From the IMG/VR virus record IMGVR_UViG_3300046507_000435, positions 1-64,000 of that record: a stretch of DNA of 64,000 nucleotides. One strand, given 5' to 3'. A model generated the notes under the pieces. The model did not search any database and was not told the DNA's origin. It saw nothing but the letters and a program-made list of their open reading frames with translations. Below are positions 1 to 64,000 of the stretch, piece by piece. Source of the stretch: a virus. Taxonomy: Duplodnaviria; Heunggongvirae; Uroviricota; Caudoviricetes. Position numbers and translations under genes: made by a program. The first letter of the stretch is position 1, and each line of letters starts with the position of its first letter.

Positions 1-54
1 GAGAGTGTTGGCGAGGCGGCGCAGCTGGTGGGCGAAGTAGGTTGCAACGGTCAT
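1..54 (-). CDS. 5' end of a leftward gene that continues beyond the window start
   Basis: Minus-strand ATG at 54 reads MTVATYFAHQLRRLANTL with no stop before position 1. There is too little sequence to assign a function. Confidence 0.2.
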   Translation of the reverse strand, partial: MTVATYFAHQLRRLANTL

Positions 55-161
55 GGCGGCTTTCTGAAGGTTAGGAAAACCGCAGTGTCAGGCCATTTAT
101 TCAAAAACTTGGAATTCAGGGGCGGGCGCCGCCCAGCTGGTGCGCGGCGCCCTGGTGCTCG

Positions 162-683
162 TCAGCGGCGACTGGAACTAAACGAACTGGACGACGGGGT
201 ATAGCTGCGCATGGCCACCGCCGGCGCGGTGTTGACGCGATAGGACGCGGTGCTGGCGATCGGGGTCACGCTGGCGCGGTAACTCGGTGTCGGGCTCGCG
301 CTGGCCAGCATGGTCTTGGGCGGCGGTGCCGGCGGCGCCACCGCTTTGACGGCCGGCGCCGGCGCGGCCTGCTGCACGTTCACGGTCTTGTTGATGACGG
401 TCTGGCGCACCACGGTGGGGCTGTGCGCGGCCGGCGCCGGCGCCGCCTTGTGCTGGGCGTTGGCCAGCATGTAGCCGGCGGCCGCGCCGGCCACGCCGCC
501 GATCAGCATGTCGGAGCCACTGGACGAGGGCGCCGCGGTGGCGACGGTGACGGGCGCGGGGGAGGTGTAGGCCGGCGGGGCGTAGGCGACCGGCGCCGGC
601 GGGCCGGAGCAGGCCGCCAGGGCGGCCATCATGCCGATGGCCAGGAAGGTGGAGCGGGCGAACGAGTAACGGGATTTCAACAT
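162..683 (-). CDS. outer-membrane lipoprotein with a glycine-zipper domain (17-kDa surface-antigen-like)
   Basis: N-terminus MLKSRYSFARSTFLAIGMMAALAACSGP has a signal peptide and a lipobox (LAAC). An Ala/Pro-rich linker follows. The C-terminus carries the GGVAGAAAGYMLANA glycine-zipper motif. Confidence 0.7.
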   Translation of the reverse strand: MLKSRYSFARSTFLAIGMMAALAACSGPPAPVAYAPPAYTSPAPVTVATAAPSSSGSDMLIGGVAGAAAGYMLANAQHKAAPAPAAHSPTVVRQTVINKTVNVQQAAPAPAVKAVAPPAPPPKTMLASASPTPSYRASVTPIASTASYRVNTAPAVAMRSYTPSSSSFSSSRR

Positions 684-748
684 GGTGGGCTTTCTAGGAT
701 GCCAGGGAATGGTGCAAGTATCCCGGCATCCACAGCGAAACTTAAAAT

Positions 749-1228
749 TTAGTGGGCGGGATGGAGTTCGGCGGGCAGCTGGTCAGCGCCGGGGGCGTGT
801 ATGCCGCGTAGCGTGGTCTGCACCGCGAAGATGGTGATGCTGAGCGTATGGAGCCAGGCGCAGGTCAGTGCCGTGGTCACCGACCACACGCCCCATGGCG
901 TCAGCTCGGCAAAGGCGCCGGAGGCAGCGCACGCCAGCAGCGCGCTGGCCAGCGCGAACACGGCGCCGACGATCAGCAGGACATAGATCATGGTGTCGGG
1001 AGCGGGTATCGAAATGCCATCCTCAACGCGCTCGCTTGCGCGCTGCCAGCGCCGCCGCAGCGCCCACAGCTCCAGGGCGGCGTGCGCCCCCAGAAACACA
1101 ATGCTGGTGGTGTACAGCAAGCCGTGGGTATAGGTCGGCGTCACCCATAAGCCGGCGACGGTGTAGAGGTACAAGCCGATGGTCAGAACAATCAGCGCGG
1201 AGCGCAGCAGGCGTGGCAGTTGGAACAA
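749..1228 (-). CDS. hypothetical integral membrane protein (start uncertain)
   Basis: Several hydrophobic helices (LIVLTIGLYLYTVAGLW, IYVLLIVGAVFALASALLACAA). The long ORF from 1363 overlaps the neighbouring SprT gene. A TTG at 1228 sits about 7 nt after an AGGAG and is the start chosen here. Confidence 0.4.
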   Translation of the reverse strand: MFQLPRLLRSALIVLTIGLYLYTVAGLWVTPTYTHGLLYTTSIVFLGAHAALELWALRRRWQRASERVEDGISIPAPDTMIYVLLIVGAVFALASALLACAASGAFAELTPWGVWSVTTALTCAWLHTLSITIFAVQTTLRGIHAPGADQLPAELHPAH

Positions 1229-1299
1229 GATCAAACTCCTGAAATGGTGGGAAGAATCGCCATTATTGGAGCAGTCCCTGTAAAACTTGGAATTGAGTC

Positions 1300-2034
1300 C
1301 TACGCCTCGGCAAACCGCTCGTCGCACTCGCCGCAGACGACATTCAGGCCTGGCTTGCCCCACACGGCAATGGCGCAGCTGCAGGTGTATTTGGAGCGGT
1401 TTGATTTATTGACGGCGGCCGCCGCGACGCCGCTGGCGGCCGCCGGCGCCACCATGGCCAGGCCGGACACGGCCGCCACATCCATGGCCTGCGCCGGCAG
1501 GTTCAATGTGATGCCCGGCGCGGCGGCGCCGGTGGTGCTAGGCACGTACTCGGTGAAGCGGTCGTACCAAGACAATTTAAATTCCTGGGTGATCAGCATC
1601 GAGCACACCGCCAAAAAGCGGCCGCCCTCAATCGGGTAGTCGGCGACCTTGTCGCCCGTCTTGCGCCCGCCCGGCTGGCCGGTCGAGGACGGCATCAGGC
1701 CGATCGATTCCATCTTATCTCCCCACTCCTTGTCATGGTAGCGCCCGCGCGGCGGGGTGCCGTGCTGCTGCTGCCACAGGTGGACCATTTCATGGACGAT
1801 GGTGGCCATGGTTTCGACCAGCGGCACCACGGCGAAGAAGGCGGGATTAATCGCAATTTCGTGCAATTGATCCTTGGCCTTGTTGCCCCAGCGCCCGGGC
1901 GAAAAATATCCCATGGTGCGGTCTTTGCGCTGCAGCGTCAGCACGCAGTCGGCCAGGCTGTTGTCGAACAGGTGTTGATTGAACGTGTCGTAGGCCAGCT
2001 GCAGTTCGGCGTAGACGAGGGCGGTTGGTTTCAT
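1300..2034 (-). CDS. SprT-like HExxH zinc metallopeptidase with a C-terminal zinc ribbon
   Basis: HEMVHLWQQQHG matches the SprT-family HExxH motif, followed by YHDKEW. The C-terminus has CSC...CGEC zinc-ribbon cysteines. An internal Met (MKPTALVY) is the likely start; the track ORF extends to 2139. Confidence 0.6.
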   Translation of the reverse strand: MKPTALVYAELQLAYDTFNQHLFDNSLADCVLTLQRKDRTMGYFSPGRWGNKAKDQLHEIAINPAFFAVVPLVETMATIVHEMVHLWQQQHGTPPRGRYHDKEWGDKMESIGLMPSSTGQPGGRKTGDKVADYPIEGGRFLAVCSMLITQEFKLSWYDRFTEYVPSTTGAAAPGITLNLPAQAMDVAAVSGLAMVAPAAASGVAAAAVNKSNRSKYTCSCAIAVWGKPGLNVVCGECDERFAEA

Positions 2035-2187
2035 CTGTGGATTGTGCAATACAAAAAGAGTGACGGCATCATAGCAGAGTGTGTATTGCACAATCCAAAG
2101 TTTTTGCATGACAACACAAATCCTACTTGCGTATGACATTCAATCCTACTAAAATAGGATTTCCACTTTGACCAAGGGAGAGTAGAC
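2030..2187. promoter_or_regulatory. divergent promoter/operator region between the sprT-like gene and mazE
   Basis: A 12-bp perfect inverted repeat TTGTGCAATACA/TGTATTGCACAA. There are also direct and inverted AATCCTACT/AATAGGATT repeats and AT-rich stretches immediately upstream of mazE. Confidence 0.35.
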
Positions 2188-2433
2188 ATGGAGCAGACTT
2201 TGCGCCGCGCCGGTGGTTCGCTGGTGATGACGGTGCCGAAAGCGTTTATCGAGCAGAACAAATTGCACGATGGATCGCGGGTGCAGCTGGAGTTGGCCGG
2301 GTCGCAGTTGACGATTCGGGCAACGCGCCGGCCGCGTTATGTGCTGTCGGAATTGCTGGCCGAAATGCCGGCGGAATTGCCGCGTGTGGAAGGCTGGGAC
2401 AGCCTGCCGGCGGTGGGATTGGAGAGCGACTAA
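2188..2433 (+). CDS. mazE: MazE/PemI-type antitoxin (AbrB/SpoVT fold)
   Basis: 81 aa. GGSLVMTVPKAF..GSRVQLELAGSQLTI is the swapped-hairpin antitoxin pattern. It lies immediately upstream of the toxin gene and is translationally coupled to it by a TAAATG overlap. Confidence 0.75.
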   Translation: MEQTLRRAGGSLVMTVPKAFIEQNKLHDGSRVQLELAGSQLTIRATRRPRYVLSELLAEMPAELPRVEGWDSLPAVGLESD

Positions 2434-2784
2434 ATGGCGTATGTACCAAGACGGGGTGACATCATCCACTTGCAGTTCGATCCGGCCAGTGGCCGGGAAA
2501 TGAAGGGCGGCCACTTCGCCCTGGTGATCAGTGACAAGGCGTTTAATGCGCGCGGCTTGGCGATGGTGTGCCCGATTTCGCAGGGCGCCGCGGCGGATGC
2601 GCGGACGCACGGCACGGTGGTGTCGCTGATGGGCGCCGGCACCGACACGGTGGGCATGGTGCACTGTCACCAGTTGAAATCGGTGGACTGGCGGGCGCGC
2701 GGCGCGCAGTACAAGGAGTCGGTCGACGCCGCTATCTCGGACGAGGTGGCGGCCCGGATCGAAGCGATCCTGTTTGGAGACTGA
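2434..2784 (+). CDS. mazF: MazF/PemK/ChpB-family mRNA interferase toxin
   Basis: 116 aa. RGDIIHLQFDPASGREMKGGHFALVISD and CPISQ...THGTVVSL are the PemK/MazF signature blocks. Confidence 0.8.
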   Translation: MAYVPRRGDIIHLQFDPASGREMKGGHFALVISDKAFNARGLAMVCPISQGAAADARTHGTVVSLMGAGTDTVGMVHCHQLKSVDWRARGAQYKESVDAAISDEVAARIEAILFGD

Positions 2785-2788
2785 CGCC

Positions 2789-3034
2789 ATGGTCGATATG
2801 AAACTGCATGGCGGCATGGTGGACATGATCGTGAGCCTGACGCATCAGGATCTGCCGCCGAACCCGGTCACGGGCGCCGCGCTGGCCGGCATTTCGCAGG
2901 CCTTATTAACCTGGCTGATGGGGCCGACCTACCTGGCCGACTGCCATTTGTCCGGCCTGTCGGCCGACAGCACGCGCCGCACGATCGCCGATATCGCCGG
3001 CTGCGTGCAGCGTGGCGAAGCGGCCCGATTTTAA
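2789..3034 (+). CDS. hypothetical protein
   Basis: ATG 5 nt after the mazF stop. Moderate coding-like composition. No recognisable motif. Confidence 0.3.
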   Translation: MVDMKLHGGMVDMIVSLTHQDLPPNPVTGAALAGISQALLTWLMGPTYLADCHLSGLSADSTRRTIADIAGCVQRGEAARF

Positions 3035-3056
3035 CGCAATGACACAAGGAGTCACG

Positions 3057-3494
3057 ATGAACGACAACAAAGCGGTGCCGGGGAAGGGGGCGCCCCTGCG
3101 CCAGCAAGATCCGGAGGCGCAGGCGCGGATGGCGGTGGCGATGGCGGCGCGCGCCCGCGAGGCTGACGAGCGGCAAGCGCAGCTGCCGGCGATACGGCTG
3201 GAGGGAGAGGCGGCGCTGCGCCGGCTGCTGCCGATCGCGCAGCGCGACACGGGCCAGTCCGGCGTGATCGCCCGCTTCCTGCTGAACCTGTACAACGGCG
3301 AGCGCTTCCCGTTCGATCTGACCGACCTGCGCCGGCTGGACTACGCGTTGTTTGACGACTGCATGGCGGTCCTCAACATGGACTATCAGCCGGCGCAGGA
3401 GGTGCACCGATATTTCGACCACGGCGGCGCCACCTGGGAAGCCATGGCGAAGGCGTGGGGTTTTACGGACTATGCGGGCAAGGACTGGCGCTAA
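3057..3494 (+). CDS. hypothetical protein
   Basis: AAGGAG 7 nt upstream of ATG 3057. Normal amino-acid composition (W, Y, F, D/E). The antisense ORF 2868..3704 is R-rich and is treated as an artefact. Confidence 0.45.
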   Translation: MNDNKAVPGKGAPLRQQDPEAQARMAVAMAARAREADERQAQLPAIRLEGEAALRRLLPIAQRDTGQSGVIARFLLNLYNGERFPFDLTDLRRLDYALFDDCMAVLNMDYQPAQEVHRYFDHGGATWEAMAKAWGFTDYAGKDWR

Positions 3495-3537
3495 CGGCGC
3501 CGGCGGATACGACAACCAATTTGAATAGGAAAACGCC

Positions 3538-3804
3538 ATGAACCAATCGTGGATAGCGGGTGAGCGGCCGTTGGGTGCGACGGCGCAGGCGCAGCTGGCG
3601 GCGGAGGTGCCGGAGGTGACGTTGGATGACGCCCTGGTGCTGCTGAAGCGGCTCAAGCGTGACTTGATGCACGCGCGCCGTTTCCAGCCGGACGTGCTGC
3701 ACACCTATCGTCGCGCCTGCACGTCGGCCGAAAGCGACATTGAAGAATTTCTCTCGATCGCCAAGGCGGCCGGCGCCCTCTCACCCAACCATAGGAACAC
3801 ATGA
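3538..3804 (+). CDS. hypothetical protein
   Basis: 88 aa. Compact + strand gene run. Stop overlaps the next start (ATGA). Confidence 0.4.
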   Translation: MNQSWIAGERPLGATAQAQLAAEVPEVTLDDALVLLKRLKRDLMHARRFQPDVLHTYRRACTSAESDIEEFLSIAKAAGALSPNHRNT

Positions 3805-4112
3805 AGACTGCGCAAAACACGATGTTATGCTGGAACGCGGGCGGCCCGGTGGCGCTGGTGCCGTGGCCGGACGTGGACAACAAGGCCGGTGCCTATCAGA
3901 ACACGGCGCTGGCGTGCTGGATCGAGGTACGGGCGATGTCGGTGACGAAGCGGCGGGCGCTGGTCATGAGTGAGGCGTTGACGTTGATGGTGCGGGACAT
4001 GTGCCATCCGGCGCGGGTGCATGACGCGCTGCTGGAGTTGAGTGAATACCGGGAGTCGATACCGGAGGACATGCGGGCGCCGTACGATCATTTGCACCCG
4101 CGACGCGGATAA
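3801..4112 (+). CDS. hypothetical protein
   Basis: 103 aa, translationally coupled to the previous ORF. Followed by an inverted repeat. Confidence 0.4.
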   Translation: MKTAQNTMLCWNAGGPVALVPWPDVDNKAGAYQNTALACWIEVRAMSVTKRRALVMSEALTLMVRDMCHPARVHDALLELSEYRESIPEDMRAPYDHLHPRRG

Positions 4113-4133
4113 AGCGTGCCGGGCGCCAGCCCA

Positions 4134-4161
4134 AAGCGTGATTACTGCCCTAATCACGCTT
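4134..4161. terminator. inverted repeat between convergent genes; possible bidirectional terminator
   Basis: AAGCGTGATTA-ctgccc-TAATCACGCTT, a perfect 11-bp stem. It is followed by an AT-rich low-GC tract (4160-4300) and lies between the + gene ending at 4112 and the - rep gene ending at 4279. Confidence 0.4.
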
Positions 4162-4278
4162 TGAGCCAAAGATTATTCCAGAGGAATAATTTGCAAGTCG
4201 TTGATTATTAAGTGGGTTTCCGAAACCAAATAATAAATATTGTATTTTACATAATGTTGATTATGCGTAATTACTGAT

Positions 4279-5523
4279 TCATTTTGGCAACTGCTTCCCG
4301 GCCCAGGTGCGTAGCCAATTCTTGAACATAGCGCGCTCCAGGGAAACCTTGAATTCACCGGTTTCTTCATCGTAGGACTTGCAGTCATTGACGCCTTCCG
4401 TACCCACGTATTGACTGGCCAGCCGGTGCAGTTGTTCTGGCTCTAGGGCGTTGATAAGCTTGGTAATTGCGCGCGCGCGTGCGGCTTCTGACTGTTCCTT
4501 GTGAACACTGGCTTGGTTCTGCGCCAGTTCAGCTGCAGACTTAGCGGCAGCCTTCTTTGCTCGCGCCTCGGCGCGCGCCGGATCGTTGCCAATTGCGCCG
4601 CCACTTTCATAGACGGTCCGCAAATAGCCGGCCGGGTTCTCCAGTTGTCGTTCACGGTCTATGGCCTGAACGTGTTCCACAGCGCGCGCGGCGCGCTCCG
4701 GGTCTTGTATCACCCATACCAAGGCTAGCTTTTCGCCAATGCCGACTTCCAGCAAGCTCTTGAAGATAGGCGATTCGCGTACGGAATCCTCAACCGACTC
4801 GGCGCCGAATAGACTCTGCTGGACTGCCGCCTTGACCGAAAACCGAATGTCCTTGACCCTGCGCAGTTCGCGCCGATACTCCGGCTCGATTTCAATATCA
4901 GACACCTTGTTGACCTCTTCCACGGACTTCTTTATGACCTCGTTCGATAGATGCTTAAACGTGTCATAGCGAGGCGCGTCAGCACCCAGCAGCTGGCGCC
5001 AAGTATCGACGCCAATCCAGCCAGTCGAACCGACGTTCTTGAAGCGTACGCAGTTCTCCCATAAAGTCAGTGCGTAGCTACTGCTGAACTCGTTCTGAAT
5101 GCCCACGTTGATGGTGGCATAAATCTCCGGGTTTGCCAGTTCTTCGGCTAAGAATTGGGCGTACTGGTAAGAGCACACGCCGCCCTCGATGCGAGCGCCC
5201 GCCAATAACGCCATCGACTGCCAGGCCTTTTTCTTGCCGCTCTTGTTAAGAACGTCGAACGTTATGACGCAGCGCACGATATTCTCCAGGGCGGCTTTCA
5301 GGTTCTCGACGCCGCCATCCTGTCCCCAGCCTAATAAATCCAGCAGCACCGGAACGGGGATCGTGTGGACCGTCTTCGTCAGCAAGTCATCGTAGGCGTT
5401 GAGCAGCATGATGTTGACGATTTTCCTCTCCAACAGGGAGAGGTCGCCGCTCATATGGATGTGCGCCACGTTTTTCTTTAAAGGCCGCCGTGCCTTCGGT
5501 GCCACCATATTGGACTCGCCCAT
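4279..5523 (-). CDS. repA: plasmid replication initiator (Rep_3-like, iteron-binding)
   Basis: N-terminal LSLLERKIVNIMLLNAYDDLL matches the Rep_3 winged-helix signature. The gene lies immediately downstream of five 19-bp iterons and an AT-rich tract. Confidence 0.7.
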   Translation of the reverse strand: MGESNMVAPKARRPLKKNVAHIHMSGDLSLLERKIVNIMLLNAYDDLLTKTVHTIPVPVLLDLLGWGQDGGVENLKAALENIVRCVITFDVLNKSGKKKAWQSMALLAGARIEGGVCSYQYAQFLAEELANPEIYATINVGIQNEFSSSYALTLWENCVRFKNVGSTGWIGVDTWRQLLGADAPRYDTFKHLSNEVIKKSVEEVNKVSDIEIEPEYRRELRRVKDIRFSVKAAVQQSLFGAESVEDSVRESPIFKSLLEVGIGEKLALVWVIQDPERAARAVEHVQAIDRERQLENPAGYLRTVYESGGAIGNDPARAEARAKKAAAKSAAELAQNQASVHKEQSEAARARAITKLINALEPEQLHRLASQYVGTEGVNDCKSYDEETGEFKVSLERAMFKNWLRTWAGKQLPK

Positions 5524-5544
5524 GCGCTTCCCTCCCCTATCGCC

Positions 5545-5661
5545 GGTACAAAACCCGGACCTTACGGTACAAAACCCGGACCTTTCCCGTACAAAACCCG
5601 GACCTTATATTTCCGCTTACGGTACAAAAACCGGACCTTTCCGGTACAAAACCCGGACCTT
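5545..5661. repeat. iteron array of the plasmid-type origin (oriV)
   Basis: Five direct copies of GGTACAAAACCCGGACCTT at 5545, 5566, 5588, 5621 and 5643. The 5588 copy begins CGTACA and the 5621 copy has an internal AAAAACCGG variant. Spacing is 21-33 bp. An AT-rich region (5670-5770) follows. Confidence 0.8.
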
Positions 5662-5777
5662 TCGCGTTGCACTATATAAGGTGTAAACGCTTTTAAAGCT
5701 GTTGTATTTCTAAACAGAAACAACAACAAGATTCTCGTTGGTGTTTTTTTTAAAAAATCACAAAGCCCCCTCTTCCG

Positions 5778-6308
5778 CTACTTCTCCAGATCCTTGAGCA
5801 TTTTCGCCACGGTGCGCTCAATCGAATCAAGGCAAATCGCGTGTATCGACTTGCTGGTTGACCGTTCTAGCAAGTAGGAGAGCTTCATGTGCAATTCTTC
5901 CGGCAATCGCATACTGAAAATCACTTTAAGCCGAGGGTCTGCTTTTGCCCAAGGATACCCTTTTCCGGGCGCTGACGGCGTTTTTGCCTCACTGGTGGCA
6001 TCTGGGGTTGGTGAATGATCTGTTTCGCTCTCTACGGACTGCGAGAGCGCTTCATAGCCTGCTTTGCCGTTGCCGCCCATCTTGCCTCGATTGGAAATTG
6101 CCGCTATTGCAGGCATGGTCGCGGTGGCTTCTGCTGCTGCCGGCTCTGGCCCTAACTCGGCGGTTACGGCTTCGGTCACTTGGCCAGGGGTGTAGCCTGG
6201 GTCGGCCAGTTTAGAGGCGGCTAGCTCCCTCACCTGCTCTTCGGACAATGGTTTTGGCGGCACTGTTGGCGGCCGGAACGCTGGTCGTGCATTTTTGCTC
6301 ATGCCCAA
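5778..6308 (-). CDS. ParG-like ribbon-helix-helix centromere-binding protein
   Basis: C-terminal MRLPEELHMKLSYLLERSTSKSIHAICLDSIER has the RHH (Arc/MetJ/CopG) pattern. It lies directly downstream of parA with overlapping stop and start. The N-terminal part is Pro/Ala-rich and looks disordered. Confidence 0.55.
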   Translation of the reverse strand: MGMSKNARPAFRPPTVPPKPLSEEQVRELAASKLADPGYTPGQVTEAVTAELGPEPAAAEATATMPAIAAISNRGKMGGNGKAGYEALSQSVESETDHSPTPDATSEAKTPSAPGKGYPWAKADPRLKVIFSMRLPEELHMKLSYLLERSTSKSIHAICLDSIERTVAKMLKDLEK

Positions 6309-6967
6309 ATCTCCTTGTAAATTGCCTCGGCTTCGGCGATGGCCTTATTATCGAGCGCAGGCAGCTCATCGAGCGACATGCCAAATTCGGCCACATCGAA
6401 ATAGGCCACGCGCTGCGGAACCATTGGCTCCAGCAACTGGTATTCTGGGCAATATTCCAGGATGAATTCCCTTACCCGGTCCTCTCGCTTGGAATTCGGG
6501 TTGGTCGACACGGCGTTGAGGAAAGCGATCGCCTGCAGCTTTGCGTTGACAATGCGTGTGTCGGCAATGGTTTGGCTCATGGATGCCATAGTCGCTGTAT
6601 CGAACCTGGCCGGCCGGCACGGTGTCACCAGTTTGTCTGCGACAGTCATGGCTACGCGCAACTCAACCGAATTAGATCCGGCGCAGTCCACAATGATGTC
6701 GTCGTAGCGCGGCTTCAGGTCCAGCAGGCGCTTGGCGATGCTGTTTCCGGTCAAGGTGATGCAGTTCAGTGGCGGCTGCAGCGGTGCAAGCCCCTCCTCT
6801 TTGCCGTAGTTCTCGCGCTGCACCGCAAAATCATTTGCCGAGCCCTGCGGATCTACGTCCACAACCAGCACGTCACGGCCAGCTTTCATTCGCCACACGG
6901 CATTGTTTGCCGCATGCGTCGATTTGCCGGAGCCGCCCTTCTGCCCTCCAAAAATAACTATTGCCAT
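6299..6967 (-). CDS. parA: ParA/Soj-family partition ATPase (small type Ib)
   Basis: MAIVIFGGQKGGSGKST is the deviant Walker A. DVDPQGS is the ParA motif. AAGGGG lies 7 nt upstream of ATG 6967. The track ORF extends to 7033. Confidence 0.85.
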   Translation of the reverse strand: MAIVIFGGQKGGSGKSTHAANNAVWRMKAGRDVLVVDVDPQGSANDFAVQRENYGKEEGLAPLQPPLNCITLTGNSIAKRLLDLKPRYDDIIVDCAGSNSVELRVAMTVADKLVTPCRPARFDTATMASMSQTIADTRIVNAKLQAIAFLNAVSTNPNSKREDRVREFILEYCPEYQLLEPMVPQRVAYFDVAEFGMSLDELPALDNKAIAEAEAIYKEIWA

Positions 6968-7105
6968 ATTGATCCCCTTAAAAAGTGAGTAAACCGCAAT
7001 GTTTATTATGGACATCAATTTACCTAATGGCAAGTGAATTCGTGCGAATTGGTGCGATTCGATTCGGATTGATTCGAAGTGAGTTTAAGTGAATTGGTTC
7101 GGATC

Positions 7106-7278
7106 GATGTGACACGGAATGATGTGACACGGAATGATGTGACACGGATTGATGTGACACGGATTGATGTGACACGGAATGATGTGACACGGATTGATGT
7201 GACACGGATTGATGTGACACGGAATGATGTGACACGGATTGATGTGACACGGATTGATGTAGATCGATTCCGTGTGAC
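7106..7278. repeat. centromere-like tandem array (parC/parS) upstream of parA
   Basis: Ten tandem 15-bp units GATGTGACACGG(A/T)AT, ending in an inverted CCGTGTGAC copy. A second GTGGTG-rich repeat block follows at 7280-7380. Confidence 0.75.
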
Positions 7279-7381
7279 TTGGTGTGGTGTGGTGCTATGT
7301 GGTGCTATTCAACATAGCTTGGAATTGCTTCTATAGCTTCGTGTGGAGTGGTGTGGTGTGATATGGTGCTATAGGGGTGAT

Positions 7382-7585
7382 CTACTGAAGATCGTCTAGG
7401 GTCGATTTCAAGGCTAGTAGATCAATCGCATTACGCAGCGTCGGGTGCCAGTCATTCGTACCCAGGATGCGCACCGCAGGCTTGCCGCCGGCCATGCCGC
7501 AAACGAAGCCGCCCGCCCGTTCCAGCAGGTCGAGGCGGGCGGTGTCGTCCAGCTGGGCAGGTGTCTTACTGGCGCGCCTGGCCAT
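7382..7585 (-). CDS. hypothetical small protein (leftward early operon)
   Basis: 67 aa with ordinary composition. Last gene of a run of minus-strand small ORFs. Confidence 0.35.
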   Translation of the reverse strand: MARRASKTPAQLDDTARLDLLERAGGFVCGMAGGKPAVRILGTNDWHPTLRNAIDLLALKSTLDDLQ

Positions 7586-7803
7586 AGACTTCAGGGTGCA
7601 GGGAAGGGTGGTGCCACGGCAGCGGCGCCGGCGTAGGCAGCGGTGCGCCTTGTGATATGGCGATGATGTCTTTCACCAGCGCGATGAGTTCGCGCCGGTT
7701 GAAGTGGAAGATGGCGCCGCCGCTGCGCTTGTGATGGGCGTTCGCCCGGTTCAGGATCAGGCTGGGCGTGACCGGAACGGGTGGCGTGAACCGTTGTTTT
7801 TTC
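7566..7803 (-). CDS. hypothetical small protein (GTG start overlapping the upstream stop)
   Basis: A GTGA overlap with the stop of the 7802..8368 gene. The upstream part of the track ORF (7566..8162) is R-rich junk, so only the distal 78 codons are proposed. Confidence 0.25.
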
Positions 7804-8368
7804 ACGCCGCCAGTGCCAGAGCCGGTTTCGACATGATAGCCTGTAATGCCTCGGGCCACTGCGTCCCGATCGGGAAACTGCGGTAGGCGATCGGCTCGCT
7901 GGCGAGCGACACCTGCAGCCGTGGGGCTTCCTTGTCGGTGCCGGGCGTCCATACCAGTTTCAGCAACGCTTCCAGGCAAGCGGCGTTGCCGGCCTGCACC
8001 GCCATCGTGGTGCGCATCTGGTGCAGGACATGCAGCGGGTCGCATTCGGTGCCCGGCGGGAAACCCGCCGCCGCGCAGATATGGTCGTAGAGGGTCTGCA
8101 GCAGCTGCTCGGTGGTGGTCTTGCCGACTTCCTTGAAGACGTTGCGGGTCGCGTCCATGCACTGGTCCGCAGCCTCGGTATCGATGCCGTCATCGGACAG
8201 GCAGGCCTCCAGCATGATGCTGGCGGCACGGTCCATGATGGTTTGCTGACGTTTGATGTAGTCAGCCTGGTTGGCTATCTGCTGTTCCAGCGCGGCGATG
8301 TAGGCCGCCGCCTCTGGCGAATGGGGAATGGCTGCGTCAGGACGCGGCTGGGCAATCGGAGCTGTCAT
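7802..8368 (-). CDS. hypothetical protein
   Basis: 188 aa with protein-like composition (Y, D/E, Q). No recognisable motif. Confidence 0.5.
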   Translation of the reverse strand: MTAPIAQPRPDAAIPHSPEAAAYIAALEQQIANQADYIKRQQTIMDRAASIMLEACLSDDGIDTEAADQCMDATRNVFKEVGKTTTEQLLQTLYDHICAAAGFPPGTECDPLHVLHQMRTTMAVQAGNAACLEALLKLVWTPGTDKEAPRLQVSLASEPIAYRSFPIGTQWPEALQAIMSKPALALAA

Positions 8369-8618
8369 GGTGTGGTTGGATGTCGAGTTGGTATTGGTTG
8401 ATGGTTTGCAGCAGCGCGGAGCGGTACTGGGCCTGCGACTGGAACGTCATGGCATAGGCATCGCTGGCCACCAGCGCGTGGATCTCGCGCAGCGCTTGCG
8501 TCGGCGTCATGGCCGGCTCGGGCGTTTGGTAAGGGGTCATATCGGGAAGGGTGGGGCGTGGCTGGCGCAACAGGATTGCGCCGATGCCGCAGGCAAGCGT
8601 GGTCAGTAGGCCGGGCAT
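8337..8618 (-). CDS. hypothetical protein
   Basis: 93 aa, Q/Y-containing and coding-like. The overlapping frame 8365..8790 is R/H-rich and rejected. Confidence 0.4.
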   Translation of the reverse strand: MPGLLTTLACGIGAILLRQPRPTLPDMTPYQTPEPAMTPTQALREIHALVASDAYAMTFQSQAQYRSALLQTINQYQLDIQPHHDSSDCPAAS

Positions 8619-8621
8619 GAA

Positions 8622-8873
8622 TCAGACGGTGGCGGGTCGTGCATCGCCCTGTAGCAGATCGTAGGCGGCCTTCATGCCCGTGGACACCTGGCCATCCTTG
8701 TTGGGCACGATGGTCAGCATGCACACGCCGGCATTCTGCGTCAGCGGGACATCGACCGCGATCAGGGCAGGCATGTTGTGCGCCTTGCAAGCAATCTTGA
8801 GCTTGGTAATCAGCGGCTCAATCTTGGTGGTATAGGTTACGTCGATGCCGGTGGTGCTTTTCTTCTTGGTCAT
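8622..8873 (-). CDS. hypothetical protein
   Basis: 83 aa, lysine-rich N-terminus. Compact spacing with neighbours. Confidence 0.45.
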   Translation of the reverse strand: MTKKKSTTGIDVTYTTKIEPLITKLKIACKAHNMPALIAVDVPLTQNAGVCMLTIVPNKDGQVSTGMKAAYDLLQGDARPATV

Positions 8874-8890
8874 GCGGTGCTCCTTCGCGG

Positions 8891-9115
8891 TTAGAAAGTG
8901 AACAGTGGGGCCGATGGCTGGGCCAGTGGCTGGCGCGGGCCGTGGTGTTGGTCGTTGATGATCAGCACGGCGGCCGCCACCACCACCCAGATCGCCACCC
9001 AGACCAGCTTTTCCTTGCGGGGCATGGGGTGGAGGCAGGGCGGGTAAGGGGCGCCGAGTGGTGTTGAGGCGGTCATGCTGTACTCCAGTGAGCTAACGGG
9101 AGGGCAAAGCGGCAA
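8891..9115 (-). CDS. small membrane protein
   Basis: A single strongly hydrophobic helix (LVWVAIWVVVAAAVLII). First gene of the leftward operon. An AT-rich promoter region lies upstream (9230-9320). Confidence 0.4.
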   Translation of the reverse strand: MPLCPPVSSLEYSMTASTPLGAPYPPCLHPMPRKEKLVWVAIWVVVAAAVLIINDQHHGPRQPLAQPSAPLFTF

Positions 9116-9325
9116 GAGATAAGGCGGCCTACGTTCCCTGGCCGTCGAGGGTATGGGCCTATCCCTGCCCTCTGACCCGTCGGCCGCCTTATCTCTTGCG
9201 CCTTGCCCGGAATGTTGTAGGCAAGTGGAAAACTACAACTTTTAATTGCAACACAGGCGAGTATATATCAATTTTTTATTGTAATCACGCGGCTTCGTTG
9301 GAGTCTTTCCAATAGGTAACAAAAA

Positions 9326-10387
9326 GTGGCTGTTTTCGTTGTTGATAAGGCTATATACTTCCGCGATAACCCGGAGAAACAACTTATGCTAGGGAGCTTG
9401 CCGCTCTACCGCCATCCCACCATCACTGTCCTGATCGAGGGATCACACGAAGCCGTCGATGCCCTGTGGGCTCGGCTGGACCCTGCGCTCATGGTCCATG
9501 TGGCGGCCGATCCCGCCGCCGCCCAGGCGAGCATCGAGATCAGCACGGAGGCGCTGCATCAGCTGGGCGACCCGATCGTGTTGCTGGACCCGGACATGGT
9601 CAGCGCCGCTGCCGCGCTGGACGATCGCCTGCACTCCATTTACCGCTACATCGCGGGGCCGCAGCGCTTCTGCGCGCCGGCCGTGGTGGTGGTCGAGTAT
9701 GATGCCGCCAGCCGCGGCATGGTGGCCTGCGAGGAAGTGTCGAGCGTGCCAGGCAAAAAGATCTGGTACACCGCCTCCAGCAACAGCCAGGAGGGCATCG
9801 ATGCCTTCAATCAGCGCTGGATCGATCGCTTTGTGCGCAATGACCAGGTGGAATCGGTGAGTCAGCTTGAGAAAGAGATAGTGGTTTTGCAGAATGAATA
9901 TTTCATGGACCGTTCGCGCCAGCTGGGCGAGGTCGAGGCCGACTCCGACGCCTACAGCTTCCTGTTCGACCCGGATTTTGTCGCATTGGTCGATGACCTG
10001 GCTGACCGCTACGGCTTTGTCGAGCATTACCTGTTCTGCGCGCCCAGCGGGTTGCTGTTCTTTGATGCCGACGCCAATCCCACCTTGATGGCGGTGCACA
10101 CCGAGGACAGCATGGTGCGCCAGTTCGAACTGGCGCGGGATCTGAGCGCCCCGGCCGACCTGCTGCAGGACATTTTCGAGTGCCGGGTGGTGCCGTTTTG
10201 TCTGGAGGCGATCGGCGCCGCGCCGCAGGCCGATGCGGGCGCGCTGGAGCGCGGCTGCCGGCCGGCGTCGGTTTGTCGCGGCCGGATGGACTATTACTGG
10301 GCCTTGTTCGATCTGCCGCCGGCGTTCCGCAAGGCGGAACCATTTTCCCATGCGCGCTTCATGCGCGACTACAGCGCGGTCGCCTAG
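9326..10387 (+). CDS. hypothetical protein with an N-terminal receiver-like (CheY-like) segment
   Basis: 353 aa, D/E/F/Y-rich and normal-looking. ITVLIEGSHEA and DPIVLLDPDM resemble receiver beta1/beta3 strands, a weak match. The antisense ORF 9443..10351 is R-rich. Convergent with the luxR-family gene. Confidence 0.5.
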   Translation: MAVFVVDKAIYFRDNPEKQLMLGSLPLYRHPTITVLIEGSHEAVDALWARLDPALMVHVAADPAAAQASIEISTEALHQLGDPIVLLDPDMVSAAAALDDRLHSIYRYIAGPQRFCAPAVVVVEYDAASRGMVACEEVSSVPGKKIWYTASSNSQEGIDAFNQRWIDRFVRNDQVESVSQLEKEIVVLQNEYFMDRSRQLGEVEADSDAYSFLFDPDFVALVDDLADRYGFVEHYLFCAPSGLLFFDADANPTLMAVHTEDSMVRQFELARDLSAPADLLQDIFECRVVPFCLEAIGAAPQADAGALERGCRPASVCRGRMDYYWALFDLPPAFRKAEPFSHARFMRDYSAVA

Positions 10388-11559
10388 CGCGTTTCCCGGC
10401 TGATCAGCCCCATGCGCAGCGCCACGTCGACCAGTTGCGGCGTGGTGTCGGCGCCCAGCTTCTTCTTCATGAACTTGATGCGCCGATCGATGGTGGGGAT
10501 GCTCATCGCCGTGATGGCGGCAATTTCCTTGCGCCCCTTGCCGCCCAGCATCAACCCGATAATTTCGATGTCATTCTCGGGCAGCGCGCGCTCATAGCGC
10601 GAGGTGGCGTAGCGCGCCGGGCTGGCCAGCATGCGCTGCATCAGCTGGTGCGCCAAGGCGGCGAGGCGGCGCAAATTTGGCTCGATGCCGGCCAGCTCAT
10701 GGTCACTGATGGCGGCGTCCGGGCGCGACAGCACCAGGGCCGCCGTGCCGTCGGTGGAGCGCATCAGCCAGCCCGACCCAATGCCATTCTCCATGGCCAG
10801 CGTCCAGAAGGCGGCGTTTTTGCCGCGTTGCTCACGCGCGCTCCATGCGGCCGGCCCCAGCCCGCCATGCAGGCGCGGGTCGATCATGATCAGGTGTTCG
10901 CGCTGATAGACCTCCTGCCACCGCCCCAGAAAATTGTCTTCCACCACCAGCGCGCCCGGATCGAGTGGGTCATGGGCCAGTGCCAGCGTGTGGTTAAAGC
11001 CAAAGCGCTCGCGCGCCAATTTGGCGATCTGCGAGAACTGTTTATTGTCGGGCAGCTGCGCCAGGCCCGGCAACACCCTGTCGGCCCATGCCTCGGTGCC
11101 GTCGCGGTGATCTGGATGGGTGGGGGGTAGGTCGGGGATGACCGCAATGTTGGTCACCGGCATCGGCTGCGACGCCGGCCTGGCCGGGCGCGCCGGTGCA
11201 GCTGTGATCGGGTGCCACTGGCGGCGGCGGCGGATCTTGTTCAATGCAAAACAGGTCAGGGCGTCTTGCGGCAGGGCAGTCTGCCCATCGGGCGCCAGCA
11301 GGACGATATTCGATTCAATGCCATCCGCGGTGACCACGAAATCATGGGCGCGCTCATCGTAGTACCAATGCCAGCGTAGCCAAACCGGCGCATGTTGCGG
11401 TCCCAGCCACTCGCAATGGCCCGCCATCTTGGCAGGCAGCATGCGCCGCAGCTGGAGCAACATGGCGTCATCCAGCTCGGTCGAAATTCGGCGCGGGAGC
11501 AGGGCGGCGAGGTCTTTGCGAGTGATGCGAACTGCGGTTTCGTGGGTGTTGCCGGTCAT
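10384..11559 (-). CDS. LuxR-family autoinducer-binding transcriptional regulator (possible internal start at 11163)
   Basis: C-terminal LPENDIEIIGLMLGGKGRKEIAAITAMSIPTIDRRIKFMKKKLGADT is a LuxR-type HTH (GerE). The preceding about 170 aa (QFSQIAKLARERFGFNHTLALAH...AAFWTLAMENGIGSGWLM) look like an autoinducer-binding domain. The ORF also carries a 130-aa N-terminal extension. Confidence 0.75.
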   Translation of the reverse strand: MTGNTHETAVRITRKDLAALLPRRISTELDDAMLLQLRRMLPAKMAGHCEWLGPQHAPVWLRWHWYYDERAHDFVVTADGIESNIVLLAPDGQTALPQDALTCFALNKIRRRRQWHPITAAPARPARPASQPMPVTNIAVIPDLPPTHPDHRDGTEAWADRVLPGLAQLPDNKQFSQIAKLARERFGFNHTLALAHDPLDPGALVVEDNFLGRWQEVYQREHLIMIDPRLHGGLGPAAWSAREQRGKNAAFWTLAMENGIGSGWLMRSTDGTAALVLSRPDAAISDHELAGIEPNLRRLAALAHQLMQRMLASPARYATSRYERALPENDIEIIGLMLGGKGRKEIAAITAMSIPTIDRRIKFMKKKLGADTTPQLVDVALRMGLISRETR

Positions 11560-11771
11560 TTTGAACTTGGTCTACGTCAAAGCGGATGGCAGTGTACCGT
11601 AGAAAACGAGTGTTGAATATCGGAAATTTTGTGCCGGCTGATAGCTTACTATCACGTTACAAGTTTTGCAATCGGGTTGGATGATAGTTAACAGCTGTTG
11701 CAATGAATTCACGAATGCTGCAAAGTGCCTACTTGTTTTTTTAATGCAACTAATTTTGGCAAGGCGATCGC

Positions 11772-12026
11772 ATGGCACATGGCAGCGTAGGCAACGGCGC
11801 AAGCTTGAATGGAATGGATTTTGGCGCGATGACGCAGGACGAGGCGCGTTCGTTCATGAACGGCTGTTTTGACAAGATGACGACCGCCTCGCGCGTCTAT
11901 GTGATGGGGGTCATGCTGGCCTGCAGCACCCAGTTTCCCAGCGCGGCGCCAGCGCATGGGCACACGCCGGCGCCCAAGCCAGTCCGCTTGCGCCTAGTGC
12001 AGGCTAGCGGCGGGCTTCGCGGGTAA
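11772..12026 (+). CDS. small ORF divergent from luxR and abutting the repressor gene (candidate LuxR-controlled effector)
   Basis: 84 aa, Met/Cys-containing and coding-like. Divergent from luxR across a 212-bp AT-rich intergenic region containing palindromes. Its 3' end overlaps the convergent cI-like gene. Confidence 0.35.
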   Translation: MAHGSVGNGASLNGMDFGAMTQDEARSFMNGCFDKMTTASRVYVMGVMLACSTQFPSAAPAHGHTPAPKPVRLRLVQASGGLRG

Positions 12027-12422
12027 TTCTTCGGCAGGCTTCTTCTGGATCATCGCGGCCGACAGCAGCAGCTGCTGCTTGCCCAAGTCGGTACCTTCAC
12101 GGAAGTGCGACAGCAGCACCGCCTCCTGCACCGTATCGACGTACATCAGCAGCAGCGGCGGTACCGCTGGCGGCGGTGGTGGCGGCAGTTGCTCCGGTGC
12201 CTCGCCGAAACGCAGGTAGGTTGGCGTGGTGTGCAGAAAGGCGGCGATTTTCGGCAGCAGCTTCGCGCGCGGGTACTGTTCCCCGGCCAGCCACTTGCTG
12301 ACCGCTTGCGGGGTGCAGCCGGCGGCGCGCGCCAGCGCCGACTGGTTGCCCTCGGCGTGTTGGTCGAGCAACTTCTGCAGTCGCGCCGCAAACTCGGCCA
12401 ATTCAACATTTGATGTGTTCAT
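11994..12422 (-). CDS. CI-like XRE-family HTH repressor without a peptidase domain
   Basis: LARAAGCTPQAVSKWLAGEQYP is the HTH_3 signature. A poly-Pro linker follows (PPPPPPAVPP). Only 142 aa, with no S24 LexA-like C-terminal domain. Divergent from the cII-like gene. Confidence 0.7.
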   Translation of the reverse strand: MNTSNVELAEFAARLQKLLDQHAEGNQSALARAAGCTPQAVSKWLAGEQYPRAKLLPKIAAFLHTTPTYLRFGEAPEQLPPPPPPAVPPLLLMYVDTVQEAVLLSHFREGTDLGKQQLLLSAAMIQKKPAEELPAKPAASLH

Positions 12423-12613
12423 TGCAATAGATTACAACGTTTCGTTACATCCCGCACTTCAATAATTAATTGTAGAAACTGGCGTGACATTGTAATATTT
12501 CGTTTAATAAATTTACCAGATGGAAACAGCCCTTGGAATGAGGGGATTTTGCCGCGCGCGCACGGCCCCATCGGGCATCAGGGTTTAACTTTTTACTAAC
12601 AGGCAGGCTTGCA

Positions 12614-12928
12614 ATGACCGACGTACCCGCAACACCGACCAACGAAGAATCCAGTCTTGACTACTCCCGGCTCCCCATGTTCGGCGAGGACGAAGTATCA
12701 CCGGAAATCATTGATCGCACGCGCAAAAACAGCGCGATTATTTTGCAAAGTTTGAACAACCTGGGCGCCAGCCGCATCGCTCGCATCATGGGCATCCATG
12801 ATTCCGCCATTTCCCGCTTCAAGACCCACGGCATGCTGATGTGGGTGAGTCGCCTGTTCGCATGCCTGGGCCTGAAGATCGTGCCAGAGTCGGCCATCGT
12901 CTACCTGCAGCCCGAGGAATACAAATGA
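12614..12928 (+). CDS. CII-like transcriptional activator
   Basis: LGASRIARIMGIHDSAISRFKTHGMLMWVSRLFACLGLKIV parallels lambda CII (GVDKSQISRWKRD...FSMLLAVLEWGV). The position divergent from the repressor fits. Confidence 0.45.
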   Translation: MTDVPATPTNEESSLDYSRLPMFGEDEVSPEIIDRTRKNSAIILQSLNNLGASRIARIMGIHDSAISRFKTHGMLMWVSRLFACLGLKIVPESAIVYLQPEEYK

Positions 12929-13054
12929 CCGCCCGGCCGTCGCCAGACGCGCAGGGCGCCACCGCGCCGGATGTCATTCCGGTCGAGCCGGCCCATGTCA
13001 TGCGGCCGGAGCAATACGCCCAGCAGCAGCGCCAACAGGCGTAAATCGCTGGAC

Positions 13055-13092
13055 GAAAAAAAACCCGGCGGCAACCGGGTTTCCCTTTACTT
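13055..13092. terminator. rho-independent terminator (A-tract / hairpin / T-tract)
   Basis: AAAAAAAACCCGG-cggcaa-CCGGGTTTCCCTTTAC after the cII-like operon. Confidence 0.45.
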
Positions 13093-13099
13093 CTAACCC

Positions 13100-13441
13100 A
13101 TGAGAACTATGGATAAGCAAATTCTACCAGAGCGGGCCAACCCGGCCGAGCAAATTGCATTACGCACAATTGCGGACAGTCGCGGTGGCTTGACCATCAA
13201 GGCCATCCAAGAACAGAACGGCGGCCGCTCAGGCATCTTGCAAGCGGTCCTGCGCAGCGCGCTCGACCAGCTCGTTGCAGAAGAGATTCTGGAATGCGAG
13301 AAGCCCAGCCGCGGCCCCGCCATCTACTTTCTGCCATATCAGAAACCGAGCCCCTGCCTTAAAAGCATACCGGCAGCTAAAGCGCGACCCATCCGTGTGC
13401 CGCAATGCAACTGGCTGGCTGCATTGGGAGTTCAGGCATGA
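13100..13441 (+). CDS. hypothetical phage protein
   Basis: 113 aa. Stop overlaps the MTase start (ATGA). Confidence 0.4.
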   Translation: MRTMDKQILPERANPAEQIALRTIADSRGGLTIKAIQEQNGGRSGILQAVLRSALDQLVAEEILECEKPSRGPAIYFLPYQKPSPCLKSIPAAKARPIRVPQCNWLAALGVQA

Positions 13442-15297
13442 AGCGCGATGCCTTTACCGAACCGCTCGATCTGGGCCACGAAGGCTTGGCGGACAACTTC
13501 GCCGGCGGCGGCGGCGCCAGCACCGCGATTGCCATGGCGTTCGGCCGTGAGCCCGATATCGCCATCAACCACGATGGCGAGGCCTTGTGCATGCACGCCG
13601 CTAACCATCCGACCACCCATCACATCCGTGAAGACGTGTTTCTGATCGATCCCGCCAAGGTCACTCGCAATAACCCGGTCGGCATGGTCTGGTTCTCGCC
13701 GACCTGTACGCACTTTTCCAAGGCCAAGGGCGACAACATCCTGAATCAGAAGATGCGCGGCCTGGCTTGGGTGGTCTTTAAATGGTGTGCGTATGTAGTC
13801 CCCCGGACGATGTTCTTGGAAAACGTCGAGGAATTCATTACCTGGGGGCCACTGGATAGCAAAGGCAAGCCGATCAAGGAATTTAGCGGCCGCACCTTCC
13901 GAGCCTTCATCGATGTACTGACCACCGGCATTGCGCCGGATCACCCCGACCTGCAGGAAATTATGGAAACGCTGGGGGACGCCTTCCCTTGCTCACTGCT
14001 GTTGCGCGGGTTTGGCTACACCGTCGAATGGCGTAACCTTTTCGCCCATCACTTCGGCGCCGGCACCCGCCGCAAACGCCTGTACATGGTAATGCGCCGC
14101 GACGGCCTGCCGATCTGCTGGCCTGAACGTACCCACGGCCCGGCCGACTCGCAGGAAGTACGCAGCGGGAAATGGCTGCCCGAGGATATCACCGGCAACA
14201 ACATCGACTGGTCGATTCCATGCAAGTCCATCCTGTTCGGCCGTAAGAAGGATCTGGTTCCGCCGACGCTGCGCCGCATCGGTCGCGGCTTTGAGCTGTT
14301 CGTCAAGGACACCGACAATCCTTACATCGTCAACGACAAGATCGCCGCTGCAGTGGTTCAGACCGGATACGGCGAAGCTCCCGGACAGAAGCCGCGCGTC
14401 ATGGACATCCGCCAGCCGCTGACCACCGTAGTCGCCGGCGGCGGCAAGCACGCAGTGATGGCCGCGCATATCACAAAATTCAAGACGGGCAGCACCGGCC
14501 ACCGCCTTGACGAGCCACTGGCCACCATCACCTCCGGCGGCGGCGCCAAGCGTCCGGCCGGCGCCGCGCATGGCCTGGGGCTGGTCGCCGCCTCGCTGAT
14601 CCAGTATTACTCCGGCGGCGGCCAGAACAGCGGCGTCGATCAGCCGCTGCCCACTATCGTTACCAAGGGCCGCATGGGCCTGACGTGCACGACATTGCAG
14701 GCCGCGCACCTGGTTGGCATCGACAACCAGAGCAACAAGAGCGGGAGCTGGTCCGCCGCCGATCCGTTGACCACCATCACCACCGAAAACCGTCACGCGG
14801 TCGTGGTGAGCAATCTGGTCAAGCTGCGCGGCACCAGCCACGCGGCAGCGGCGAACGAGCCTTTAGGGACCATCAGCGCCGGCGGGTTGCATCACGGCGA
14901 GGTGCGCACCACCCTGGCTGAAGCCGAGCACGAGGCAGATGCCGAGTACCTGACGCGCCGCCAGAAGATCCGTGAATTCCTGTGGGAATACTGCCCGAGC
15001 CTGGAGGGCGTCGATCGTCCGGAGCTGGTCATGATTCGCGGTGTGCTGATGGAAGTCACCGACATCGGCCTGCGCATGCTGACACCGCGCGAGCTGGCCA
15101 ACTGCCAAGGTTTCCCACGCGACTACATTCTTGACCCGTACCACACCTACACCAACAAGCGCGGAAAAACGGTCACGAAACGGCTCCCGCAGCACGCCCA
15201 GGTACGCATGATCGGTAACAGCGTTTCGCCGCCGCCGGCCGTCGCCCTGATGCGCGCCAATATCCAGCATGAAGTCATGATGGCGAGGGCTGCATGA
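13438..15297 (+). CDS. DNA (cytosine-5) methyltransferase with a repeat-containing target-recognition region
   Basis: Motif I FAGGGG, motif IV SPTCTHFSKAKG (Pro-Cys), motif VI ENVEEF, C-terminal QGFPRDY and IGNSVSPP. The central region has five ~30-aa repeats of the form (Q/E/D)PL.TI..GG. Confidence 0.9.
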   Translation: MKRDAFTEPLDLGHEGLADNFAGGGGASTAIAMAFGREPDIAINHDGEALCMHAANHPTTHHIREDVFLIDPAKVTRNNPVGMVWFSPTCTHFSKAKGDNILNQKMRGLAWVVFKWCAYVVPRTMFLENVEEFITWGPLDSKGKPIKEFSGRTFRAFIDVLTTGIAPDHPDLQEIMETLGDAFPCSLLLRGFGYTVEWRNLFAHHFGAGTRRKRLYMVMRRDGLPICWPERTHGPADSQEVRSGKWLPEDITGNNIDWSIPCKSILFGRKKDLVPPTLRRIGRGFELFVKDTDNPYIVNDKIAAAVVQTGYGEAPGQKPRVMDIRQPLTTVVAGGGKHAVMAAHITKFKTGSTGHRLDEPLATITSGGGAKRPAGAAHGLGLVAASLIQYYSGGGQNSGVDQPLPTIVTKGRMGLTCTTLQAAHLVGIDNQSNKSGSWSAADPLTTITTENRHAVVVSNLVKLRGTSHAAAANEPLGTISAGGLHHGEVRTTLAEAEHEADAEYLTRRQKIREFLWEYCPSLEGVDRPELVMIRGVLMEVTDIGLRMLTPRELANCQGFPRDYILDPYHTYTNKRGKTVTKRLPQHAQVRMIGNSVSPPPAVALMRANIQHEVMMARAA

Positions 15298-15476
15298 GCG
15301 CCTTATTAGTCGGCTACACCACCAGCATCGACGTCTTCCGCGCGCGCACCGCCACCATGCGCCCGACCGTGCTGCGCAAGAAGACGTGCCGCTGCGGCCT
15401 GGCCGCCAATGCCAAGCAGTTGGCCCAGTATGGCCGCTGCGTGCGCTGCGTCAGGGAGAACAAGACATGGGCCTGA
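15294..15476 (+). CDS. small Cys-rich (zinc-ribbon-like) protein
   Basis: 60 aa with CRCG...CVRC. ATGA overlaps on both sides. May be a separate mini-gene or an N-terminal extension of the next gene. Confidence 0.3.
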   Translation: MSALLVGYTTSIDVFRARTATMRPTVLRKKTCRCGLAANAKQLAQYGRCVRCVRENKTWA

Positions 15477-15901
15477 CCCGATCACCGATGAAGCCCAGCT
15501 CCAAACCCATGACGCGCAGCCCGATGTTGCGCGGCACGTCCCAGCTGACTCGCACGCCCATGGCACGCGGCACCAGCCGCATGAAGACGCGGCGCCGCAA
15601 GCTCACCCCGATCCAGCAGTCTGCCCGGGAAGAGGATTGCACGCTGCGCTTCTGGTTCTGCCGCAATCAGCGCGACACCGTGGTCTGGTGCCACTCCAAC
15701 CGGCTGGCGGACGGCAAGGGCATGGGCCTGAAGGCAAACGATCAAGCCGGCTGCTATGGCTGCAGCCTGTGTCACGCCTATCTGGATGGCGGCTGGGCAT
15801 CCGACCCGGCCATGACGTACGAGCTGGTGCAGGAACGATTTGAACAAGCGCGCCTTGAGAGCAGCGCAAAACTACAGCACAAAGGATTAGTTGCACAATG
15901 A
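15467..15901 (+). CDS. DUF1364 / YbcO-like phage protein (putative nuclease)
   Basis: DCTLRFWFCRNQRDTVVWCHSN...GCYGCSLCHAYLDGG parallels YbcO (ECQVRIPGVCNGNPETSVLAHIR...ACSACHDEID). The N-terminus has SPM/RGTS repeats. Confidence 0.5.
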   Translation: MGLTRSPMKPSSKPMTRSPMLRGTSQLTRTPMARGTSRMKTRRRKLTPIQQSAREEDCTLRFWFCRNQRDTVVWCHSNRLADGKGMGLKANDQAGCYGCSLCHAYLDGGWASDPAMTYELVQERFEQARLESSAKLQHKGLVAQ

Positions 15902-16659
15902 GTATTCACTTGATGACCCTGGCATGGCGATCCGGCGCGAAGACCGGCCAGAAAATGGTGTTGCTGGCCCTGGCTGACAACGCCAACGACCAGTACGAAT
16001 GTTATCCCTCGATCCGCATGATTGCGCGCAAGTGCAGCATGTCGGAGCGGGCGGTTCAAGGCCACATTGCCGACATGGAGACAGCTGGCATAGTCCGGCG
16101 TGAATTCCGCCCTGGCCACAGCACCATGTACCACATCGAGCCCCGCAATTTCTGCACCCCCGCAGAATCTGCACCCCGTCGTAATCTGCACCCCTCCCCC
16201 GCAGAATCTGCACCACCACCCCCGCAGACTATGCACCCCGGGGGTGCAACTGCTGCACCCATAACCACCAGTAAACCATCAATTGAATCGTCAGTGAAAC
16301 AAAAGAAGGGCGGGCAAGCCGCCGCCGACAAGTTCGACCCGCTCGCCGCGTTGATCGCCGAAGGCGTGGATGCGCAGGCCGCTGCCGACTGGTTGGTCAT
16401 CCGCAAGGCCAAGCGCGCACCACTGACCGTGACGGCGCTGGCACAGACCAAGGAACAGGCCGAGCTGGCCAACATGACGCTGCAGCAGACGGTGCAGCTG
16501 TGCTGCAAGCGCGGCTGGCAAGGCTTTGAGGCCGAGTGGGTCGCGCCCCGCGCCGGCGGTCCGCTGGGTGCCCGTGGCGGCAGGACCAGCACCTTCGACC
16601 AAAGCATGGACGGCGCGGCCGCCGCCAAGCAGCGCCTGTTCGGGGGCGGCAATGGTTGA
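15898..16659 (+). CDS. lambda O-like replication initiator (N-terminal DnaD/O-type HTH)
   Basis: MVLLALADNANDQYECYPSIRMIARKCSMSERAVQGHIADMETAGIVRR resembles the lambda O N-terminal domain (LLAILRKTYGWNKP..ITKLPVKRCNEAKLELV). Iteron-like repeats lie inside a Pro-rich linker. Confidence 0.55.
   Translation: MSIHLMTLAWRSGAKTGQKMVLLALADNANDQYECYPSIRMIARKCSMSERAVQGHIADMETAGIVRREFRPGHSTMYHIEPRNFCTPAESAPRRNLHPSPAESAPPPPQTMHPGGATAAPITTSKPSIESSVKQKKGGQAAADKFDPLAALIAEGVDAQAAADWLVIRKAKRAPLTVTALAQTKEQAELANMTLQQTVQLCCKRGWQGFEAEWVAPRAGGPLGARGGRTSTFDQSMDGAAAAKQRLFGGGNG
16146..16260. repeat. iteron-like repeats inside the O-like gene (candidate phage lytic origin, ori-lambda style)
   Basis: TCTGCACC recurs at 16151, 16169, 16186 and 16208, with variants at 16229 and 16253. 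Spacing is 17-22 bp. The repeats encode the Pro-rich linker of the protein. Confidence 0.45.
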
Positions 16660-17329
16660 GGCCGATTACGACGCCTTCACGAACATGCTCAGCGCGATCG
16701 GCGACATGAAGCGACAGCCACAGTCCCAGTGGGCCTTCGGCGTCTGGTGGAAGGCGCTGGAGCACTACGACTTCCGTGCGGTCGATGATGCCCTGATCCG
16801 CCACGTGCAGAACCCGGACAACGGGCAGTACATGCCGACGCCGGCCGACATCATCAAGCTGATCGATGGCAGCAGCGTGGACGCGGCGATGGTGGCCTGG
16901 GCCAAGGTCGACCGCGCCGTGCGCACCATCGGTACCGGCCCGGACGTTGCCTTCGATGACATCATCATCCACCGCGTCCTGCACGACATGGGTGGCTGGA
17001 CCAAGATGGGAGACAAGGACGAGAAGGAGTGGCCCTTCGTGGCCAAGGAATTTACTACCCGCTACCGTGGCTGCCGCACCCGCGCCGAGCTGGGCGAGTG
17101 CCCGCCGATCCTCTCCGGCTTCTACAACATGCACAACGCCTCGATCGGTGGCTTCGCCCTGCAGCCCGTCCAGCTGATAGGCGACGCCAGCAAGGCGGCG
17201 GCCGTGGCGCGCGGCACCATCCGACTGATCGGCAGCGATCGCGGCGCGGCGCCTGCGCTGGAAAACCACGCCAACAACCGCAACACCCCTTCACTCAAAT
17301 TGCAGTATTTCAAGGAGCAAGCAGCATGA
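16651..17329 (+). CDS. putative replication protein (lambda P-like helicase loader)
   Basis: WAFGVWWKALEHYDFRAVDDALIRHVQNPDNGQYMPTPAD loosely parallels lambda P (RRQWVLAFRENGITTMEQVNAGMRVARRQNRPFLPSP). It immediately follows the O-like gene and its start overlaps that gene's stop. Confidence 0.35.
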
Positions 17330-17595
17330 CCATGAACACCACCACCACCAAAGCCACTGACCCGAACCGCCTGCTCGACCTCATCATCGAGAAAATGCAG
17401 CTGAAGAACGACGCCGCCCTGGCGCGCGCCTTCGGCGTGACGCCGGCGGTTATCAGCAAGACCCGCAGCTTCGTGGTGCCGTTCGGCCCGACCATGATGC
17501 TGCGCGCCCATGACCTGGCCGGCCTGACGCTGGACGAGATCCGCCGCCACCTCAACATGGCCCCATACCAGCGCGCCGACCGTGCCGCTGTGTGA
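17326..17595 (+). CDS. small putative HTH DNA-binding protein
   Basis: 89 aa. AALARAFGVTPAVISKTRS is HTH-like. Translationally coupled to the previous gene. Confidence 0.4.
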   Translation: MTMNTTTTKATDPNRLLDLIIEKMQLKNDAALARAFGVTPAVISKTRSFVVPFGPTMMLRAHDLAGLTLDEIRRHLNMAPYQRADRAAV

Positions 17596-17842
17596 TTGGT
17601 GCCTGGCACTCTCGCCGCGCTTTCAGGCGCAGCGCGAGTGCTGCCAGATCCGGCTGCTGGCCACCATGCCACGCCACGCCCGCGAAGCCGGCTACCAGCG
17701 CACCCGGGAAGTGAGCGGCAAGGCGGCCGAAGAGGCCCAGCGGCAGCTGGTCAAGGCGGAATGGCAGCGGCAGAAAGCTCCGCGCACGGCCACCGCGCGC
17801 GCGGCATTGAGCAACATGAAACAAATACTGAAGGCAGCATGA
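17582..17842 (+). CDS. hypothetical small basic protein
   Basis: 86 aa or shorter. Cys-rich N-terminus and a K/R-rich tail. Stop overlaps the next ATG. Confidence 0.3.
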   Translation: MPLCDWCLALSPRFQAQRECCQIRLLATMPRHAREAGYQRTREVSGKAAEEAQRQLVKAEWQRQKAPRTATARAALSNMKQILKAA

Positions 17843-18348
17843 AAGCAAAGAAACCCCGTAACAAGGCCTACCGGCCTAAAGCGAATCTCACCGGCGGCGG
17901 CCTGCAGGCGCTGGTGCGCATCGAGGACCGCGCCCGCATCCGCACCATCAACAACAGCACCTATCGGCCGGAGGATCTGACCGACCTGCGCACCGCCTAC
18001 TGGGTGGCGTTCGCCAATTTGAAACAGGGCCACCCGACCGAGGAAGCGTGGGGCCATGTGTGCTTTTCGCTCAACCTGGCACTGGTGCTGTGCGAGCTGG
18101 GCTTCGGCAGTGAGTGGACCGACACCGTCGTCGCCGCGCTCGACGGTATTTTCAAGGCCAAGCAGCGCGGCGACCGCACCGGCCGCTACGGGCTGGACGG
18201 CGACGCCATCAAGGCGGTCACGGATGCGCTTGAGGTGCACGATCAGCAGATGGAAGTGGCCACCCGCGCGGAAACCGCGCAGGCCTATGCCATCGTGCAG
18301 CAGCGCATCGCGGCCGGCAACGTCTACACCGCCGAGCAAGTTCACTAA
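17839..18348 (+). CDS. hypothetical phage protein
   Basis: 169 aa from MKAKKPRNKAY. The longer track ORF from 17596 is an upstream GC-rich extension. Confidence 0.45.
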   Translation: MKAKKPRNKAYRPKANLTGGGLQALVRIEDRARIRTINNSTYRPEDLTDLRTAYWVAFANLKQGHPTEEAWGHVCFSLNLALVLCELGFGSEWTDTVVAALDGIFKAKQRGDRTGRYGLDGDAIKAVTDALEVHDQQMEVATRAETAQAYAIVQQRIAAGNVYTAEQVH

Positions 18349-18398
18349 GCCCTTGCCGGCGGCGGCGCCGGCATTTATCACCACTGGAGCACAGACCA

Positions 18399-18754
18399 TG
18401 CGATTCCCAGAAAAAAACTCACGCGGCGAGAAGATCCTGCAGGCCTTTTTTAAGCGCGGCGCGATGACGATCTACCAGGGCGCCGAGGAACACGGCGAGT
18501 TCGCCACCGCGCGGGTGCCGCAGGGGATCGAGCACGAAAAGATGGTGGTGCTGTACTGCGAGCTGGTCGAGCGCGGCTGCCTGATTCGTGAAGGCATCAA
18601 ATACCGGCTGTCGGAGGCCGCCCAGCACCGCATGAAGCTGCTGGCCAGCACGCCCGAGCCGCGCTCGATCGTGCCGCCGCGCATCAAGAACTTCCTCAGC
18701 AAGCCTCTGTTTTTGGGCTATTCGCCGTTCACGCCGCGACGTTTGAGCTTCTAA
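18399..18754 (+). CDS. hypothetical phage protein
   Basis: 118 aa from MRFPEKNSRGEKILQAFFKRG. Lies within the larger track ORF 18056..18754. Confidence 0.4.
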
Positions 18755-18826
18755 GCACCTAAATTCCAAGTTTCTCACGTTCCAATCTTAGACTGCCTCC
18801 CGAACCGACCCAGGAGAAGCCCTTAG

Positions 18827-19285
18827 ATGAAAAAACGTGATCCGATCGCCGAGTATGTGCAAGACTGGGTGCGCTGGTGCCAGACACGCACCTTTTACGC
18901 ACCCGCCCCGACCAAGAGCCTGCTGGCGCGCATGCAGCCGGCCAAGACCGGCAGCGAGCCCAACGCCCGCAACCACCCCGACATGCAGTATTTCAACATG
19001 GCGGTGCACACCCTGGCCGACATGAAGCAGTGGCGCCGCGAGTGGCCGACGTTCAGGGCGCACTTCCTGGGGCCGGCGCAAGTGGTCAAGGTCACCGCCG
19101 CCCAGCTGGGCATCGGCACGCGCACCTACTACGACCACATCACGCGCTTTTCGCGCGCGGCCTACGTCATGGCCGAGCACATCAAAAAGGCCCATGAGGC
19201 CATGCACCCGGCGCCCAATCAACCGCCAGCGGCCGCGCCGGCGCCGGCACCAGTCGCACGGGGCGCGCATGGTCGCCTCCGTTAA
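18827..19285 (+). CDS. hypothetical protein; possible Q-type late-gene antiterminator
   Basis: Position at the end of the early/replication block. The Trp-rich N-terminus (DWVRWCQ) weakly recalls QuuD-type Q proteins. No firm motif. Confidence 0.3.
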   Translation: MKKRDPIAEYVQDWVRWCQTRTFYAPAPTKSLLARMQPAKTGSEPNARNHPDMQYFNMAVHTLADMKQWRREWPTFRAHFLGPAQVVKVTAAQLGIGTRTYYDHITRFSRAAYVMAEHIKKAHEAMHPAPNQPPAAAPAPAPVARGAHGRLR

Positions 19286-20342
19286 GCTGATCCGCGGGAT
19301 CTGGCACTACCGCTTTCAGATCGACGGCAAGCGCATCCAGCGCAGCACCCGCCTGCGCGGCCGCAACCGGGGCAAGGCCATGGCGATCGCCCAGCGCGCC
19401 TATGACGATGCCATCACCCTGCGCAACCAGGGCAAGCGCATGCCGACGCTGGCCGAGCTGGCGGCCGAGTGGCTGCGCGTGCGCGGCCCGGTGGTGAGCC
19501 GCGCCCACGCGACCAGCGTGGAGGCCTTCGCGCGCCTGCACCTGTTCGACCTGGGCGCGCTGCGCATCGAGGACATCACCACGCGCCGCGTCGAGCTGGC
19601 CCGCAACGACTACCTCAAAACGCACAAGCCGGCATCGGCCAATCACTGGCTGCGCAATCTGAAACTGGTGGTGAACTGGGCGGTGGCCGATGGCGTGCTG
19701 CCCAAGCTGCCATGGAAGGTGCCGATGATCCCGGTGCAGAAGCGCCCGCGCACGCTGCTGCCGCTGGCCGACACCGTCAAATGGTTCGCCGTCATCGATG
19801 AATTTACACGGCGCCCGGTGGCGCAGGGCGTGGCCACGGCGATCCGCATGATGTACGGGCTGGGCCTGCGCGAAATGGAGGCGGCCGGCGCGCGCTGGGA
19901 GTGGGTCGACTGGGAGCGCGGTACCTACACGCCGGGCAAGACCAAGGGCTACGAGGCCGAGCCGATCGACATGCCGGACTGGCTGGTGGCGCACCTGCTG
20001 CCGCTGCGCCGTGAGTCGGGCCTGATCGCGCCGCGCCGCAATGGCCGCCAGCGGCCCAGCGGCTTCACCGCGACCGCCATGCGCCACGCCAACACCGCCT
20101 GCCAGATCCACGGCCTGACGCCACACCGGCTGCGCGGGACGTTCGCCACGCTGCTGTCCGAGAACGGGGTACCGATACAGGAAGTGCAGGCGGCGCTGCG
20201 CCACAAAGATCCGATGACGACCATGAAGTACCTGGAGAGGAAGCGCGGCACCCTGAAAAAGGGCCAGCAGGGCATCGCCGAGCTGAACGGAATGATGCGG
20301 CAACAAAACGGCGGCGAGCCGGCTGCGGGGGCGCAGCCATGA
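19269..20342 (+). CDS. int: tyrosine recombinase / phage integrase
   Basis: Catalytic R (GLGLREME), HRLRGTFAT (H-x-x-R) and the MKYLE tyrosine. An internal Met at 19269 (MVASVKLIRGIWHYRF) is the likely start; the track ORF starts at 19194. Confidence 0.85.
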   Translation: MVASVKLIRGIWHYRFQIDGKRIQRSTRLRGRNRGKAMAIAQRAYDDAITLRNQGKRMPTLAELAAEWLRVRGPVVSRAHATSVEAFARLHLFDLGALRIEDITTRRVELARNDYLKTHKPASANHWLRNLKLVVNWAVADGVLPKLPWKVPMIPVQKRPRTLLPLADTVKWFAVIDEFTRRPVAQGVATAIRMMYGLGLREMEAAGARWEWVDWERGTYTPGKTKGYEAEPIDMPDWLVAHLLPLRRESGLIAPRRNGRQRPSGFTATAMRHANTACQIHGLTPHRLRGTFATLLSENGVPIQEVQAALRHKDPMTTMKYLERKRGTLKKGQQGIAELNGMMRQQNGGEPAAGAQP

Positions 20343-20419
20343 GCGATCGGCGTTTAAGCCATAGTCATATCCGAAATTTAAGAGGTCAAAAAGACACTGT
20401 TTCAAAACAGGCATTTTTC

Positions 20420-20720
20420 AGGGTCGAAAACTGCAACCAAAAACAGGGCACCTGCAACCATTTTTCAGAGGCCAAAAACATGGGCGAAAACATTGTTAAT
20501 TTCAGCCTGGCCAAGCTGCTGGGCACGCCGTTGCGCCTGCGGATAATTCCGCGCGCAATCAATGACTTGCTGAAATCCGCACACCCCGAAAAGTGGTATT
20601 GCTGGCGGTCGGCGCCGCCCGGTAGTTTTGCCTGTGTCCCGCACCTCAATTTTGGGCAAATTCCGTGGTTGCAGTTTGCATGGTTACAGGTTTGGTTGCA
20701 GAACGCCCCTGACCTGCAAC
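20420..20720. repeat. cluster of 9-bp direct and inverted motifs downstream of int (candidate attP arm sites or regulatory sites)
   Basis: CTGCAACCA at 20430, 20451 and 20706. Its inverse TGGTTGCAG at 20668 and 20692. The 460-bp stretch has lower GC. The track ORF 20339..20794 has odd composition and is probably not coding. Confidence 0.4.
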
Positions 20721-20881
20721 CATTGCCGATTGAGCAAAACCGCCTCTACCTCAATAAAGCACAGCTCCGGTGGCTTACGAAACCTGTTTTCTAAGTTTCC
20801 CGCCGAACCGCCTTATCCTCGCGGCCAGCTGCAAACCAAATCACTCTCGCGCATCACAGCGCACTTGCTAAAGGAATACTG

Positions 20882-21805
20882 ATGTCCCTGTTTGCCCACA
20901 CCATGAACAACACCATCGAAGGCTTTGGAGCCAACCCGAAACGCAGCAAACGAATCGGCGTCGCTATCCTCGCCGCAGTCCTTGCCTTCGCCTTCTGGCC
21001 AATCCATAGCGTCCCGACCGGATCGCGCGGCGTCATCACCCAATTCGGCGCAATCAAGGGCATCGAGCCAGAGGGCGCCGTCATCCTGGCACCGTGGCAA
21101 AAAATGGCACTGTTCAGTGTCCGTGCTGAATCGGCCAACATCGACGGCGCACAAGGCAGCACCAGCGACCAACAGCCCGTTACGGTCAGCATGACCGTGC
21201 GATACAGCATCGCCACCAACCGCGTAGCCGATGTCTACGAGCAATACAGCCACGATGGCGACCTGTCATCCTATGTCCAAACCGCCACGCAGGAAGTGTT
21301 CAAGGCCATCACGGCGAAATACACCGCGCCCGAGCTGATATCCCAGCGCGCCAAAGTGTCCGCCGACATTAGCGCTGCCCTGAAGTCGAAGATCCAGCTC
21401 TATGGTGCTCAGGTCATCAACATCGACATGCGCAGCTTCTCGTTCTCGCCGGACTATATGGCAGCCATCGGCGCGAAGGTGACGCAGGAGCAGCTGCGAC
21501 TGGGCGCCGAGAACAAGCTCAAGACCGTCGAGGCGGAACAGAAACAGAAAGTGGCTATCGCCGAGGCGGAAGCGAGCGCGAAACGTGCAACCGCCGACGG
21601 CCAAGCCTATGCGGATCTGAAGGTGGCCGCAGCACAAGCCGAAGCGCTGAAGATCCAGAGCCAGGCGCTCGCACAGAGCAAGGACGTGCTGGAGCTGCGC
21701 CGCATCGAGGTCGAGCAGACCAAGGCACACCGCTGGGACGGCAAGCTGCCGCAGGCCATCTATGCGGGCGCCCCAATCCCGTTCCTCAATATGTCGAAAC
21801 AGTAG
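20882..21805 (+). CDS. SPFH/band-7 (prohibitin/HflC-like) membrane protein
   Basis: N-terminal TM helix (IGVAILAAVLAFAFW), then an SPFH core (GSRGVITQFGAIKGIEPEGAVILAPWQKM...VTVSMTVRYSI) and a long Ala/Glu-rich coiled coil. Confidence 0.8.
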   Translation: MSLFAHTMNNTIEGFGANPKRSKRIGVAILAAVLAFAFWPIHSVPTGSRGVITQFGAIKGIEPEGAVILAPWQKMALFSVRAESANIDGAQGSTSDQQPVTVSMTVRYSIATNRVADVYEQYSHDGDLSSYVQTATQEVFKAITAKYTAPELISQRAKVSADISAALKSKIQLYGAQVINIDMRSFSFSPDYMAAIGAKVTQEQLRLGAENKLKTVEAEQKQKVAIAEAEASAKRATADGQAYADLKVAAAQAEALKIQSQALAQSKDVLELRRIEVEQTKAHRWDGKLPQAIYAGAPIPFLNMSKQ

Positions 21806-21807
21806 GG

Positions 21808-22275
21808 GTGGTGCGCGCCATGAGAACGAACGATCCACACATGGCGCGCATGGTCGGCCGCGCCAAGCGCCGCGCACTCTCCGCAGCCTTTTCCGCCGCC
21901 CGTCGAACAGCTCAGCTCCGCGACGAAACGCGGGCGAAGACTTGGCGCGACATGCAGGCAATGCTCAAGACAAACAGCGTCCGCATCCCGGGCTCGCCCA
22001 TCACGCCCAAAGACTGGGCGAAGTTCTACGGCGGACCACTGTTCGATGATCACCGCGCGCTCATGGACCGTGCGATGTATTCCGTCTTTAAGTCGGGCTT
22101 TGCCATGTTGGTGAGGTCACCATTCTCCATCGGCGCGATCAGCTGCGACCTAGCCGCCTCTGATTCGCTGGACGCCCTGGCGCGCGAACACTACGACCGC
22201 TCCGAAGCCTGTGCTCCAGCTCATTCCCCGCAACCTGGCGCCACATGGCGTCTGTCTGACTATTCCACTTACTGA
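21808..22275 (+). CDS. hypothetical protein
   Basis: 155 aa with ordinary composition. ATG follows the upstream stop after a 2-nt gap. Confidence 0.4.
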   Translation: MVRAMRTNDPHMARMVGRAKRRALSAAFSAARRTAQLRDETRAKTWRDMQAMLKTNSVRIPGSPITPKDWAKFYGGPLFDDHRALMDRAMYSVFKSGFAMLVRSPFSIGAISCDLAASDSLDALAREHYDRSEACAPAHSPQPGATWRLSDYSTY

Positions 22276-22278
22276 CAC

Positions 22279-22671
22279 ATGAACGAACAGAAACGAGAAC
22301 GCCTCGCGCTAGCCAGGCGATTTACCACCATCCGACAGAAGCAGCGCCGCAAACTGGCACTGGCCCTGTATGAGCCGAGTGGCGCGGAAATAACGTCAAT
22401 CGGAAGACGGACCATCGAATTCGATATCAACGCAGGGCACCTTTCGGCTCACTCCTGCGCACCGGTCACGTTTGGCGTTTGGGAAGGCCCCCACCCAGTA
22501 GTGGCATCGGCAGCGGTGCTTTTCGACGTGGCAACAGGCGAGAGCATGCCTGGCCTCAATCCCGTGCACCTGAAACGAGCACTCGTGCTGAACAGGTCAG
22601 ACATAGCTTACTTTCCTGCCGGCGCCATCCAGTTGGGCTGGGAGAATACTTGCGCATTGGAACGTCTATGA
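22279..22671 (+). CDS. hypothetical protein
   Basis: 130 aa. First of a compact + strand run of small genes. Confidence 0.4.
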   Translation: MNEQKRERLALARRFTTIRQKQRRKLALALYEPSGAEITSIGRRTIEFDINAGHLSAHSCAPVTFGVWEGPHPVVASAAVLFDVATGESMPGLNPVHLKRALVLNRSDIAYFPAGAIQLGWENTCALERL

Positions 22672-22892
22672 AAACCATCGTTGACCAGCACGGCAAACCG
22701 TTCAAGCCCAATCTATTTTCCACCCTGTCGGACAGGCTCAACCGACTTGTATCGATCGAGCTACTCGACGCCGCAAAACCATCCGAATGGGAAGCGTGGC
22801 ACCGAGTATCCCAGCTGCGCAAGTCGTGCGGCGAGCCGCCGCAAACCATCACCTTCCGGCGATACAGCCCACTGACGGAGAAAACACCTTGA
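22668..22892 (+). CDS. hypothetical small protein
   Basis: 74 aa from MKTIVDQHGKPF. Overlaps the upstream stop (ATGA). Confidence 0.3.
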   Translation: MKTIVDQHGKPFKPNLFSTLSDRLNRLVSIELLDAAKPSEWEAWHRVSQLRKSCGEPPQTITFRRYSPLTEKTP

Positions 22893-23143
22893 CCGTCACC
22901 ATCAACACCGAAGTCAAGATAACCGCCACCTTGACCCTCACCGAAGGCCAGCTGCGCGCACTGGACGCCATGACCGGCTACGGCGCCGATGCCTTCCTAC
23001 GGGCGTTCTACGTCAAGCTGGGCAAACACTACATGAAGCCGTTTGAGCGCGACCTGCGCGACCTGTTCAAGGCCATCGATGCGCAGGTCACGCCAGCGCT
23101 GCAGGGCGTAAAGCAGGCCCGCGCCAACTTGGGGCTCGCATAA
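22889..23143 (+). CDS. hypothetical small protein (TTG start)
   Basis: About 85 aa from (L)TVTINTEVKITATLTL. Coupled to its neighbours. Confidence 0.3.
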   Translation: MTVTINTEVKITATLTLTEGQLRALDAMTGYGADAFLRAFYVKLGKHYMKPFERDLRDLFKAIDAQVTPALQGVKQARANLGLA

Positions 23144-23433
23144 TGCCGCGCCTCGGCAAGTTCGGGCCAGCAAAGGAAGCGCAGATCAAGCGCGCGATCG
23201 CATCGACCAGCATCGACAAGATGCTGGCCGTATTCGCGCATCCTGGCGGAACAGCCGAGTCCATCCACCCGTGCCTGACCAGCCAGCAGCGCGACACGGC
23301 CATCCGCCGCGAATTTGAGCTGGTCTACCGCCTTCACCTATCGCCGGCCATCCAGAAGCAACACCGCGCCGTGAGCACGCTGCTGCAGCTGCGCGCGGCA
23401 TCGATCAACGCCAACCCAACACGACAACCATGA
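23143..23433 (+). CDS. hypothetical small protein
   Basis: 96 aa. Stop-start overlaps. Confidence 0.35.
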   Translation: MPRLGKFGPAKEAQIKRAIASTSIDKMLAVFAHPGGTAESIHPCLTSQQRDTAIRREFELVYRLHLSPAIQKQHRAVSTLLQLRAASINANPTRQP

Positions 23434-23930
23434 TACAGACACACCCGCCAACCGAAAAACCATCCCCAGTGGCAATGCCGGAAATGCCCCTCTACCAGTG
23501 CCATAAGCAGGTTCGCGCCTTCAAGATTGGCGCTATCAGGCGCGGCAAGACGTTCTCGCGGGTCTACAGCACGGGGGTCAACCAGATGTTTGCCGTTGAC
23601 GTGTACGAATCGGCCATCGTTAAGCATAACCCCCAGCTCGGTGACTACTACGTCCAGTACGAGGACGGCTATACCTCGTTCTCGCCAGCTGCAGCCTTTG
23701 AAGCTGGCTACTCGCGCATTGAAGGCGCCGAAGCTCCCACATGGGGGATGCGGGCTTGCGACCTTGGTTTTTCCAATACGCTACCAATCAAGCAGCCAAC
23801 CACCGACAGCGTCACAGTCGACGGCGTCACCATCCCCGGCGGCCAGCGTGTCATCCAGGGCGCGGCCGTGGGCAAACTCTGCATCAAGCGACCCGCCAAG
23901 ATCCGCGTCAAGCTGCTGGCCCAACCATGA
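23430..23930 (+). CDS. hypothetical protein
   Basis: 166 aa with protein-like composition. Confidence 0.4.
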   Translation: MIQTHPPTEKPSPVAMPEMPLYQCHKQVRAFKIGAIRRGKTFSRVYSTGVNQMFAVDVYESAIVKHNPQLGDYYVQYEDGYTSFSPAAAFEAGYSRIEGAEAPTWGMRACDLGFSNTLPIKQPTTDSVTVDGVTIPGGQRVIQGAAVGKLCIKRPAKIRVKLLAQP

Positions 23931-24538
23931 ACGGCCGCTACTTGATGGACGAGGAAGGCGAGAACATCGCCCTGCGCAGCTTCCTGAGGCTGTACGGCGG
24001 CTATAGCGACGCAATTGCCATCAGCACCATGCGCGAACACATGGAATTGTCAGGATGGGATGGCTGCTGGCCAGATTGGGTCAGCACCGCGAAGAAGGGC
24101 GAAACGCTGACCAAAGCAGGCGCCCAACTGTGGATACGCCACCTGATCGCGCTGGAGAAGAGGCCCGTCAGCATCCATCCGAAAGCATCCGTCACGATGC
24201 TCAATAGGATCATTGCGGAGCTGGAGAGCGGCGCCGGCCCCGATCGGAAGATCGACGCGCTCATTGACCTGTGGCGAAAGCGCGGCGTCTGCGGGCATCC
24301 CGACTCTGTGCGCCGATATACCGCCGTGCGCGACTTCGCATTGAAGCTGTTCCCGCGCCAACCAGGTTCCCAGCTGATCATCGAGCGCACGGGCGAGGCC
24401 GGGCAGGTCATCCAGTGCGGCGTCATTGAACAACATTACAACGTCTGGTACGAGGCACACGATCTTTGGCCACCGGCGCGGCAACTGTGCCTCATCGCCT
24501 TAAAGGCTCAGCGGGATCTGATTGCGAGGGAAAATTGA
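23927..24538 (+). CDS. hypothetical protein
   Basis: 203 aa from MNGRYLMDEEGEN. W/C/H-containing. The upstream part of track ORF 23741 is R-rich. Confidence 0.45.
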   Translation: MNGRYLMDEEGENIALRSFLRLYGGYSDAIAISTMREHMELSGWDGCWPDWVSTAKKGETLTKAGAQLWIRHLIALEKRPVSIHPKASVTMLNRIIAELESGAGPDRKIDALIDLWRKRGVCGHPDSVRRYTAVRDFALKLFPRQPGSQLIIERTGEAGQVIQCGVIEQHYNVWYEAHDLWPPARQLCLIALKAQRDLIAREN

Positions 24539-24870
24539 ACCAACAGGATCAGCAGGCCGTCAGCATCGATCCCGCCGGCGGCAAGGACTACACGGTCGTG
24601 ATCATGGGCGGCGGCGGGGATGGCCCTGCCATCAGCAGGATGCTGGCCAAGTTGGCGGCAGATGGTTTTGAGGTCGGCTTTGTCGAGAACTTCAGGTATA
24701 TCAACGATATGGAGCTGAAGCCAAGCATGCTTGACTCCTTCCCCATCATCGCGGCCGACTTGATCGAGCCGCCACCGCTGCGGAATGACTTGGCTGCGCT
24801 TCGCCGCGGTGTGCACGCGCGCGAGAAGCAAAACAGGAAACGGATCACGGGGAAGGGCCGCCGGCGGTAG
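24535..24870 (+). CDS. hypothetical small protein (start uncertain)
   Basis: Coding-like segment GGGGDGPAISRMLAKLAADGFEVGFVENF. A TTG at 24535 overlaps the upstream stop. Confidence 0.3.
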   Translation: MNQQDQQAVSIDPAGGKDYTVVIMGGGGDGPAISRMLAKLAADGFEVGFVENFRYINDMELKPSMLDSFPIIAADLIEPPPLRNDLAALRRGVHAREKQNRKRITGKGRRR

Positions 24871-25183
24871 CATCCGTGTACTGCACTTCGCAGTGCCACA
24901 CCTGGCGCGTTTCCTTGCGCGTCAGTTCGTCCGTTTCAATTCCAGTGATGCGCATCACGCCCTCACGGATAAACAAGACCTCCGCATCGTCCAGCTGGGG
25001 GAGGGCATCGGCCATGACGCCCGGTACGCTAAACCGGGCAGTCTTCGTGTGCCGCTTCCATACGGGATGATAGCGCTGATCTAAACGCAGCTCGCCCAAG
25101 GCGCCGGCACCAGCGAATCCCTCCCGCCACTTTCCCATGGGCCGGCCGCCATCCTCATGGAGCGCCATCGCTCTAACTCGCAT
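24845..25183 (-). CDS. small SOS-regulated protein (candidate Tum-like antirepressor)
   Basis: 112-aa ORF whose upstream region carries a perfect LexA box, 20 bp from the start codon. Confidence 0.4.
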   Translation of the reverse strand: MRVRAMALHEDGGRPMGKWREGFAGAGALGELRLDQRYHPVWKRHTKTARFSVPGVMADALPQLDDAEVLFIREGVMRITGIETDELTRKETRQVWHCEVQYTDATAGGPSP

Positions 25184-25203
25184 AGTTATGCCCCATTAAA
25201 ATA

Positions 25204-25219
25204 CTGTATGTTTGAACAG
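25204..25219. promoter_or_regulatory. LexA (SOS) box
   Basis: CTGTATGTTTGAACAG is an exact CTGT-N8-ACAG match. It is flanked by TA-rich -10-like hexamers and lies between two minus-strand genes, upstream of 24845..25183. Confidence 0.6.
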
Positions 25220-25240
25220 TATAACATTAGGGCACAGCGC

Positions 25241-26134
25241 CTAGCGCTTCTCGCAGGCCATGGCAGCGTCTATCACTTCATCCGCATCCTCGCGGAACTG
25301 ATCGCGGAAGTCATCGAATGTCAACGCTTCGAATTCGTCCCGTGCACGGAATGCTTGCCATCGCGCGGCATCTTGCTCCAGTTCCTCTACCTTGGCGCGG
25401 ATCATGCCCAGCACCGCGAAGGAAACGCCCCACAGTTCAGCGTCATCGGCCGGGATCGCATCAGCCAGACCAAGCTTCGACGCAACCAGACGCAGGCGTT
25501 TACCGCTCTCCCTGTTCGACTCCAAGCGAGGCGTGACATATTCGTCCAGCACGGCCAGGCCAAAATCCGTATGCTCATAGATAGCGGCGGTCATGCGGCG
25601 CACCAGTCCAATTTCAGCCAGGCGCTTCATCATGGGCTTGGCTACATCGTAGCCTTCGCCATCGCTGGCGCACTCATGGAAGCGCCGCAGCGCGGCCATT
25701 TCGTCATCGGCGATCGCAACCGGCAACGGCGCTAACGGGCTATCCAGTGCGGCCGGCACCGACGAGGACGCAACAACGATCGCGCGGCCCTTGTCGCCGA
25801 TCTGGTTGCCAAGCCACAACGATTCGCCATCCGGGTACACGGCGCGCCATTTGCCGTCCTCGCCCTTGTCCGGGTCCAGCTGGACGACAGCAAGTTCACC
25901 GTGGGGATGGCGCAGCGTGTCACCCACGTGGATTGGCTTGCCCTCGTAGTCTGGCCATGGCGCAGCCTGTTGGGCCGTCATGCCTTGCACCGCGTCAGCT
26001 CGTACAGCACGGCGGAGACAGTCGCCGCGACATAGATATAGCCGATCCAGCGGATATAGCCGCCGCCGTTGTTGGCGCCCTGGCGCGCCGTATTCCTGGA
26101 GTTCGTCATGGTCAAATTGAGAGTAGTTGCGCAA
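25241..26134 (-). CDS. hypothetical protein (possible internal start near 25978)
   Basis: 297 aa with D/E-rich normal composition. Both overlapping + ORFs are R/P-rich junk. A TTGCGCAAAGCGCAA palindrome sits at 26128-26142, overlapping the annotated start. Confidence 0.45.
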   Translation of the reverse strand: MRNYSQFDHDELQEYGAPGRQQRRRLYPLDRLYLCRGDCLRRAVRADAVQGMTAQQAAPWPDYEGKPIHVGDTLRHPHGELAVVQLDPDKGEDGKWRAVYPDGESLWLGNQIGDKGRAIVVASSSVPAALDSPLAPLPVAIADDEMAALRRFHECASDGEGYDVAKPMMKRLAEIGLVRRMTAAIYEHTDFGLAVLDEYVTPRLESNRESGKRLRLVASKLGLADAIPADDAELWGVSFAVLGMIRAKVEELEQDAARWQAFRARDEFEALTFDDFRDQFREDADEVIDAAMACEKR

Positions 26135-26336
26135 AGCGCAAAGTATACAGAGCCACCCCTGAAATCAGACCGAAACACTGCACGGGCGCGGCCGCAACAG
26201 GTATGCGAGATTTTCCGCGCAATTTAGTCCTCGCAAAACCCGCACAAAAGCCCGTAAAATTCGCCTCAATTCGATAGGTTGAAAAACTGACTCTTGCGAA
26301 AAGCGCCGTAAAGAAGGCCTTTCAAGAGCATCGAAT

Positions 26337-26414
26337 GCTGCCATAGCTCAGTCGGTAGAGCGGCCGAGGAAAACGTACTTGGTGGCGTCGCTGGTTCGAG
26401 TCCAGCTGGCAGCA
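26337..26414 (+). tRNA. tRNA-like sequence with an aberrant anticodon arm (possible pseudo-tRNA)
   Basis: Good acceptor stem (GCTGCCA/TGGCAGC), D arm (GCTCAGTCGGTAGAGC) and T arm (GCTGGTTCGAGTCCAGC). The 27-nt region between them cannot be folded into a normal anticodon stem-loop. Confidence 0.3.
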
Positions 26415-26564
26415 ACATCGCGGATCAGGTTTGGTGGTGCCGTGTAAAGGCCGGCGCCATATAGCCCTGACGTAGGCGCCAAGCCTGATCCGCCCCCCAG
26501 AAAAAGTAAGGTGCGCGCCCGGTAGCCGGCAGATAGCCGGCGCTGCGGCCCGCACCGAACCCAA

Positions 26565-26640
26565 TGTCATGTAGCTCAGTTGGTAGAGCGTCGGATTGTT
26601 AATCCGGTGGTCGCTGGTTCGATCCCAGCCGTGACAGCCA
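26565..26640 (+). tRNA. tRNA-Asn (GTT)
   Basis: 76 nt. Acceptor TGTCATG/CGTGACA, D arm GCTCAGTTGGTAGAGC, anticodon arm TCGGA-TTGTTAA-TCCGG, T arm GCTGGTTCGATCCCAGC, encoded CCA. Confidence 0.9.
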
Positions 26641-26648
26641 GAACACAT

Positions 26649-26722
26649 GCGGGTGTAGCTCAATGGTAGAGCGGAAGCCTTCCAAGCTTACGACGAGGGT
26701 TCGATTCCCTTCACCCGCTCCA
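26649..26722 (+). tRNA. tRNA-Gly (TCC)
   Basis: 74 nt. Acceptor GCGGGTG/CACCCGC, anticodon loop CTTCCAA, T loop TTCGATT, encoded CCA. Closely parallels enterobacterial tRNA-Gly(UCC). Confidence 0.9.
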
Positions 26723-26963
26723 CTGCAGTACCTTCAAGCCTGCCGGTTGGCGCGCCAATGGCCTGGTCAGCCAGAAGCCGCCAGCCGTCAGGCTTGAGGG
26801 TGACAGCGCCGATCGCACACCACGTCCCCAGCTTACCCAGAACAATCCGCCATCGGCGGGCGCAGGGTAGAGGACACCGCCGCATCACGCGGCACACCAG
26901 ATCGGCCCGCCGCGCGAGCGGATTCCCTCCCACTCACCTTTGCGCCTGCTCGATCAGGCGTTT

Positions 26964-26999
26964 GCCCCGGCGCAGCGATGCGTGCGGGGCTTTTTTATT
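26964..26999 (+). terminator. rho-independent terminator
   Basis: GCCCCGG-cgcagcgatgcgt-GCGGGGC followed by TTTTTTATT. Confidence 0.7.
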
Positions 27000-27044
27000 C
27001 GCACTACCAACCGGCCTCGCTGGCCATCAACAAGGACCAACACC

Positions 27045-27407
27045 ATGAAGAAAGCTTTCCTCTCCCTCCTGCTGCTGTTCTCGCTGTCGGTCGCCGGCAC
27101 CACCGCCCATGCGGACGACTGCTACTCGACCGGCGTGCGCGTCGGCACCGTGCAGAAGTTCTCGGCCAAAGGGCTGATGAACAAATCCTGGGAAGGCCAG
27201 CTGGTGCAGGATGGCCTGCGCACCAAGGGCGATTCGGGCGTCACCAACGTCTGGCGCTTCTCCGTGCTGGACGCGGCGGTCGCGCGCAAGATCGAGGATC
27301 TAACCTTCGCGGGCAAGCCGCTGGCGGTCAAATACTGCCAGCGCGCCGTGGTCAATCCCCTGGTGGCGGAAACGTCCTACTTCATCACCGACGCGGTGGC
27401 GCGCTAA
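27045..27407 (+). CDS. small secreted protein (signal peptide)
   Basis: MKKAFLSLLLLFSLSVAGTTAHA|DD is a Sec signal with an AHA cleavage site. AAGGA RBS. The gene is bracketed by two similar terminator hairpins. Confidence 0.6.
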   Translation: MKKAFLSLLLLFSLSVAGTTAHADDCYSTGVRVGTVQKFSAKGLMNKSWEGQLVQDGLRTKGDSGVTNVWRFSVLDAAVARKIEDLTFAGKPLAVKYCQRAVVNPLVAETSYFITDAVAR

Positions 27408-27456
27408 GCGCCGTCCCGAACAGTTACCACCCTATGCCCGATCTTTCGGGCATCAG

Positions 27457-27493
27457 CCCCGGCACAGCGATGTGACCGGGGCTTTCTATTTGG
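27457..27493 (+). terminator. rho-independent terminator (second copy of a similar hairpin)
   Basis: CCCCGG-cacagcgatgtga-CCGGGG followed by CTTTCTATTT. Preceded by a second small hairpin ATGCCCGAtcttTCGGGCAT (27435-27453). Confidence 0.6.
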
Positions 27494-27500
27494 AGCCTCC

Positions 27501-27839
27501 ATGCCGCTGAAGGCACCTTCCATCCTGCGCGACTGGCAAACCCTGTCCACCGAGGAACAGCAGCCGACCTGCTACGACCAGCGCAATCCGGCCATGCCAT
27601 GGCTCCCAGCCGACGAGCTGGGCTACGACGACGCGGAAGACCGCGAAGCGGCGCAGGCGTGGATCGCTTGCCCAGCTGCGGCCTGCTCGCTGGGCGACAT
27701 GCAGGGCAGGAGCCCAAGCGGCAAGGAGCGCGCCGACGCCTTGCGCGCCTCCGCAGAGCGCCGCTGCGAAGCCAGCACCAAGACCATCTTGCAGCAGCTG
27801 GCCGACGCCATGGCGCCTCATTCCACGCAATCCCGGTAG
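27501..27839 (+). CDS. hypothetical protein
   Basis: 112 aa. GGAG RBS. Cys-containing, acidic. Confidence 0.45.
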   Translation: MPLKAPSILRDWQTLSTEEQQPTCYDQRNPAMPWLPADELGYDDAEDREAAQAWIACPAAACSLGDMQGRSPSGKERADALRASAERRCEASTKTILQQLADAMAPHSTQSR

Positions 27840-27885
27840 CCGCCCACCAGCTGGGCCGGCGCCACCACAGTGAGCCTATCCCGCA

Positions 27886-28527
27886 ATGGCAAAGAGCAAA
27901 GACGCTAAAGAAGCGATCGAATGGGATCTGATCGAGCGCGACTGGCGCGCCGGCGTCAAGTCCCAGGCGATCATGTCCAAGGAATACGGCGTGTCGCGCG
28001 CCGCGATGCAAAAGCATTTCGAAAAGCGCGGCATCACCCGCGACCTGGGCGGCAAGGTCCGCTCAGCGGCCGCCACCCTTGTCGCGCAGACCGTCGCCGA
28101 GCAGGCCGCGCCCCTGTCGGCCACCGCCTCGCCGGCGAGCGAGCGCGACATCATCGAGGCCAACGCCGCGATGCAGTCGCAGATCATCCTGCAGCACCGC
28201 AGCGACATCCAGCGATCGCGCCGCCTGTCCATGGCGTTGCTCAATGAGCTGGAGCAGCAGACCGACCACCTTGACCTGATCGAGCAGCTGCAGGACGTGC
28301 TGCACGATCCGGACGACAAGGGCATGGCGCGGCGCCTTGAGCTGCTGGAGCGGCTGACCTCGCTGGGTTCGCGCGCCGGCACCATGAAGTCGCTGGCCGA
28401 CACCCTGCGCAGCCTGGTCACGCTGGAGCGTCAGGCCTTCGGACTGGACGAGAAGACCGACGAGGACAGCGGCAACGGCATCGAGGACGCCATCAAGCGC
28501 GTCGAGGAAAAGCATGGCGGCGATTAA
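27886..28527 (+). CDS. terminase small subunit (HTH-containing)
   Basis: Immediately upstream of and overlapping the large terminase. N-terminal SQAIMSKEYGVSRAAMQKHFEKRG is HTH-like. Size is typical. Confidence 0.55.
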   Translation: MAKSKDAKEAIEWDLIERDWRAGVKSQAIMSKEYGVSRAAMQKHFEKRGITRDLGGKVRSAAATLVAQTVAEQAAPLSATASPASERDIIEANAAMQSQIILQHRSDIQRSRRLSMALLNELEQQTDHLDLIEQLQDVLHDPDDKGMARRLELLERLTSLGSRAGTMKSLADTLRSLVTLERQAFGLDEKTDEDSGNGIEDAIKRVEEKHGGD

Positions 28528-30040
28528 CCAGGCGGCGTTGGACGCCACCATCGCCCGTCTGCGCGCGAATATCGAGCTGCACTGCGAAACCTGCATGTAC
28601 GTGCAGGACAAGAAGGGACAGCGGGTGCTGCTACGCTTTAACAAGGCGCAGCGCTACATCCACGCCAAGATCGAGGAACAGCGCAAGCGCACCGGCAAGG
28701 TGCGCGCCATCATCCTCAAGGGCCGGCAGCAGGGCGCATCGACCTACATTGGCGGGCGCTTCTACGCCATCAGCAGCATCAATTTCGGCCGCAACGCCTT
28801 CATCGTCGCGCACGAACAAAAGGCGACGGACAACCTGTTCAAGATGGTCAAGCGCTATCACGAACATAATCCGTTTCGGCCATCGACCAGCAAGACCAAC
28901 AGCAAGGAGCTGGTATTCAACCGCCTTGACGGTGGCTACAAGCTGGCCACGGCCGGCTCCAAGGACGTGGGCCGATCCAATACGGCGCAGCTGCTGCACG
29001 CCTCCGAGTTCGCCTTCTGGGACAACGCCATCTTGCACATGGCGGGTCTGGGCAATGCCATTTCGGACCAGCCCGGTACCGAAATCATCATCGAGTCCAC
29101 CGCCAACGGCGTGGGCGGCCCATTCCACCAGATGTGGCAGGACGCCGAGGCGGGCATCAGCGAGTACATCGCCATCTTCGTGCCCTGGTTCTGGGAGGAC
29201 GGCTACCGCGCGACGGTGCCGGAGAACTTCGAACTGTCGGCCGACGACATCAAGTACATGGACACCTACGGGCTGGACATGGGGCAGATGGCGTGGCGCC
29301 GCAACAAGATCACCACCTACGGCAAGGGCTTTGAGTGGCTTTTTGATCAAGAGTACCCCGCCACGGCTTCCCTTGCTTTCAAATCTTCGACCGCCGACCC
29401 GCTGATCAACCCAACGACCGTCATGGCGGCCGTCAACAGCGACTTCCGCCAGCGCTCCGGGGCATTCGTCATCGGCTGCGACCCGGCCGAATTCGGCGCC
29501 GACCGCACCGCGATCGCATTCCGCCACGGGCGAACCTGCTACAAGATCGAGTACCACGAAAAAATGGGACCGATGGAAGTGGCCGGCAAGCTGGCCGCCT
29601 ACTACAAGGATCTGCAGCCAGACGCGATTTTCGTGGACAAGATCGGCATCGGGTCGGGCATCGTGGACCGGCTCAAGGAGCTGAACATTCCCGTGATCGG
29701 GGTCAATTCGGCCGAGCGGGCGGAAGACTCCGAGCGCTACGCCAACAAGCGGGCCGAAATCTGGTACCGCTTCAAGGAGTGGCTGGAAGACAGCCCGAAC
29801 CGGATACCGAACGACGCCGCGCTGATCGCCGATATTTCAGCGCCAGGCTACAAGACCCACTCCAACGGCTCCCGTCTGATCGAGGGCAAGCCGGAAATGA
29901 AGAAGCGCGGCGTCCGCTCCCCGGACGGCGCCGACGCGCTCGCCATGACCTTTGCCGAAAACGTCATCCCCCGTGCCCTGCGTGACGACTACGCAGCCGG
30001 GCACACCAGCCGCCAAGCGGCGACCACCGCAGGATATTGA
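28514..30040 (+). CDS. terminase large subunit
   Basis: Walker A-like ILKGRQQGAST close to the N-terminus. 508 aa, with a long C-terminal nuclease-sized domain. Sits directly before the portal region. Confidence 0.8.
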   Translation: MAAINQAALDATIARLRANIELHCETCMYVQDKKGQRVLLRFNKAQRYIHAKIEEQRKRTGKVRAIILKGRQQGASTYIGGRFYAISSINFGRNAFIVAHEQKATDNLFKMVKRYHEHNPFRPSTSKTNSKELVFNRLDGGYKLATAGSKDVGRSNTAQLLHASEFAFWDNAILHMAGLGNAISDQPGTEIIIESTANGVGGPFHQMWQDAEAGISEYIAIFVPWFWEDGYRATVPENFELSADDIKYMDTYGLDMGQMAWRRNKITTYGKGFEWLFDQEYPATASLAFKSSTADPLINPTTVMAAVNSDFRQRSGAFVIGCDPAEFGADRTAIAFRHGRTCYKIEYHEKMGPMEVAGKLAAYYKDLQPDAIFVDKIGIGSGIVDRLKELNIPVIGVNSAERAEDSERYANKRAEIWYRFKEWLEDSPNRIPNDAALIADISAPGYKTHSNGSRLIEGKPEMKKRGVRSPDGADALAMTFAENVIPRALRDDYAAGHTSRQAATTAGY

Positions 30041-30041
30041 T

Positions 30042-30569
30042 ATGCACACCACTTTTACCTCGCTGGCGATGTGCGCCGCCCTGGCAGCATCCCAGCAGCC
30101 ACCATCGAAGCCACCGCGCCAGCTGCCGCAGCTGTCGCCCGAGCAGGAATATTTCCATCACATGATGGATGAACTGGTCGGCCTGAACAAGCGCCGGCGC
30201 GAGCTGTTCCCAGTACGCATGCCAGCACCGCACGCCTACGCCATGTACCACGCAACGGTACAGGGCGGCATCGGGCGCCAGTGCGGGAAAAGCGAGTACA
30301 TCCTGCGCCGCGCCCAGCCGGACGACCTGATCATCGTGCCGTGCGAGGTCCAGCTGAAACACCAGTTCCGCGATGCCCCGTGCCGCGTGATCACCGCCGG
30401 CGAGCTGCATCGCCGCTATACCTCTCGCAACCGCATGCCGCCTGAAGTGCGCTATAGCCGGATCTGGGTGGATGAACCATATGCGGTATTCGATCAGATC
30501 GACCGCCATGAGCTGTACTTCCAGCTGGCGCGCGACACCGAGCAAACCTTCATCCTGCTGGGGCCATAG
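30042..30569 (+). CDS. hypothetical protein
   Basis: 175 aa from MHTTFTSLAMC. ATG 2 nt after the terminase stop. Confidence 0.45.
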   Translation: MHTTFTSLAMCAALAASQQPPSKPPRQLPQLSPEQEYFHHMMDELVGLNKRRRELFPVRMPAPHAYAMYHATVQGGIGRQCGKSEYILRRAQPDDLIIVPCEVQLKHQFRDAPCRVITAGELHRRYTSRNRMPPEVRYSRIWVDEPYAVFDQIDRHELYFQLARDTEQTFILLGP

Positions 30570-30592
30570 TTCCCTCACCAACGAAAGACCCC

Positions 30593-31090
30593 ATGTTTGA
30601 ATATGCAATGAACGCAGTCCAGAACGCTGGCCAACCATCAGCAGCCGAGAACGAATACGCCACCGCATGGCATGCACCAGACGGCACCACCGGCGCAACA
30701 GGCAATGCCATGGGCGGCGCCTCCGCAGCGCCAGGCGCCACCAGTACCGGCCAACTGGGCGGTGGCGGTGGCGACGGTTTCATGGCTGGCGCAATGGCCG
30801 CTCCGGGCGCCACCAGCAGCGGCCAGCTAGGTGGCGGCGGTGGCGACGGTTTCATGGCTGGCGCAATGGCAGCGCCGGGCGCAACCAGCACCGGTCAACT
30901 TGGCAGTGGCGGCGTTGACGCCATGGGCATGGCCGGAGCAGCCGCCAAGCCTGGCGCCATGCCAACCATCGCACCAGTCGCGCCGACGCCAGCATCGAAA
31001 CCCTCCAGCGCCGAAGAATATGCCAGCGCATGGCACGGCAACGCCAGCCCCAAATCAAGCATGGGTGGCCCGCGCAACATGCTCCGATAG
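30593..31090 (+). CDS. Gly/Ala-rich repetitive protein
   Basis: Three tandem copies of DGFMAGAMAAPGATS.GQLGGGGG, encoded by about 60-bp DNA repeats at 30763-30900. Confidence 0.4.
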   Translation: MFEYAMNAVQNAGQPSAAENEYATAWHAPDGTTGATGNAMGGASAAPGATSTGQLGGGGGDGFMAGAMAAPGATSSGQLGGGGGDGFMAGAMAAPGATSTGQLGSGGVDAMGMAGAAAKPGAMPTIAPVAPTPASKPSSAEEYASAWHGNASPKSSMGGPRNMLR

Positions 31091-31138
31091 CCACCGCTCC
31101 CACCACACCTCCAAGCCCGCCCCGCGCGGGCTTTTTTC

Positions 31139-33463
31139 ATGGGCAACACAATGACGAATACCGACGACGCCGCGCAAACGCAGGCTCAGGCGCAAGCCGA
31201 ATACGAGGCCGCGGCGGCCGCCGGCATGGCGCGCGAGGACAACGCCGCCTATGTGGCGCTCGATGCGCTGGGCTCCGTCCTGGCTGCGGAATTCACCCGC
31301 GCCGAAACCGAGCGCCGTGAAACGGAAGAGCGCTGGCTGAAGGATCTGCGCCAGTACCGTGGCATCTACGATCCCGACATCCTCAAGGCGATCGGGCCGA
31401 ACCGCTCCAAGGCCTTCGTGCGCGCCACGCGCGTCAAGGTCAAGACGGTCGATGCCCGCGTGGCCGATCTGCTGTTCCCGGCCAACAGCGAGCGCAACTG
31501 GACCGCCGACCCCACGCCGGCGCCATCAGTGGACCGGGATACCCGTAAAACAGTCATGGGCGCGCTGCAAGCGGCGCTCCAGCGCAAGCCGACCCAGGAT
31601 GAATTCGACGCCGCCATCGCCAAGATGGTGAAGGAGGCCGCCGATCGCATGACGGCCATTATTGATGACCAGCTGGTCGAATCGCGCTACAAGCAGAGCG
31701 CGCGCCATGTCCTGCACTCGGGCCACCTGTACGGCACCGGCGTGCTCAAGGCACCGCTGGTCGAGCGTAAGACCCGCAAGAAGTTCGTCATGGAGCATGG
31801 CTGCTGGGTCATGAAGACCGAATCCTACGTGGTGCCGTTTGTGGACTATGTGCCGTTGTGGCGCTGGTACCCGGACATGTCGGCGACGCGGCTGGAAGAC
31901 TGCCGCTATGTCTATGAGCGGCACCTGATGACCCGCGCGGCGCTGGCCAGCCTGGCCAAGAAGCGCTCCTTCAACGGTCGGAAAATCAAGGATCACATCC
32001 TGGCCAACCCCAAGGGCATGCGCCAACAGCGCTCGTTTGACGGCGAGATCCGCCTGATGGGCGATCGCCAATCCTCCAATACGGCCGACGATGGCCAGTA
32101 CGAGGTGCTGGAGCGCTGGGGCTGGCTCGATGGCGAGCAGCTGGCCAGCGCCGGCGTGGACGTGCCGCAAGAGCGCATGCACGAGACATTCTTCTCCAAC
32201 GTCTGGCTGCTGCCCAACGGCGAAATCTTAAAGGTGGTGCTACAGCCGCTCAACGGCGTCACCTGGCCGTATCACCTGTATTACGCCGACAAGGACGAAA
32301 CCAGCATCTTCGGCGACGGCTTCGCCGCCATCATGCGCGACGACCAGACCATGATCAATGCGGGCACCCGCATGATTCTGGACCACGCCGCGCTGACCGC
32401 CGGGCCGCAGCTGGAAGCGAACATGAAACTGCTGGCGGCCGGTGAGCGCGCCGACGACATGTACCCGTTCAAGATCTGGCGCCGCAACGGCGAAGACCCG
32501 GGCTCGCCGGCCATCCGCGTGCTGAACATCCCGACCGGGCTGGAAGAGCTGTTCCCGATCGTCAATATGTTCAAGGAGAACGCCGACGACGTGACCGCCA
32601 TCCCGCGCTACATGCAGGGCGAAAACGCCACCACCGGCGCGGCCGGCACCGCCTCCGGCATGTCGATGCTGATGGCCAACGCCTCGATCGTGATGAAAGA
32701 CCTGATCACGAACTATGACGAGGGCGTCACCCGCACCTTCATCGAGGCGCTGTACTTCTGGAACATGCAGTTCAACCCAGATGACCGCTGCAAGGGCGAC
32801 TTCGACATCAAGGCGCGCGGCACCGCCAGCCTGATGGCCAAGGAAATCCGCGCCCAGCAGCTGGACCAGTTCGCCGCCACCATTTCCCCGGAGGACGCTC
32901 CCTACATCAAGCGCGAAGAGCTGCTGCGCCAGCGCGCCGAGGCGCATGACCTGGCCAGCATCATCAAGACCGAGAAGGAGGTGCAAGCCGACCAGAACAA
33001 CGACGCGGCCAAGGCCCAGGCCGAGCTGGCGCAGCAAATGCAGCAGATCCAGCTGCAGATGGCGCAGTTGAATGTGCAAAAGCTGTCGGCCGAAGTCGCC
33101 AAGATCGGCGCCGACGTGGACCGCATCAAGGCGATCGCCACCAAGACCAACGTGGATGCGGCGTACGCCGGCATGCAGGCGGGCGGGGTGGCCACCGAGC
33201 GGCCGCAGATCGCGCCGGCGGGCGATGCCATCCTGAAGTCAGCCGGCTTTGTGGACCATACGCCGCAAGCGCCGACCCCGACCGGCGCCCCACAGGACGC
33301 CAGCCAGGCGGCCGCCCAACCAGCACCACCGGCGGGCGACACCAGCGCGGCGCCAGCACCAGCCGATGCGGCACCGATGACCGGTACCCGCGATCCGCAA
33401 GGCGGCCAGGTCGGCGCCAATGTTGGTGAAGAGGCCGGCATCGAAACCGCGAGGATTGACTAA
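31139..33463 (+). CDS. portal protein (P22-like)
   Basis: 774 aa located after the terminase. WLKDLRQYRGIYDP recalls the P22 gp1 region (WLSQYTTLQYRGQFD). Long C-terminal coiled-coil / Ala-Gln-rich barrel-like tail. Confidence 0.6.
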   Translation: MGNTMTNTDDAAQTQAQAQAEYEAAAAAGMAREDNAAYVALDALGSVLAAEFTRAETERRETEERWLKDLRQYRGIYDPDILKAIGPNRSKAFVRATRVKVKTVDARVADLLFPANSERNWTADPTPAPSVDRDTRKTVMGALQAALQRKPTQDEFDAAIAKMVKEAADRMTAIIDDQLVESRYKQSARHVLHSGHLYGTGVLKAPLVERKTRKKFVMEHGCWVMKTESYVVPFVDYVPLWRWYPDMSATRLEDCRYVYERHLMTRAALASLAKKRSFNGRKIKDHILANPKGMRQQRSFDGEIRLMGDRQSSNTADDGQYEVLERWGWLDGEQLASAGVDVPQERMHETFFSNVWLLPNGEILKVVLQPLNGVTWPYHLYYADKDETSIFGDGFAAIMRDDQTMINAGTRMILDHAALTAGPQLEANMKLLAAGERADDMYPFKIWRRNGEDPGSPAIRVLNIPTGLEELFPIVNMFKENADDVTAIPRYMQGENATTGAAGTASGMSMLMANASIVMKDLITNYDEGVTRTFIEALYFWNMQFNPDDRCKGDFDIKARGTASLMAKEIRAQQLDQFAATISPEDAPYIKREELLRQRAEAHDLASIIKTEKEVQADQNNDAAKAQAELAQQMQQIQLQMAQLNVQKLSAEVAKIGADVDRIKAIATKTNVDAAYAGMQAGGVATERPQIAPAGDAILKSAGFVDHTPQAPTPTGAPQDASQAAAQPAPPAGDTSAAPAPADAAPMTGTRDPQGGQVGANVGEEAGIETARID

Positions 33464-33706
33464 ATGAAGACCGCCGAACAGCTGCGCGAAGCCATCCACC
33501 GCGAGTACAGCGACCTGGCCGGCTACGGCGGGCCGCTGCTGCAGTCGTTCGTGCGCCTGCTCTCCGCCATGTATGAGGAAGCCTTGGCCGACCTGGCCAC
33601 GGTCCAACTCGACAAGCTGGAACGCAAGCAGGGCGCGCTGTCCCAGCTGCGCGTGCTGCACGACGCCCTCAAAGATCCCGGGCCGCACGCCACGCTGCGG
33701 GCCTGA
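33464..33706 (+). CDS. hypothetical small protein
   Basis: 80 aa. Starts at the portal stop (TAAATG). Confidence 0.4.
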   Translation: MKTAEQLREAIHREYSDLAGYGGPLLQSFVRLLSAMYEEALADLATVQLDKLERKQGALSQLRVLHDALKDPGPHATLRA

Positions 33707-33780
33707 CCGATCACCCCACCACGCCCGCCCATGCGGGTTTTTTTTCGGGCCAACCCGGCCCAATAACAGGAGAACGCCAC

Positions 33781-34686
33781 ATGGCAAGCAGCAAACAACA
33801 GGCGGACGACCAAGCGGCTTTCGCCGACGAGTTCAACGCCGATGACAAGCAAAAGCCGGAGCAGAGCGAGGATGAAGCCTTCGGTCTGGGTCCGGAAGCG
33901 GGCGACGGCACCGGCGCCGATGGCGCGGCAGCGGACGCGGGCGGTGACGCTGGGGCAGGGGAGGGCGCTGACACCGGCGCCGGCGCTGGCGCAGACGCCG
34001 CCGCCGCCCCAGCCGCAGGCAAGGACGACGCGGCCGCCAAGGAGAAGGAACTGAGCGAGCGCGAAGCCGCGCTGGCCGCCAAGGAAGCCGAGCTGGACCA
34101 GCGCGCCGCCTCGATGGCCACCTCCAACGCCAACGAAACCCAGACCAGCACCGGCGAGGACGACGGCAAGGATGGCGACGACGGTGGCGAGGTCGGCGCA
34201 GAAGGTGCCGGCAGCGCCCGCGCGGCGCTGACCGAGGACTTCGGCCCGGAATTCGTCAACCAGCTGGAAGCCTTCATCAAGGAAGTGGCCGCCGGCAGCG
34301 TGTCGGGCGAAATCGGCACCCTGGCCAGCACCGTGCAGAGCGTCATCGACAACCTGCAGACCGAGCGCAACCAGCAGCACTTCCAGACCATCGCCGACGC
34401 CCATGATGACTTCATGGAAGTGGTGGCCTCGCCCGCCTTCAAGGAATGGCTCGATGGCCACCCTGAAGCGGAGAAGGCCGACTACCAGCGCGTGGTCGAT
34501 TCGGGCAGCGCCAAGGAAATCATCGCCATGCTGACCCAGTTCAAGACCTCCAAGGAAGCGACGGACGCGCCGGCCATCAACGATGACGAGCTGGATAACG
34601 CCGAGGGCGTGCGCTCTTCGGGCCTGCGCCTGCCGTCGGAACCGAAGGAATCCCAGGACTACGCGGCAGCCTGGAACGAGGCCTAA
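33781..34686 (+). CDS. scaffolding protein (candidate)
   Basis: Highly acidic, Ala/Asp/Glu/Gly-rich low-complexity N-terminal half and a helical C-terminal half. Lies between the portal and the major capsid gene. Confidence 0.5.
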   Translation: MASSKQQADDQAAFADEFNADDKQKPEQSEDEAFGLGPEAGDGTGADGAAADAGGDAGAGEGADTGAGAGADAAAAPAAGKDDAAAKEKELSEREAALAAKEAELDQRAASMATSNANETQTSTGEDDGKDGDDGGEVGAEGAGSARAALTEDFGPEFVNQLEAFIKEVAAGSVSGEIGTLASTVQSVIDNLQTERNQQHFQTIADAHDDFMEVVASPAFKEWLDGHPEAEKADYQRVVDSGSAKEIIAMLTQFKTSKEATDAPAINDDELDNAEGVRSSGLRLPSEPKESQDYAAAWNEA

Positions 34687-34864
34687 GCAGCACCGCGCCA
34701 GCGCGGCCCATCGCTGGCAAACGTTGCTGTTGGCGCCTCAACAGAACCACCTGAACTTTCGGCCCAAGGCCTGACACCCGGACTGCGGTACGCCCCCAAG
34801 GCGCCGCGGCGATTCCGCACGTCCAGACCAAACGGCCTTTCTCCATTTTTAAGGAAAGCAACAC

Positions 34865-35866
34865 ATGGCTAATACCCAATACGGCGATATCTCGCCACGT
34901 ACCGCTGCCTACGCAGAAAAAGAACTGCTGAAGCGCGCCATCCCGTTCATGGTGCTGGAGAAGTTCGGCCAGTCCAAACCGCTGCCGGGCAACAGCTCCA
35001 AGTCGATCGTGTTCCGTCGCTACACCGCGCTGGACCCGACCCCGACCACCCTGACCGAGGGCGTCACCCCGGGCTCGACCACCATGCAGTCGACCGACAT
35101 CCCGTGCGTGCTGTCGCAGTACGGCTCGATGATCACCATTTCGGACATCATCATCGACACCCACGAGGATAACGTCCTCAACGAGGCGATCGAGCTGCTG
35201 GGCGAGCAGGCCGCGCAGATGATCGAACGCATGCGCTTCGGCATCCTGAAGGCCGGCACCAACGTGGTGTACGCCAACGGCGCCACCCGCAACGCCGTCA
35301 ACACCCCGTTCAGCCTGGCGCTGCAACGCCGCGTCACCAAGGCGCTGAAACGCCAGAACGCCGAGCAGATCACCAAGGCGATCAAATCGACCCCGGCATT
35401 CGCCACCGAGCCAGTGGCCAAGTCGTTCATCGGTCTGGTGCACCCGGACGGCGAAGGCGACATCCGCAACGCGCTGGGCGCCGACGGCAAGAGCTGCTTC
35501 ACCCCTGCCGAGAAGTACGGCTCCATCACCCCGTACGACAACGAGCTGGGCAAGATCGAGGACGTGCGCTACCTGACCTCGACCATCTTCACCCCGTTCG
35601 CCGACGCCGGCGGCGCCAAGGGTCTGATGACCTCGACCACCGGCGTCAACGCCGACGTGTACCCGATCCTGTACCTGGCGGCCAACGCCTACGCGATCGT
35701 GGCGCTGAAAGGCATGTTCGCGCTGACCCCGATGGTGGTCAATCCCAAGCCTAGTGATAGCGATCCTTTGGCGCAGCGCGGTCGCGTGGCGTGGAAGGCC
35801 ATGCAGGGCGCCGTCATCTTGAATGACGCATGGATGTGCCGCGCCGAAGTAGCCGTTACGGCATAA
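34865..35866 (+). CDS. major capsid protein
   Basis: 333 aa. Position in the portal - scaffold - capsid order. Followed by a strong terminator. Confidence 0.6.
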   Translation: MANTQYGDISPRTAAYAEKELLKRAIPFMVLEKFGQSKPLPGNSSKSIVFRRYTALDPTPTTLTEGVTPGSTTMQSTDIPCVLSQYGSMITISDIIIDTHEDNVLNEAIELLGEQAAQMIERMRFGILKAGTNVVYANGATRNAVNTPFSLALQRRVTKALKRQNAEQITKAIKSTPAFATEPVAKSFIGLVHPDGEGDIRNALGADGKSCFTPAEKYGSITPYDNELGKIEDVRYLTSTIFTPFADAGGAKGLMTSTTGVNADVYPILYLAANAYAIVALKGMFALTPMVVNPKPSDSDPLAQRGRVAWKAMQGAVILNDAWMCRAEVAVTA

Positions 35867-35886
35867 GGCTTCCTGTAGTTCCCAGT

Positions 35887-35918
35887 AACGCCCTCTTCGG
35901 AGGGCGTTGTCGTTTCAA
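35887..35918 (+). terminator. rho-independent terminator after the capsid gene
   Basis: AACGCCCTC-ttcg-GAGGGCGTT, a perfect 9-bp stem, followed by GTCGTTTC. Confidence 0.7.
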
Positions 35919-35943
35919 TCCCCCATTCAGAAAGCACACCATC

Positions 35944-36300
35944 ATGGCAAGCGCAAAAGACAAATCCACCTCCACCTCGATCGATGACGTTATCGATACC
36001 CCAGAAGCCCCGGCCGCCGCAGCGCTGGCGGTCACCGACCACGGCGACAACTTCAGCGGCGAAAAAATCGAACTGACCATCCACTCCGACGCGGGCGATG
36101 CCGGCCGCCAGGCGGTGTTCGTCGGCATCAACGGCGTGGGCTTCAATATCCCGCGCGACACGCCCGTCGCGGTACCGGTCGAAGTGGTCACCCAGCTGGA
36201 AAACTGCATGCAGACCGTCTACGAAGGCATCGAAGGCGGCGGTACCCGCGAGCGTGAAGTCAAACGCTTCTCGACCACCGTGCGCCAGATCCGCAAGTAA
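35944..36300 (+). CDS. hypothetical virion protein
   Basis: 118 aa from MASAKDKSTS. Confidence 0.45.
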   Translation: MASAKDKSTSTSIDDVIDTPEAPAAAALAVTDHGDNFSGEKIELTIHSDAGDAGRQAVFVGINGVGFNIPRDTPVAVPVEVVTQLENCMQTVYEGIEGGGTREREVKRFSTTVRQIRK

Positions 36301-36306
36301 TCGACC

Positions 36307-36936
36307 ATGGCCGCGCTCACTGACTTCCTGCCGGAAGTGCTGCCCTACCTGCCCGGCTGCTCCGTGCCGCTGGCGTTGAAGCAGCTGCGCGCGATCTGCA
36401 TGGACTTTTGCAGCGTCGCGCCCATCGCGCAGGCCACCATCGACCCGATCGACCTGGCGGCCGGCGAGCCGGAATACGACATCGACGCCCCGAATGGCAC
36501 CGATGTGACCCTGATCCTGTCGGCCCGGCTCAACGGCCGCCCGCTGAGCATCATCGGGTTGAATGACGCCGACTTCTCGGCGGCGCGCACCACCATGGGC
36601 ACGCCGCAGGGTATCAAGCAGACCGCTGGCAACAGCTTCCTGCTCGACGTGTCGCCCACCTACGACATGCCGCAGGCGGTAGCGCTGATCATCGCCACCA
36701 AGCCCAAGCGCAACGCCAATACCGTCGCCGACGTGCTGCTCAACGATTACGCCTACGACATCGGGCAGGGCGCCATCGGCCGCCTCTTGATGATGCCCAA
36801 CCAGCCGTTCAGCGCGCCGGCCAACGCCTTCGCCTACACCGCCCTGTATGAGCGGGCACGGACCAACGCCCGCATCCGGGCTGAGCAGTCCTTCGGGCAA
36901 ACCAGCGCCCGCGTGCAGCCGCGCCGCTTCATCTAG
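36307..36936 (+). CDS. hypothetical virion protein
   Basis: 209 aa. Compact + strand structural run. Confidence 0.45.
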   Translation: MAALTDFLPEVLPYLPGCSVPLALKQLRAICMDFCSVAPIAQATIDPIDLAAGEPEYDIDAPNGTDVTLILSARLNGRPLSIIGLNDADFSAARTTMGTPQGIKQTAGNSFLLDVSPTYDMPQAVALIIATKPKRNANTVADVLLNDYAYDIGQGAIGRLLMMPNQPFSAPANAFAYTALYERARTNARIRAEQSFGQTSARVQPRRFI

Positions 36937-36987
36937 CGCATTCCCCGGCACCTGCGGGTGCCTGTTCCATCCCGAGAAAGGAGCCAC

Positions 36988-37644
36988 ATGGGCACCGTAC
37001 CCTGCCGTGAAGTGGTCGATAGCGCCGGCCTGCTGCTGCAAGACAGCAAGCATGTCCGCTGGACCGCAGCGGAGCTGATGAAGTGGCTGAACGCCGGCCA
37101 GGCCGAAGCCGTCATCTACAAGCCCAACATCTGCGTGCGCAGCATCGACAAGGTGCAGGACAAGGGCACCAAGCAGGATCTGCCCGCCGATGGGCTGTCG
37201 CTGATCGACATCCCACGCAACAGCGACGGCAATGTGATCACCGTCATTCCGCGCAGCTCGCTCGATGCGCAGGAACCGGGCTGGCATCTTCCCAAGAATG
37301 CCAGCGCGACCGCGCTGCACTACTGCTACAGCGAACTGGACCCCAAGCACTACTACATCTATCCGCCATCGCCAGGCGGCAGCAAGGTAGAGCTGATCTA
37401 CAACGCCATCCCGACCTCCGTGCGGATCGATGACCCCATCGCCATCGATGACATCTACGTCAGCGCCCTGGTGGACTACGTGATCTATCGGGCCTTCTCC
37501 AAGGACTCCGAATTCGCGCCGCTGTCCGGTGCCAGCGCGGCACAGCACTACACGAACTTCCAGAACGCGATCCGAGGCAAGGCCGGCAGCGAAGCCGCGA
37601 CCGACCCGAACAAGCGCGACATCAGCAACCCCAACTCCAAATAG
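36988..37644 (+). CDS. hypothetical virion protein
   Basis: AAGGAG RBS before ATG 36988. The track ORF starts at 36958. Confidence 0.45.
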   Translation: MGTVPCREVVDSAGLLLQDSKHVRWTAAELMKWLNAGQAEAVIYKPNICVRSIDKVQDKGTKQDLPADGLSLIDIPRNSDGNVITVIPRSSLDAQEPGWHLPKNASATALHYCYSELDPKHYYIYPPSPGGSKVELIYNAIPTSVRIDDPIAIDDIYVSALVDYVIYRAFSKDSEFAPLSGASAAQHYTNFQNAIRGKAGSEAATDPNKRDISNPNSK

Positions 37645-37657
37645 ATAAGGAATCACC

Positions 37658-38068
37658 ATGGCAGGCTTGTCCGACTACTCCGAAGTAGCCATTTTGAACG
37701 CGCTGCTGCGCGGCACCAATTTCACGGCGCCCACCAACGCATCGCTGCGCCTGGCGCTCTTCACCGCCGACCCGACCGACGCTGGAAACATCAACGAAGT
37801 GGCGCTGGGCGGCTGGTACTCGCGCCAGGCCACCGGCCAGTTCACCGCGCCGTCCGCTTCGGGCACCGCGAACATTTCGTCCAACGTCGCCTCGATCACC
37901 TTCCCGGCCGTCACCGGTTCGGCTGTCACCGTCACCCACATCGGTGTGTTTGACGCCCAGACAGCCGGCAACATGCTGCTGTCGGCGCCGATGACCTCCG
38001 CCAAAACCCTGCAGGTCGGTGACGTGCTCTCGTTCGCCCCCGGCACCATCGTCGCCAGCCTGGACTAA
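37658..38068 (+). CDS. hypothetical virion protein
   Basis: 136 aa. AAGGAA RBS. Confidence 0.45.
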   Translation: MAGLSDYSEVAILNALLRGTNFTAPTNASLRLALFTADPTDAGNINEVALGGWYSRQATGQFTAPSASGTANISSNVASITFPAVTGSAVTVTHIGVFDAQTAGNMLLSAPMTSAKTLQVGDVLSFAPGTIVASLD

Positions 38069-38074
38069 TAACGC

Positions 38075-39250
38075 ATGAACTTCAACGGCCTTAACCGGTC
38101 CACTCTCAACGGGAGTGCGACCCGCGCCATTGCCGGCGCCAGCTTGATTGCCATGGTCGCCGCTGTATCGGCGCAGGGGCTGTGTACGAAGTTTGGCGGC
38201 GGCAGCATCGCCATAGCGTCGGTGGTCAGCAGCAACCCGCTGCGCACCGCGCTCAGCGCGGCGACTGCCGCCAGCACGTCGAGCGGCAGCGCGCAGTGGG
38301 TCATCGCCACCGGCGCCAGCGCCACGGCGCAGGCTGGGCTGACGCTCAAAGCCACCAACACCGATGCCTATTCGGTCGCCACCGCATCCGGGTCCGCCAC
38401 CGGTTTTATCACGCGGCCAGGTACCGGCAATGCCGTCACCACGGCCGCCGTCACGGCGGCGCCATCGGTCACGCTGGGTTACGCCAGCAACATCGTGGCG
38501 GGATCGAGCGCGATCGCCGACCCGAGCGTCAAGTTCAACGGGCAATCGGTCTGGGTGCGCGACGGCTATGCGCAGGCGGCCAGCACGTCCGCCGCGACGG
38601 CCAACGCGCTCAAAACCGCCCAGACCAGCGCCTTCGGCGTCGGCCTGTCGGACATGACCGCCTCCGCATTGAAAACGCATGGCGGCGGTGCGCTGTTCGA
38701 CTGCCAGACTACGGCGATCGCCACCGGCTCGATCGACTTTGCCCAGTCCAATGGCATCAGCGACCTGCGCGCCGATGGGCAGGTTACCCGCTACTTTGAG
38801 GCACTCACCAGCAGTAGCCTGCAGCTGAGCGCGGTACCGACCAACACCACGCAAGGTAGCGCGGGCACGGTGCTGGGAGGCATGGCACTGACCGCCGATG
38901 CCCGACTGGCGGCCCGCGCCGGCGCGACGTTCGACTTTGCCCTGACCGGCACAGCGGACGCCAGGCTGGCGTTGCAAGGCCAGGGCGACATGGGCAGCTG
39001 CAGCAGCCTGGCGGCGGCAGGCACCGTGTATCGCCCCGGCGAGGCGCTGGCCAGCAGTGAACTCGACATCAGCGCCCAGTGGATCGTCATCCGCTACGGC
39101 GAGGCGAGCATCGCGCAGCAGCTGGTGATGAGCGCGATTCCTATCACCAATCCCGCCGTACGGGCGCCGGACGAACGCAGCTTCCGCGTGCCGTTTGACA
39201 ACCGCGCGCTCCGCGTCCCCGGCGAGAACCGTACCTTCAAAGTCCTATGA
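38075..39250 (+). CDS. Ala/Ser/Thr-rich structural protein (fibre or tube-like)
   Basis: 391 aa of low-complexity A/S/T/G-rich sequence, typical of fibrous virion proteins. Confidence 0.45.
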   Translation: MNFNGLNRSTLNGSATRAIAGASLIAMVAAVSAQGLCTKFGGGSIAIASVVSSNPLRTALSAATAASTSSGSAQWVIATGASATAQAGLTLKATNTDAYSVATASGSATGFITRPGTGNAVTTAAVTAAPSVTLGYASNIVAGSSAIADPSVKFNGQSVWVRDGYAQAASTSAATANALKTAQTSAFGVGLSDMTASALKTHGGGALFDCQTTAIATGSIDFAQSNGISDLRADGQVTRYFEALTSSSLQLSAVPTNTTQGSAGTVLGGMALTADARLAARAGATFDFALTGTADARLALQGQGDMGSCSSLAAAGTVYRPGEALASSELDISAQWIVIRYGEASIAQQLVMSAIPITNPAVRAPDERSFRVPFDNRALRVPGENRTFKVL

Positions 39251-39531
39251 GCCTACTCGGAAGCGTCACCAAGCAACCCATCGAGGTCATCGACTACGAC
39301 GTGGATTACACCGACTGGCTCACGCCAGGCGATGGCATCGCGTCAGTCGATGTCCAGATCAGCCCGACCGGTCTGACCATGCCCAAGCCGCCCAACGTGT
39401 CCTCCCCTGTGGTCAAGGTGTGGACCTCCGGCGGCGTCAACGGCACAACCTACAAGGTCACCGTCACCGCCATCACTGACGACGACCGCACCAAGCAGGA
39501 CGAATTCAAAGTCCGCGTGAAGGAGACTTGA
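39247..39531 (+). CDS. hypothetical small virion protein
   Basis: 94 aa. Coupled to both neighbours. Confidence 0.4.
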   Translation: MSLLGSVTKQPIEVIDYDVDYTDWLTPGDGIASVDVQISPTGLTMPKPPNVSSPVVKVWTSGGVNGTTYKVTVTAITDDDRTKQDEFKVRVKET

Positions 39532-40277
39532 TGCAACTGTTTTCCAATAACGCCAGTTCCGTGCTGCAGGCCGGCGTCGCCTCCAATGGGACCAGCATCC
39601 AGCTGTCCCCGGGCGACGGCGCCCGCTTCCCCAACCCGCAAGGGGGCGACTTCTTCCTGGCCACGCTGTTCCAGCGCGTGGGGATGACAGAGCAGAACTG
39701 GGAAGTGGTCCTGATCACTGCCCGCAGCGGCGACGTGCTGACCATCGGCACCCGCGGGCTGGAGGGCACCATGCCATTCAGCTACAACGCGGGTGACTTC
39801 ATCGAGCTGCGTTACACGGCCGGCGCGGTGCTGCCAGTGCGCAACGGCGCCCTGACTGGCGCCTTGAACGAGGCAGCCACCATACCGCTGGCCAGCTCGT
39901 CGGCCATGGCGATCGGCGCCGCCGGCGCCAATACCATCAACGTGACTGGCACCGCCACCATCAACACCTTTGATTCGGTCGGCGCAGGCGCCTTCCGGCG
40001 CCTGAAGTTCGCTGGCGCGCTGACCCTCACCCACAACGCCGTGTCGATGCGCTGCCTCTCGGGCGCCTCGATCGTGACCCAGCCCGGCGACTGGTCCGAG
40101 TGGATCTCGCTGGGTAATGGCAACTGGGAGATGGTCAGCTATACCCGCGCCACTGGCACCTCGTTGATTGCCCAGACCTTCGTGGCAGGCCCGGGCATCA
40201 CCATCAACAACGTCAATGGCGTCCTCACCTTCGGCGCCACCGGCGGCTCCTATGCCTCCACCCTGAAATTCTCTTAA
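39531..40277 (+). CDS. tail fibre-like protein
   Basis: AGGAG 5 nt before ATG 39531. Gly/Thr/Asn-rich beta-type composition. Confidence 0.45.
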   Translation: MQLFSNNASSVLQAGVASNGTSIQLSPGDGARFPNPQGGDFFLATLFQRVGMTEQNWEVVLITARSGDVLTIGTRGLEGTMPFSYNAGDFIELRYTAGAVLPVRNGALTGALNEAATIPLASSSAMAIGAAGANTINVTGTATINTFDSVGAGAFRRLKFAGALTLTHNAVSMRCLSGASIVTQPGDWSEWISLGNGNWEMVSYTRATGTSLIAQTFVAGPGITINNVNGVLTFGATGGSYASTLKFS

Positions 40278-40287
40278 CGGATACACC

Positions 40288-41487
40288 ATGCCAGACGTCC
40301 TCACCGAATTTATTAACAATGCCAACCTCACGCTGCCAATGATTCAGGCGGGCGTACCAGTGGTAGCGAACGCGGCCGGAGAATCTGCCGTCGTCAAGGA
40401 TGTGCTGGTGACATGCGCCAACGCTACCCGGCCGTTATCCCTGGGCGTGGGCTCGATTCCCTCCATTAGTTTTACGGGTAGCACTCGTCTTACCGGCACT
40501 GAAATCGTCGGCCAATCCACGTCACTTGTACTGAAAACCTCGGCAGCTGCGGTCTTCAATACCTTCTACGTGGCTAACTCACAATCTAGCGTGCTGCAAT
40601 CGCAAATTGCGACCGTGTTCACATCCGATAGCTTCACTGGCGGGGGCGCAATCACGCAGACTCAAATCTTAGGGACTGCGGCCACCAGCAACATCACATT
40701 CCACCTCTTCGATCAAAGCGGCAACTACTACTATTCCGGCGAAAATAGTGGCGTGCTGTACCGCCGTGCCGGCGGCATCAATGGGGTGGAGACATCGATT
40801 CCGTTTGGCACCTACACGATGTGCTACGACGGTATCCGCTACATCTATGGCCTGGATAGCAGCAAGATCTACACCTACGACACGCAAACAGCCACCATCA
40901 GCAGCGTCGCCTATAGTGGCATAACGCCTGCCACCGCAAGCTATTGCTCCTGCGCGGCAATGGATGGTCGAGTGGTCTATCGGGCTATGGACAGTGGCAA
41001 CGGGGTAGTGTCCCTGATCAATCCCGCCACTGGCGTGGGTGCCAACCTCTTCTTTGGCCAGAATACTTCCACACGCTATTACGTAGGAATCAACAAGGAC
41101 ACCGACGGCAATTACTACGTCTGGCACAGCTATAACGGCAGCGCTAACAACAACATCTTTTGGTGGAATATCGGCCCCAGCATCACCGCCCCGGCATCCA
41201 GCAAACCATCCGGAAATTTTGGAGTTACCAATTCAGCGTTTAACAGTTCCTCCCTCGGGAGCGGCGCAAACGGCATTCGCGCCGCAGGTAACGCCGACCC
41301 CGGGCGGGCCTATTTTATGAGCACCACGCTTTGGGTAGCCGATTTCAATGCCAAAACCCTGGTGCCGTTTACGCCAGGCAGTGGCACGATAAGCGGTGCC
41401 TTGTTTGTCCCGGCAGTGGATCAAAATCGCGCAACAACAGATTTTGGCCAAATCGGCATTCGCGCAACCGGCATCAAAACGACTTAA
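40288..41487 (+). CDS. tail fibre / receptor-binding protein (low-GC cassette)
   Basis: 399 aa, S/T/N/G/Y-rich. The gene has noticeably lower GC than its surroundings, as expected for an exchanged host-range module. Confidence 0.45.
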   Translation: MPDVLTEFINNANLTLPMIQAGVPVVANAAGESAVVKDVLVTCANATRPLSLGVGSIPSISFTGSTRLTGTEIVGQSTSLVLKTSAAAVFNTFYVANSQSSVLQSQIATVFTSDSFTGGGAITQTQILGTAATSNITFHLFDQSGNYYYSGENSGVLYRRAGGINGVETSIPFGTYTMCYDGIRYIYGLDSSKIYTYDTQTATISSVAYSGITPATASYCSCAAMDGRVVYRAMDSGNGVVSLINPATGVGANLFFGQNTSTRYYVGINKDTDGNYYVWHSYNGSANNNIFWWNIGPSITAPASSKPSGNFGVTNSAFNSSSLGSGANGIRAAGNADPGRAYFMSTTLWVADFNAKTLVPFTPGSGTISGALFVPAVDQNRATTDFGQIGIRATGIKTT

Positions 41488-41496
41488 AGGAAGCGA

Positions 41497-41781
41497 ATGT
41501 TAAATTACTCTTCACAGGGCAATCAGCCCAAGCTCATCGCCATCGCAGTGACCGCAATAACTGGCATTGTCTATACAGTCCCTGCCGGAAAGCGGTTTGT
41601 TGGGCAGGTCGTATCTAACACAACCCAGATTAACTACATCGGCATCAATGGTGTCAACGTGCTGGTAAATCAGTCTTCGGCAGCAACTTCGCCTCCACTG
41701 CAACTTGATCTGCCATCTGGAACGGTTATTTCAATCGCCAGCACCACTTACAACTGGACTCTACTGGGTAGCGAGCAATGA
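41497..41781 (+). CDS. hypothetical small protein (possible fibre chaperone)
   Basis: 94 aa immediately after the fibre gene. AAGGAAG RBS. Confidence 0.35.
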   Translation: MLNYSSQGNQPKLIAIAVTAITGIVYTVPAGKRFVGQVVSNTTQINYIGINGVNVLVNQSSAATSPPLQLDLPSGTVISIASTTYNWTLLGSEQ

Positions 41782-42257
41782 TCACCATCACCATTAACCC
41801 AGATCTGTCCTCCCATTCCGTGACCGACGATGGCGCGCTCGAATGCTATCTACCAAGCTACCACCCTGAGTCACTGGTGCCGTTCGCTTCAGCCGACGAA
41901 GTAAAGGCCTATGCGTATGCGGCGTTGAATAGGCCGTACTTCTACACCCGCGTGCCAACTGCGGAGCAGAAGGCCCAGGCTGCGGCGGACGCGGCGCAAG
42001 CAGCACGCGATGTAGCGAAACAGCGTCGCGCCGACGCCGTCGCCGCCATCACCGTCAATGTGGACGGCATGACCTTCGATGGCGACGAAATCAGTCAAGG
42101 CCGCATCGCCCGCGCGATCCTGGCCATGGAGTCCGCCGGGGTGCCCAATACGCCGTGGACACTTTCCAACAACGCGGTGGCAGCCGTCACCGTTGCGCAG
42201 CTGCGCGCGGCGCTGGTCAAGGCGGGGCTGGCACAGACCGCGCTGTGGGGGATCTGA
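41778..42257 (+). CDS. hypothetical protein (possible tail-fibre assembly protein)
   Basis: 159 aa. Positional inference only. Confidence 0.3.
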   Translation: MITITINPDLSSHSVTDDGALECYLPSYHPESLVPFASADEVKAYAYAALNRPYFYTRVPTAEQKAQAAADAAQAARDVAKQRRADAVAAITVNVDGMTFDGDEISQGRIARAILAMESAGVPNTPWTLSNNAVAAVTVAQLRAALVKAGLAQTALWGI

Positions 42258-42574
42258 TGCGGCGTATTTCACTGCTGCGGGACGGGCTGCTGCTGCGGCT
42301 ACGGCTGTTGGCGTTGCTCCCAATCTGCCTGCTGGCCGCGCTGTTCGCGCTGCTGCGCCTGCTGTACTGCATCGTTGTCAATCCGGCGCGCGGCTGGGTC
42401 ATTACCGTGGCCCATGACCAGCTGGCCAACGCCGCGGCGAACGGCGACCCGGACGAAACCATCAGCTCGCGTGCCTACCGCGCCCAGGTGGAGCGACGGC
42501 GCTGGGGCTGCGTCCTGTGCCGCTTCCTCGACCTGTTCCAGAAAAACCACTGCGCCCTGTCCGCAGGCACCTAA
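42256..42574 (+). CDS. small membrane protein with a Cys-containing C-terminus
   Basis: LLLRLRLLALLPICLLAALFALLRLLYCIVV TM helix. WGCVLCRFLDLFQKNHC. Lies upstream of the lysis genes. Confidence 0.3.
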
Positions 42575-42619
42575 CCAACAACCCGCTTCGGCGGGTTTTC
42601 CTTTTTCAGGAACTCTTAC

Positions 42620-43048
42620 ATGGCTGTCGAAACCACCGCCGCCACCGGCGCGCTCATCAAAATTTTTGGCGTGCCGGTGCTCACCAGCGCCGCCGCTACC
42701 TCGCTGGGCTTCATGTTCATGTGGCCCAGCTCCCCCAAGGAGGCGTTTATTCGCATCGGCTCGACCATCATCTTTTCCACCATCTTCGGCCCGGTGCTGG
42801 TCATCGCGCTGCGCTCAGCCTGGCCTACGCTGTTCGACTCGGCGCGCGACATCGCCGCGCTGTACGGCACCGAGCCGGCCTTCGGCTTCCTGTTCATCGC
42901 CGCCCCCGTCATGGTCGGCGCCGGCCTGCCGGCATGGTGGGTGGTCGGCGCCGTGGTGCGCTGGCTCAACGCCCGCAAGAACAAGGACATCGGCGAACTG
43001 GCGCATGACGCCATGGACATGGTCAACCAGCTGCGGGGGAAAGCATGA
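42620..43048 (+). CDS. holin (candidate)
   Basis: 142 aa with 3-4 hydrophobic helices. Charged C-terminal tail (RWLNARKNKDIGELAHD). Stop overlaps the endolysin start. Confidence 0.5.
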   Translation: MAVETTAATGALIKIFGVPVLTSAAATSLGFMFMWPSSPKEAFIRIGSTIIFSTIFGPVLVIALRSAWPTLFDSARDIAALYGTEPAFGFLFIAAPVMVGAGLPAWWVVGAVVRWLNARKNKDIGELAHDAMDMVNQLRGKA

Positions 43049-43581
43049 ATCTCGCCCAGCTGATCGCCATCATGCCGTTTGCCCGGCCGCACGCGGCCAA
43101 GTACCTCGACTGGCTCAACGCCACCATGGCCGAGTTTTCCATCAACACGCCAGCGCGTCAGGCCAGCTTCCTGTCCCAGCTGGGGCACGAATCGGGCCAG
43201 CTGCAGTATGTGCAGGAGCTGGCCAGCGGCGCCGCCTACGATACCGGGCCGCTGGCCAAGCGGCTGGGCAACACGCCCGAAGCGGACGGCGACGGCCAGA
43301 AGTGGAAGGGCCACGGCTTCATTCAGGTCACCGGGCACGACAACCACGTCGCCTGCGCGGCGTACTTCAAGATCCCGCTGGACCAGATCGTTGCCTGGCT
43401 GCTCACGCCCGAGGGCGCCTGCCGCTCCGCAGGCTGGTTCTGGAAGACCCATGGCCTGAACGAGCTGGCCGACGCCGGCGACCAGGTCGCCATCACCCAC
43501 CGCGTCAACGGTGGCGAAAACGGGCTGGCCGACCGCCTGGCCCTGTTCGCCGTCTGCCAGCGCGTGCTGGCCACCCCCTGA
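43045..43581 (+). CDS. GH19 (chitinase-like) endolysin
   Basis: FLSQLGHESGQLQY and WKGHGFIQVTGHDNH match the two GH19 catalytic signature blocks found in phage endolysins. Confidence 0.85.
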   Translation: MNLAQLIAIMPFARPHAAKYLDWLNATMAEFSINTPARQASFLSQLGHESGQLQYVQELASGAAYDTGPLAKRLGNTPEADGDGQKWKGHGFIQVTGHDNHVACAAYFKIPLDQIVAWLLTPEGACRSAGWFWKTHGLNELADAGDQVAITHRVNGGENGLADRLALFAVCQRVLATP

Positions 43582-43595
43582 TACAGGAACCCATC

Positions 43596-44135
43596 ATGTC
43601 CAAACTGACCGACATCGTGCTGCCGCTGTGGGCGCGCCTTTTGGTGCTGCTGGCCTGCGGCGCGGCCGTCTACCTGCTGGGCCAGCTGCACGGCGAGCGC
43701 ATCGCCGGGCAGGCCCATATCGACTACGTGCTGGCGCAGGCCAAGGCCGGCACCCGCATCGCGCAAGCTCAATCCCAAGTTATCTGGAAAACGGACGTAC
43801 AGTACCGCGATCGCATCCAGACCATCTACGTCAAGAGAGACACCATTGAAAAATCTGTGCCTGTACTCGTCACGCCTGCTGACAATGAGCATTACGGCGT
43901 TAATGCTGGCTTCGTGCGCAGCTTCAACGCCGCCTGGGCCAATGAGCCTGCCGGACCTGCCACCGAGTCTGACCACGGACCCGCCGCCGTTCCGCTCGCT
44001 GACATCGCCGAAGCCGAAGCCGCCAACGCCGCCAGCTGCCACGTCTGGCGCGAGCAAACCCTCGGCCTGCGGGAGCTGTACCAGCGCATGAAGCACGTCA
44101 TGGAACAGGGCGCCACCGCCAAGGGAGCGCCATAA
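43596..44135 (+). CDS. Rz-like i-spanin
   Basis: N-terminal TM helix (LWARLLVLLACGAAVYLLG) then a periplasmic coiled coil. Contains the embedded Rz1 ORF in the +1 frame. Confidence 0.6.
   Translation: MSKLTDIVLPLWARLLVLLACGAAVYLLGQLHGERIAGQAHIDYVLAQAKAGTRIAQAQSQVIWKTDVQYRDRIQTIYVKRDTIEKSVPVLVTPADNEHYGVNAGFVRSFNAAWANEPAGPATESDHGPAAVPLADIAEAEAANAASCHVWREQTLGLRELYQRMKHVMEQGATAKGAP
43846..44091 (+). CDS. Rz1-like o-spanin lipoprotein embedded within Rz
   Basis: Lipobox LMLASC, then a Pro-rich mature region (PPGPMSLPDLPPSLTTDPPPF). It lies entirely inside the Rz gene in another frame. Confidence 0.6.
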   Translation: MKNLCLYSSRLLTMSITALMLASCAASTPPGPMSLPDLPPSLTTDPPPFRSLTSPKPKPPTPPAATSGASKPSACGSCTSA

Positions 44136-45895
44136 TGCCGGCCCCGCTCGATCTGGATACCTTCAAGGGCATCATTCCGCGCGCCGACGCCACCGCGCTG
44201 CCGGCCAACGCGGCCGTGATCGCCGAGAACATCGATTTTTCGACCGGCAAGCTGCAGTCGCTCAAGGCCGACTTCAAGCTGCGCGACCTGGCGCTGGCGG
44301 CCCAGTCGGTGTTCAGCACCGATGGCCTGCGCTTCTATGCCTGGGCCAGCGACGTGGACGCGGTGCAAAGCCCGCTGCAGTCCGGTACGTCGAACGATCT
44401 GCTGTACTACACCACCGGCAGTGACTTTCGGGTCACGCGCATTTCGCTGGCGCCGGTCAATGGCGCCGCGCCCACGTCGAGCTACCGGGTGGGCGTGCCG
44501 CGTCCCAGCGCGGCGGCCAGGATCACGGTGGTGCACCCCACGCCGCCGGCCGCCCCGGTGGCGACCGTCGAGCCGCTGCCGGCCGACACCTACGACGCGC
44601 GCTTAAAGGCGGCGCAGGCGGCCTCGGACGCGACGTTTAGCGCGTCCGTGAAAACCACCACGGAAACCCGGGCTTACGTCTATACCTACGCCAATACCTA
44701 CAACGAGGAAGGGCCGCCCAGCGACCCGGTCACCGTCGATGTCAAGGCGCAGACGGTCAACGGCATCACCACCTACAGCACCGTCACGGTGGAAGTGACG
44801 TTCGACGGCAATGGCGAGTATGTACCGATCAACGCGGCGCGCCTGTACCGCGCGGGCACCTCGGACCAGTACCTGTTCGTGCTGTCGATCAGCGGTAGCG
44901 GCGGCAAGCAGACGGCCGTGGACGCGGTGCTGGGCGGCGCCCTGAACGAGCCGCTGTCGAACATCGACGCCTACCCGCCCCCGGTCAACCTGAAGGGGCT
45001 GATCAACGTCGGCAACGGCATCCTGGCCGCGTGGAAGGGCCGCGAACTGTGGTTTTCGGACGCCTACCGCCCATGGTCATGGCCACCGGCCTACATGAAG
45101 ACGGTCGGCTACACCATCGTCGGCGCGCTGCCCAACAGCACCGGCGCCGTGGTCACCACCGTCGGCAAGCCGTCGATCTTCACCGGCACCAGCCCCGACG
45201 CCATGCAGGAAATCCCGCTCGACATCGATCAGCCGGGCGTGTCGAAGTGGGCCATGTGCATGCTCAACGGGTCGGCGGTGTACGCCAGCCGCGACGGCAT
45301 TGTCGGCATCGCCGGCCTGCAGCCGGACATGTCGCTGTCGGAGCGCTTCTTCACCCGCAAGGAATGGCGCGCCCGCTATGGCGCCAGCCTGGGCACCATG
45401 CAGTTCGCCTACTACGACGGCCAGCTGGTGGTGTTCTCGCGTACCGGCGCCTTTACCGCCTTCATGGTCCAGCTGGAAGAGTCGGCCGGCGCCATGACGG
45501 AACTGCCCGACTGGAAAGGCACCAGCGCGGCCGTAGTCGTGACCTCGGATCAGCTCTACACCTTGAACGGCACCGGCCTGTATCAGTTCGGCGGTGGCGC
45601 CGATCTGCCGCTGCACTGGCGCAGCGCCGATATCGTGCTGCCCGGGCCGACCGTTCTGGCGTGGGCGCAGGTCGAGTGCATTGGCGACTTCACGGTCCAG
45701 TTCTACCAGGACGGCGATCTGGGCTATACCGAGCAGCTGAGTACCGGGACGACGAATTTTCGCCTGCCCAGCGGCGCCATCCCCGGCCATGCCGGGCTGG
45801 AACCGTCCGACCGCTGGCAGATCGACATCAGCGGGCAGGGTACCTTTAAATGGCTCAAGGCGGCGTCCTCGGCGCGCGGCCTGGCCGGAGCATAA
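44135..45895 (+). CDS. hypothetical virion/tail protein
   Basis: 586 aa. Start overlaps the Rz stop (TAATG). Confidence 0.45.
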   Translation: MPAPLDLDTFKGIIPRADATALPANAAVIAENIDFSTGKLQSLKADFKLRDLALAAQSVFSTDGLRFYAWASDVDAVQSPLQSGTSNDLLYYTTGSDFRVTRISLAPVNGAAPTSSYRVGVPRPSAAARITVVHPTPPAAPVATVEPLPADTYDARLKAAQAASDATFSASVKTTTETRAYVYTYANTYNEEGPPSDPVTVDVKAQTVNGITTYSTVTVEVTFDGNGEYVPINAARLYRAGTSDQYLFVLSISGSGGKQTAVDAVLGGALNEPLSNIDAYPPPVNLKGLINVGNGILAAWKGRELWFSDAYRPWSWPPAYMKTVGYTIVGALPNSTGAVVTTVGKPSIFTGTSPDAMQEIPLDIDQPGVSKWAMCMLNGSAVYASRDGIVGIAGLQPDMSLSERFFTRKEWRARYGASLGTMQFAYYDGQLVVFSRTGAFTAFMVQLEESAGAMTELPDWKGTSAAVVVTSDQLYTLNGTGLYQFGGGADLPLHWRSADIVLPGPTVLAWAQVECIGDFTVQFYQDGDLGYTEQLSTGTTNFRLPSGAIPGHAGLEPSDRWQIDISGQGTFKWLKAASSARGLAGA

Positions 45896-45897
45896 GC

Positions 45898-47433
45898 ATG
45901 GCAACCATCCCCGCATTATCGAACGCCGCCATTTCGGCGGTGCAGGACACCAGCGTGCGCAGCATCCTGCGCTCGCTGTCGGACTACCTGGCCGTGCGCA
46001 ACGGCGACACCGGCAACGGCAAGGAGGCCTTCCTGACGCTGGACGACCTGACCGGCGACGGCGCCACCGCGCAAGCCGTGGCCAGCGCGCTGGCCAAGCC
46101 GATCGGCGACGGCATCGGCACGGCCAAGCCCGGCTCGCCGCTGGACAACCTGGGCCAGCAGCTGGAAGACCGGATCTTGTCGTCGGCCGCGTGGCAGGCG
46201 ATGTTCGCCCGCATCGACCTGATCGCGGCGCCCGACAGCGTGCCGGGCAGCGCTTCCTGGCTGCTGCTGCAGGAGGCCAAGGCGCGCGGCGCTGCCGTCA
46301 CCAACGTCAGCACCCAGCTGCAAAGCACGGCCGAATCGCTCGCCAAGACCACCACCACCCTGACGGCATCGATCAAGGACAACGCGGCGGCGATCACGCA
46401 GGAGGCCAAGGTACGCGCGGACGCCAACACCGCCACCGCCACACGGCTCGACATCATGGCCACATCCGTGGGGCAAAATACCGCCGCCATCCAATCCGAG
46501 GCCTCCACCCGCGTCAACAACGACAACGCCCTGGTGCAGGCGATCAATACCATGTGGGCGCGGGTCGGCTCCAGCGCCGCGCTGGTGCAGGGCGGGACCA
46601 ACATCGCGGTCAACGACATTGGTAGTACCGTCACGAAGTTTGAGCAGTTGCAGGCCATCATCACCGATCCGGTGACGGGCCTGAAAACCACGGCCGCCCT
46701 CAAGACCGACCTGTCCCTGACCAATGACAAGGTCAACGGGCTGAGCGGGAAATGGGGCGTCAAACTGGACCTGAACGGCTATGTCTCCGGGGTGTCGCTC
46801 AATTCGGGCGTGTCCACCGGCGGCAAGGCGGAATCGTCGTTTTTGGTGCTGGCCAACACCTTCGCCGTCGGTTCGCCCGGAAAACCGGAGATGGTGCCCT
46901 TCGCCATTGATACGGCGACCGGGCTGGTGTCGATCCGCGGTGACCTGCTGGTCAAAAAATCCATCACGGCCGCCAGTGGCGTCATCGGTGACGCCGCCAT
47001 CACCAACGCCAACATCAAGAACGCCGCCGTCGACACGCTCAAGATCGGCGGCAACGCCGTCACCATCCCGGTCTACATGGAAGGGTTTAATGATGGCACG
47101 AATTTCAATTCCGGCAGCCTGATACCGCGCGGCTCCGTCACGATGGTGCTGCCGGACACCGGCTCCGTGGTGGCGATCATCACCTGGCAAACGCTGTCGG
47201 CCAACGCCGGCGACGGCTTTAACTCGGTGGTCGATCTGAGCGTGGACGGCCGCTCGATCCTGCACCAGTCCAATTCCGGCATGTCGGGCTACAACCAGAC
47301 CTTTTCCACCGCCACCCGCACCACCGTGGGGCCGGGCGCCCACACCTTCACCGTGTCGTTCGGCAACGACTGGAGCGTCGGCTGGTACCAGCTGGGCCGC
47401 TGGTCGGTCACTTTATTGGGAGTCATGCGATGA
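45898..47433 (+). CDS. tail fibre protein with a central coiled coil
   Basis: 511 aa. The central region (TQLQSTAESLAKTTTTLTASIKDNAAAITQEAKVRADANTATATRLD) has heptad character. The C-terminus has a beta-rich knob. Confidence 0.5.
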   Translation: MATIPALSNAAISAVQDTSVRSILRSLSDYLAVRNGDTGNGKEAFLTLDDLTGDGATAQAVASALAKPIGDGIGTAKPGSPLDNLGQQLEDRILSSAAWQAMFARIDLIAAPDSVPGSASWLLLQEAKARGAAVTNVSTQLQSTAESLAKTTTTLTASIKDNAAAITQEAKVRADANTATATRLDIMATSVGQNTAAIQSEASTRVNNDNALVQAINTMWARVGSSAALVQGGTNIAVNDIGSTVTKFEQLQAIITDPVTGLKTTAALKTDLSLTNDKVNGLSGKWGVKLDLNGYVSGVSLNSGVSTGGKAESSFLVLANTFAVGSPGKPEMVPFAIDTATGLVSIRGDLLVKKSITAASGVIGDAAITNANIKNAAVDTLKIGGNAVTIPVYMEGFNDGTNFNSGSLIPRGSVTMVLPDTGSVVAIITWQTLSANAGDGFNSVVDLSVDGRSILHQSNSGMSGYNQTFSTATRTTVGPGAHTFTVSFGNDWSVGWYQLGRWSVTLLGVMR

Positions 47434-47789
47434 CCGTACGGTTCGCCAAATACGATCAATCCGGGCGCATCCTGTTCATCGGGGAAGTACCGGAATCGAT
47501 GCTGGACGCGCAGACCGCCGACGGCAACGCCCTGGTGGTGGGCGTGGCGGACCCCGCCACCGATTACGTGCGCCGGGGCCGCATCACGGCGCGCCCCGTC
47601 AATCCCGCCCAGCTGGACGGGCTGCAGCTGACCGGGCTGCCGGCGCCGTGCGCCATCCACATCAACGGCCAGCGCTACGACTGTCCCGACCGCGAGGCTA
47701 CCTTGCACTTTTCTTATCCGGGCAGCTACCAGATCCGCGTCGAGGCCTTCCCCTACCTCGACGCCATTTTTACAGTGGAGTCCACTTGA
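47430..47789 (+). CDS. hypothetical protein
   Basis: 119 aa. ATGA overlap with the fibre gene. Confidence 0.4.
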   Translation: MTVRFAKYDQSGRILFIGEVPESMLDAQTADGNALVVGVADPATDYVRRGRITARPVNPAQLDGLQLTGLPAPCAIHINGQRYDCPDREATLHFSYPGSYQIRVEAFPYLDAIFTVEST

Positions 47790-47953
47790 ACATTGTGCAC
47801 ACCGAAGACGTGGACGCGCTGCGGCGCGCCCACTACCCGCCGCTGGCCGACCTGGCCGACGCCATGTACTGGCTCAGCCGGGGCGACGACACCAAGCTGA
47901 AGGCCTACAACGACCGCGTCGAGCAGGTCAAACAGCAATTTCCCAAGATTTAA
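47786..47953 (+). CDS. hypothetical small protein (non-ATG start)
   Basis: Coding-like 55 aa (NIVHTEDVDALRRAHYPPLADLADAMYWLSRGDD). No ATG; a TTG lies at 47786. Confidence 0.2.
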   Translation: MNIVHTEDVDALRRAHYPPLADLADAMYWLSRGDDTKLKAYNDRVEQVKQQFPKI

Positions 47954-47998
47954 GACTATCCCGCCGACAATCGGCACCTTCTAATAAAGGACGCAACC

Positions 47999-48529
47999 AT
48001 GTGGTTTACCGATATTCTCTCCAAAGCCGGGCAATACGCCTGGGGTCAGGCCAACGCGGCCTATGTCATGCTGGTCGATGCGCTGGGCGTGCCGCTGGCC
48101 ACCAACAACGGTGCGCTGACCACCTTTGAAATGGCGGCAATGGGCTACGACCCATCGACCGGCCGCACGCCGGTGGAGCAGACCAACAACAACGTGTCGG
48201 CGCTGCTCTCGACCGCCAGCCAAACCCTGGTCGTGAAGGCAGCGCCCGGCTTCCTGCACACCTTGACGGTGTCCTGCCCGGTGGCTGGCGCGGTGGGCAC
48301 GCACCTGGCGCTGTATGACAATTCGGCCGCCAGCGGCACCGCCTACCTTGGATTCATTCCACTGCCAGCAGCTGGCGCGGCGCCTGTGCAGGTCACGCTG
48401 GATTGCCTGTTCGCCACCGGCCTGTCGATCGCTCCCGTCAACCTGAGCATTGCCTCGGGTGTAGTGACACCCACCAACCAAGCCCAAATTGCCACCTCCG
48501 GCGTGCTGGTCAGCGCGTCCTACCGATAA
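47999..48529 (+). CDS. hypothetical virion protein
   Basis: 176 aa, beta-type composition. Confidence 0.4.
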   Translation: MWFTDILSKAGQYAWGQANAAYVMLVDALGVPLATNNGALTTFEMAAMGYDPSTGRTPVEQTNNNVSALLSTASQTLVVKAAPGFLHTLTVSCPVAGAVGTHLALYDNSAASGTAYLGFIPLPAAGAAPVQVTLDCLFATGLSIAPVNLSIASGVVTPTNQAQIATSGVLVSASYR

Positions 48530-48541
48530 AGGAACTCCCCT

Positions 48542-48817
48542 ATGGCACACATGAAAGTTGTCTCCGTGACCGGCCGTACCATTGTCGTTGACATGACCTG
48601 GGACGATGGCCTGGTTAAAAACGGCATCCCGGTCCACAACGCGCCGGTGGAAAGCTTCGACCAGTGCTATCAGTTCCTGACCTCCTACCTGTCGGGCATC
48701 TACGAGCAGGTACGCGCGGCGGCCGATGCCTACGCGCTGGCTAATCCGACGCCCGACCCGCGCGTGTTGTCGGCAGTTGGCCATACCTTTGACAACACGG
48801 GTGCGGTGGTGAGCTGA
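48542..48817 (+). CDS. hypothetical small protein
   Basis: 91 aa. Stop overlaps the next start. Confidence 0.4.
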   Translation: MAHMKVVSVTGRTIVVDMTWDDGLVKNGIPVHNAPVESFDQCYQFLTSYLSGIYEQVRAAADAYALANPTPDPRVLSAVGHTFDNTGAVVS

Positions 48818-51417
48818 TGACGACGACCGTTGAATATGGCTATCTCGGCAGCACCAGCACCGAGAGCGGCGCGGGAATCTCGCGCCTGCCCACCCTGGCA
48901 GCATCCGGCGCGCCGATCTATCAGCCCGCGATCGAGGGCGCATGGTCGCGCGAGCTGCTGGCACCGGACGGCCGCATGCGCTTCGCCAAGGCCGGCAACA
49001 CCAGCGGCCGGGGCGCCGCCAATGCGCTCGATGCGGTGCTGGCGGACAATTTCACCATCCTTTGCCTGGCGCGCAGCACCACCGGCGCCGACCTGAGCAT
49101 TCTGGCCGCCAAGGGCACCTACGGGGTGGATAATTTCATCGGCCTGTATGTCACCGGCAGTCCTGGCTATGGCCCGATCGCCAGCGTGAAATACGGCGCT
49201 GGCGCCAATGCCATCACCAAATCGCCGGCGGTGGCGCGCCGCCGCAACGACTGGCAATGGTGCGCCATGACGCGCGCCGGCACCGTGCTCAACGTGTTTG
49301 CCGACGGGCTCAAAACGCCGGGCGTGGACGCGACCGGTACCACACTGGCCAACACCGGCGTGTTCTCGTTCCAACACAACAACGGCGCCCAGCTGGCCTG
49401 TGCACTGGTGTTCAACCGGGTGCTGAGCGATGTCGAGATCCGGTCGATCATGTCAGGCACCACGCTGCCGCTGACCGTGCCGGGCCTGATGGGCTATTAC
49501 AAGTTCAACGAGGCGAGCGGTACCCAGTGCACCGACTATTCCGGGCGGGGCAACCATCTGACCTATAACACCGACTTTGCCACCCTGCAGGAGGAATGGG
49601 CGCCCGATGGCAATCTGGTGCGCGACCCGGGTTTCCTCACCAACAACACCGGCATCTGGTCCGGTAGCGCTGGCTTCAGCCTGGGCGGGGGAAAGCTGTC
49701 GCTCAACAACGCGGCCTCGTCCTCCGGCGTGGCGCAGCTCGCCTCTCAGATCGTCGCAGGCAATAAGTACCGCGTGACGTTCACCATCGCCAATTATGTT
49801 TCCGGCAACGTGCGCATCATCCTGTATGGCAGTGGTTGCAATCAGCTGACCTCCCAGCGAACGGCCAATGGCACCTACACCGAGGACATCGTCATCAGCA
49901 ACAGCGGTGGGTCATACGCCAACTCTATCCGTATTCAGGCGGGGCTGGCCGGTACCACGCTGGACGTGCAGAACCTGTCGGTCATCCCGCTCACCAACTT
50001 CGATGGCGCCAGCGGCCAGCCCTTCGGGCTGCGGCAACGGCGCAATGCGTCCAACTGGTGGGACCGGATGCCTTTGGCCGTCGCCGCGCCGGGCGCCATG
50101 GGAGCGGCCGCCGCCAACAACCCAGCACCCCGCCTGACCATCCCGCCTGCCTTCGCGCTCAATGGCGACTTCACTTTCTGCATCAAAGTCAAACTGGCAG
50201 CCGCCGCCCTGCATTCGCTCAGCTATGGTTTCAACACCACCTACGCGGGCGTGTCGATTTTCATCAACGACATGAACAAGTTCAAGGTGACTTGGGGCGA
50301 CGGCACCACGTATGCGTCGCTGGTGCTGCCGACCCTGTCCCGTCCCTTGCCCGCCAATGCCTGGGTGGATCTGCAGATCCAGCGGGCGGGCGACTTCCTG
50401 GCGCTCTACATCAACAATGTGCTGGCCTCCAGCATCAGCGGCATGGTCCAGCCGGCCACGGCGGCGGCGGCAGGCCTGCTGTACCCGACCTTGTCAACGC
50501 CCGGGCTCAGCCGATCCAGCCGCTGGTTCAGCCGTGCCATCACGGCCGCCGAGCGCGAAGCGATCTTCCTGACTGATAGTTGCATCAATGCCAGTGGCTT
50601 GCTGGGTGAGTGGCTATCGAACGACCTGACGCAAACGCGCCCGCTCGACACCAGCGGCAACGGAAATCACACCACGGCTGGTTCCAGCAGGGCGGTGCTC
50701 GATTCACCTCACGCCATGCCCCGCCCCAAGCGGGTCGGCAAACAGCTCGCGGTACCGGGCAACAGCCGTTTCATCGTCACCGGCCTCCCGGTGCTGTTTC
50801 ATGGCAAGCAATTCGTGACCATGACCGGCTGGTCACGGTGCCCCTGCATCAAGTTCCAGCCGCCGATGCTCAACGTGCGCAATGTGTCGGTCAATCAGGA
50901 ATTCATACGGCTCCATCATGCGTCCAACGGCCAGCCGCAACTAGTCATCGCCCGGGCAGGGATCGATGTCCCGACGTACAGCAGCAATTTTGGACCGGTC
51001 AGCGTCGAGGCCGAGTGGCATTACTGGGGGATTGAGTACGATTGCGTGGCCAAGGTAGCGCAGCTCTACAAGGACGGGGTGTTGTTCGGGCGTATCTCTA
51101 TCCCGGCCGCCAGCACCGGTACCGGCTTCGACATGACCACCGATGGCAGCACCATGTCCACCCAGTTCGGCGTCGCTTTCGTCAACAATTCCAACCTGAA
51201 CGGCAGCTACGTGGCGCAGGATGACTTGCGGCTCTATGCGCGTGCCTTGACGCCCACCGAGCATTACCAGTCCTACCTGGGCAAGGCGCCACGCAGCGGC
51301 CTGTTGGCGGAATATATATTTGATAACGACACCACCCAATGCCTCGATTCCAGCGGCAATGGATTCCATGGCACCTGGGCCAACCTCAGTCTGGCCAACT
51401 ACATTTCGCAGCCTTAA
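48817..51417 (+). CDS. tail protein with three LamG/concanavalin-A-like lectin repeats and a CBM-like module
   Basis: 866 aa. Three copies of the Laminin_G_3-type signature (Y/L)..(F/W)...(S/T)(G/T)......D.SG(R/N)GN.(L/G)T at about 230, 590 and 840 aa. These are YYKFNEASGTQCTDYSGRGNHLT, LLGEWLSNDLTQTRPLDTSGNGNHTT and LLAEYIFDNDTTQCLDSSGNGFHGTW. A beta-sandwich-like segment lies between. Confidence 0.6.
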   Translation: MTTTVEYGYLGSTSTESGAGISRLPTLAASGAPIYQPAIEGAWSRELLAPDGRMRFAKAGNTSGRGAANALDAVLADNFTILCLARSTTGADLSILAAKGTYGVDNFIGLYVTGSPGYGPIASVKYGAGANAITKSPAVARRRNDWQWCAMTRAGTVLNVFADGLKTPGVDATGTTLANTGVFSFQHNNGAQLACALVFNRVLSDVEIRSIMSGTTLPLTVPGLMGYYKFNEASGTQCTDYSGRGNHLTYNTDFATLQEEWAPDGNLVRDPGFLTNNTGIWSGSAGFSLGGGKLSLNNAASSSGVAQLASQIVAGNKYRVTFTIANYVSGNVRIILYGSGCNQLTSQRTANGTYTEDIVISNSGGSYANSIRIQAGLAGTTLDVQNLSVIPLTNFDGASGQPFGLRQRRNASNWWDRMPLAVAAPGAMGAAAANNPAPRLTIPPAFALNGDFTFCIKVKLAAAALHSLSYGFNTTYAGVSIFINDMNKFKVTWGDGTTYASLVLPTLSRPLPANAWVDLQIQRAGDFLALYINNVLASSISGMVQPATAAAAGLLYPTLSTPGLSRSSRWFSRAITAAEREAIFLTDSCINASGLLGEWLSNDLTQTRPLDTSGNGNHTTAGSSRAVLDSPHAMPRPKRVGKQLAVPGNSRFIVTGLPVLFHGKQFVTMTGWSRCPCIKFQPPMLNVRNVSVNQEFIRLHHASNGQPQLVIARAGIDVPTYSSNFGPVSVEAEWHYWGIEYDCVAKVAQLYKDGVLFGRISIPAASTGTGFDMTTDGSTMSTQFGVAFVNNSNLNGSYVAQDDLRLYARALTPTEHYQSYLGKAPRSGLLAEYIFDNDTTQCLDSSGNGFHGTWANLSLANYISQP

Positions 51418-51421
51418 TCCG

Positions 51422-51470
51422 GTCCCGCCCCCATGAAAAACGGTGGCGGGACTAAATTCTAAGTTTTTCA
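51422..51470 (+). terminator. probable rho-independent terminator
   Basis: GTCCCGCC-(15-nt loop)-GGCGGGAC followed by TAAATTCTAAGTTTTTC. Confidence 0.5.
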
Positions 51471-51515
51471 AAACCCCGCCATATCATCGCGCCATCTTCA
51501 CAAAGAGGCGCCGGC

Positions 51516-52433
51516 ATGCAAGACCAAGCAGCATCATTTCACCTCACTGCCCAGCAGCAGGAAAGCGCGCAAGACGTGCTGAACCTGCTGCGTGGGCAGC
51601 TCATTTCGCCCGCCATGACCGAATCAGCCGAGCGTGCCTTGCTGGTGCAGCCGCAGGTCGCCTGCCCGGTCTATCACCATTTCGGCCCAAACCTGTACTT
51701 CCGCGAAGTGCACATGCCGGCCGACACCTTCGCCATTGGCCACCACCAGAATTTCGACCAGTGGAACTTCTTCCTGAAGGGCCGCATCACGGCCATTCTG
51801 GACGACGGTAGCCTGCAGGAACTGGTGGCGCCGATGTCGTTCCTGGGCGCGGCTGGCCGCAAGATCGGCTATGTCCATGAGGATGTCGTCTGGATCAACG
51901 TGTACGCGACGAGCCTCACGGATGTCGGCCAGCTGGAGGCGCTGCTGCTGACCAAAAGCGACAGCTGGCAGATGGACGCGGCGACGCGCCAGGCGCTGGC
52001 CGGCCTGCGGCATCAGGAAGACCGCGACGACTTCGCCGCCGCGATCGCCGAATTGGGCTATACGGCCGAGCAGGTCCGCGCCCAATCCGAGAACGAGGAC
52101 GACCAGATCCCGCTGCCTCCGGGCATGCAGCGCGTCAAGGTCGGCGCGTCGCCGATCGAGGGCTTAGGCCTGTTCGCCACCGCCGATATCGCCGCCGGCG
52201 ACCTGATCGCCATGGGGCGCATCAACGGCAAGCGCACGCCGGCCGGCCGCTACACCAATCACGCGCGCCACCCGAACGCCCGCATGCAGGTCATCAATAG
52301 CCGGGGCGATATCGCCCTGTTCGCGCTGCGCGCGCTGCGCGGCTGCCATGGCGGCGCCGACGGCGAGGAAATCACGGTCGATTACCGCCAGGCCAATCAG
52401 GAAGTCACCCAATTTCACCAAAGGAACCAGTAA
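51516..52433 (+). CDS. SET-domain protein (putative protein-lysine methyltransferase) with an N-terminal cupin-like region
   Basis: C-terminal GASPIEGLGLFATADIAAGDLIA (GxG), RYTNHARHPNARM (NH..PN) and GEEITVDY (ExxxDY) form the SET-domain triad. The N-terminal half has a cupin-like HH..G..(Y)F..H..P pattern. Confidence 0.65.
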   Translation: MQDQAASFHLTAQQQESAQDVLNLLRGQLISPAMTESAERALLVQPQVACPVYHHFGPNLYFREVHMPADTFAIGHHQNFDQWNFFLKGRITAILDDGSLQELVAPMSFLGAAGRKIGYVHEDVVWINVYATSLTDVGQLEALLLTKSDSWQMDAATRQALAGLRHQEDRDDFAAAIAELGYTAEQVRAQSENEDDQIPLPPGMQRVKVGASPIEGLGLFATADIAAGDLIAMGRINGKRTPAGRYTNHARHPNARMQVINSRGDIALFALRALRGCHGGADGEEITVDYRQANQEVTQFHQRNQ

Positions 52434-53152
52434 TGTCAGGAATCGCTACCGCCGTCGTGGGATCGGCCGTCATCGGCGGCATCGTCGCCAGCAAGGGCCA
52501 GAAGGCCGCCGCCGACGCGGCCAATCGTGCCACCGACGCCAACGCCTATCAGGGCGAAATCGCCACCGAACAGTGGAAGGACTACAAGGACACCTTCCAG
52601 CCGCTGGAACATGATCTGGCCGCCGAGGCCAAGAACGCCGATTCGCAGGCCAATTACGACAAGGCCGCGTCGGCCGCGCAGGCCACCGTGTCGAGCCAGA
52701 TTGGCATGGCCAAGGATCGCCTGCAGCGCACCCCGGGCATGGACCCGTCCAGCGCGGCCGCCCAGACCGCCCAGACCGACCTGGCGCTGAAGGGTGCCGC
52801 GATGGGCGCGGCCGCGCAAAACACCGCGCGCGAGAACGTCACCAACATGGCCTACGCCAAGAAGCAGGATGCCGTCGCGCTGGGCAAGGGCTTGGTGTCG
52901 AACGCCACTTCCGGACTGGCCAGCGCCGCCGCCGGCGCCGACGCGATCGCCCGCAGCCAGGCCCAGCAAGCCGGCGCCACGGCGCAGGGCGCCGGCGCCA
53001 TGGTCAGTGGCGTGGTCAACGGCCTGACCAAGGTGAACTGGGGCGTGGGCGGCGTGGGCAGCGGTGGCGGTGGCCAGCTGGCCGCCGTCAAGGTGCCAGC
53101 CGGTACCGACTTCGGCGTCATGAACGAGGCCTACGCGCCGCCGGTCGGCTGA
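52433..53152 (+). CDS. Ala/Gly-rich virion protein (candidate internal/ejection protein)
   Basis: 239 aa. N-terminal hydrophobic segment (IATAVVGSAVIGGIVA) then A/Q/G-rich low complexity. Confidence 0.4.
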   Translation: MSGIATAVVGSAVIGGIVASKGQKAAADAANRATDANAYQGEIATEQWKDYKDTFQPLEHDLAAEAKNADSQANYDKAASAAQATVSSQIGMAKDRLQRTPGMDPSSAAAQTAQTDLALKGAAMGAAAQNTARENVTNMAYAKKQDAVALGKGLVSNATSGLASAAAGADAIARSQAQQAGATAQGAGAMVSGVVNGLTKVNWGVGGVGSGGGGQLAAVKVPAGTDFGVMNEAYAPPVG

Positions 53153-53199
53153 TCGCCCGCCATCCGCATCACACCATCTAAACAACGACAGGAATTATT

Positions 53200-54900
53200 A
53201 TGGGTTTGAGTCTCGCAGGGGTAGCCGCCGGCTACCAGGGCTATGCCAACGAAACCGCGCGGCTGGCTGAAGAAGATCGCCGCGCCAAGGCCGAGCAGCG
53301 CGCCGAACAGGACGCATCCTTCCAAGAAGAGTCGCGCGGCCGCCAGCGCACCGACTGGCAGGAGCAGGACCGCATCAAGGCGGATCGCAAGCGCGACATC
53401 GCCGCCGTCAACGCCAAGTACGATGGCGCGGCCGATGCCGGCAGCGGCGCCGCCGACCAGGCGCTGGCCCAGCAGCAGGTCAAGGATGACCAGACGCAGG
53501 CCCAGATCGACGCCGCCCAAGCCGCGCCAGCCGACCCGACCGTCGCCGCGGTGAGTGCCGCGCCCGCAGCGCCGGCTGACTCGATCGTCACCGGCGCCGC
53601 CACGCCCGCATGGGCCAAGGCCGCCGGTGTCACGTCGGCCAAGCCCGACTCGGTGGTGCAAGACCCCGCCATCGCGGCCAAGCTGCGCGACCTGGCGCCG
53701 CCGGCCGGCGTACCCAAGCCACGCAGTTTCAACGACACGCTGGCCAAGCAGTCGGAGCTGCTGCGCCTGGCAGCCGATCGGGGCGACCTGAAGCCGCAGG
53801 ATTACGCGCAGGGCATGCAGCTGCTGAACACCATGCGCACCGAGGGCGTCAACGATGCCCTGAAAGCCTTCAGTGCCGGCGACTACCAGGGCGGCATGGA
53901 CGCCTTCAACCAGATTGGTAAGAACCGGGGCAGCCGCATCGTCAGTGGTGCCGAGGGCGTCACCAAGATCAACGGCCAGGATGTACCGACCCACTTTGTC
54001 ACCATCGCCAACCCGGACGGCTCGCAAACCGTCATCGATTCGGCCCGCGCGCAATACCAGCTGCTGGACTTGAATTCCCAGCTGGCCCACGTCGACCGCG
54101 CCCGCCAAACCGACATGCAGGCCCGTCAGCACGCCGACCAGATCGCGCTGGGCCGCGACCAGCTGGCGCAAAGCGCCAAGGACGCCGCCGCCGGCCGTAG
54201 CCTGCAGGCCCAGCAGCTGCAGCTCACCCGGATGCAGTTCGATGCCAGCACGCCACTGGGCAAGATCAACTCCATGAGCGCCGCGCTAAAGCAACCGCTG
54301 AGCACCGACCAGATCGAAAACCTGCTGGGCGTGTCCAAGATCCCGCGCGCGGTCGAGCTGCAAGTGCAAAGCCTGATGAAGGAAAACGACACCGAGAGCC
54401 AGGCCATGGCGCGCGCGATCGCCTCGCCGGAAGGCATGAACCCGGCCGCCGCCGCCACGTTCCAGAAGAACGCCGCGATCCGCAACGGCAAGCTGAACCA
54501 GCTGCTGCAACCCTACTCGGGTGGTGCCGCCAAGGCCGGCGGCGCCAGCGCCGACCCGTTGAACCTGAACGGCCAGCTGCGCGGCACCATCGTGCCCAAT
54601 CCACTGCTGGCGCCGGCCGCCGCCCCCGCCGCTGCGGCGCCGCAGCCGGTGCTGCGCCAACCGGCCGGCCTGCAGGCCGCTGTGGCGGCCGCACCGGTCC
54701 CGGTCGGCACCGTCACCGAGGGCGGCGGCGTGAACGTCGTCAACGACCCCATCCTGACCTCGCTGCGCAAGACCATCGGCGGCATCGATATGCAAGACCC
54801 GAAGAACCTGGATGTCATCACCAAGTTCGGCAAGGCGCGTAACGACCGCATCGCGCAGCTGCAAGCCAACTACGGCACCACCAAGTTGATCACCGACTAA
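53200..54900 (+). CDS. coiled-coil virion protein (candidate internal/ejection protein)
   Basis: 566 aa, E/R/K/Q-rich, helical with a Pro/Ala-rich C-terminus. Directly precedes the giant gene. Confidence 0.45.
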   Translation: MGLSLAGVAAGYQGYANETARLAEEDRRAKAEQRAEQDASFQEESRGRQRTDWQEQDRIKADRKRDIAAVNAKYDGAADAGSGAADQALAQQQVKDDQTQAQIDAAQAAPADPTVAAVSAAPAAPADSIVTGAATPAWAKAAGVTSAKPDSVVQDPAIAAKLRDLAPPAGVPKPRSFNDTLAKQSELLRLAADRGDLKPQDYAQGMQLLNTMRTEGVNDALKAFSAGDYQGGMDAFNQIGKNRGSRIVSGAEGVTKINGQDVPTHFVTIANPDGSQTVIDSARAQYQLLDLNSQLAHVDRARQTDMQARQHADQIALGRDQLAQSAKDAAAGRSLQAQQLQLTRMQFDASTPLGKINSMSAALKQPLSTDQIENLLGVSKIPRAVELQVQSLMKENDTESQAMARAIASPEGMNPAAAATFQKNAAIRNGKLNQLLQPYSGGAAKAGGASADPLNLNGQLRGTIVPNPLLAPAAAPAAAAPQPVLRQPAGLQAAVAAAPVPVGTVTEGGGVNVVNDPILTSLRKTIGGIDMQDPKNLDVITKFGKARNDRIAQLQANYGTTKLITD

Positions 54901-54919
54901 TTAACAGGATTCCACCCGC

Positions 54920-57900
54920 ATGAATTTGAATGACGCCCGCAAGATGATGCCCGAACTCAATGGCCTGTCCGATCAGGACGCCGTTGACGTGATCCACCAA
55001 GTCTATTACCCGGCCGCCGACAAGGCCAAGCTGAGCACGCTGCTGGGCGTGGCACCGCCAGCGCCGCCGGCGCCACCGCAGGCCGGCGTGCTGCGCACCA
55101 TGGGCGACATGGCCATCAAGGGCGCGCAGGGTGTGGTGGATCTTGGTTCGTCCGTGGTCGGGCTGGGTAGCCTGGCCACCGGTGGTCTGGTAGGGCAGGG
55201 CGCGCGCGCGATCGGCTACGATCCGAAGCGCACCAACGAGATCCTGGGCGAATACCTGTCCGACAGCCAGAAGGCATCGGATAACGCCGTGTCGAGCGCC
55301 GACGGCTTCACCGACGCGATCGCCGCATCGATCCAGAACCCGCGCGCTATCGCCGGCAGCATCGTGCAGTCGGCGCCGGGCATGATCGGCGGCATGGGCG
55401 TCACCAACGCCGTGGCCGGCCGCATCGCCGCGCGCGCCGCGCTGGCCACCGCCGAGGGCGCATCGGCCAGCGCTGCCCAGCTGGCCGCCGGCAAGAGCGC
55501 CGCCAAGGCAGCCGAAGCCGCGCTGGCCACCAAGGCCGGCGGCGCCGCCGCGCAGGCGGCCGTGGAGGCGGCTGGCTCCAAGCTGGTCGCGCTGGGCGCC
55601 GCCACCGAGGGCGCGCAAAGCGCCGGCCAGATCGCCGACGATGCGCAGGCAGCCGGGCGCGGCTATGGTGACTACGCGCTGCCGGCACTGGCCGCCGGCG
55701 CCGGTACCGCCGCGATCGGGCTGGGCGCGGGCAAGCTGATGGGCGATTCGGCCACCCAGATCGCCACCGGCGCCAAGTCGGCCGGCGTGCACGGCAACAT
55801 GGCCACGCGCGCGGCCAAGGAATTCATCAGCGAAGGCCTGCTGGAAGAGGCGCCGCAATCGGCGCAGGAGCAGTATTTCACCAACATCGCGCAAGGCGAG
55901 CAGGACCGCAGCAAGGGCGTGGCCAACGCCGCCGGCAGCGGCCTGATCACCGGTGGCGTGATGGGCGCCGGCATGGGCGCGATCCAGCATGACCATGGCG
56001 CAGCCGCCCCGGTGCAGCTGCCCAACACCGGCCCGCTGTCGCAGGCGGCCAACGCGGGACAGGCGGCCCTCGCCGCACAAGCCAACGCCACGGCGCCGCA
56101 GGGCACCGCCGCGTCCGCAGCGCCAGCAGGCCCGTCGCTGGCCGATATCGACGCGCGCATGGCCGAGCTGGTGGCGATCGGGCAGGGCAGCACCGCCAAG
56201 CGCGCCATGGACGCCGCCGGCAACAAGAACACCATTCCGGCCGTCGCCGGTCGCCCGCTGACGCAGGACGAGATCGCCGAATTCAACGGCCTGAAGCAGG
56301 CGCGCGCCGAGCGCACTGCCATCCCGGCCGAGCAGCAGGGCGAATTCAACGCGCTGCTGCAGCAGGAGCAGGCCGAGCAGAACCAGAAATACGCCGCCAC
56401 CATCGAGGCGGCCAAGGCCTCGCGCGCCGCCGCCGAGGATCAGCAGATCCACGCCATGCTGGCCGACGACGAGCGCCGCCAGCGCGAAGCCGAGCAGCAG
56501 CACCTGGCCCAGCAGATCGCCGACAGCGACGCCCGCGTGGAGCAGGCCCGCCTGGCGCAGGCCGCCGCCAACCGCGCCGCGCTGCGCGATCAGATCCTGG
56601 CCAACGACCAGTTCCCCACCGCGCGCCAGAAGAAAAAGGCGATGCGCGCCGCGCTGGTCGAGGGCGGCTACACCCACGCCGACCTGACCGACGACGACCA
56701 CCGCGCGATCGATTCCGTCACCACGCTGGCCGGCGCGCCGGACGTGCAGGCCGCGCCGGCAGACGCCGCGCTGGACCCAATCCCGAGCGCCCCGAATGAG
56801 CTGGTGGACGCGGTACCGGAGCGCGCCGCCCCGGCGCCGGCACCGGCTGGCACCAACACCCGCGCCGTGGACGAGGCGATCGCCTCCGGCATGCGCTTGA
56901 AAACCGCCAGCGGCAAGCTGCTGCACAAGCCAGGCTCCAACAAGGTATTCCGCCTGTCGGATGCCCAGAAAGACTATTACCTGCAGGCCATCGAGCGCCA
57001 GGCGCGCGGCGAATCCGCGCCCGTCGTCGCACCGATCGCGCCGGCCGAAGAGCCGGCGGCACCGGCCGCAGCGCCATCGGCGATCGACCTGGCGGCCCAT
57101 GAGGCGGCCACCTCGCCACTGAACGACCTGCCGGAACCGACCGAGGCCCAGAAGGAGGCGGGCAACTATAAAGTGGGCCGCGCCTCGCTGCACGGGCTGG
57201 ACCTGTCGATCGAGAATCCGGCCGGATCGACTCGCCGCGGCGTGGACCGCGACGGCACCGCATGGGAAAACACCATGCAGCACCATTACGGCTATATCCG
57301 TGGCACCGTGGGCGCCGACAAGGACCATATCGACGCCTTCATCGGCCCGCATCAGGACAGCGAGAAGGTCTTCGTCATCGATCAGGTGCACCCGGACAAC
57401 CGCCAGTTCGATGAACACAAGGTCATGCTGGGCTTCGACTCGCGCCAGCAGGCGCTGGCGGCCTACCAGAGCAACTACGCCGCCAACTGGACCGGCGCCG
57501 ACCGCCTGACCGAAACCGACATCGACGGCTTCAAGACCTGGCTGGCGCGCGGCAAAACCGCCAAGGCCTTCGCCGACCGCGCCCCGGCGCACGCCATCGT
57601 GCACGACCTGGTGCCCGCCGCCAACGACGATGACGGCCTGCCGACTCCCGCCCCGGCCGCTGCGCCCGAAGTGGCGCGGACCATGACCAAGTCCGAGCTG
57701 AACAAGCTGCTGGTGCCCGACATGAGCGACGACCAGCTGCGCCAGGCGCGGACCGTGTTTGCCGGCCTGCCGCGCGAACCGAAGATCCTGCGCGAACTGG
57801 CGCGCCGTGGCCTCGACGCCGCAGCACCAGTGGCCGACGCCGCCGCGCCAATGACCAACACCACCCCGGCCGAAGCCGGCCCGAACGGCATGCACGCCAA

Positions 57901-60344
57901 CGCCACCGCCCCGGAGCACATCCACGTCGGCGTGGATGACCGCGAGCTGGGCCAGATCGTGGACGAATTCAACGCCGCCCAAGCAGACATGATGGACGGC
58001 GAGCACCCGGTGTCGAACGTCTTCCAGCCGCCTGCCAAGGGCGACGTGGTGCGCCTGCAGGAGAAATCCAAGGGCAAGCTGTGGAATCCGGTCGAAGTAA
58101 AAGCCTACAACAAGAATCTGGACCTGCGGGACGAGCTGACCGCCGCCGGCAAGCCGGTACCGGCCGAGCTGGACAAGGCGATCAGCGACTTTGAGGCAGT
58201 CTACCTGCCGCACGTGGCCCGCCTGAAGGCCGAAGCAGCCGTCGAAATCGGCAGCTGGAAGGACCACGCCAAGAAACAAGGCATGGACCCGGCCACCCGC
58301 AGCGCCAACGGCCGCAAAATCGTGCTGTCGCTGTTCGACCTGTCGGGCGAATGGTCGCGCCCATGGGAAGAGGCCGGCTATCAGGTGTACCGCTTCGACA
58401 TTCAGGACGATCCAGTCGTCGGCGACGTGAATAACTTCTCGACCGACTTCTTCGGCGACTGGTTCGGCGACTTCGACGGGCTGGACATCTACGCCATTCT
58501 GGCGGCCACCCCCTGCACTGACTTCGCCGTGTCCGGCGCGCGCCACTTCGCCGCCAAGGATGCTGACGGGCGCACCGTGGCCAGCGTCAAGCTGGTGCAC
58601 CAGACGCTGCGCACCATCGAATACTTCAAGCCGGCCGTATGGGGACTGGAAAACCCGGTCGGCCGCATCGAGAAGCTGGGCGGACTGCCACCATGGCGTT
58701 TGTCGTTCGACCCGAACCACCTGGGCGATTCCTACACCAAGAAAACCCTGATCTGGGGCCGCTTCAACGCCAACCTGCCCGTGGCGCCGGTCGAGCCGAC
58801 CGAGGGCAGCAAGATGCACAAGCTGTACGGCGGCAAGAGCATGGCCACCAAGAACGCGCGCAGCGTCACCCCCGAAGGTTTTAGTTATGGCTTCTTCATG
58901 GCCAACAACGCCATCGACCACCCCGCCATGGCGATCGCCAACAAGTACGACCGTTTGGACCGCAGCCTGATCGAGCAGGCCTTGGCCACCGGCGTGACCG
59001 AGGACCAGATCAACGACGCGGTCGAGGACCACTACTATATGGATCTGGACGACGACGCCGCCAACGACGCCCTGCGCACGCTGATTGACGCGGCCAGCGC
59101 GCCCGTCGAGGTTAAATATTACCCGCTGCGGGACCGTCACGACCAGCTGCGCATCAAGGGCGACTGGGAGCCACAGGGCAACGATTGGGCCAAGATCCCG
59201 GCCACGAATTCGCCGGCGGGCATCGAGGCGGCCATCGCGCAGGAGCGCGCCGACGGCAGCGCGCCGGTGCTGCGTCCCGCCCCGAACCATCCCGACCTGA
59301 AGAGCTACACCACCGAGGAAGCGCAAGCCGAGTGGGATAGCGCCCGCCCGGGCAAGCGCGGCATGTTCCTGGGCCGCATCGAGCAGCGCGACTCGGACAT
59401 GCTGGGCAAGAGCTGGGACGAGCTGACGCCGGCCGAGCGCCTGGCCGTGCAACACGCCCTGAACGAAGATTTTTACTCCAACATGTGGTACGTCAACACC
59501 CGTGGCCAGCAGGTCGCCCTGGGTGACATGCCGCAGGCGGCGCCGAAATCGGCCGCCCAGCTGGCCGACGAGCAGGCCGCCATCACCTGGGCCGACATGC
59601 CCCCGCGCGAGCGCTACAGCCTGCTGTTGGCGCACCATGTCGGCAAGGATGCCGAGCAGGGCCAGCACGTCAACTGGGACCAGCTGGGGCCGGATCTGCG
59701 CGCGCGCATCGCCGCCACCCTGGCGGCGCAGGCCCGCGCACCGCTGGCCGCGGCTGAAGCGCCGGCCGAGGCGAAACCCGCCAAAAAGGGTAAGGCCAAG
59801 GCCGCGCCAGGCGCCGCCGTGCTGCGTCAGGATTACGGCGTCAAGCACATCGACGGCTATACCGACACCCCGGAACTGCCGGCCGACCGCAATGGCGACC
59901 AGCCAACGGGCGGCGTCAAGGAAGCCTTCTTAAAAGACACCAAGGCCTATCTGCAGGATGTCGCCGCCGTGCTGCAGGAGCGCGGTTTTACGGCGCACGT
60001 CGATGGCAAGGGTAAGGCCATGAAACCGGTCCACATCAGCGAGGGCGGGCCGGCTGGTTCGGGCGATGTCAGCCTGGCGATGTACAACGAGAGCGCCAAG
60101 CAGGGCATTTACGTCAAGATCGGCGAAACACTGGGCGGCTTTGCGCCGTCCACTGCCAGCAACATCGGCGTCATGATGCGCGTCACCGAGCGCGCCAACC
60201 CGTACGGCGGCCATGAAAACCGCTGGATGCCAACCGACTTGAACGCCAAAGAGCTGGCCAGTTACATCGAAACGGCGGTGACCCCGTATGCGGCAGCGGC
60301 AAAATCCACTACACTGACCCCTAATCAAGAGCAGAAAGACAACG
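54920..60344 (+). CDS. giant virion-associated polyvalent protein, part A (Ala/Gly-rich N-terminus, unknown central domain, C5-cytosine MTase-like core); 3' end unresolved
   Basis: The reading frame with codon starts at positions of the form 3n+2 is open from ATG 54920 to the window end. It is absent from the ORF track because it has no in-window stop. It has coding-like high GC3 and sensible sequence. AATPCTDFAVSGARHFAAKDADGRT...AVWGLENPVG matches C5-MTase motifs IV (Pro-Cys) and VI (ENV). Coding switches to another frame at about 60345. Confidence 0.6.
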
Positions 60345-60683
60345 ATGGACATAGCGACACTGGCCGCCCAAGCGCGGCACCACTGGACCACCTGGCTGCC
60401 GGCCAAGACGGCGCGGCTGCAGTCGGAGGGCACGCTGACGGAAGCGACGCAGGCGGCCGCGAAGGCGGCGCAGCAGCAGATCAGCGAGCTGATGAGCCTG
60501 CACGGGCACAAGGAGCACGAAGCGCTGGAGTCGGCGCTGAAGGACCACATCCTGTTACCGCCGGAACCGCCAAGCGCGGACGACTGGGAAGCGCAGGAGC
60601 TGAACGCCAAGGAAACGCAGTACCAGCAGATGATGCGCGCGGCGCAGCCCCGGATCGATCCGTCGGACGAGCGCGTGGTGTAA
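60345..60683 (+). CDS. 113-aa ORF in a different frame (separate small gene, or the frameshifted C-terminus of part A)
   Basis: Clear coding GC3 (nearly all third positions G/C). Protein-like sequence MDIATLAAQARHHWTTWLPAKTARLQSEGTL...DDWEAQELNAKETQYQQMMRAAQPRIDPSDERVV. The frame opens only 10 codons upstream at a TGA (60315-60317). Confidence 0.4.
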   Translation: MDIATLAAQARHHWTTWLPAKTARLQSEGTLTEATQAAAKAAQQQISELMSLHGHKEHEALESALKDHILLPPEPPSADDWEAQELNAKETQYQQMMRAAQPRIDPSDERVV

Positions 60684-60739
60684 CGCCGGCGGCACTGGCC
60701 GCCCAAGCTGAGCCGGCCGCCCCGGCCGTACAGCGCACC

Positions 60740-63700
60740 GTGCCGGCGGCGCCCAACGTCCCGGCCCAGAATTTCCGTATCACCGACGCCCTGCAGCTGG
60801 GCGAAGGTTCCGAACTGGTTAAATTCAACGACAACCTGACCGCGATCGCCACCTTGAAAGCGATCGAGGGCGAGAACCGCCGCGCCACCCCGGCCGAGCA
60901 ATCTCTGCTGGCCCGCTACGTGGGTTGGGGTGGGCTGGCCAACGCCTTCCCATCGCCGGAAACGGGCGAATACAAGGACGCCTGGGCCAAGCGCGGCCCG
61001 CAGCTGGCCGAACTGCTCACGCCCAAGGAATACGCGCTGGCGCGCCGCTCCACGCTCGATTCGCACTACACCTCGAAAACGGTGGTGGACGCCATGTGGG
61101 CGGCCGCGCGCCGTCTGGGCTATCAGGGTGGCCTGGCGCTGGAGTCGTCCATGGGCGCCGGCAATTTTATCGGCCTGATGCCCGAGCAGCTGGCCAGCCA
61201 CACCAAGTTCGTCGGCGTCGAGTACGACAGCCTGACCGCGCGCATCGCCAGCCTGCTGTATCCGCAGGAAACCGTCTTGAATGCCGGCTTCCAGAACGTG
61301 CCACTGCCGGACGGCAGTTTCGACCTGGCGATCGGCAATCCGCCGTTCGGCGAGCAGTCGCTGCGCTTCCAGTTCAAGCCGGAAATCAATGGCCATTCGA
61401 TCCACAACCAATTCTTCCTGGGCGCGATCGACGCCGTAAAACCGGGCGGCCTGCAGGTGCAGGTTGTCTCGCGCTACCTGCTCGACAAGCAGGACAAAAG
61501 CTCGCGCGTGGCGCTGGCCAAGCGCGCCAAGCTGCTGGGCGCGATCCGCCTGCCCGACACCGCCTTCAAGGAAAACGCCCGTACGTCGGTCGTCACCGAT
61601 ATCGTGTTCCTGCAGCGCCTGACCCCGGCCGAAGAGACACACATGGCCATCGCCTTCGACGCCGCGGCCGCGCGTCCGGAGAAGAGCCGCGATGCCGAGG
61701 CGGAGCGCCAGGCGCTGATCGCGCATATCCCGGCATGGGTCAACACCACCACCGTGGCCGACCCGCTGGGCGGCGACGCGATCCCCGTCAACAGCTACTT
61801 CGCCGCGCACCCGGACATGGTGCTGGGCACGCTGGAGCGCTCCGGCAAGATGGCCTACCGGGGCGACGTGACGGTGCGCCCGGCCGAGGGCATCGCATTG
61901 TCCGAGCAGCTGGCGCGCGCGATCGCCGCGCTGCCGCAGGATGTCATGGTGCAGGCGCCGGACGCGATCGCCGCGTCGCTGGCGCGTCACAAGGACATGA
62001 GCGAGGCGCTGCGCATCGTGTTGGCCGGCCATGAGAATGGCGCCATCCGTCTGGAAAACGACGGTGCGCTGATGCAGGTCATCGAGCGCGAAACCCCGGA
62101 GGGTGGCTACGAGCTGACCCGCCGCGTGCTGTCGCCCACCTCGCCATGGTCGGACCAGCTGTATCTGGACCGCAATGGCCAGTGGTACAGCGTGGAGGCG
62201 GTCAACGGCACCGACGGCAAGCCACTGAAGGTCATCAAGGATGGCAAGGTCACCAAGCGCAACGTTTACGAGCGCAAGAGCTTCGGCAGCGATGCCGAGA
62301 TCCCGGCCAGCATGCAGCTGGGGCAGACCCGCTTTGAGCGCTTAAAACAGATGGTGCAGCTGCGTGACCTATTAAAAGAGCAGATCACGCGCGAAACCGA
62401 GAACGCCACCGAGGCCGACATCGAGGCCAACCGCGCCCAGCTGGCGCAGGCCTATGCCGCCTTCACCAAGGCGCACGGCTACATCAACGAGCCGGCCAAC
62501 GCCGCCCTGGTGGCCAACATGCCAGACGGCGCGCTGGTGCAGGCGCTGGAATTTGGCTACCGCCCGGCCATTTCGGCCGCGCGCGCCGCCCGCGCCAAGG
62601 AAAAAGCCCGTCCGGCGTCCGCCGAGCCGGCGCCGATCCTGTCCAAGCGCGTGATTGTTCCGTACGAGGCACCGACCGCCGCGTCATCGACCGCCGACGC
62701 GCTGGCCATCACCCTGGCCGAGCAGGGCAAGGTGGATCTGGAGCGCATCGGCGCCCTGGTGGGCAAGAGCGCGGCCGACATCGCCGCCGACATGGCCGCC
62801 ATGGAGCACCCGCTGCTGTTCAAAGACCCGGAATCGGGCCAGTGGCAGACCCGCAGCGAGTACCTGTCGGGCCAAGTGAAACGCAAGCTGGGCGCAGCCC
62901 GCGAGGCCGGCCTGCAGCAGAACATCGCCGCGCTTGAAGCGGTGCAGCCGGAGGCATGGGGCGCGGAAAGTGTGACCGCCTTGCTGGGTTCGTCGTGGAT
63001 TCCATCGGATGTCTACGCCGATTTTATTGCACACCTGTCGGGCAACGCCGCCGAGGTGCGCTTCGCGCCGCTCACCAACAGTTTTAGCGTCAACGCGCCA
63101 ACCACCACCCGCGCCAATGAGGAAGAATGGGGCTCGACCGGCTACAAGGCGGCCGAGCTGGTGTCGGACCTGCTCAACAGCAAGCCGATCCGCGTCATGA
63201 CGCGCGACGCCAACGACAACCTGGTGGTGCACCGCGAGTACACCGACCTGGCGTTATTAAAAGCGCGCGCCATCGTCAATGAGTTCAACGACTGGGTCTA
63301 CAAGGACGGCGAGCGCCGCGCCCGTCTGGTGGGCATCTTCAACGACAAGTTCAATACCCGCGTCAACCGCCAGCACGATGGCAGCCACTTGGTGTTGCCG
63401 GGCAAGGTGCCGGACGCAGTGATCAGCATGCGCCGCCACCAGAAGAACGCCATCTGGCGCGGCATTTCCGAGCGCTTTATGTTGGTCGACCACACCGTCG
63501 GCGCCGGCAAGACGTTTACCGCGATCGCGCGCGCCATGGAACGGCGCCGCATGGGCCTGTCCAAAAAGCCGGCCATCATCGTGCCGAACCACATGGTCGA
63601 GCAGTTCGCCGCCGACGTGTACCGCCTGTATCCGGGCGCCAAGGTGCTGGCCGCCGGCAAGAAGGATTTTGAACGCAGCCGCCGCCGCCAGCTGTTCGCC

Positions 63701-64000
63701 AAGATCGCCACCGGCGACTTCGACATCGTCATCATCCCGCATTCGTCGTTCGGCTTTATTGGCATCGCGCCGGAAACCGAAGAGCGCTACCTGCAGGCCG
63801 AGCTGGCGCAAGCCCAGCAGGCCGTCATCGACGCGCAGGAAGCGGCCGACGAGAACGGCCACGAGGGTTTTAGAAAACCGTTCGGCGTCAAGGAGGCCGA
63901 GCGTCTGGTGGACACCATCACCGCACGCATGGACGCCGTCAAGGGGAGCAAAAACCGTGACCGCCTGCTGACGTTTGAGCAGATGGGCATTGACGACATG
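60740..64000 (+). CDS. giant polyvalent protein, part B: N6-adenine DNA methyltransferase followed by a DEAD/SNF2-like helicase (DarB-like), 3'-truncated; start uncertain
   Basis: GLALESSMGAGNFIG is MTase motif I. DLAIGNPPFGEQ is motif IV (NPPF). DHTVGAGKTFTAIA is helicase motif I (Walker A). DIVIIPHSSF is motif II-like. No in-frame ATG lies between 60683 and about 61090; GTG 60740 is taken as a provisional start. Confidence 0.6.
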   Translation, partial: MPAAPNVPAQNFRITDALQLGEGSELVKFNDNLTAIATLKAIEGENRRATPAEQSLLARYVGWGGLANAFPSPETGEYKDAWAKRGPQLAELLTPKEYALARRSTLDSHYTSKTVVDAMWAAARRLGYQGGLALESSMGAGNFIGLMPEQLASHTKFVGVEYDSLTARIASLLYPQETVLNAGFQNVPLPDGSFDLAIGNPPFGEQSLRFQFKPEINGHSIHNQFFLGAIDAVKPGGLQVQVVSRYLLDKQDKSSRVALAKRAKLLGAIRLPDTAFKENARTSVVTDIVFLQRLTPAEETHMAIAFDAAAARPEKSRDAEAERQALIAHIPAWVNTTTVADPLGGDAIPVNSYFAAHPDMVLGTLERSGKMAYRGDVTVRPAEGIALSEQLARAIAALPQDVMVQAPDAIAASLARHKDMSEALRIVLAGHENGAIRLENDGALMQVIERETPEGGYELTRRVLSPTSPWSDQLYLDRNGQWYSVEAVNGTDGKPLKVIKDGKVTKRNVYERKSFGSDAEIPASMQLGQTRFERLKQMVQLRDLLKEQITRETENATEADIEANRAQLAQAYAAFTKAHGYINEPANAALVANMPDGALVQALEFGYRPAISAARAARAKEKARPASAEPAPILSKRVIVPYEAPTAASSTADALAITLAEQGKVDLERIGALVGKSAADIAADMAAMEHPLLFKDPESGQWQTRSEYLSGQVKRKLGAAREAGLQQNIAALEAVQPEAWGAESVTALLGSSWIPSDVYADFIAHLSGNAAEVRFAPLTNSFSVNAPTTTRANEEEWGSTGYKAAELVSDLLNSKPIRVMTRDANDNLVVHREYTDLALLKARAIVNEFNDWVYKDGERRARLVGIFNDKFNTRVNRQHDGSHLVLPGKVPDAVISMRRHQKNAIWRGISERFMLVDHTVGAGKTFTAIARAMERRRMGLSKKPAIIVPNHMVEQFAADVYRLYPGAKVLAAGKKDFERSRRRQLFAKIATGDFDIVIIPHSSFGFIGIAPETEERYLQAELAQAQQAVIDAQEAADENGHEGFRKPFGVKEAERLVDTITARMDAVKGSKNRDRLLTFEQMGIDDM

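Follow-up and report, generated by a model that had tools for sequence, protein, structure and literature searches.

A Rep_3 iteron replicon joined to a ParF-like partition operon on a circular Oxalobacteraceae phage, a probable phage-plasmid

Region 4113-7381 of the window (the whole 64-kb stretch of DNA analysed here) is a self-contained plasmid-maintenance cassette, in which a replication gene and its iterons adjoin a partition operon and its repeat array. The features are as follows:

4129..4278: hairpin (arms 4129-4144 and 4151-4166) and AT-rich tract downstream of rep
4279..5523, minus strand: rep, 414 aa, Rep_3-family iteron-binding initiator with WH1, WH2 and a 180-aa C-terminal extension
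5545..5661, plus strand: five direct 19-bp iterons GGTACAAAACCCGGACCTT, proposed origin and rep operator
5662..5777: AT-rich tract adjoining the iterons (64% AT, 75% peak), candidate unwinding element
5778..6302, minus strand: ribbon-helix-helix (RHH) protein, 174 aa, with a C-terminal RHH domain, centromere-binding candidate
6299..6967, minus strand: parA, 222 aa, deviant-Walker-A ATPase without N-terminal HTH, type Ib, ParF-like
7033-7005, minus strand: par promoter-like site, TTGCCA-17-CATAAT, within the gap between parA and the array (7005..7099)
7100..7260, plus strand: centromere candidate, 15-bp unit CGGAWTGATGTGACA with a TGTnACA core, 10.7 tandem copies according to TRF
7261..7381: one array unit in inverted orientation (7267-7278), 10-bp GTGGTGCTAT-type repeats, right edge of the cassette

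The rep product carries both of the winged-helix domains that define a Rep_3 initiator, since it matches the Pfam families Rep3_N (WH1; E 2.1e-11, 44.8 bits for a cut-off of 22.4) and Rep3_C (WH2; E 3.6e-10, 40.4 bits for a cut-off of 21.1). It also matches phrog_2172/4402, and its family profile, compared with the PDB, distantly retrieves RepE of mini-F and pi of R6K (E about 0.007). Plasmid Rep proteins of Burkholderia, Paraburkholderia and Ralstonia are 40-45% identical to it, and no match was detected among 50,697 phage records. The iterons start at 5545, 5566, 5588, 5621 and 5643, all in a single orientation and with 0-1 mismatch; five copies are found for 0.02 expected by chance. Spaced by 21/22/33/22 bp, they are grouped 3+2 with a phasing of about 22 bp and form what is expected of a Rep_3 replicon, direct repeats of 17-22 bp that adjoin rep about two helical turns apart. 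The rep start codon is located 22 bp past the last iteron, and the iterons stand between this codon and the AT-rich tract. By its composition (the window average is 36% AT), this tract corresponds to the AT-rich element that such replicons have beside their iterons, and it is predicted to melt; it also contains a TATAGT -10-like element immediately upstream of the iterons and, on the minus strand at 5724-5740, a terminator-like hairpin for the par operon. The likely rep promoter is separated from the start codon by the iterons, so Rep would repress its own gene. Downstream of rep, the tract 4168-4278 is 73% AT and its 80% peak is the most AT-rich 60-mer of the 64 kb; one of just three IHF-consensus sites in the window lies there (4194-4206), and the element 4129-4278 may act in termination, in DNA unwinding or in both. 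DnaA boxes are common in Rep_3-type origins, though not universal; neither TTATCCACA at up to one mismatch nor TTWTNCACA occurs in 4100-4290 or 5520-5790. Apart from this difference, and from the length of a Rep extended by 180 aa at its C-terminus, the arrangement is that of the Rep_3 iteron plasmids (mini-F RepE, R6K pi, pPS10 RepA), which likewise combine WH1 plus WH2 with direct 19-bp sites that are phased at about 22 bp, extend over the rep leader and adjoin an AT-rich tract.

The true start of ParA is at 6967 (MAIVIFGGQKGGSGKST), and its Walker motif, KGGSGKST, occupies residues 10-17. In addition to Pfam-type matches (CbiA/AAA_31/MipZ), the protein matches NCBIfam ParA_partition over its full length (E 4e-33), with a score of 114.7 bits that falls under the equivalog cut-off of 180. 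The ATG of the RHH gene overlaps the parA stop codon (ATGA), as read directly from the sequence, indicating translational coupling; the protein itself comprises a disordered, Pro/Ala/Glu-rich N-terminal part and an RHH domain at about residues 125-175. Upstream of parA, degenerate 10-bp repeats are present in the interval 7005..7099. The array that follows contains 10 exact copies of the 13-nt core GATGTGACACGGA at 15-bp spacing (7106-7253), versus 1.4 matches expected at up to 2 mismatches, a count that is approximate because it comes from a short-read assembly and the Logan contig breaks inside the array. What characterizes a type Ib system is thus found here: a small ParA without an N-terminal DNA-binding domain, a small RHH protein gene just downstream of parA (centromere binding is predicted), and a repeat-type centromere or operator upstream of parA, to which binding is likewise predicted. 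The best solved relative of ParA in the PDB is ParF of TP228 (E 9e-9 over residues 1-147), and the TP228 ParF/ParG/parH system similarly has a small partner, whose N-terminal part is flexible and whose C-terminal domain is ribbon-helix-helix, and repeats upstream of the operon. In contrast, the partner here is 174 aa long versus 76 aa for ParG, to which it has no detectable sequence similarity, and the centromere is a regular 10 x 15-bp array. Both halves of the cassette had been called by a first-pass annotation, as a Rep_3-like initiator with five 19-bp iterons and an AT-rich tract and as a type Ib ParA/RHH-protein operon with its 10 x 15-bp array, and all of these were recovered at or near the positions it gave, well above chance.

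The cassette seems to be an exchanged module, since its GC content is 53.1% versus 64.2% for the remaining window; its low-GC edges are the hairpin and AT tract at 4129-4278 on the left and 7261-7381 on the right. Precomputed Pfam hits and ORFs place a candidate post-segregational killing module (2188..2784) in the same accessory region:

2188-2433, plus strand: MazE-like antitoxin
2434-2784, plus strand: PemK/MazF toxin

The phage genes found are those for TerS, TerL, portal, major capsid, structural proteins, tail fibres, endolysin, CI/CII, an O-like initiator and integrase. Under the definition of phage-plasmids by Pfeifer et al. (2021, PMC7969092), an element must combine phage genes with plasmid replication and partition genes on a circular replicon without chromosomal flanks, and it must persist as a plasmid in lysogens and make infectious virions, as would be expected of this element; here the packaging, virion, lysis and lysogeny-control set is complete and plasmid replication and partition genes accompany it. 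The morphogenesis, lysis and packaging genes are all full-length and syntenic with those of relatives at 45-79% identity, and neither IS elements nor frameshifts were seen within the window. Judging from its genes, the phage would be temperate and podovirus-like; its capsid would be of N4/SU10 type, and it encodes a polyvalent virion protein of 5,833 aa. The best phage matches of the capsid protein are Pseudomonas phage Rollin and similar phages, at no more than 43%.

The topology was established with a Logan contig of 53,129 bp, 100% identical to the window over the 7,149 bp and 15,026 bp compared. This contig runs from window position 7149 leftwards past position 1, through 12,820 bp outside the window, and back in at 64000 down to 30841, so that the window and the contig together make a 76,820-bp circle, all junctions of which lie within contiguous assembly. 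The recorded 5,833-aa ORF implies a start at window position 54920, and an in-frame ATG is found there. A JGI contig with the same Rep measures 76,960 bp, which exceeds one full circle by about 140 bp. Both assemblies, Logan and JGI, were probably built from the same reads, hence their closures are not independent evidence. A circular map is equally expected if the metagenome contained virion DNA that was circularly permuted and packaged by the headful mechanism. No chromosomal genes or flanks are present in the 76,820 bp, as the definition of Pfeifer et al. (PMC7969092) demands of a circular replicon. The first-pass annotation had read the rep/par locus as contiguous with phage genes on a candidate phage-plasmid, and had asked for the topology with chromosomal genes on both sides of attL/attR as the contrary outcome; the circle without chromosomal DNA, the phage modules and the plasmid relatives described below all support its reading.

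Further along the window, we found a candidate second set of replication genes and the integrase:

15898-16659, plus strand: O-like initiator, HTH_36 (phrog_678, E 1.6e-30)
16652-17329, plus strand: DUF6475 protein, next after the O-like gene, with a faint helicase-loader match (E 0.0015)
19194-20342, plus strand: tyrosine recombinase (integrase), 51% identical to the Massilia plasmid integrase in the same position
20431-20722: five 9-bp CTGCAACCA motifs, 3 direct and 2 inverted, just 3' of the integrase

Four CCGCAGAATCTGCACC repeats lie inside the O-like gene (16143-16237), and its Massilia homologue has the same internal repeats in five copies; these iterons suggest a lambda-type second replicon conserved in the backbone. 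The integrase and the CTGCAACCA motif cluster form a candidate recombination site that would serve to resolve multimers or to integrate the element, the latter being possible given that the integrase is conserved.

The coexistence of a candidate lambda-type replicon in the backbone with a Rep_3 plasmid replicon suggests a P1-like logic. P1 has a plasmid-maintenance region, oriR-repA-incA-parA-parB-parS, and a separate lytic replicon, oriL/repL. In both elements an iteron-controlled initiator adjoins a partition operon of the Walker type together with its centromere, and the same circular prophage also bears an addiction module and a tyrosine recombinase; the candidate lambda-type replicon would be the counterpart of the phage-type second replicon that P1 has elsewhere. 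However, P1 is a myovirus with type Ia ParA/ParB, whereas the element studied here is podovirus-like, with the N4/SU10-type capsid, and has a type Ib system made of a small ParA, an RHH protein and an upstream centromere; it is also without a second iteron cluster equivalent to incA. The two are not related in sequence, and searches with Rep and with the capsid protein did not retrieve P1, N15 or SSU5. Maintenance "P1/N15/SSU5-style", as previously proposed for this locus, therefore stands as a resemblance in logic but not as a relationship.

The closest backbone relative is an unnamed plasmid of Massilia violaceinigra B2 (NZ_CP024609.1), a finished circle of 87,120 bp of which the searchable literature holds no description as a phage-plasmid. 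TerL and the major capsid protein (79%), the portal (70%) and the gene order are shared, as are the giant PLxRFG protein, H-NS, LuxR-DUF4902, CI, CII, the O-like gene and the integrase. A partition operon occupies the same position, adjoining a homologue of window 7802-8368, but it encodes a type Ia ParA (352 aa) and a ParB (ParB_N plus HTH), with KfrA; Rep_3 and the RHH partner are absent, and the plasmid has in addition a second integrase, IS6 and IS66 elements and RHS toxin genes. Type Ia ParAB is also found at this spot in four IMG/VR relatives. At least 12 IMG/VR contigs of 57-80 kb share the gene order, and the relative in Janthinobacterium sp. S3T4 is an entire 70,830-bp contig. Since the plasmid relatives manage without Rep_3, the O-like replicon (or an unrecognised gene) can evidently support the plasmid state, and Rep_3 may be redundant here.

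In another member of this lineage, a contig from a different run (L004, SRR22387779), the same parA-RHH-iterons-rep block adjoins a homologous giant gene; the iterons are in the same place, in about 11 copies of a different motif, and repeats with a related GATGTSA core lie upstream of parA. Another locus (L003) has a 57% identical Rep_3 beside immunity genes, with iterons of a related motif, GGTACAAAAGTACGACCTT, in the same place and no ParA within 10 kb of Rep_3, which implies that this Rep clade can also act as an ordinary phage replication gene. The parA-RHH-rep block is present in 9 of the 10 IMG/VR contigs of about 90 kb. It also occurs on pBVIE05 of Burkholderia vietnamiensis G4 (CP000621.1, 88,096 bp, circular), a plasmid full of phage genes, where parA, the RHH protein gene(s), the iterons (8-9 copies, same position) and rep keep the same order and orientation, and where the block provides the sole annotated Rep among 73 of the 111 features (record positions 1-50,000). 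In pBVIE05 and the ~90-kb IMG/VR relatives, by contrast, ParA and Rep are just 35-36% identical to those of the window, there are often two RHH genes, and the phage backbone is unrelated, a GH19 endolysin being the sole shared gene.

We conclude, with a probability of roughly 0.8, that the window covers 64 kb of a circular temperate Oxalobacteraceae phage of 76.8 kb that is probably a low-copy plasmid in lysogens and carries a swapped-in rep/par cassette, with Massilia/Janthinobacterium-like soil bacteria as hosts. This reading builds on the established anatomy, family assignments, circular closure, synteny and recurrence of the cassette. An ordinary temperate or lytic phage, integrating via its tyrosine integrase or never lysogenising, would give the same map if the circle only reflected how permuted virion or replicative DNA assembles, Rep_3 were the initiator of phage theta replication, and ParA/RHH served regulation or infection positioning, for example. 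We find this unlikely, even though the sample is a metagenome or unknown run, the integrase and clustered 9-bp motifs are present, and in L003 a close Rep_3 homologue, with no ParA, sits in a phage early region. Pfeifer et al. (2021, PMC7969092) also give precedents for it, namely the BigBertha group, phages with partition genes that are perhaps not plasmids, and P88, which has plasmid-type genes yet was found integrated. Against this, the early operon already seems to have a lambda-type O/ori replicon, while Rep_3 lies outside that operon, is transcribed leftward and is joined to partition genes; the three genes of the block travel together and occur on a finished circular plasmid; the nearest backbone relative, too, is a finished circular plasmid, with IS elements and RHS cargo; and a MazEF addiction pair is nearby.

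The element could also be a plasmid with a captured defective prophage, or a decaying phage-plasmid, that still replicates and partitions but no longer makes virions. The IS6, IS66 and RHS toxin genes of the Massilia relative, which suggest long plasmid residence, and the many ORFs without assigned function would fit such a history; it is nevertheless quite improbable, given the full-length, syntenic morphogenesis, lysis and packaging genes, the absence of IS elements and frameshifts from the window, and the gene order kept across the related IMG/VR contigs. Finally, a small plasmid might have been joined to a phage during assembly, as repeat arrays interrupt both assemblies (window 7149 and 30841) and the cassette has a distinct GC content. 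Such a chimera is very improbable: the Logan contig is unbroken from parA/rep via the accessory genes and the giant gene to the capsid genes, the window is unbroken from parA to the terminase, and in run SRR22387779 parA-RHH-rep is independently joined to a homologous giant phage gene.

For a phage-plasmid of this kind we propose a model in which the plasmid state, the copy number, the division of labour between the two replicons and all biochemical steps are inferred. Rep_3 monomers would bind the five iterons, melt the adjacent AT-rich tract and recruit the host replisome, and Rep autorepression and iteron handcuffing would limit copy number. The RHH protein would coat the 15-bp array upstream of parA and autoregulate the par operon, while its flexible N-terminal part would stimulate the ParF-like ATPase, which would segregate plasmid copies over the nucleoid; the nearby MazEF pair would kill cells losing the element. 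Lytic replication would start from the separate lambda-type replicon, that is, the O-like gene with its internal iterons in the rightward early operon after CI/CII, so that one plasmid replicon and one lytic replicon would coexist as in P1. The whole cassette would have been gained together, at a variable hot spot flanked by the giant gene and the immunity region, where relatives have ParAB type Ia plus KfrA instead.

Phage-plasmids are a well-established class, which this finding extends without overturning anything, and it is a published rule that plasmid modules vary while the phage backbones carrying them are conserved (PMC7969092). No description of a Massilia/Janthinobacterium-type soil or freshwater phage-plasmid lineage was found in the searchable literature. 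We tentatively suggest, at somewhat less than even odds, that the element is the first recognised member of an undescribed Oxalobacteraceae phage-plasmid family, with an N4/SU10-type capsid, a polyvalent virion protein of ~5,500-5,800 aa, a conserved lambda-type lytic replicon, hot-spot exchange of whole maintenance cassettes (here Rep_3 plus ParF/RHH, shared with unrelated pBVIE05-type Burkholderia phage-plasmids), and a lysis-lysogeny switch maybe linked to the quorum sensing of the host via a LuxR-RsaM (DUF4902) fusion beside CI. The three-gene rep-par block moves between unrelated phage-plasmid families, and isolates with relatives (M. violaceinigra B2, Janthinobacterium sp. S3T4 and M. 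frigida CCM 8695) offer a bench-testable model. One backbone carrying ParAB type Ia and KfrA in some members and a Rep_3 plus ParF/RHH cassette in others is a natural comparison, which could reveal the functions that a phage truly needs for plasmid life.

We established the topology of the element from assemblies that join the two ends of the window. An exact look-up of its Rep protein retrieved a 53,129-bp Logan contig (run SRR26077930), which is 100% identical to the window across a 7,149-bp overlap; it begins within the 15-bp array of the partition locus (window 7149) and extends leftward beyond window position 1. The opposite end of the same contig was reached through a look-up of the major capsid protein; it is identical across 15,026 bp and falls at window 30841, within a 72-bp tandem repeat. 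The repeat itself occupies window 30725-30912, between the terminase and portal genes, with 2.6 copies and 83% match. Since window position 1 corresponds to position 7149 of the contig and window position 64000 to position 19970, the gap between them is 12,820 bp and the circle closes at 76,820 bp. An independent line of evidence agrees with this closure: a 5,833-aa ORF in the gene table of the contig ends 4.4 kb left of the window, and its computed start, window 54920, is an in-frame ATG opening a frame of 3,027 codons that is still open at the end of the window. We read 5.7 kb of the gap, which encode the C-terminus of this 5,833-aa protein together with an H-NS-like protein and small ORFs, and found no chromosomal genes there. 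A JGI contig with an identical Rep measures 76,960 bp, one circle plus 140 bp, and probably shares reads with the Logan assembly; judged from the lengths, it would fit a circular contig whose ends overlap. Exact searches with a 55-nt pattern (window 40-94) in metagenome_contigs and viral_contigs gave no match, and look-ups of the proteins encoded at 53200-54900 and 13405-15297 gave no record. Each circle junction is crossed by one contiguous assembly, hence there is no attL or attR; the chromosomally flanked attachment sites that the first-pass annotation had named as evidence against a plasmid state were looked for and not found anywhere on the 76,820-bp circle. An integrated prophage was rejected, because chromosomal flanks are absent all round the circle. 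Permuted virion DNA likewise assembles into a circle. Together, a circle without chromosomal flanks, complete phage modules and plasmid relatives support the interpretation of the element as a phage-plasmid.

The replication and partition cassette (window 4113-7381) is a compact block transcribed leftward, with a GC content of 53.1% against 64.2% in the remainder of the window. Its elements are as follows.

Elements of the cassette, from right to left
7261-7381 (120 bp): stretch with an inverted copy of the array unit (7267-7278) and four to five 10-bp repeats of the GTGGTGCTAT type
7100-7260: tandem array of a 15-bp unit, 10.7 copies, a number derived from a short-read assembly
7033-7005: sigma-70-like promoter, with degenerate repeats
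6299-6967, leftward: parA
5778-6302, leftward: gene of the 174-aa ribbon-helix-helix (RHH) protein, its ATG overlapping the parA stop codon as ATGA
5662-5777: AT-rich tract containing a terminator-like hairpin
5545-5661: five 19-bp iterons in a single orientation
4279-5523, leftward: rep
4129-4278: second AT-rich tract, the most AT-rich of the window, closed by a hairpin

The five iterons compare with 0.02 expected, and the 13-nt core of the array, GATGTGACACGGA, is present in ten exact copies, with 1.4 matches expected at up to two mismatches. The cassette offers two candidate unwinding tracts on base composition; one of the only three IHF-consensus sites in 64 kb lies within the tract at 4129-4278. 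No DnaA box was found in the origin region of the cassette.

Both Rep3_N and Rep3_C exceed the Pfam cut-offs in Rep, and a profile of its family (40 members) compared with the PDB matched iteron initiators only, RepE of mini-F and pi of R6K; the single sequence compared with PDB sequences gave one match, to a designed protein, which we judged spurious. In ParA (222 aa), residues 10-17 form a deviant Walker A motif and an N-terminal DNA-binding domain is absent; among solved structures, the best relative of ParA is TP228 ParF. These features assign it to type Ib. The 174-aa protein on its own gave nothing above threshold in Pfam, PHROG or NCBIfam, and no homologues in a word-index search. An exhaustive HMMER search showed that its C-terminal 65 residues are common to 78 small proteins, whose profile matches solely Mnt and two CopG proteins in the PDB and whose individual members match the Arc, HicB and RHH families. 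AlphaFold2 with an alignment predicted an extended segment followed by two helices (pLDDT 91-96); a single-sequence model was poor, the ribbon being wrongly called helix, and a Foldseek search of the RHH domain against the PDB was uninformative, the domain being very small. We assign the protein to the ribbon-helix-helix class with moderate confidence. The first-pass annotation had described a Rep_3-like initiator with iterons and an AT-rich tract, followed by a type-Ib ParA/RHH operon with a repeat array, and every item proved correct in element-by-element sequence and family checks.

Beyond the cassette lies a complete phage. It encodes immunity functions (a CI-like repressor and a CII-like activator), early functions (C5 methylase, YbcO nuclease, O-like initiator, DUF6475 protein, tyrosine integrase), packaging and virion proteins (TerS, TerL, SU10-type portal, N4-gp56-type major capsid, adaptor, tail fibres, internal virion protein) and a GH19 endolysin for lysis. 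Features with coordinates, including those of the accessory region adjoining the cassette, are listed below.

Features outside the cassette
1300-2139: SprT-like gene, flanking the MazEF pair
2188-2784, + strand: MazE-like antitoxin and PemK/MazF toxin pair, in the accessory region
3012-3494: DUF7673 gene, flanking the MazEF pair
13405-15297, + strand: C5 cytosine methyltransferase, 630 aa, in the early operon
26336-26722: three tRNA genes (Phe, Asn, Gly)
51516-52433, + strand: SET-domain protein, among the late genes
54920-64000 and about 8.4 kb further past the window, + strand: 5,833-aa polyvalent protein, encoded after the tail genes

The 5,833-aa protein, with an InPase domain at residues 742-875 and helicase and ART-PolyVal domains on record, is probably a multi-enzyme protein delivered by the virion. 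Several relatives also have the SprT-like and DUF7673 genes in their variable region. Just past the CI gene and on the same strand, a 391-aa regulator (10384-11559, - strand) combines DUF4902 (RsaM-like), an autoinducer-binding domain and a LuxR/GerE HTH, and has a 38% homologue at the equivalent position of a Massilia plasmid; the regulator is a possible phage quorum-sensing receptor with input to the lysis-lysogeny switch. In the searchable library we found no literature pairing DUF4902 with phage. The capsid protein is 43% or less identical to those of the closest isolated phages, and membership of the P1, N15 or SSU5 groups was rejected for want of homology.

The relatives of the phage backbone include a plasmid. 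Searching a plasmid collection with the capsid protein identified a plasmid of Massilia violaceinigra B2, finished as a circle of 87,120 bp (NZ_CP024609.1; 78.6% identity), and gene-by-gene comparison revealed synteny across the entire backbone: packaging through tail, endolysin, a 5,555-aa PLxRFG protein homologous to the 5,833-aa protein, H-NS, the LuxR-DUF4902 regulator, CI, CII, the O-like gene and the integrase. This 'plasmid unnamed' is a phage-plasmid that has apparently never been flagged as one. The two elements have nothing in common in the interval from H-NS to the homologue of window 7802-8368; in the Massilia plasmid this interval contains a PDDEXK nuclease, RHS toxins, IS elements, KfrA, a second integrase and a partition operon encoding ParB (ParB_N and HTH) and a 352-aa ParA. 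This operon adjoins the same conserved gene as the cassette of the window, so the position of the partition locus is conserved and its type swapped. Rep_3 is missing from the Massilia plasmid: a search of its positions 45001-87120 revealed no recognisable plasmid-type Rep, and the 274-aa gene that lies between the integrase and ParB showed no convincing sign of one. At least 12 more relatives of the backbone are present in IMG/VR, with 69-85% identity in TerL or in the C-terminus of the giant protein (contigs of 33-80 kb, ten of them above 57 kb, one 5.9-kb fragment being left out). Four have a type Ia ParAB arrangement at most 10 kb from the giant gene, and none has the cassette of the window within that distance. 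Conserved phage genes accompanied by variable plasmid genes are well documented in phage-plasmids (PMC7969092). The isolates Janthinobacterium sp. S3T4 and Massilia frigida also carry the backbone, in the former as a whole contig of 70,830 bp; the host is therefore an oxalobacteracean. No paper linking Massilia, Janthinobacterium or pBVIE05, a Burkholderia plasmid, with phage-plasmids was found in the searchable library.

The cassette has relatives of its own. At the DNA level, plasmids yielded one 196-bp match at 68% identity and phages none; in IMG/VR a single-protein scan with Rep gave no match, all matches coming from an alignment-based scan. The nearest Rep homologues (57-59% identity) lie in phage-like contigs. 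One of these, L004, from a different run, carries parA (39%), the RHH gene (47% over the domain), about 11 iterons and rep (59%), and the 3' end of a giant gene, 70% identical to that of the window, lies about 0.7 kb beyond rep; it is independent evidence that the cassette is physically linked to the giant gene. In another, L003, a related iteron motif, GGTACAAAAGTACGACCTT, precedes a rep that adjoins immunity genes, with no ParA nearby. The order parA, one or two RHH genes, rep is kept in nine of ten IMG/VR contigs (Rep identity 36-46%), a set with five long contigs of 88-98 kb. It includes pBVIE05 of Burkholderia vietnamiensis G4, an 88,096-bp circle encoding a phage repressor, ERF, an exonuclease and a GH19 lysis cassette, with 8-9 iterons upstream of RepB. 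At 40-45% identity, the Rep family extends to ordinary Burkholderia, Paraburkholderia and Ralstonia plasmids.

A putative second replicon is part of the conserved backbone, in the rightward early operon. The ORF at 15898-16659 (+ strand) encodes an O-like replication initiator (HTH_36; phrog_678, E 1.6e-30) with four CCGCAGAATCTGCACC copies inside its coding sequence (16143-16237), and the Massilia homologue (29969-30916 of the plasmid) has five in the same place. This is the arrangement of lambda, in which the origin lies inside the O gene. The DUF6475 gene that follows, ending at 17329, gave only a faint helicase-loader match. Further along, just 3' of the integrase gene, five CTGCAACCA motifs (three direct, two inverted; 0.64 expected) sit in an AT-richer stretch at 20431-20722, the '9-bp repeat region' for which a possible role in dimer resolution or integration had been suggested. 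They may form attP or a multimer-resolution site. The integrase at the equivalent Massilia position is 51% identical, and beside it the motif is not repeated, the alignable part being one ~20-nt block (GTCGAAA..TGCAACC), so that no att or resolution site can be defined. The integrase may serve multimer resolution or occasional integration.

We propose that, in the plasmid state, Rep_3 would bind the iterons, melt an adjacent AT-rich tract, repress its own promoter and limit copy number through handcuffing. For partition, the RHH protein would coat the 15-bp array and activate the ParF-like ATPase, MazEF would contribute post-segregational killing, and lytic replication would be driven from the O-like replicon. 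This model shares its logic with P1, not its ancestry. Its weakest link is how labour is divided between the two replicons: in lambda-dv an O-type replicon sustains the plasmid state, and the existence of plasmid relatives without Rep_3 implies that in these the O-like replicon can do so too, or that an unrecognised initiator is present. The finding is of moderate interest, which lies in the phage-plasmid lineage itself, in the natural swap of its cassette and in its putative dual replicon.

Follow-up and report, generated by a model that had tools for sequence, protein, structure and literature searches.

A putative quorum-sensing induction module beside the cI-like repressor of an Oxalobacteraceae phage-plasmid

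The immunity region of the phage sequence analysed here (the window, one stretch of 64,000 nucleotides) is best read as a variant of the Bassler-type TF-smORF induction modules, with induction, ligand and antirepression all putative. In such modules, exemplified by LuxR-smORF in ARM81ld and Apop, a counter-oriented small gene is activated and its product inactivates cI (PMC10432266, PMC6456758). The region would then add a sensory input to a phage-plasmid's choice between lysis and lysogeny, and we consider this explanation somewhat likelier to be right than wrong. The earlier note had likewise proposed a phage quorum-sensing receptor paired with a small antirepressor. Architecture, synteny, purifying selection, conserved boxes and a repressor without an S24 domain support this in part, and one strand of it, a TTGCAATG link, was lost.

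As judged from its genes, the element carrying the window is a temperate, podovirus-like phage-plasmid of ~77 kb, and its host group is the Oxalobacteraceae (relatives occur in Massilia). We found genes for a Rep3 initiator with iterons, ParA, TerL, portal, major head protein, internal virion protein and tail fibre; 10 further structural ORFs were covered by the PHROGs scan only, and no telN was seen in the element. The plasmid-prophage nature apparent from Rep3/iterons and ParA had been missed in the first description, which called the element a temperate phage. Its statement that the window lacks luxI holds, as LuxI (PF00765) had no match among the ~52 window ORFs scanned with Pfam.

The two regulators, the small ORF and the repressor

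The features of the region are as follows.

9215..9238, no strand: inverted repeat TTGTAG-N12-CTACAA, read from the sequence
9349..9359, plus strand: -10-like GGCTATATACT block ~27 nt upstream of the LqsR-like ATG, a putative promoter element
9374..9378, plus strand: GGAGA ribosome-binding site of the LqsR-like gene, after the GGCTATATACT block
9386..10387, plus strand: LqsR/JqsR/PhcX-family response-regulator homologue, 333 aa (20-homologue profile, AlphaFold2/Foldseek)
10384..11559, minus strand: RsaM-LuxR chimeric regulator gene, 391 aa (Pfam DUF4902, Autoind_bind and weak GerE)
10420..10572, minus strand: LuxR/GerE-type helix-turn-helix, residues 330-380
10639..11040, minus strand: autoinducer (AHL)-binding domain, residues 174-307
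11215..11538, minus strand: RsaM/DUF4902 domain, residues 8-115
11639..11654, no strand: distal 16-bp palindrome TGATAGCTTACTATCA (TGATAG-N4-CTATCA), putative binding site of an RsaM-LuxR dimer
11682..11692, no strand: promoter-proximal box TGATAGTTAAC
11698..11726, plus strand: putative weak sigma-70-like promoter facing the smORF (TTGCAA, 17 bp, CAAAGT), from the alignment
11772..12026, plus strand: smORF, 84 aa, candidate antirepressor
11994..12422, minus strand: cI-like repressor, 142 aa (HTH_3 and PHROG repressor families)
12432..12496, no strand: operator-like repeats between cI and cII (TTACAACGTTTCGTTACA, ACTTCAA-N7-TTGTAG, ACATTGTAAT), conserved in relatives
12614..12928, plus strand: CII-like regulator, first gene of the rightward early operon (PF05269, E 1.1e-4; PHROG 725, E 1.4e-13)

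The RsaM-LuxR and LqsR-like genes converge, with an overlap of 4 nt. The N-terminal part of the chimera matched DUF4902 (PF16245, E 2.2e-9, 37.7 bits, cut-off 25) and aligned in a profile search to the RsaM protein BCAM1869 (PDB 4o2h, E 2.2e-11); the earlier note had seen this ~130-aa extension and missed its RsaM identity. It had also assigned an autoinducer-binding domain and a GerE helix-turn-helix, and the Pfam search of 10384..11559 that it proposed recovered the former above the cut-off of 23 (PF03472, E 2.7e-10, 40.4 bits). The GerE match of the single sequence was weak (16.3 bits, under the Pfam cut-off of 23.5). A seven-sequence profile aligned over the full length, through the helix-turn-helix, to RhlR (E 1.8e-15), QscR, SdiA, LasR, CviR and TraR, and the alignment crosses the helix-turn-helix of RhlR, QscR and GerE. 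All six hallmark pocket residues (W214, Y218, D227, P228, W239 and G259, by alignment to RhlR) are present and invariant in seven homologues, and the predicted AHL pocket is intact. The recognition-helix motif T-x-DRR is likewise invariant. LuxR solos with a conserved pocket can nevertheless bind ligands other than AHLs. AlphaFold2 modelled the chimera poorly (pLDDT 60), and domain contacts are not readable from the model. Among 1.84 billion representative proteins, full-length chimeras form only ~9 clusters. RsaM proteins regulate AHL systems and quorum sensing negatively, and an RsaM-LuxR fusion has been recorded in Massilia (PMC10710839); such chimeras are thus known before in Massilia, but not as phage genes.

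The LqsR-like protein combines an N-terminal pseudo-receiver domain with an LqsR-type output domain. A profile of 20 homologues matched Legionella LqsR (PDB 6sy9) over its full length with an E-value of 5e-62, and 6sy9 was the single strong Foldseek match (E 1e-18, TM 0.70/0.75) of the AlphaFold2 model (pLDDT 84, pTM 0.81); PF00072 is present in distant homologues. The receiver-like character given earlier to this convergent gene therefore stands. Its start does not: the gene most likely begins at ATG 9386 rather than GTG 9326, given the GGAGA ribosome-binding site and the same start in all homologues. The LqsR/JqsR homology, and with it a regulator of a second quorum-sensing system, had gone unnoticed. 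The catalytic residues are changed in the window's clade (DD to EG, acceptor Asp to Glu, Lys to Arg), and some relatives retain the acceptor Asp. Upstream, the core GCTATATACT of the -10-like block was found in all eight upstream regions compared. Members of the LqsR/JqsR family are the response regulators of alpha-hydroxyketone quorum sensing. A chromosomal homologue, P0020, is preceded by a HisKA/HATPase kinase and adjoins a class I/II aminotransferase, a neighbourhood that corresponds to the published jqsA-jqsS-jqsR order (PMC3566124).

As in the layout first described, the smORF and the LuxR gene point away from each other, and the final 33 nt of the smORF lie antisense to the 3' terminus of the repressor gene. 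It occupies the same position in 13 related elements with frame and motifs conserved, and its dN/dS of 0.16-0.25 and high GC3 point to a genuine gene under purifying selection; the earlier note had made its case depend on such conservation. After the conserved core R-S-x-L-L-x-x-F-D-x4-A-S-x-x-Y-L-L-G-V-A come a linker rich in Pro and Ala and, at the C-terminus, the motif (R/P)-x-LRLV. The start codon is preceded by an SD-like AGG at a distance of 10-14 nt, and the ribosome-binding site is conserved. In the JGI annotation the gene appears only as a 49-aa version (P0034). No more than 9 clusters make up the family, and 7 of these lie on contigs of ~72-78 kb; it had no Pfam or PHROG match, and Pfam, PHROG and cluster searches gave no similarity to any known antirepressor. 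The overlap with cI measures 12-39 nt in most elements and 12-50 nt where present, with 4 nt in L008 and none in L020. No convincing intrinsic terminator separates smORF and cI; a weak terminator-like match lies inside the smORF (11847..11862), and such matches occur near chance frequency. The smORF is also present in relatives without any LuxR and so has a receptor-independent role.

The tail of SspB (…RGGRPALRVVK) tethers SspB to the ClpX N-domain. The smORF proteins resemble it in having a Pro/Ala-rich linker before the near-C-terminal (R/P)-x-LRLV (L003 …ARPALRLVRG against SspB …GRPALRVVK). The resemblance is at the level of the motif, without homology in the protein body, and several smORF members, unlike SspB, carry 8-13 residues after the motif.

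In the cI-like repressor a Pro-rich linker joins an N-terminal HTH_3 domain (PF01381, E 1.6e-8) to a C-terminal domain that is short and conserved and contains the motif LL-x-H-F/Y-R-E-G-T-x-x-G-K-x-Q-L. Pfam gave no Peptidase_S24 match in it even at E<=1, and the protein is predicted to be non-cleavable and non-autoproteolytic; lacking an autocleavage domain, it would need an antirepressor or some other antirepression route. The operator-like repeats between cI and cII overlap PR-like (12484..12513, plus strand) and PRM-like (12496..12469, minus strand) promoter matches, and in L007 the site is a perfect palindrome, TTACAACG-TTT-CGTTGTAA. Because it has the same half-site type, the repeat at 9215..9238, which precedes the LqsR-like gene and the leftward operon, probably forms a second operator region for cI. 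Repeats of the CTACAA/TTGTAG type occur at this place in L002, L004 and L007 as well, and every relative has them in its cI-PR region. The cI-cII operator motif differs from the TGATAG boxes.

Intergenic boxes and the distribution of the cassette

The palindrome TGATAGCTTACTATCA has a single match in the 64-kb window, even with up to two mismatches, and its TGATAG is invariant across 8 aligned intergenic regions. The second box, TGATAGTTAAC, lies 43 bp away, directly upstream of the -35-like hexamer; it is unique in the window and invariant in 8/8 aligned regions. Within the smORF promoter, TTGC and GCAAAGT are invariant. All four of these intergenic sequences are retained though the flanking proteins have diverged by >50%. 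The promoter scores below the consensus-scan threshold, consistent with dependence on an activator, and its geometry is kept in L016, L019 and L020. A protein other than the chimera could be the binder of the TGATAG boxes.

The TTGCAATG sites from which the earlier note derived a link between the LuxR-smORF and cI/cII regions are real (11698, 12420-12427 on the minus strand, and 12609). We rejected the link, since the 8-mer occurs 3 times in the window against 3.1 expected by chance (7 against 8.6 for its 7-mer) and is not conserved in relatives, where only TTGC of the copy at 11698 is invariant. In two of the three copies the ATG comes from start codons.

A search of related phages, also suggested in that note, recovered the block of convergent LqsR-like and RsaM-LuxR genes followed by convergent smORF and cI in at least 10 related phage-plasmid contigs, including Massilia antarctica GCA_026627205.1 and two IMG/VR contigs, with LuxR identity down to 42-47%. 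Most elements have an intact LuxR ORF whose pocket residues are invariant. The point of insertion does not vary between elements, and by comparison of these sequences the RsaM-LuxR and LqsR/JqsR-type genes are a two-gene cassette inserted upstream of the smORF in one lineage. Every element carrying the regulator has TGATAG boxes, and these are found only where the RsaM-type regulator gene is present. L019 and L020 have neither LuxR nor the boxes and keep cI, smORF and the promoter-like hexamers. In L016 the regulator, an RsaM+GerE protein, differs in its recognition helix (a variant helix-turn-helix), and the box is the variant TGATG-N6-CATCA.

Comparison with known systems

The architecture resembles the TF-smORF modules of VP882, ARM81ld and Apop (PMC10432266). 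With the Aeromonas phages ARM81ld and Apop (Silpe & Bassler 2019, PMC6456758; Silpe et al. 2023, PMC10432266) the window shares a phage AHL-type LuxR without a luxI partner, a plasmid-like prophage, a receptor near par genes and a counter-oriented small ORF, which in those phages inactivates cI and causes SOS-independent lysis. ARM81ld and Apop have an XRE-LuxR-smORF arrangement, whereas the window has no XRE partner gene, and its receptor is fused to an RsaM domain and has a convergent LqsR-type pseudo-response regulator as its partner. Its module abuts and overlaps cI, its repressor is predicted to be non-autoproteolytic, and the element is a Rep3/iteron replicon with podovirus-like structural genes and no telN seen; the smORFs have no detectable sequence similarity, and the window's host belongs to the Betaproteobacteria. 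In vibriophage VP882, also a plasmid-like prophage, VqmA(Phage)-Qtip likewise joins a phage quorum-sensing receptor to a small antirepressor gene in counter-orientation (PMC10432266), but this system differs in its receptor and signal (VqmA/DPO), its repA-telN locus and its autoproteolytic cI.

The 'Type 8' RsaM-LuxR solos of Massilia (Venturi et al. 2023, PMC10710839) have the same order of DUF4902, autoinducer-binding domain and helix-turn-helix, with no adjacent luxI. They may be the same family as the window's, since a chimera-carrying M. antarctica contig has the same gene block. That review treats them as chromosomal LuxR solos, with no phage or plasmid context, smORF, cI or LqsR-like neighbour, and the word 'phage' is absent from it. 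LqsR of Legionella, JqsR of Janthinobacterium and PhcX of Ralstonia (PDB 6sy9; PMC3566124; PMC10653808) resemble the LqsR-like protein in full-length sequence and fold, with a receiver and a degenerate GGDEF-like output domain. In contrast to them, the window's gene is a phage-plasmid-borne orphan with no lqsA/jqsA synthase or kinase nearby, its clade has the catalytic Asp-Asp, Asp and Lys replaced, and it is paired with a LuxR-type gene.

A proposed mechanism and its alternatives

In the proposed mechanism, the chimera would bind an acyl-homoserine lactone and dimerise on the TGATAG boxes; as the window has no luxI, the signal would come from the host or its neighbours. The chimera would activate the weak TTGCAA-17-CAAAGT promoter, and the 84-aa protein then made would inactivate cI, releasing PR and starting SOS-independent lytic development. 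Transcription that continues from the smORF into the convergent cI may interfere further, by an antisense effect or by collision. The RsaM domain of the fusion would probably serve dimerisation, in-cis restraint of the receptor, or both. The LqsR-like protein probably tunes the receptor, or how strongly it is expressed, and links the switch to the host alpha-hydroxyketone (Jqs) system; its relatives with the acceptor Asp could use a phosphotransfer route.

The sign of regulation is not given by sequence, and it is conceivable, if improbable, that when signal is high the regulator and smORF strengthen lysogeny or superinfection immunity instead of triggering lysis, the small protein stabilising or assisting cI, for example, or blocking incoming phage. 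Relatives that lack LuxR still have the smORF as a core partner of cI, RsaM-type domains are negative quorum-sensing regulators (PMC10710839), and a recent preprint (PMC13345283) reports prophage LuxI/LuxR systems that activate lysogeny rather than lysis. However, all characterised TF-smORF modules of plasmid-like phages induce lysis (PMC10432266), a smORF convergent with cI and overlapping its 3' end is expected to hinder cI expression, and the S24-less repressor needs some antirepression route. We hold it equally unlikely that the chimera and LqsR-like protein are accessory manipulators of host quorum sensing (signal sinks, decoys or dominant-negative partners of host LuxR/JqsR, dampening for instance density-dependent phage defence), their place beside the immunity region being incidental. 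Both are homologous to Oxalobacteraceae quorum-sensing components (PMC3566124, PMC5080296), the receiver lacks catalytic residues as expected of a decoy, an RsaM domain alone represses AHL systems, and the cassette is missing from close relatives, like accessory cargo. Such a role fits poorly with the conserved DNA-binding helix, with invariant, phage-unique boxes that sit precisely at the cI-linked small gene's promoter and co-vary with the regulator, and with the constant insertion point.

We judge it less probable still that the output is RNA-based, LuxR-controlled transcription into cI lowering cI by collision or antisense with the 84-aa product secondary. This would suit the 3' overlap in most elements and the lack of a convincing terminator, but not the purifying selection and peptide motifs of the smORF across very divergent elements or its conserved ribosome-binding site, which indicate a functional protein; RNA and protein mechanisms can coexist. 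GC-rich DNA yields many spurious ORFs, and only the shorter version was annotated; even so, that the 84-aa ORF is a chance open frame and the LuxR gene a degenerate remnant is very hard to credit given its conservation in 13 elements, a dN/dS well below 1, and an intact LuxR ORF with its pocket preserved. If the induction-module reading is true, bacterial chemical signals probably decide when this phage kills its host.

The regulatory locus and the phage-plasmid that carries it

The regulatory genes, from the LqsR-like gene to the CII-like gene, are arranged as follows:

9326/9386..10387, + strand: LqsR-like gene, taken from the ORF listing and the sequence
10384..11559, - strand: RsaM-LuxR chimera, 391 aa, overlapping the LqsR-like ORF by 4 nt
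11772..12026, + strand: small ORF (here denoted smORF), 84 aa, separated from the chimera gene by 212 bp
11994..12422, - strand: cI-like repressor, 142 aa, its 3' end overlapping the smORF by 33 nt
12614..12928, + strand: CII-like protein, 104 aa, after a gap of 191 bp from the cI-like ORF

The arrangement agrees with the earlier note, which had described the 84-aa ORF as divergent from the LuxR gene and as overlapping the 3' end of cI. The 104-aa protein matches Phage_CII in Pfam and PHROG 725, "CII-like regulator" (E 1.4e-13), and HTH_3 is the sole Pfam match of the 142-aa cI-like protein. Lambda-type CI repressors possess a C-terminal Peptidase_S24 domain, which serves RecA-stimulated self-cleavage. 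In contrast, the repressor of the window has a C-terminal domain of ~50 aa and no Peptidase_S24 domain, HTH families alone being matched in Pfam even at E<=1. No Cro-like gene lies between the cI and CII-like genes (12423..12613) in the window's clade; in the more distant relatives compared (L007, L008, L011, L012, L019, L020) a 66-77-aa YdaS/HTH gene is found there.

The window element is a phage-plasmid. Its plasmid side encodes a tyrosine recombinase (Pfam) and includes the following features:

2434..2784 (region 2188..2784), + strand: PemK/MazF-type toxin gene (E 3.9e-21); the short ORF ahead of it is probably its antitoxin
4279..5523: Rep3-type initiator (Pfam)
5544..5663: five 21-22-bp direct repeats, CGGTACAAAACCCGGACCTTT, adjoining the Rep3 initiator gene, probably iterons
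6299..7033: ParA (Pfam)
7100..7260: array of 10.7 copies of a 15-bp repeat, CGGATTGATGTGACA, adjoining ParA, probably the partition site

The genes of the phage side encode a large terminase, a portal/adaptor protein, a major head protein and an internal virion protein, together with a tail fibre, a GP4-type podophage fibre and an SU10-type adaptor. The whole element, the source contig of an identical chimera protein, is 76,960 bp long, of which ~13 kb lie beyond the window. Its relatives are contigs of 72-78 kb, two of them in IMG/VR, and a blastn search of INPHARED detected no DNA-level match to the window among deposited phage genomes. The presence of relatives in Massilia assemblies and of Janthinobacterium and Massilia homologues of the LqsR-like protein suggests an Oxalobacteraceae-type placement.

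Several other features of the window were recorded. The CGGATTGATGTGACA array generates two long spurious ORFs at 7020..7336. A tRNA cluster at 26336..26722 comprises three genes (Phe-GAA, Asn-GTT and Gly-TCC), a 72-bp tandem repeat at 30725..30912 (2.6 copies, 83% matches) lies within the ORF 30593..31090, and a batch Pfam scan of the remaining ORFs found a SET domain in one of them. The window's GC-richest part, up to 73% GC, holds two very long ORFs, 54890..59848(-) of 1652 aa and 59930..62032(-) of 700 aa, with unusual codon-position composition (GC1 of 0.88 and 0.78, exceeding GC3); neither has a Pfam match.

The RsaM-LuxR receptor and its LqsR-type companion

Pfam analysis of the 391-aa regulator detected Autoind_bind (PF03472) at residues 174-307 (40.4 bits against a cut-off of 23, E 2.7e-10) and DUF4902 (PF16245) at residues 8-115 (37.7 bits against a cut-off of 25, E 2.2e-9). 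As a single sequence, the GerE HTH at residues 330-380 scored 16.3 bits, below the Pfam cut-off of 23.5; with the family profile, the alignment extends across the HTH of RhlR, QscR, SdiA and GerE (1fse, E 7.8e-5), and precomputed PF00196 matches exist on two chimera homologues, P0002 and P0003. The LuxR-family gene with Autoind_bind and GerE domains that had been proposed at 10384..11559 is thus confirmed, by a Pfam match above cut-off for the former and by profile alignment for the latter, and its reported N-terminal extension is real, corresponding to the DUF4902 domain.

A profile built from seven chimera homologues was run against PDB sequences. It matched RhlR (E 1.8e-15), QscR, SdiA, LasR, CviR and TraR over the ligand- and DNA-binding domains, and its N-terminal part matched the RsaM protein BCAM1869 (4o2h; E 2.2e-11, residues 4-105). 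The hallmark residues of the AHL pocket are W57, Y61, D70, P71, W85 and G113 in TraR numbering. In the chimera, W214, Y218, D227, P228, W239 and G259 align with RhlR W68, Y72, D81, P82, W96 and the Gly of YGL, and all six are invariant in 7/7 homologues. By its sequence, then, the chimera belongs to the LuxR-type receptors and has an intact predicted AHL pocket. Consistent with the earlier note, luxI was not found in the window: PF00765 was absent from the ~52 window ORFs scanned with Pfam, with ~13 kb of the element outside the window, and the precomputed Pfam annotation of the relatives' neighbourhoods lists no luxI.

DUF4902 is the RsaM domain, and a typical RsaM is a stand-alone protein of 140-170 aa with its own gene beside luxI and/or luxR (PMC10710839). 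The RsaM domain of the window is instead fused to a LuxR receptor, the rare "type 8" arrangement; such chimeric solos were already recorded in two Massilia species, in a review that has no mention of phages (PMC10710839). Chimeras of this kind are rare: five clusters came from a word-indexed search of 5.8 billion proteins and ~9 full-length clusters from exhaustive HMMER against 1.84 billion representatives, where the next matches were LuxR and RsaM proteins of the ordinary type. Peptide patterns derived from the chimera had no match in GTDB species-representative genomes. An AlphaFold2 model from a 5-sequence alignment (pLDDT 60, pTM 0.36) was too poor for judging contacts between the RsaM and LuxR domains.

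The convergent gene had been described as "receiver-like" with a start at 9326. The receiver assignment stands, the protein being an LqsR/JqsR homologue, and the start is moved: it is most likely ATG 9386, since gene callers and all homologues begin there and GGAGA lies 8 nt upstream. From the window sequence, the ORF (353/333 aa) has no Pfam or PHROG match. Its 21 detectable homologues form two groups, one of phage-plasmid copies and the other of PF00072-bearing response regulators encoded on chromosomes of Massilia, Janthinobacterium and Gallionellaceae. An AlphaFold2 model (pLDDT 84, pTM 0.81) gave a single strong structural match in Foldseek, Legionella LqsR (6sy9; E 1e-18, TM 0.70/0.75), and the family profile matched the LqsR sequence at full length (E 5e-62, profile positions 4-333).

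On a Janthinobacterium chromosome (L009), the gene of the homologue P0020 comes immediately after one for a HisKA/HATPase kinase and adjoins a divergent class I/II aminotransferase gene, matching the jqsA-jqsS-jqsR order published for the alpha-hydroxyketone system (PMC3566124, PMC5080296). Unlike this chromosome, the scanned window ORFs and the relatives' neighbourhoods contain no kinase or aminotransferase, so that the window copy differs from LqsR, JqsR and PhcX in being without the synthase (lqsA/jqsA) and sensor-kinase cluster. As judged from the alignment, the receiver of the window's clade is degenerate: the acidic pair DD is changed to EG (LIDDS to LIEGS in the window protein), the acceptor Asp to Glu (VVDY to VVEY; Ala in P0010) and the Lys to Arg, the Thr being retained in the window protein. 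The Asp residues are retained in three phage-borne relatives, P0014, P0016 and P0017. Proteins of the LqsR family have an output domain with a degenerate GGDEF-like fold, whose mode of action is unknown (PMC10653808). In the searchable literature we found no paper tying LqsR-type regulators or RsaM to phages.

The small gene, its putative promoter region and the series of related elements

Comparison among elements indicates that the smORF is a real gene. It occupies an identical place and frame in 13 elements, an SD-like AGG lies 10-14 nt upstream of its start, and pairwise dN/dS values are 0.24, 0.25 and 0.16. Even at identities of 17-64%, the proteins have in common a core, R-S-x-L-L-x-x-F-D-x4-A-S-x-x-Y-L-L-G-V-A, a Pro/Ala-rich segment and, near the C-terminus, (R/P)-x-LRLV, which is missing only in L008 and reads LQLV in L016. 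Of the nine clusters in the family, seven lie on contigs of about 72-78 kb and the other two on short ones; the window's 84-aa ORF has no Pfam or PHROG match, and the JGI annotation contains only a 49-aa version (P0034). We considered that LRLV might be a by-product of the overlapping cI codons. This was ruled out, because the C-terminal cI residues encoded opposite are not conserved, and hence the constraint belongs to the small protein. SspB possesses a ClpX-tethering tail. The SspB tail (…RGGRPALRVVK, sequence verified in 8et3) resembles that of the small protein, as in L003 (…ARPALRLVRG), a likeness that may serve as a lead only.

The order LqsR-like -> <- RsaM-LuxR / smORF -> <- cI / (cro) cII -> is conserved. 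The related phages that the earlier note proposed to search do carry the gene set: it recurs in L002, L003, L004/L005, L006, L007, L008, L011, L012 (Massilia antarctica GCA_026627205.1) and L013, with LuxR identities to the window from 73% down to 42%. In L011 (IMG/VR, 72,364 bp), the chimera gene is in two overlapping ORFs of 228 and 298 aa (9926..11157), which indicates a frameshift or an assembly error.

Further relatives came from an IMG/VR scan with the cI profile. The phage-plasmids L019 and L020 (71,210 and 70,830 bp; 5200..8500 in each) retain cII, the Cro-like gene, cI and the smORF, with the LuxR gene and the LqsR-like gene both missing. L016 (49,000 bp, IMG/VR) has cI, the smORF and a 210-aa regulator (6769..7401) in which DUF4902 (E 6e-10) is fused directly to GerE (E 3.3e-6), with no autoinducer-binding domain and no LqsR-like gene in the element. 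Since these three elements keep cI and the smORF and vary in their regulators, the smORF is, on this comparative evidence, the core companion of cI, and the regulator genes form a sensory cassette that has been inserted, following the logic of the variable loci of transcription factor and small ORF (TF-smORF) described by Silpe et al. (PMC10432266). The LqsR-like gene is present in 10/10 related elements bearing the three-domain regulator and is not found beside the two-domain regulator of L016 or the distant chimera of L014.

An exhaustive search also returned two 221-aa proteins, P0043 and P0044, with a two-part match of the DUF4902 plus GerE type. The most distant full-length chimera (P0057, 375 aa) is on L014, a 3.2-kb metagenome contig (157..2011), with an Arc-like ribbon-helix-helix gene (81 aa) diverging from it on one side and a Peptidase_S24 gene (115 aa) converging on it on the other; L014 may represent a further phage-type switch in which the small partner differs.

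Eight LuxR-smORF intergenic regions were aligned, and four invariant blocks stood out amid otherwise 58%-identical sequence:

11639..11654: palindrome TGATAG-N4-CTATCA, of which the left arm, TGATAG, is the invariant block
11682..11692: TGATAGTTAAC box
11698..11701: TTGC block
11720..11726: GCAAAGT block

The last two form TTGCAA-17 bp-CAAAGT, a poor sigma-70 promoter match facing the smORF, with a predicted transcription start near 11733. A sigma-70 consensus scan found PR- and PRM-like promoters and called none for the smORF, which we read as possible activator dependence rather than promoter absence. The palindrome and the TGATAGTTAAC box are each unique in the 64-kb window. TGATAG boxes are present in all elements possessing the regulator; L016, whose HTH differs, has TGATG-N6-CATCA and a proximal ATGATGAC…TTGC-N18-GCAAAGT, and the regulator-less L019 and L020 have promoter-like hexamers and no TGATAG box. 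This tracking of boxes with regulator across elements is the strongest available evidence for control by the chimera, and from it we infer that the chimera binds the boxes and controls the smORF. The 22-base box-and-promoter pattern had no match in GTDB species-representative genomes. In L020, the smORF promoter-like hexamers are immediately preceded by a cI-operator-like TTACAACG.

The cI-cII operators are a separate motif, TTACAACG-N3-CGTTGTAA and CTACAA-N7-TTGTAG, which recurs upstream of the LqsR-like gene (9215..9238). The JAI-1 motif is TTGA-N6/7-TCAA (PMC5080296); by eye it is absent from the LuxR-smORF region, where only TTGA-N12-TCAA adjoins the LuxR start codon. The earlier note had also proposed that TTGCAATG and TTGCAAT link the two regulatory regions. 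We rejected this proposal: the counts are at chance level, with three copies of TTGCAATG in the window against 3.1 expected and seven of TTGCAAT against 8.6; the 8-mer is not conserved in relatives, and we found no evidence of such a link. The copies cluster in AT-richer regulatory DNA, two include start codons, and TTGCAA, a palindrome, looks like a -35 hexamer.

We also observed a conserved hairpin of ~95 nt (9108..9205) with a 22-bp stem, in the stretch that separates the operator-like repeats from the leftward operon's first gene. In six related elements, 13 of its 29 predicted pairs still pair through two-sided changes. It belongs to no Rfam family, and a permissive Rfam search of 8800..13200 gave sub-threshold chance matches only. 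The hairpin may be a DNA structure or an RNA element in the 5'-UTR of the leftward transcript.

A proposed switch and its place among phage quorum-sensing modules

Taken as a whole, the observation in the earlier note is largely correct, apart from its motif argument. Its central interpretation, that a phage-borne quorum-sensing receptor drives a small antirepressor, is plausible and now draws support from comparison with related elements. The AHL-bound chimera would activate the smORF promoter, and the small protein would inactivate cI, leading to SOS-independent induction; the convergent smORF-cI overlap may add antisense or collision interference. The RsaM domain may provide dimerisation and/or restraint in cis. 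As the only non-HTH domain of the L016 regulator, it can evidently replace the ligand domain as a regulatory or oligomerisation module. The LqsR-like protein might act as a co-factor, as XRE does for LuxR in Apop (PMC10432266), or else its gene might oppose LuxR expression via the tight convergent overlap; variants that retain the Asp residues might receive phosphate from host JqsS.

A more elaborate scheme, which we regard as improbable, would join two host quorum-sensing languages in one switch whose output is a new type of antirepressor, acting on cI through ClpX. AHL would enter through the receptor, restrained in cis by the fused RsaM domain, and alpha-hydroxyketone (Jqs/Lqs) signalling through the captured LqsR-type regulator; the small protein would bind the non-cleavable cI, and its SspB-like (R/P)xLRLV tail would tether cI to ClpX for degradation. 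If this were true, the chimera would also settle the outstanding question about RsaM, by showing that it contacts LuxR-type receptors directly.

Like the TF-smORF modules of plasmid-like temperate phages (Silpe et al. 2023), the locus sets a transcription-factor gene against an oppositely directed small ORF near cI or par genes: the LuxR gene and the divergent smORF are 212 bp apart, beside cI and ~2.4 kb from ParA, in an element with phage structural genes and a Rep3/ParA replicon. It differs from the telN/repA linear plasmid-like phages: no protelomerase family was matched among the Pfam-scanned window ORFs, ~13 kb being outside the window, and the window has a Rep3 initiator with iterons, and tyrosine recombinases, where the TF-smORF phages have telN plus repA. 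The output of the switch might be lysis or lysogeny, and prophage LuxI/LuxR systems favouring lysogeny are described in a recent preprint (PMC13345283). Phage LuxR-smORF modules and the RsaM-LuxR fusion in Massilia are already known. Four things appear to be undescribed: that the fusion sits in a phage-plasmid, that an LqsR/JqsR-type pseudo-receiver accompanies it, that putative dedicated boxes lie at the promoter of a cI-linked small gene, and that the related elements form a modular series.

To our knowledge, phage quorum-sensing receptors that decide lysis have been described in no more than a handful of plasmid-like phages of Vibrio and Aeromonas. The locus would extend receptor-decided lysis to another phage type, another replicon and soil or freshwater Betaproteobacteria, and in the literature searched two of its features, the natural RsaM-LuxR fusion and the LqsR/JqsR-type regulator, are new for phages. 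RsaM is a dominant regulator of AHL systems whose mechanism is unknown (PMC10710839), and a fusion with a target promoter that can be read from the sequence and with putative boxes would be a compact system for asking whether RsaM acts directly on the receptor. The series of relatives, with smORF only, with RsaM-HTH and with RsaM-AHL-HTH plus the LqsR-like gene, is a ready comparison set and would allow one to dissect how sensory inputs join a phage immunity switch.

Follow-up and report, generated by a model that had tools for sequence, protein, structure and literature searches.

A new small beta-barrel family behind LexA boxes in Burkholderiales: probable SOS damage-tolerance cargo of a phage-plasmid

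The 64,000-nt stretch of viral DNA analysed here (the window) carries, on its minus strand, a 112-aa open reading frame (24845-25183) immediately behind a LexA (SOS) box. We assign a probability of about 0.6 to the reading that this gene is LexA-repressed damage-tolerance cargo, a 'moron', encoding a member of a new small beta-barrel family that probably acts as a dimeric adaptor; the reading draws on the genes with which its relatives are associated. In an undamaged cell, host LexA would occupy a 20-nt palindrome lying over the putative -10 element, keeping the promoter shut. DNA damage would trigger RecA-stimulated self-cleavage of LexA and free the promoter, and a monocistronic mRNA would then be made for the 112-aa all-beta protein. 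We propose that this protein has no enzymatic activity of its own and assists SOS damage tolerance and mutagenesis as an accessory or adaptor, in a niche like that of UmuD, YolD and ImuB-C, because its family is co-transcribed elsewhere with imuB, imuA or SRAP. The novelty lies in the protein family; the regulatory logic is familiar.

Results

A palindromic LexA box overlaps a putative promoter element

The box is a 20-nt palindrome, TACTGTATGTTTGAACAGTA, at 25202-25221. Its CTGT-N8-ACAG core, CTGTATGTTTGAACAG at 25204-25219, is the sole exact match to that motif within the 64-kb window. The preliminary description had placed an exact CTGT-N8-ACAG box just upstream of the 112-aa ORF; this is confirmed, and the core proves to be part of the longer palindrome. 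Taken alone the 16-mer is not significant, with 0.5 copies expected per window and at least one in 39 of 100 shuffles. The extended palindrome was reached in none of 100 shuffles of the window. The 20-mer conforms to the palindrome of SOS regulons (CTGT-N8-ACAG, ideally TACTGT-N8-ACAGTA), and only 2 of 20 positions, both central, separate it from TACTGTATGTTTATACAGTA, the LexA operator annotated at p95 of coliphage 186. When one mismatch was allowed, CTGT-N8-ACAG-like sites were rarer in the window than expected by chance, and this window scan found none near the immunity region.

Two minus-strand ORFs are 57 nt apart here, and the box falls in the gap between them, 20 nt 5' of the ATG at 25183. 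Reading by hand, we recognised a putative extended -10 element, TGtTATACT (TGnTATACT), at 25226-25218 on the minus strand, which overlaps the 5' half of the box such that its last bases are, in the minus-strand reading, the first bases of the box. A consensus promoter scan gave no full sigma-70 -35/-10 pair at this site, so we infer the promoter from the sequence. Host LexA would bind at 25202-25221. The same order, TATACT and then the box, is common to most of the homologous loci described below, several of which also have TTGACC or TTGACA 19 nt upstream. A possible ribosome-binding site, GGGG (25191-25194, minus strand), can be read 8-11 nt before the ATG.

The box is kept at all 22 loci compared

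We compared 22 loci, comprising the window and 21 further loci that encode members of the same protein family. These include Telluria/Massilia chromosomes (L002, L003, L004, L007, L015 and L016), in which a GGDEF-EAL gene and hydrolase/MarR/MFS genes are syntenic on either side, a Pseudoduganella plasmid (L008), islands with HipA, AbiEii and integrase genes (L009, L010 and L012), phage-like contigs (L005, L006 and L014) and sister phages retrieved via a TerL-like ORF (L017, L018 and L026). The closest homologue of the window protein, at 54% identity, is encoded on L066, and four annotated plasmids complete the set (L067-L070, from Massilia sp. WG5, Massilia sp. H6 and M. putida, together with the Methylibium PM1 megaplasmid). 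Some of the plasmid carriers are conjugative or mobilisable.

In all 22 loci, a perfect CTGT-N8-ACAG precedes the family gene at a distance of about 40 nt at most. Stacking the upstream regions on the box showed that ataCTGT...ACAGTatt is conserved, whereas the 8-nt spacer and all other flanking sequence vary. Preservation of the arms while spacer and flanks diverge is the mark that selection on LexA contacts leaves, and the box has thus been kept upstream of orthologues whose surroundings have diverged, as expected of a member of the SOS regulon. In a sister phage (L022), a bona fide umuD-umuC operon has the same motif in front of it, which shows the motif to be the working SOS box of this clade of hosts. 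We therefore regard LexA control of the family as very well supported, with a perfect box in 22 of 22 loci, and the family appears to be a constant SOS-regulon member in Massilia, Telluria and Pseudoduganella, with one member in Methylibium (Sphaerotilaceae). Across the loci the conserved unit consists of the box and the small gene; the flanks share no further feature.

The 112-aa protein belongs to an undescribed family with a predicted beta-barrel fold

ORF 24845-25183 has a normal coding signature and is convergent with a plus-strand gene at 24535-24870, which is clearly coding (GC3 0.81); the LexA-controlled unit in the window is therefore monocistronic. We had considered a LexA-driven minus-strand antirepressor ORF 3' of the small gene, and rejected it since the coding signature there belongs to the plus-strand gene. 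The start at ATG 25183 is supported by the N-termini of the family, which align from residue 1, and by the spacing between box and start, which is alike in most homologues and commonly 17-21 nt.

Scanning 1.84 billion cluster representatives exhaustively with HMMER, we identified 49 relatives of the 112-aa protein; a k-mer-indexed search with the same protein matched nothing beyond itself. Most members are of about 100 aa, and some of about 200 aa contain two copies of the domain in tandem or fused. In the family alignment G81 and W96 are invariant, G13, G30, A49, L64, A67 and Q94 are nearly so, and the conserved motifs are EDGGRP, R20, R43-R44, D66-A67 and TAQSW. EDGGRP, R20, R44, D66-A67, G81, Q94 and W96 are retained whatever the genetic context, which suggests one common cellular target. 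The alignments contain no conserved 7-10-mer.

Searches of Pfam, NCBIfam, PADLOC and PDB sequences with the ORF and 35 relatives gave no meaningful match. In particular, no S24, YolD (PF08863) or DinI Pfam domain was found in 35 members at E values up to 0.1, in a search whose S24 control (UmuD) was positive. PHROGs returned a weak match only, to a family of unknown function. Megablast of the region against phages matched the tRNAs alone, tblastn of two family members against INPHARED phages found no match, nor did a search of the window protein against PLSDB plasmids, and single-protein scans with the window protein in IMG/VR and GTDB genomes were likewise negative.

AlphaFold (AF2) models the 112-aa protein as an all-beta barrel with high confidence (pLDDT 91.7). 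A BFVD fold search with this model returned no significant match, and the predicted barrel has weak matches only in the PDB, with no close relative there. The modelled barrel may be of the PH-like type (a 7-stranded barrel capped by a C-terminal helix), which would suggest a protein-binding module. The pI of the family protein is near neutral, which makes a DNA mimic unlikely and would allow a protein binder. Since fused two-domain versions exist, we propose that the single-domain protein probably acts as a dimer. The family is previously undescribed and taxonomically narrow, occurring in the Burkholderiales and mainly in the Oxalobacteraceae.

Translesion and abasic-site genes recur as operon partners

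The recurrent same-strand neighbours of the family gene are imuB, imuA and SRAP, the last in three operons. SRAP proteins act in the shielding of abasic sites. The imuB gene of the Massilia sp. WG5 plasmid begins 6 nt beyond the stop codon of the family gene; the ImuB that it encodes contains an IMS domain, and an ImuB-C profile aligns with the C-terminus of this ImuB at 93% probability and an E value of 3e-7 (hhalign). On the M. putida plasmid, imuA (RefSeq annotation) lies 4 nt 3' of the family gene. SRAP (PF02586) is directly downstream of the family gene, or overlaps it, in L017, L018 and L066, and in L026 it is found about 2 kb away on the other strand. Further neighbours are a UDG-family gene directly upstream in L009 and DNA-ligase fragments upstream in L008. 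The partner genes are coupled with gaps of 4-10 nt or by overlap. When near-identical neighbourhoods were collapsed, a repair-type neighbour was present in about 8 of about 14 independent contexts and absent from about 6. In the window itself the family gene stands alone, and the 64 kb yielded no imu or SRAP gene.

The ORF upstream of the small gene, also on the minus strand, is listed at 25241-26134 (297 aa); gene callers start it at 25981, giving 246 aa (as on contig L001). A gene of about 300 aa also precedes the chromosomal copies of the family gene, and this had raised the idea of a two-gene cassette. We rejected the cassette since the upstream proteins are unrelated (BLASTP E 0.19), the chromosomal one being PP2C-like.

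A phage-plasmid with a short CI-like repressor

The window comes from a temperate phage that also has plasmid-maintenance genes, and we read it as a Rep3/ParA phage-plasmid of an Oxalobacteraceae (Massilia-like) host. It encodes a Rep3 initiator (4279-5523, minus strand) and ParA (6299-7033, minus strand), followed by an iteron-like array of a 15-bp unit in 10.7 copies (7100-7260); the Rep protein had no relatives in IMG/VR. An O-like replication protein and a tyrosine recombinase are also present. Three tRNAs are located at 26336-26722, and the ORFs that come after them are taken to be terminase and structural genes. Among these, a 508-aa ORF (28514-30040), which we used as TerL, has relatives of 73-85% identity in viral contigs.

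The immunity region contains a CII-like gene (12614-12928) and a CI-like repressor of 142 aa (11994-12422, minus strand). In the repressor an HTH_3 domain spans residues 26-70, and there are also a proline-rich linker and a short domain at the C-terminus. Searching the repressor against Pfam returned HTH families only and no Peptidase_S24, while the same library finds S24 in the UmuD control; ORF 11994-12422 thus lacks the C-terminal Peptidase_S24 of lambda-type autocleavage. All 8 database homologues are short as well, at 136-143 aa, and are found on contigs of about 75-79 kb. The preliminary description had the repressor as a 142-aa protein with no S24 domain, and on this it was right. Its LuxR module is also real, and corresponds to a LuxR-type receptor with DUF4902, Autoind_bind and GerE domains (10384-11559, minus strand).

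Between the LuxR gene and CI there is a small plus-strand ORF of 84 aa (11772-12026; GC3 0.76, no Pfam match), which is transcribed away from the LuxR gene and towards CI. We compared this region with those of two sister phages, L017/L031 and L022/L065. The first has a CI of 141 aa (L031) that is 56% identical to that of the window, together with a box-bearing member of the family. The second has a CI of 137 aa (L065) that is 45% identical and a CII that is 48% identical, and again the small ORF. In about 30 kb of contig examined, L022/L065 has no family gene; umuDC is found there instead. The 84-aa ORF is conserved beside CI in both sister phages, L031 and L065 (in L065 with 35% identity by tblastn).

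A variable cargo slot in the phage group

In the phage group to which the window belongs, a variable cargo slot separates the early genes from the tRNA/terminase block. In the window it holds the LexA box and the family gene. The box, family gene and SRAP occupy it in L017 and L018; in L026 the box and family gene do so, with the more distant SRAP on the other strand. In L022 the slot is filled by a LexA box followed by umuD and umuC, with no family gene. The TerL proteins of these relatives with the family gene or umuDC are 76-85% identical to that of the window. None of these gene sets is found in the slot of L019-L021, L024 and L025.

Discussion

By position and regulation, the family resembles UmuD', YolD/YqjX and standalone ImuB-C, which are likewise all-beta proteins of about 80-110 aa under LexA regulation, encoded beside genes for Y-family polymerases, ImuA or SRAP on phages and plasmids (PMC3765255, PMC6511836, PMC12926913). 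It resembles ImuB-C further in its conserved C-terminal tryptophan and basic residues and in a barrel with no close PDB relative, as reported for ImuB-C. In sequence, the family appears to fit none of these. Unlike UmuD and YolD, it has no Pfam S24 or YolD match. For ImuB-C (motif W..WW...RxY...W), we took test sequences from the supplement of PMC12926913 and ran hhalign against sets of 5 and 7; the probability was 0.1%, whereas the positive control, the ImuB of the WG5 plasmid, scored 93% (E 3e-7). With the control working, this rejects the family as a standalone ImuB-C by sequence. That WG5 ImuB, encoded next to a family gene, already carries an ImuB-C domain of its own. The family does have the features of a small beta-rich protein in LexA-linked operons with translesion synthesis or SRAP genes, a resemblance of niche and not of sequence.

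We tentatively extend this to the family as a whole, though we regard the extension as rather doubtful: its members may be an unrecognised accessory of the SOS machinery for translesion synthesis and abasic-site tolerance in Burkholderiales, a dimeric beta-barrel partner of ImuA/ImuB(-DnaE2) and/or SRAP and a functional analogue of UmuD', YolD or ImuB-C. Phage-plasmids, plasmids and islands would then carry the family to tune the damage tolerance or mutagenesis of the host under SOS. The arrangement in the window is like that of known prophage and plasmid SOS cargo (umuDC/rulAB/mucAB, dinI, and SRAP/YoqW of SPbeta), in which a LexA-controlled accessory gene sits in a variable cargo slot; it is unlike them in that the protein family is new. 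Counting against the cargo reading are the isolation of the gene in the window, the roughly 6 of 14 contexts that have no repair neighbour, the status of its box as the only LexA box of the window and the non-cleavable CI.

The protein might instead be some other SOS-induced effector acting on a conserved host target, such as a RecA/LexA modulator (the niche of DinI, PsiB and RecX), an inhibitor of cell division (that of SulA, SidA and Kil) or a toxin or defence factor, with the repair neighbours reflecting a shared LexA promoter. LexA control is universal in the family, which occurs on many kinds of mobile element, as do dinI and psiB, and some copies lie among HipA/AbiE toxin-antitoxin modules. 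A PH-like barrel with a near-neutral pI would also suit a protein that binds such a target. However, PADLOC, Pfam and NCBIfam gave no match to DinI, SulA or defence proteins, and the tight translational coupling to imuB, imuA and SRAP suggests more than the sharing of a promoter. We therefore hold this explanation to be unlikely.

The preliminary description favoured a Tum/AntC-type role, in which the 112-aa protein would bind the non-cleavable 142-aa CI after DNA damage and so induce the phage-plasmid. The starting points for it are sound: the CI-like repressor has no S24 domain, and the only LexA box of the window stands before a small monocistronic gene. The architecture of the putative promoter is nearly identical to that of 186 p95-tum, where a LexA box also covers the -10 of a dedicated promoter just 5' of a small gene, far from the immunity region of a phage whose repressor is not RecA-cleavable. 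One sister phage, L017/L031, combines the 56%-identical short CI with a box-bearing family member. N15, which is also a plasmid-prophage, uses the same regulatory logic for AntC and has a second LexA box in front of a umuD gene carried as cargo. The LexA-controlled antirepressors GfoA/GftA of the lambdoid Gifsy prophages follow this logic as well, and known LexA operons join an antirepressor with SOS cargo, those of Gifsy and PSP3 with dinI (PMC3121763), so linkage to SRAP within phages is not decisive against such a role. Small beta-barrel antirepressors also exist, for example CarS (PMC2926617).

Against an antirepressor, the family and its box occur in chromosomal, plasmid and island contexts with no phage immunity module, and its direct operon partners on plasmids are imuB and imuA. 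The L022/L065 phage has the same module of CI, CII and small ORF but carries umuDC and not the family gene. The family proteins of the window and L017 are too diverged to be linked by tblastn, although their CIs are 56% identical, and there is thus no co-variation between the two. The conserved, surface-type motifs are shared across contexts, which fits one target and not diverse repressors. Homology to Tum and to the N15 AntC candidate is also lacking. Tum has a C-terminal DinI-like domain (PF06183; control match 1.8e-17) that the window protein does not have, the hhalign probability with the window family is 0.1%, and Tum is confined to phages, whereas most occurrences of the family lie outside phages, in linkage with imu and SRAP genes. 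The probability is likewise 0.1% for the 79-aa ORF next to a LexA box in N15 (L051:19593-19832), which we take to be AntC from its position. A further parallel that we tried, in which Orf97 of 186 would be an SRAP and tum-orf97 the counterpart of family-SRAP, was rejected since Orf97 has no Pfam match. The conserved 84-aa ORF beside CI (11772-12026) appears, from its position and conservation, to be a better antirepressor candidate than the 112-aa ORF. Given the non-phage contexts, the imu and SRAP partners, the umuDC of L022/L065 and the lack of homology to Tum and the AntC candidate, the proposal that the small gene is an antirepressor is not supported, and we think it quite improbable.

That a chance palindrome happens to lie beside a non-functional ORF, as the expectation of 0.5 bare 16-mers per window and the failure to find a full sigma-70 promoter might allow, is effectively refuted by the comparative data, with the 20-mer in 0 of 100 shuffles, the box in 22 of 22 loci and a family conserved in 49 representative clusters with a confident fold.

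If the gene is indeed damage-tolerance cargo, it offers a clean handle on an undescribed family of the SOS regulon that travels with imuA, imuB and SRAP, at a time when the composition of the mutagenic and damage-tolerance systems containing these genes is still being worked out (PMC12926913). It would also mean that, on a phage-plasmid equipped with a quorum-sensing module, the SOS-controlled gene is cargo and not necessarily an SOS induction switch. The case calls for caution, in that a LexA box before a small gene, combined with a non-cleavable CI, is not enough to identify a Tum-like antirepressor. In this phage group, the place to look for the induction trigger then becomes the conserved small ORF that lies beside CI and the LuxR gene. 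The layout of LuxR gene, small ORF and CI is reminiscent of the transcription-factor/small-ORF induction modules reported for VP882- and ARM81ld-type phage-plasmids.

SOS-associated genes at related loci

Other SOS-associated genes accompany relatives of the 112-aa ORF, or take up the corresponding position in phages related to the one in the window. At locus L022, from a sister phage whose TerL is 76% identical, a umuD (S24)-umuC (IMS) operon (6494-8296; same contig as locus L065) is found downstream of a perfect LexA box, TATACTGTGTTTTTATACAGTATA, and occupies the same slot as in the window, immediately ahead of the tRNA/terminase block. SRAP genes (PF02586, YedK/HMCES-type) are carried at the sister-phage loci L017 (4638-5603), L018 (2620-3252) and L026 (616-1578) and on L066 (2663-3382), the contig of the closest homologue. 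In three of these four (L017, L018 and L066) the SRAP gene lies immediately 3' of the family gene, under the LexA box of the latter.

A PP2C-like gene of approximately 290-317 aa with a weak match to PF13672 (L002 4028-4921; L003 1248-2111; L007 3948-4901) always precedes the family gene at the Telluria/Massilia loci on chromosomes, and the gap between the two genes holds the LexA box. The Massilia sp. WG5 plasmid (NZ_CP012641.2; locus L068) carries imuB, annotated as 'DNA polymerase Y family protein' (6319-7809), with no dnaE2 annotated nearby. Translation of imuB seems to begin further upstream than annotated: 6 nt past the stop of the family gene there is an in-frame ATG that extends the N-terminus by MRLWVAVYLPHLALEAYFP..., which we take to be typical of ImuB.

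The right half of phage N15 (L051) contains two perfect LexA boxes (1661-1676 and 19565-19580). One precedes umuD (gp26) and the other an unannotated 79-aa ORF (19593-19832) between genes 47 and 48, which is presumably antC.

A candidate antirepressor beside the repressor gene

For an antirepressor role, an 84-aa ORF (11772-12026, plus strand) that separates the LuxR-type gene from the 3' end of the CI-like repressor gene is a better candidate than the LexA-controlled gene. The ORF is transcribed away from luxR and towards the repressor gene, which it overlaps, and it is conserved at this position in two sister phages (L031 10382-10609, minus strand; L065 3911-4144, plus strand). No match was found for it in a Pfam search. 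The arrangement resembles a transcription-factor/small-ORF induction module. The LuxR-type receptor (10384-11559, minus strand) has an additional DUF4902 domain N-terminal of its autoinducer-binding domain, and its gene is convergent with a 353-aa ORF (9326-10387, plus strand) that it overlaps by 4 nt.

Plasmid maintenance and tRNA genes

A plasmid-maintenance block (4279-7336) encodes a Rep3-type initiator (4279-5523) and ParA (6299-7033), both on the minus strand, and also contains an array (7100-7260) in which the 15-bp unit CGGATTGATGTGACA is repeated 10.7 times and which resembles iterons or a partition site. This block makes the element a phage-plasmid. In IMG/VR the structural genes have relatives but the Rep protein has none.

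Three phage-borne tRNAs (Phe-GAA, Asn-GTT and Gly-TCC; 26336-26722, plus strand) form a cluster with the cargo slot on one side and the terminase genes on the other. At 81 nt, the call for tRNA-Phe is unusually long.
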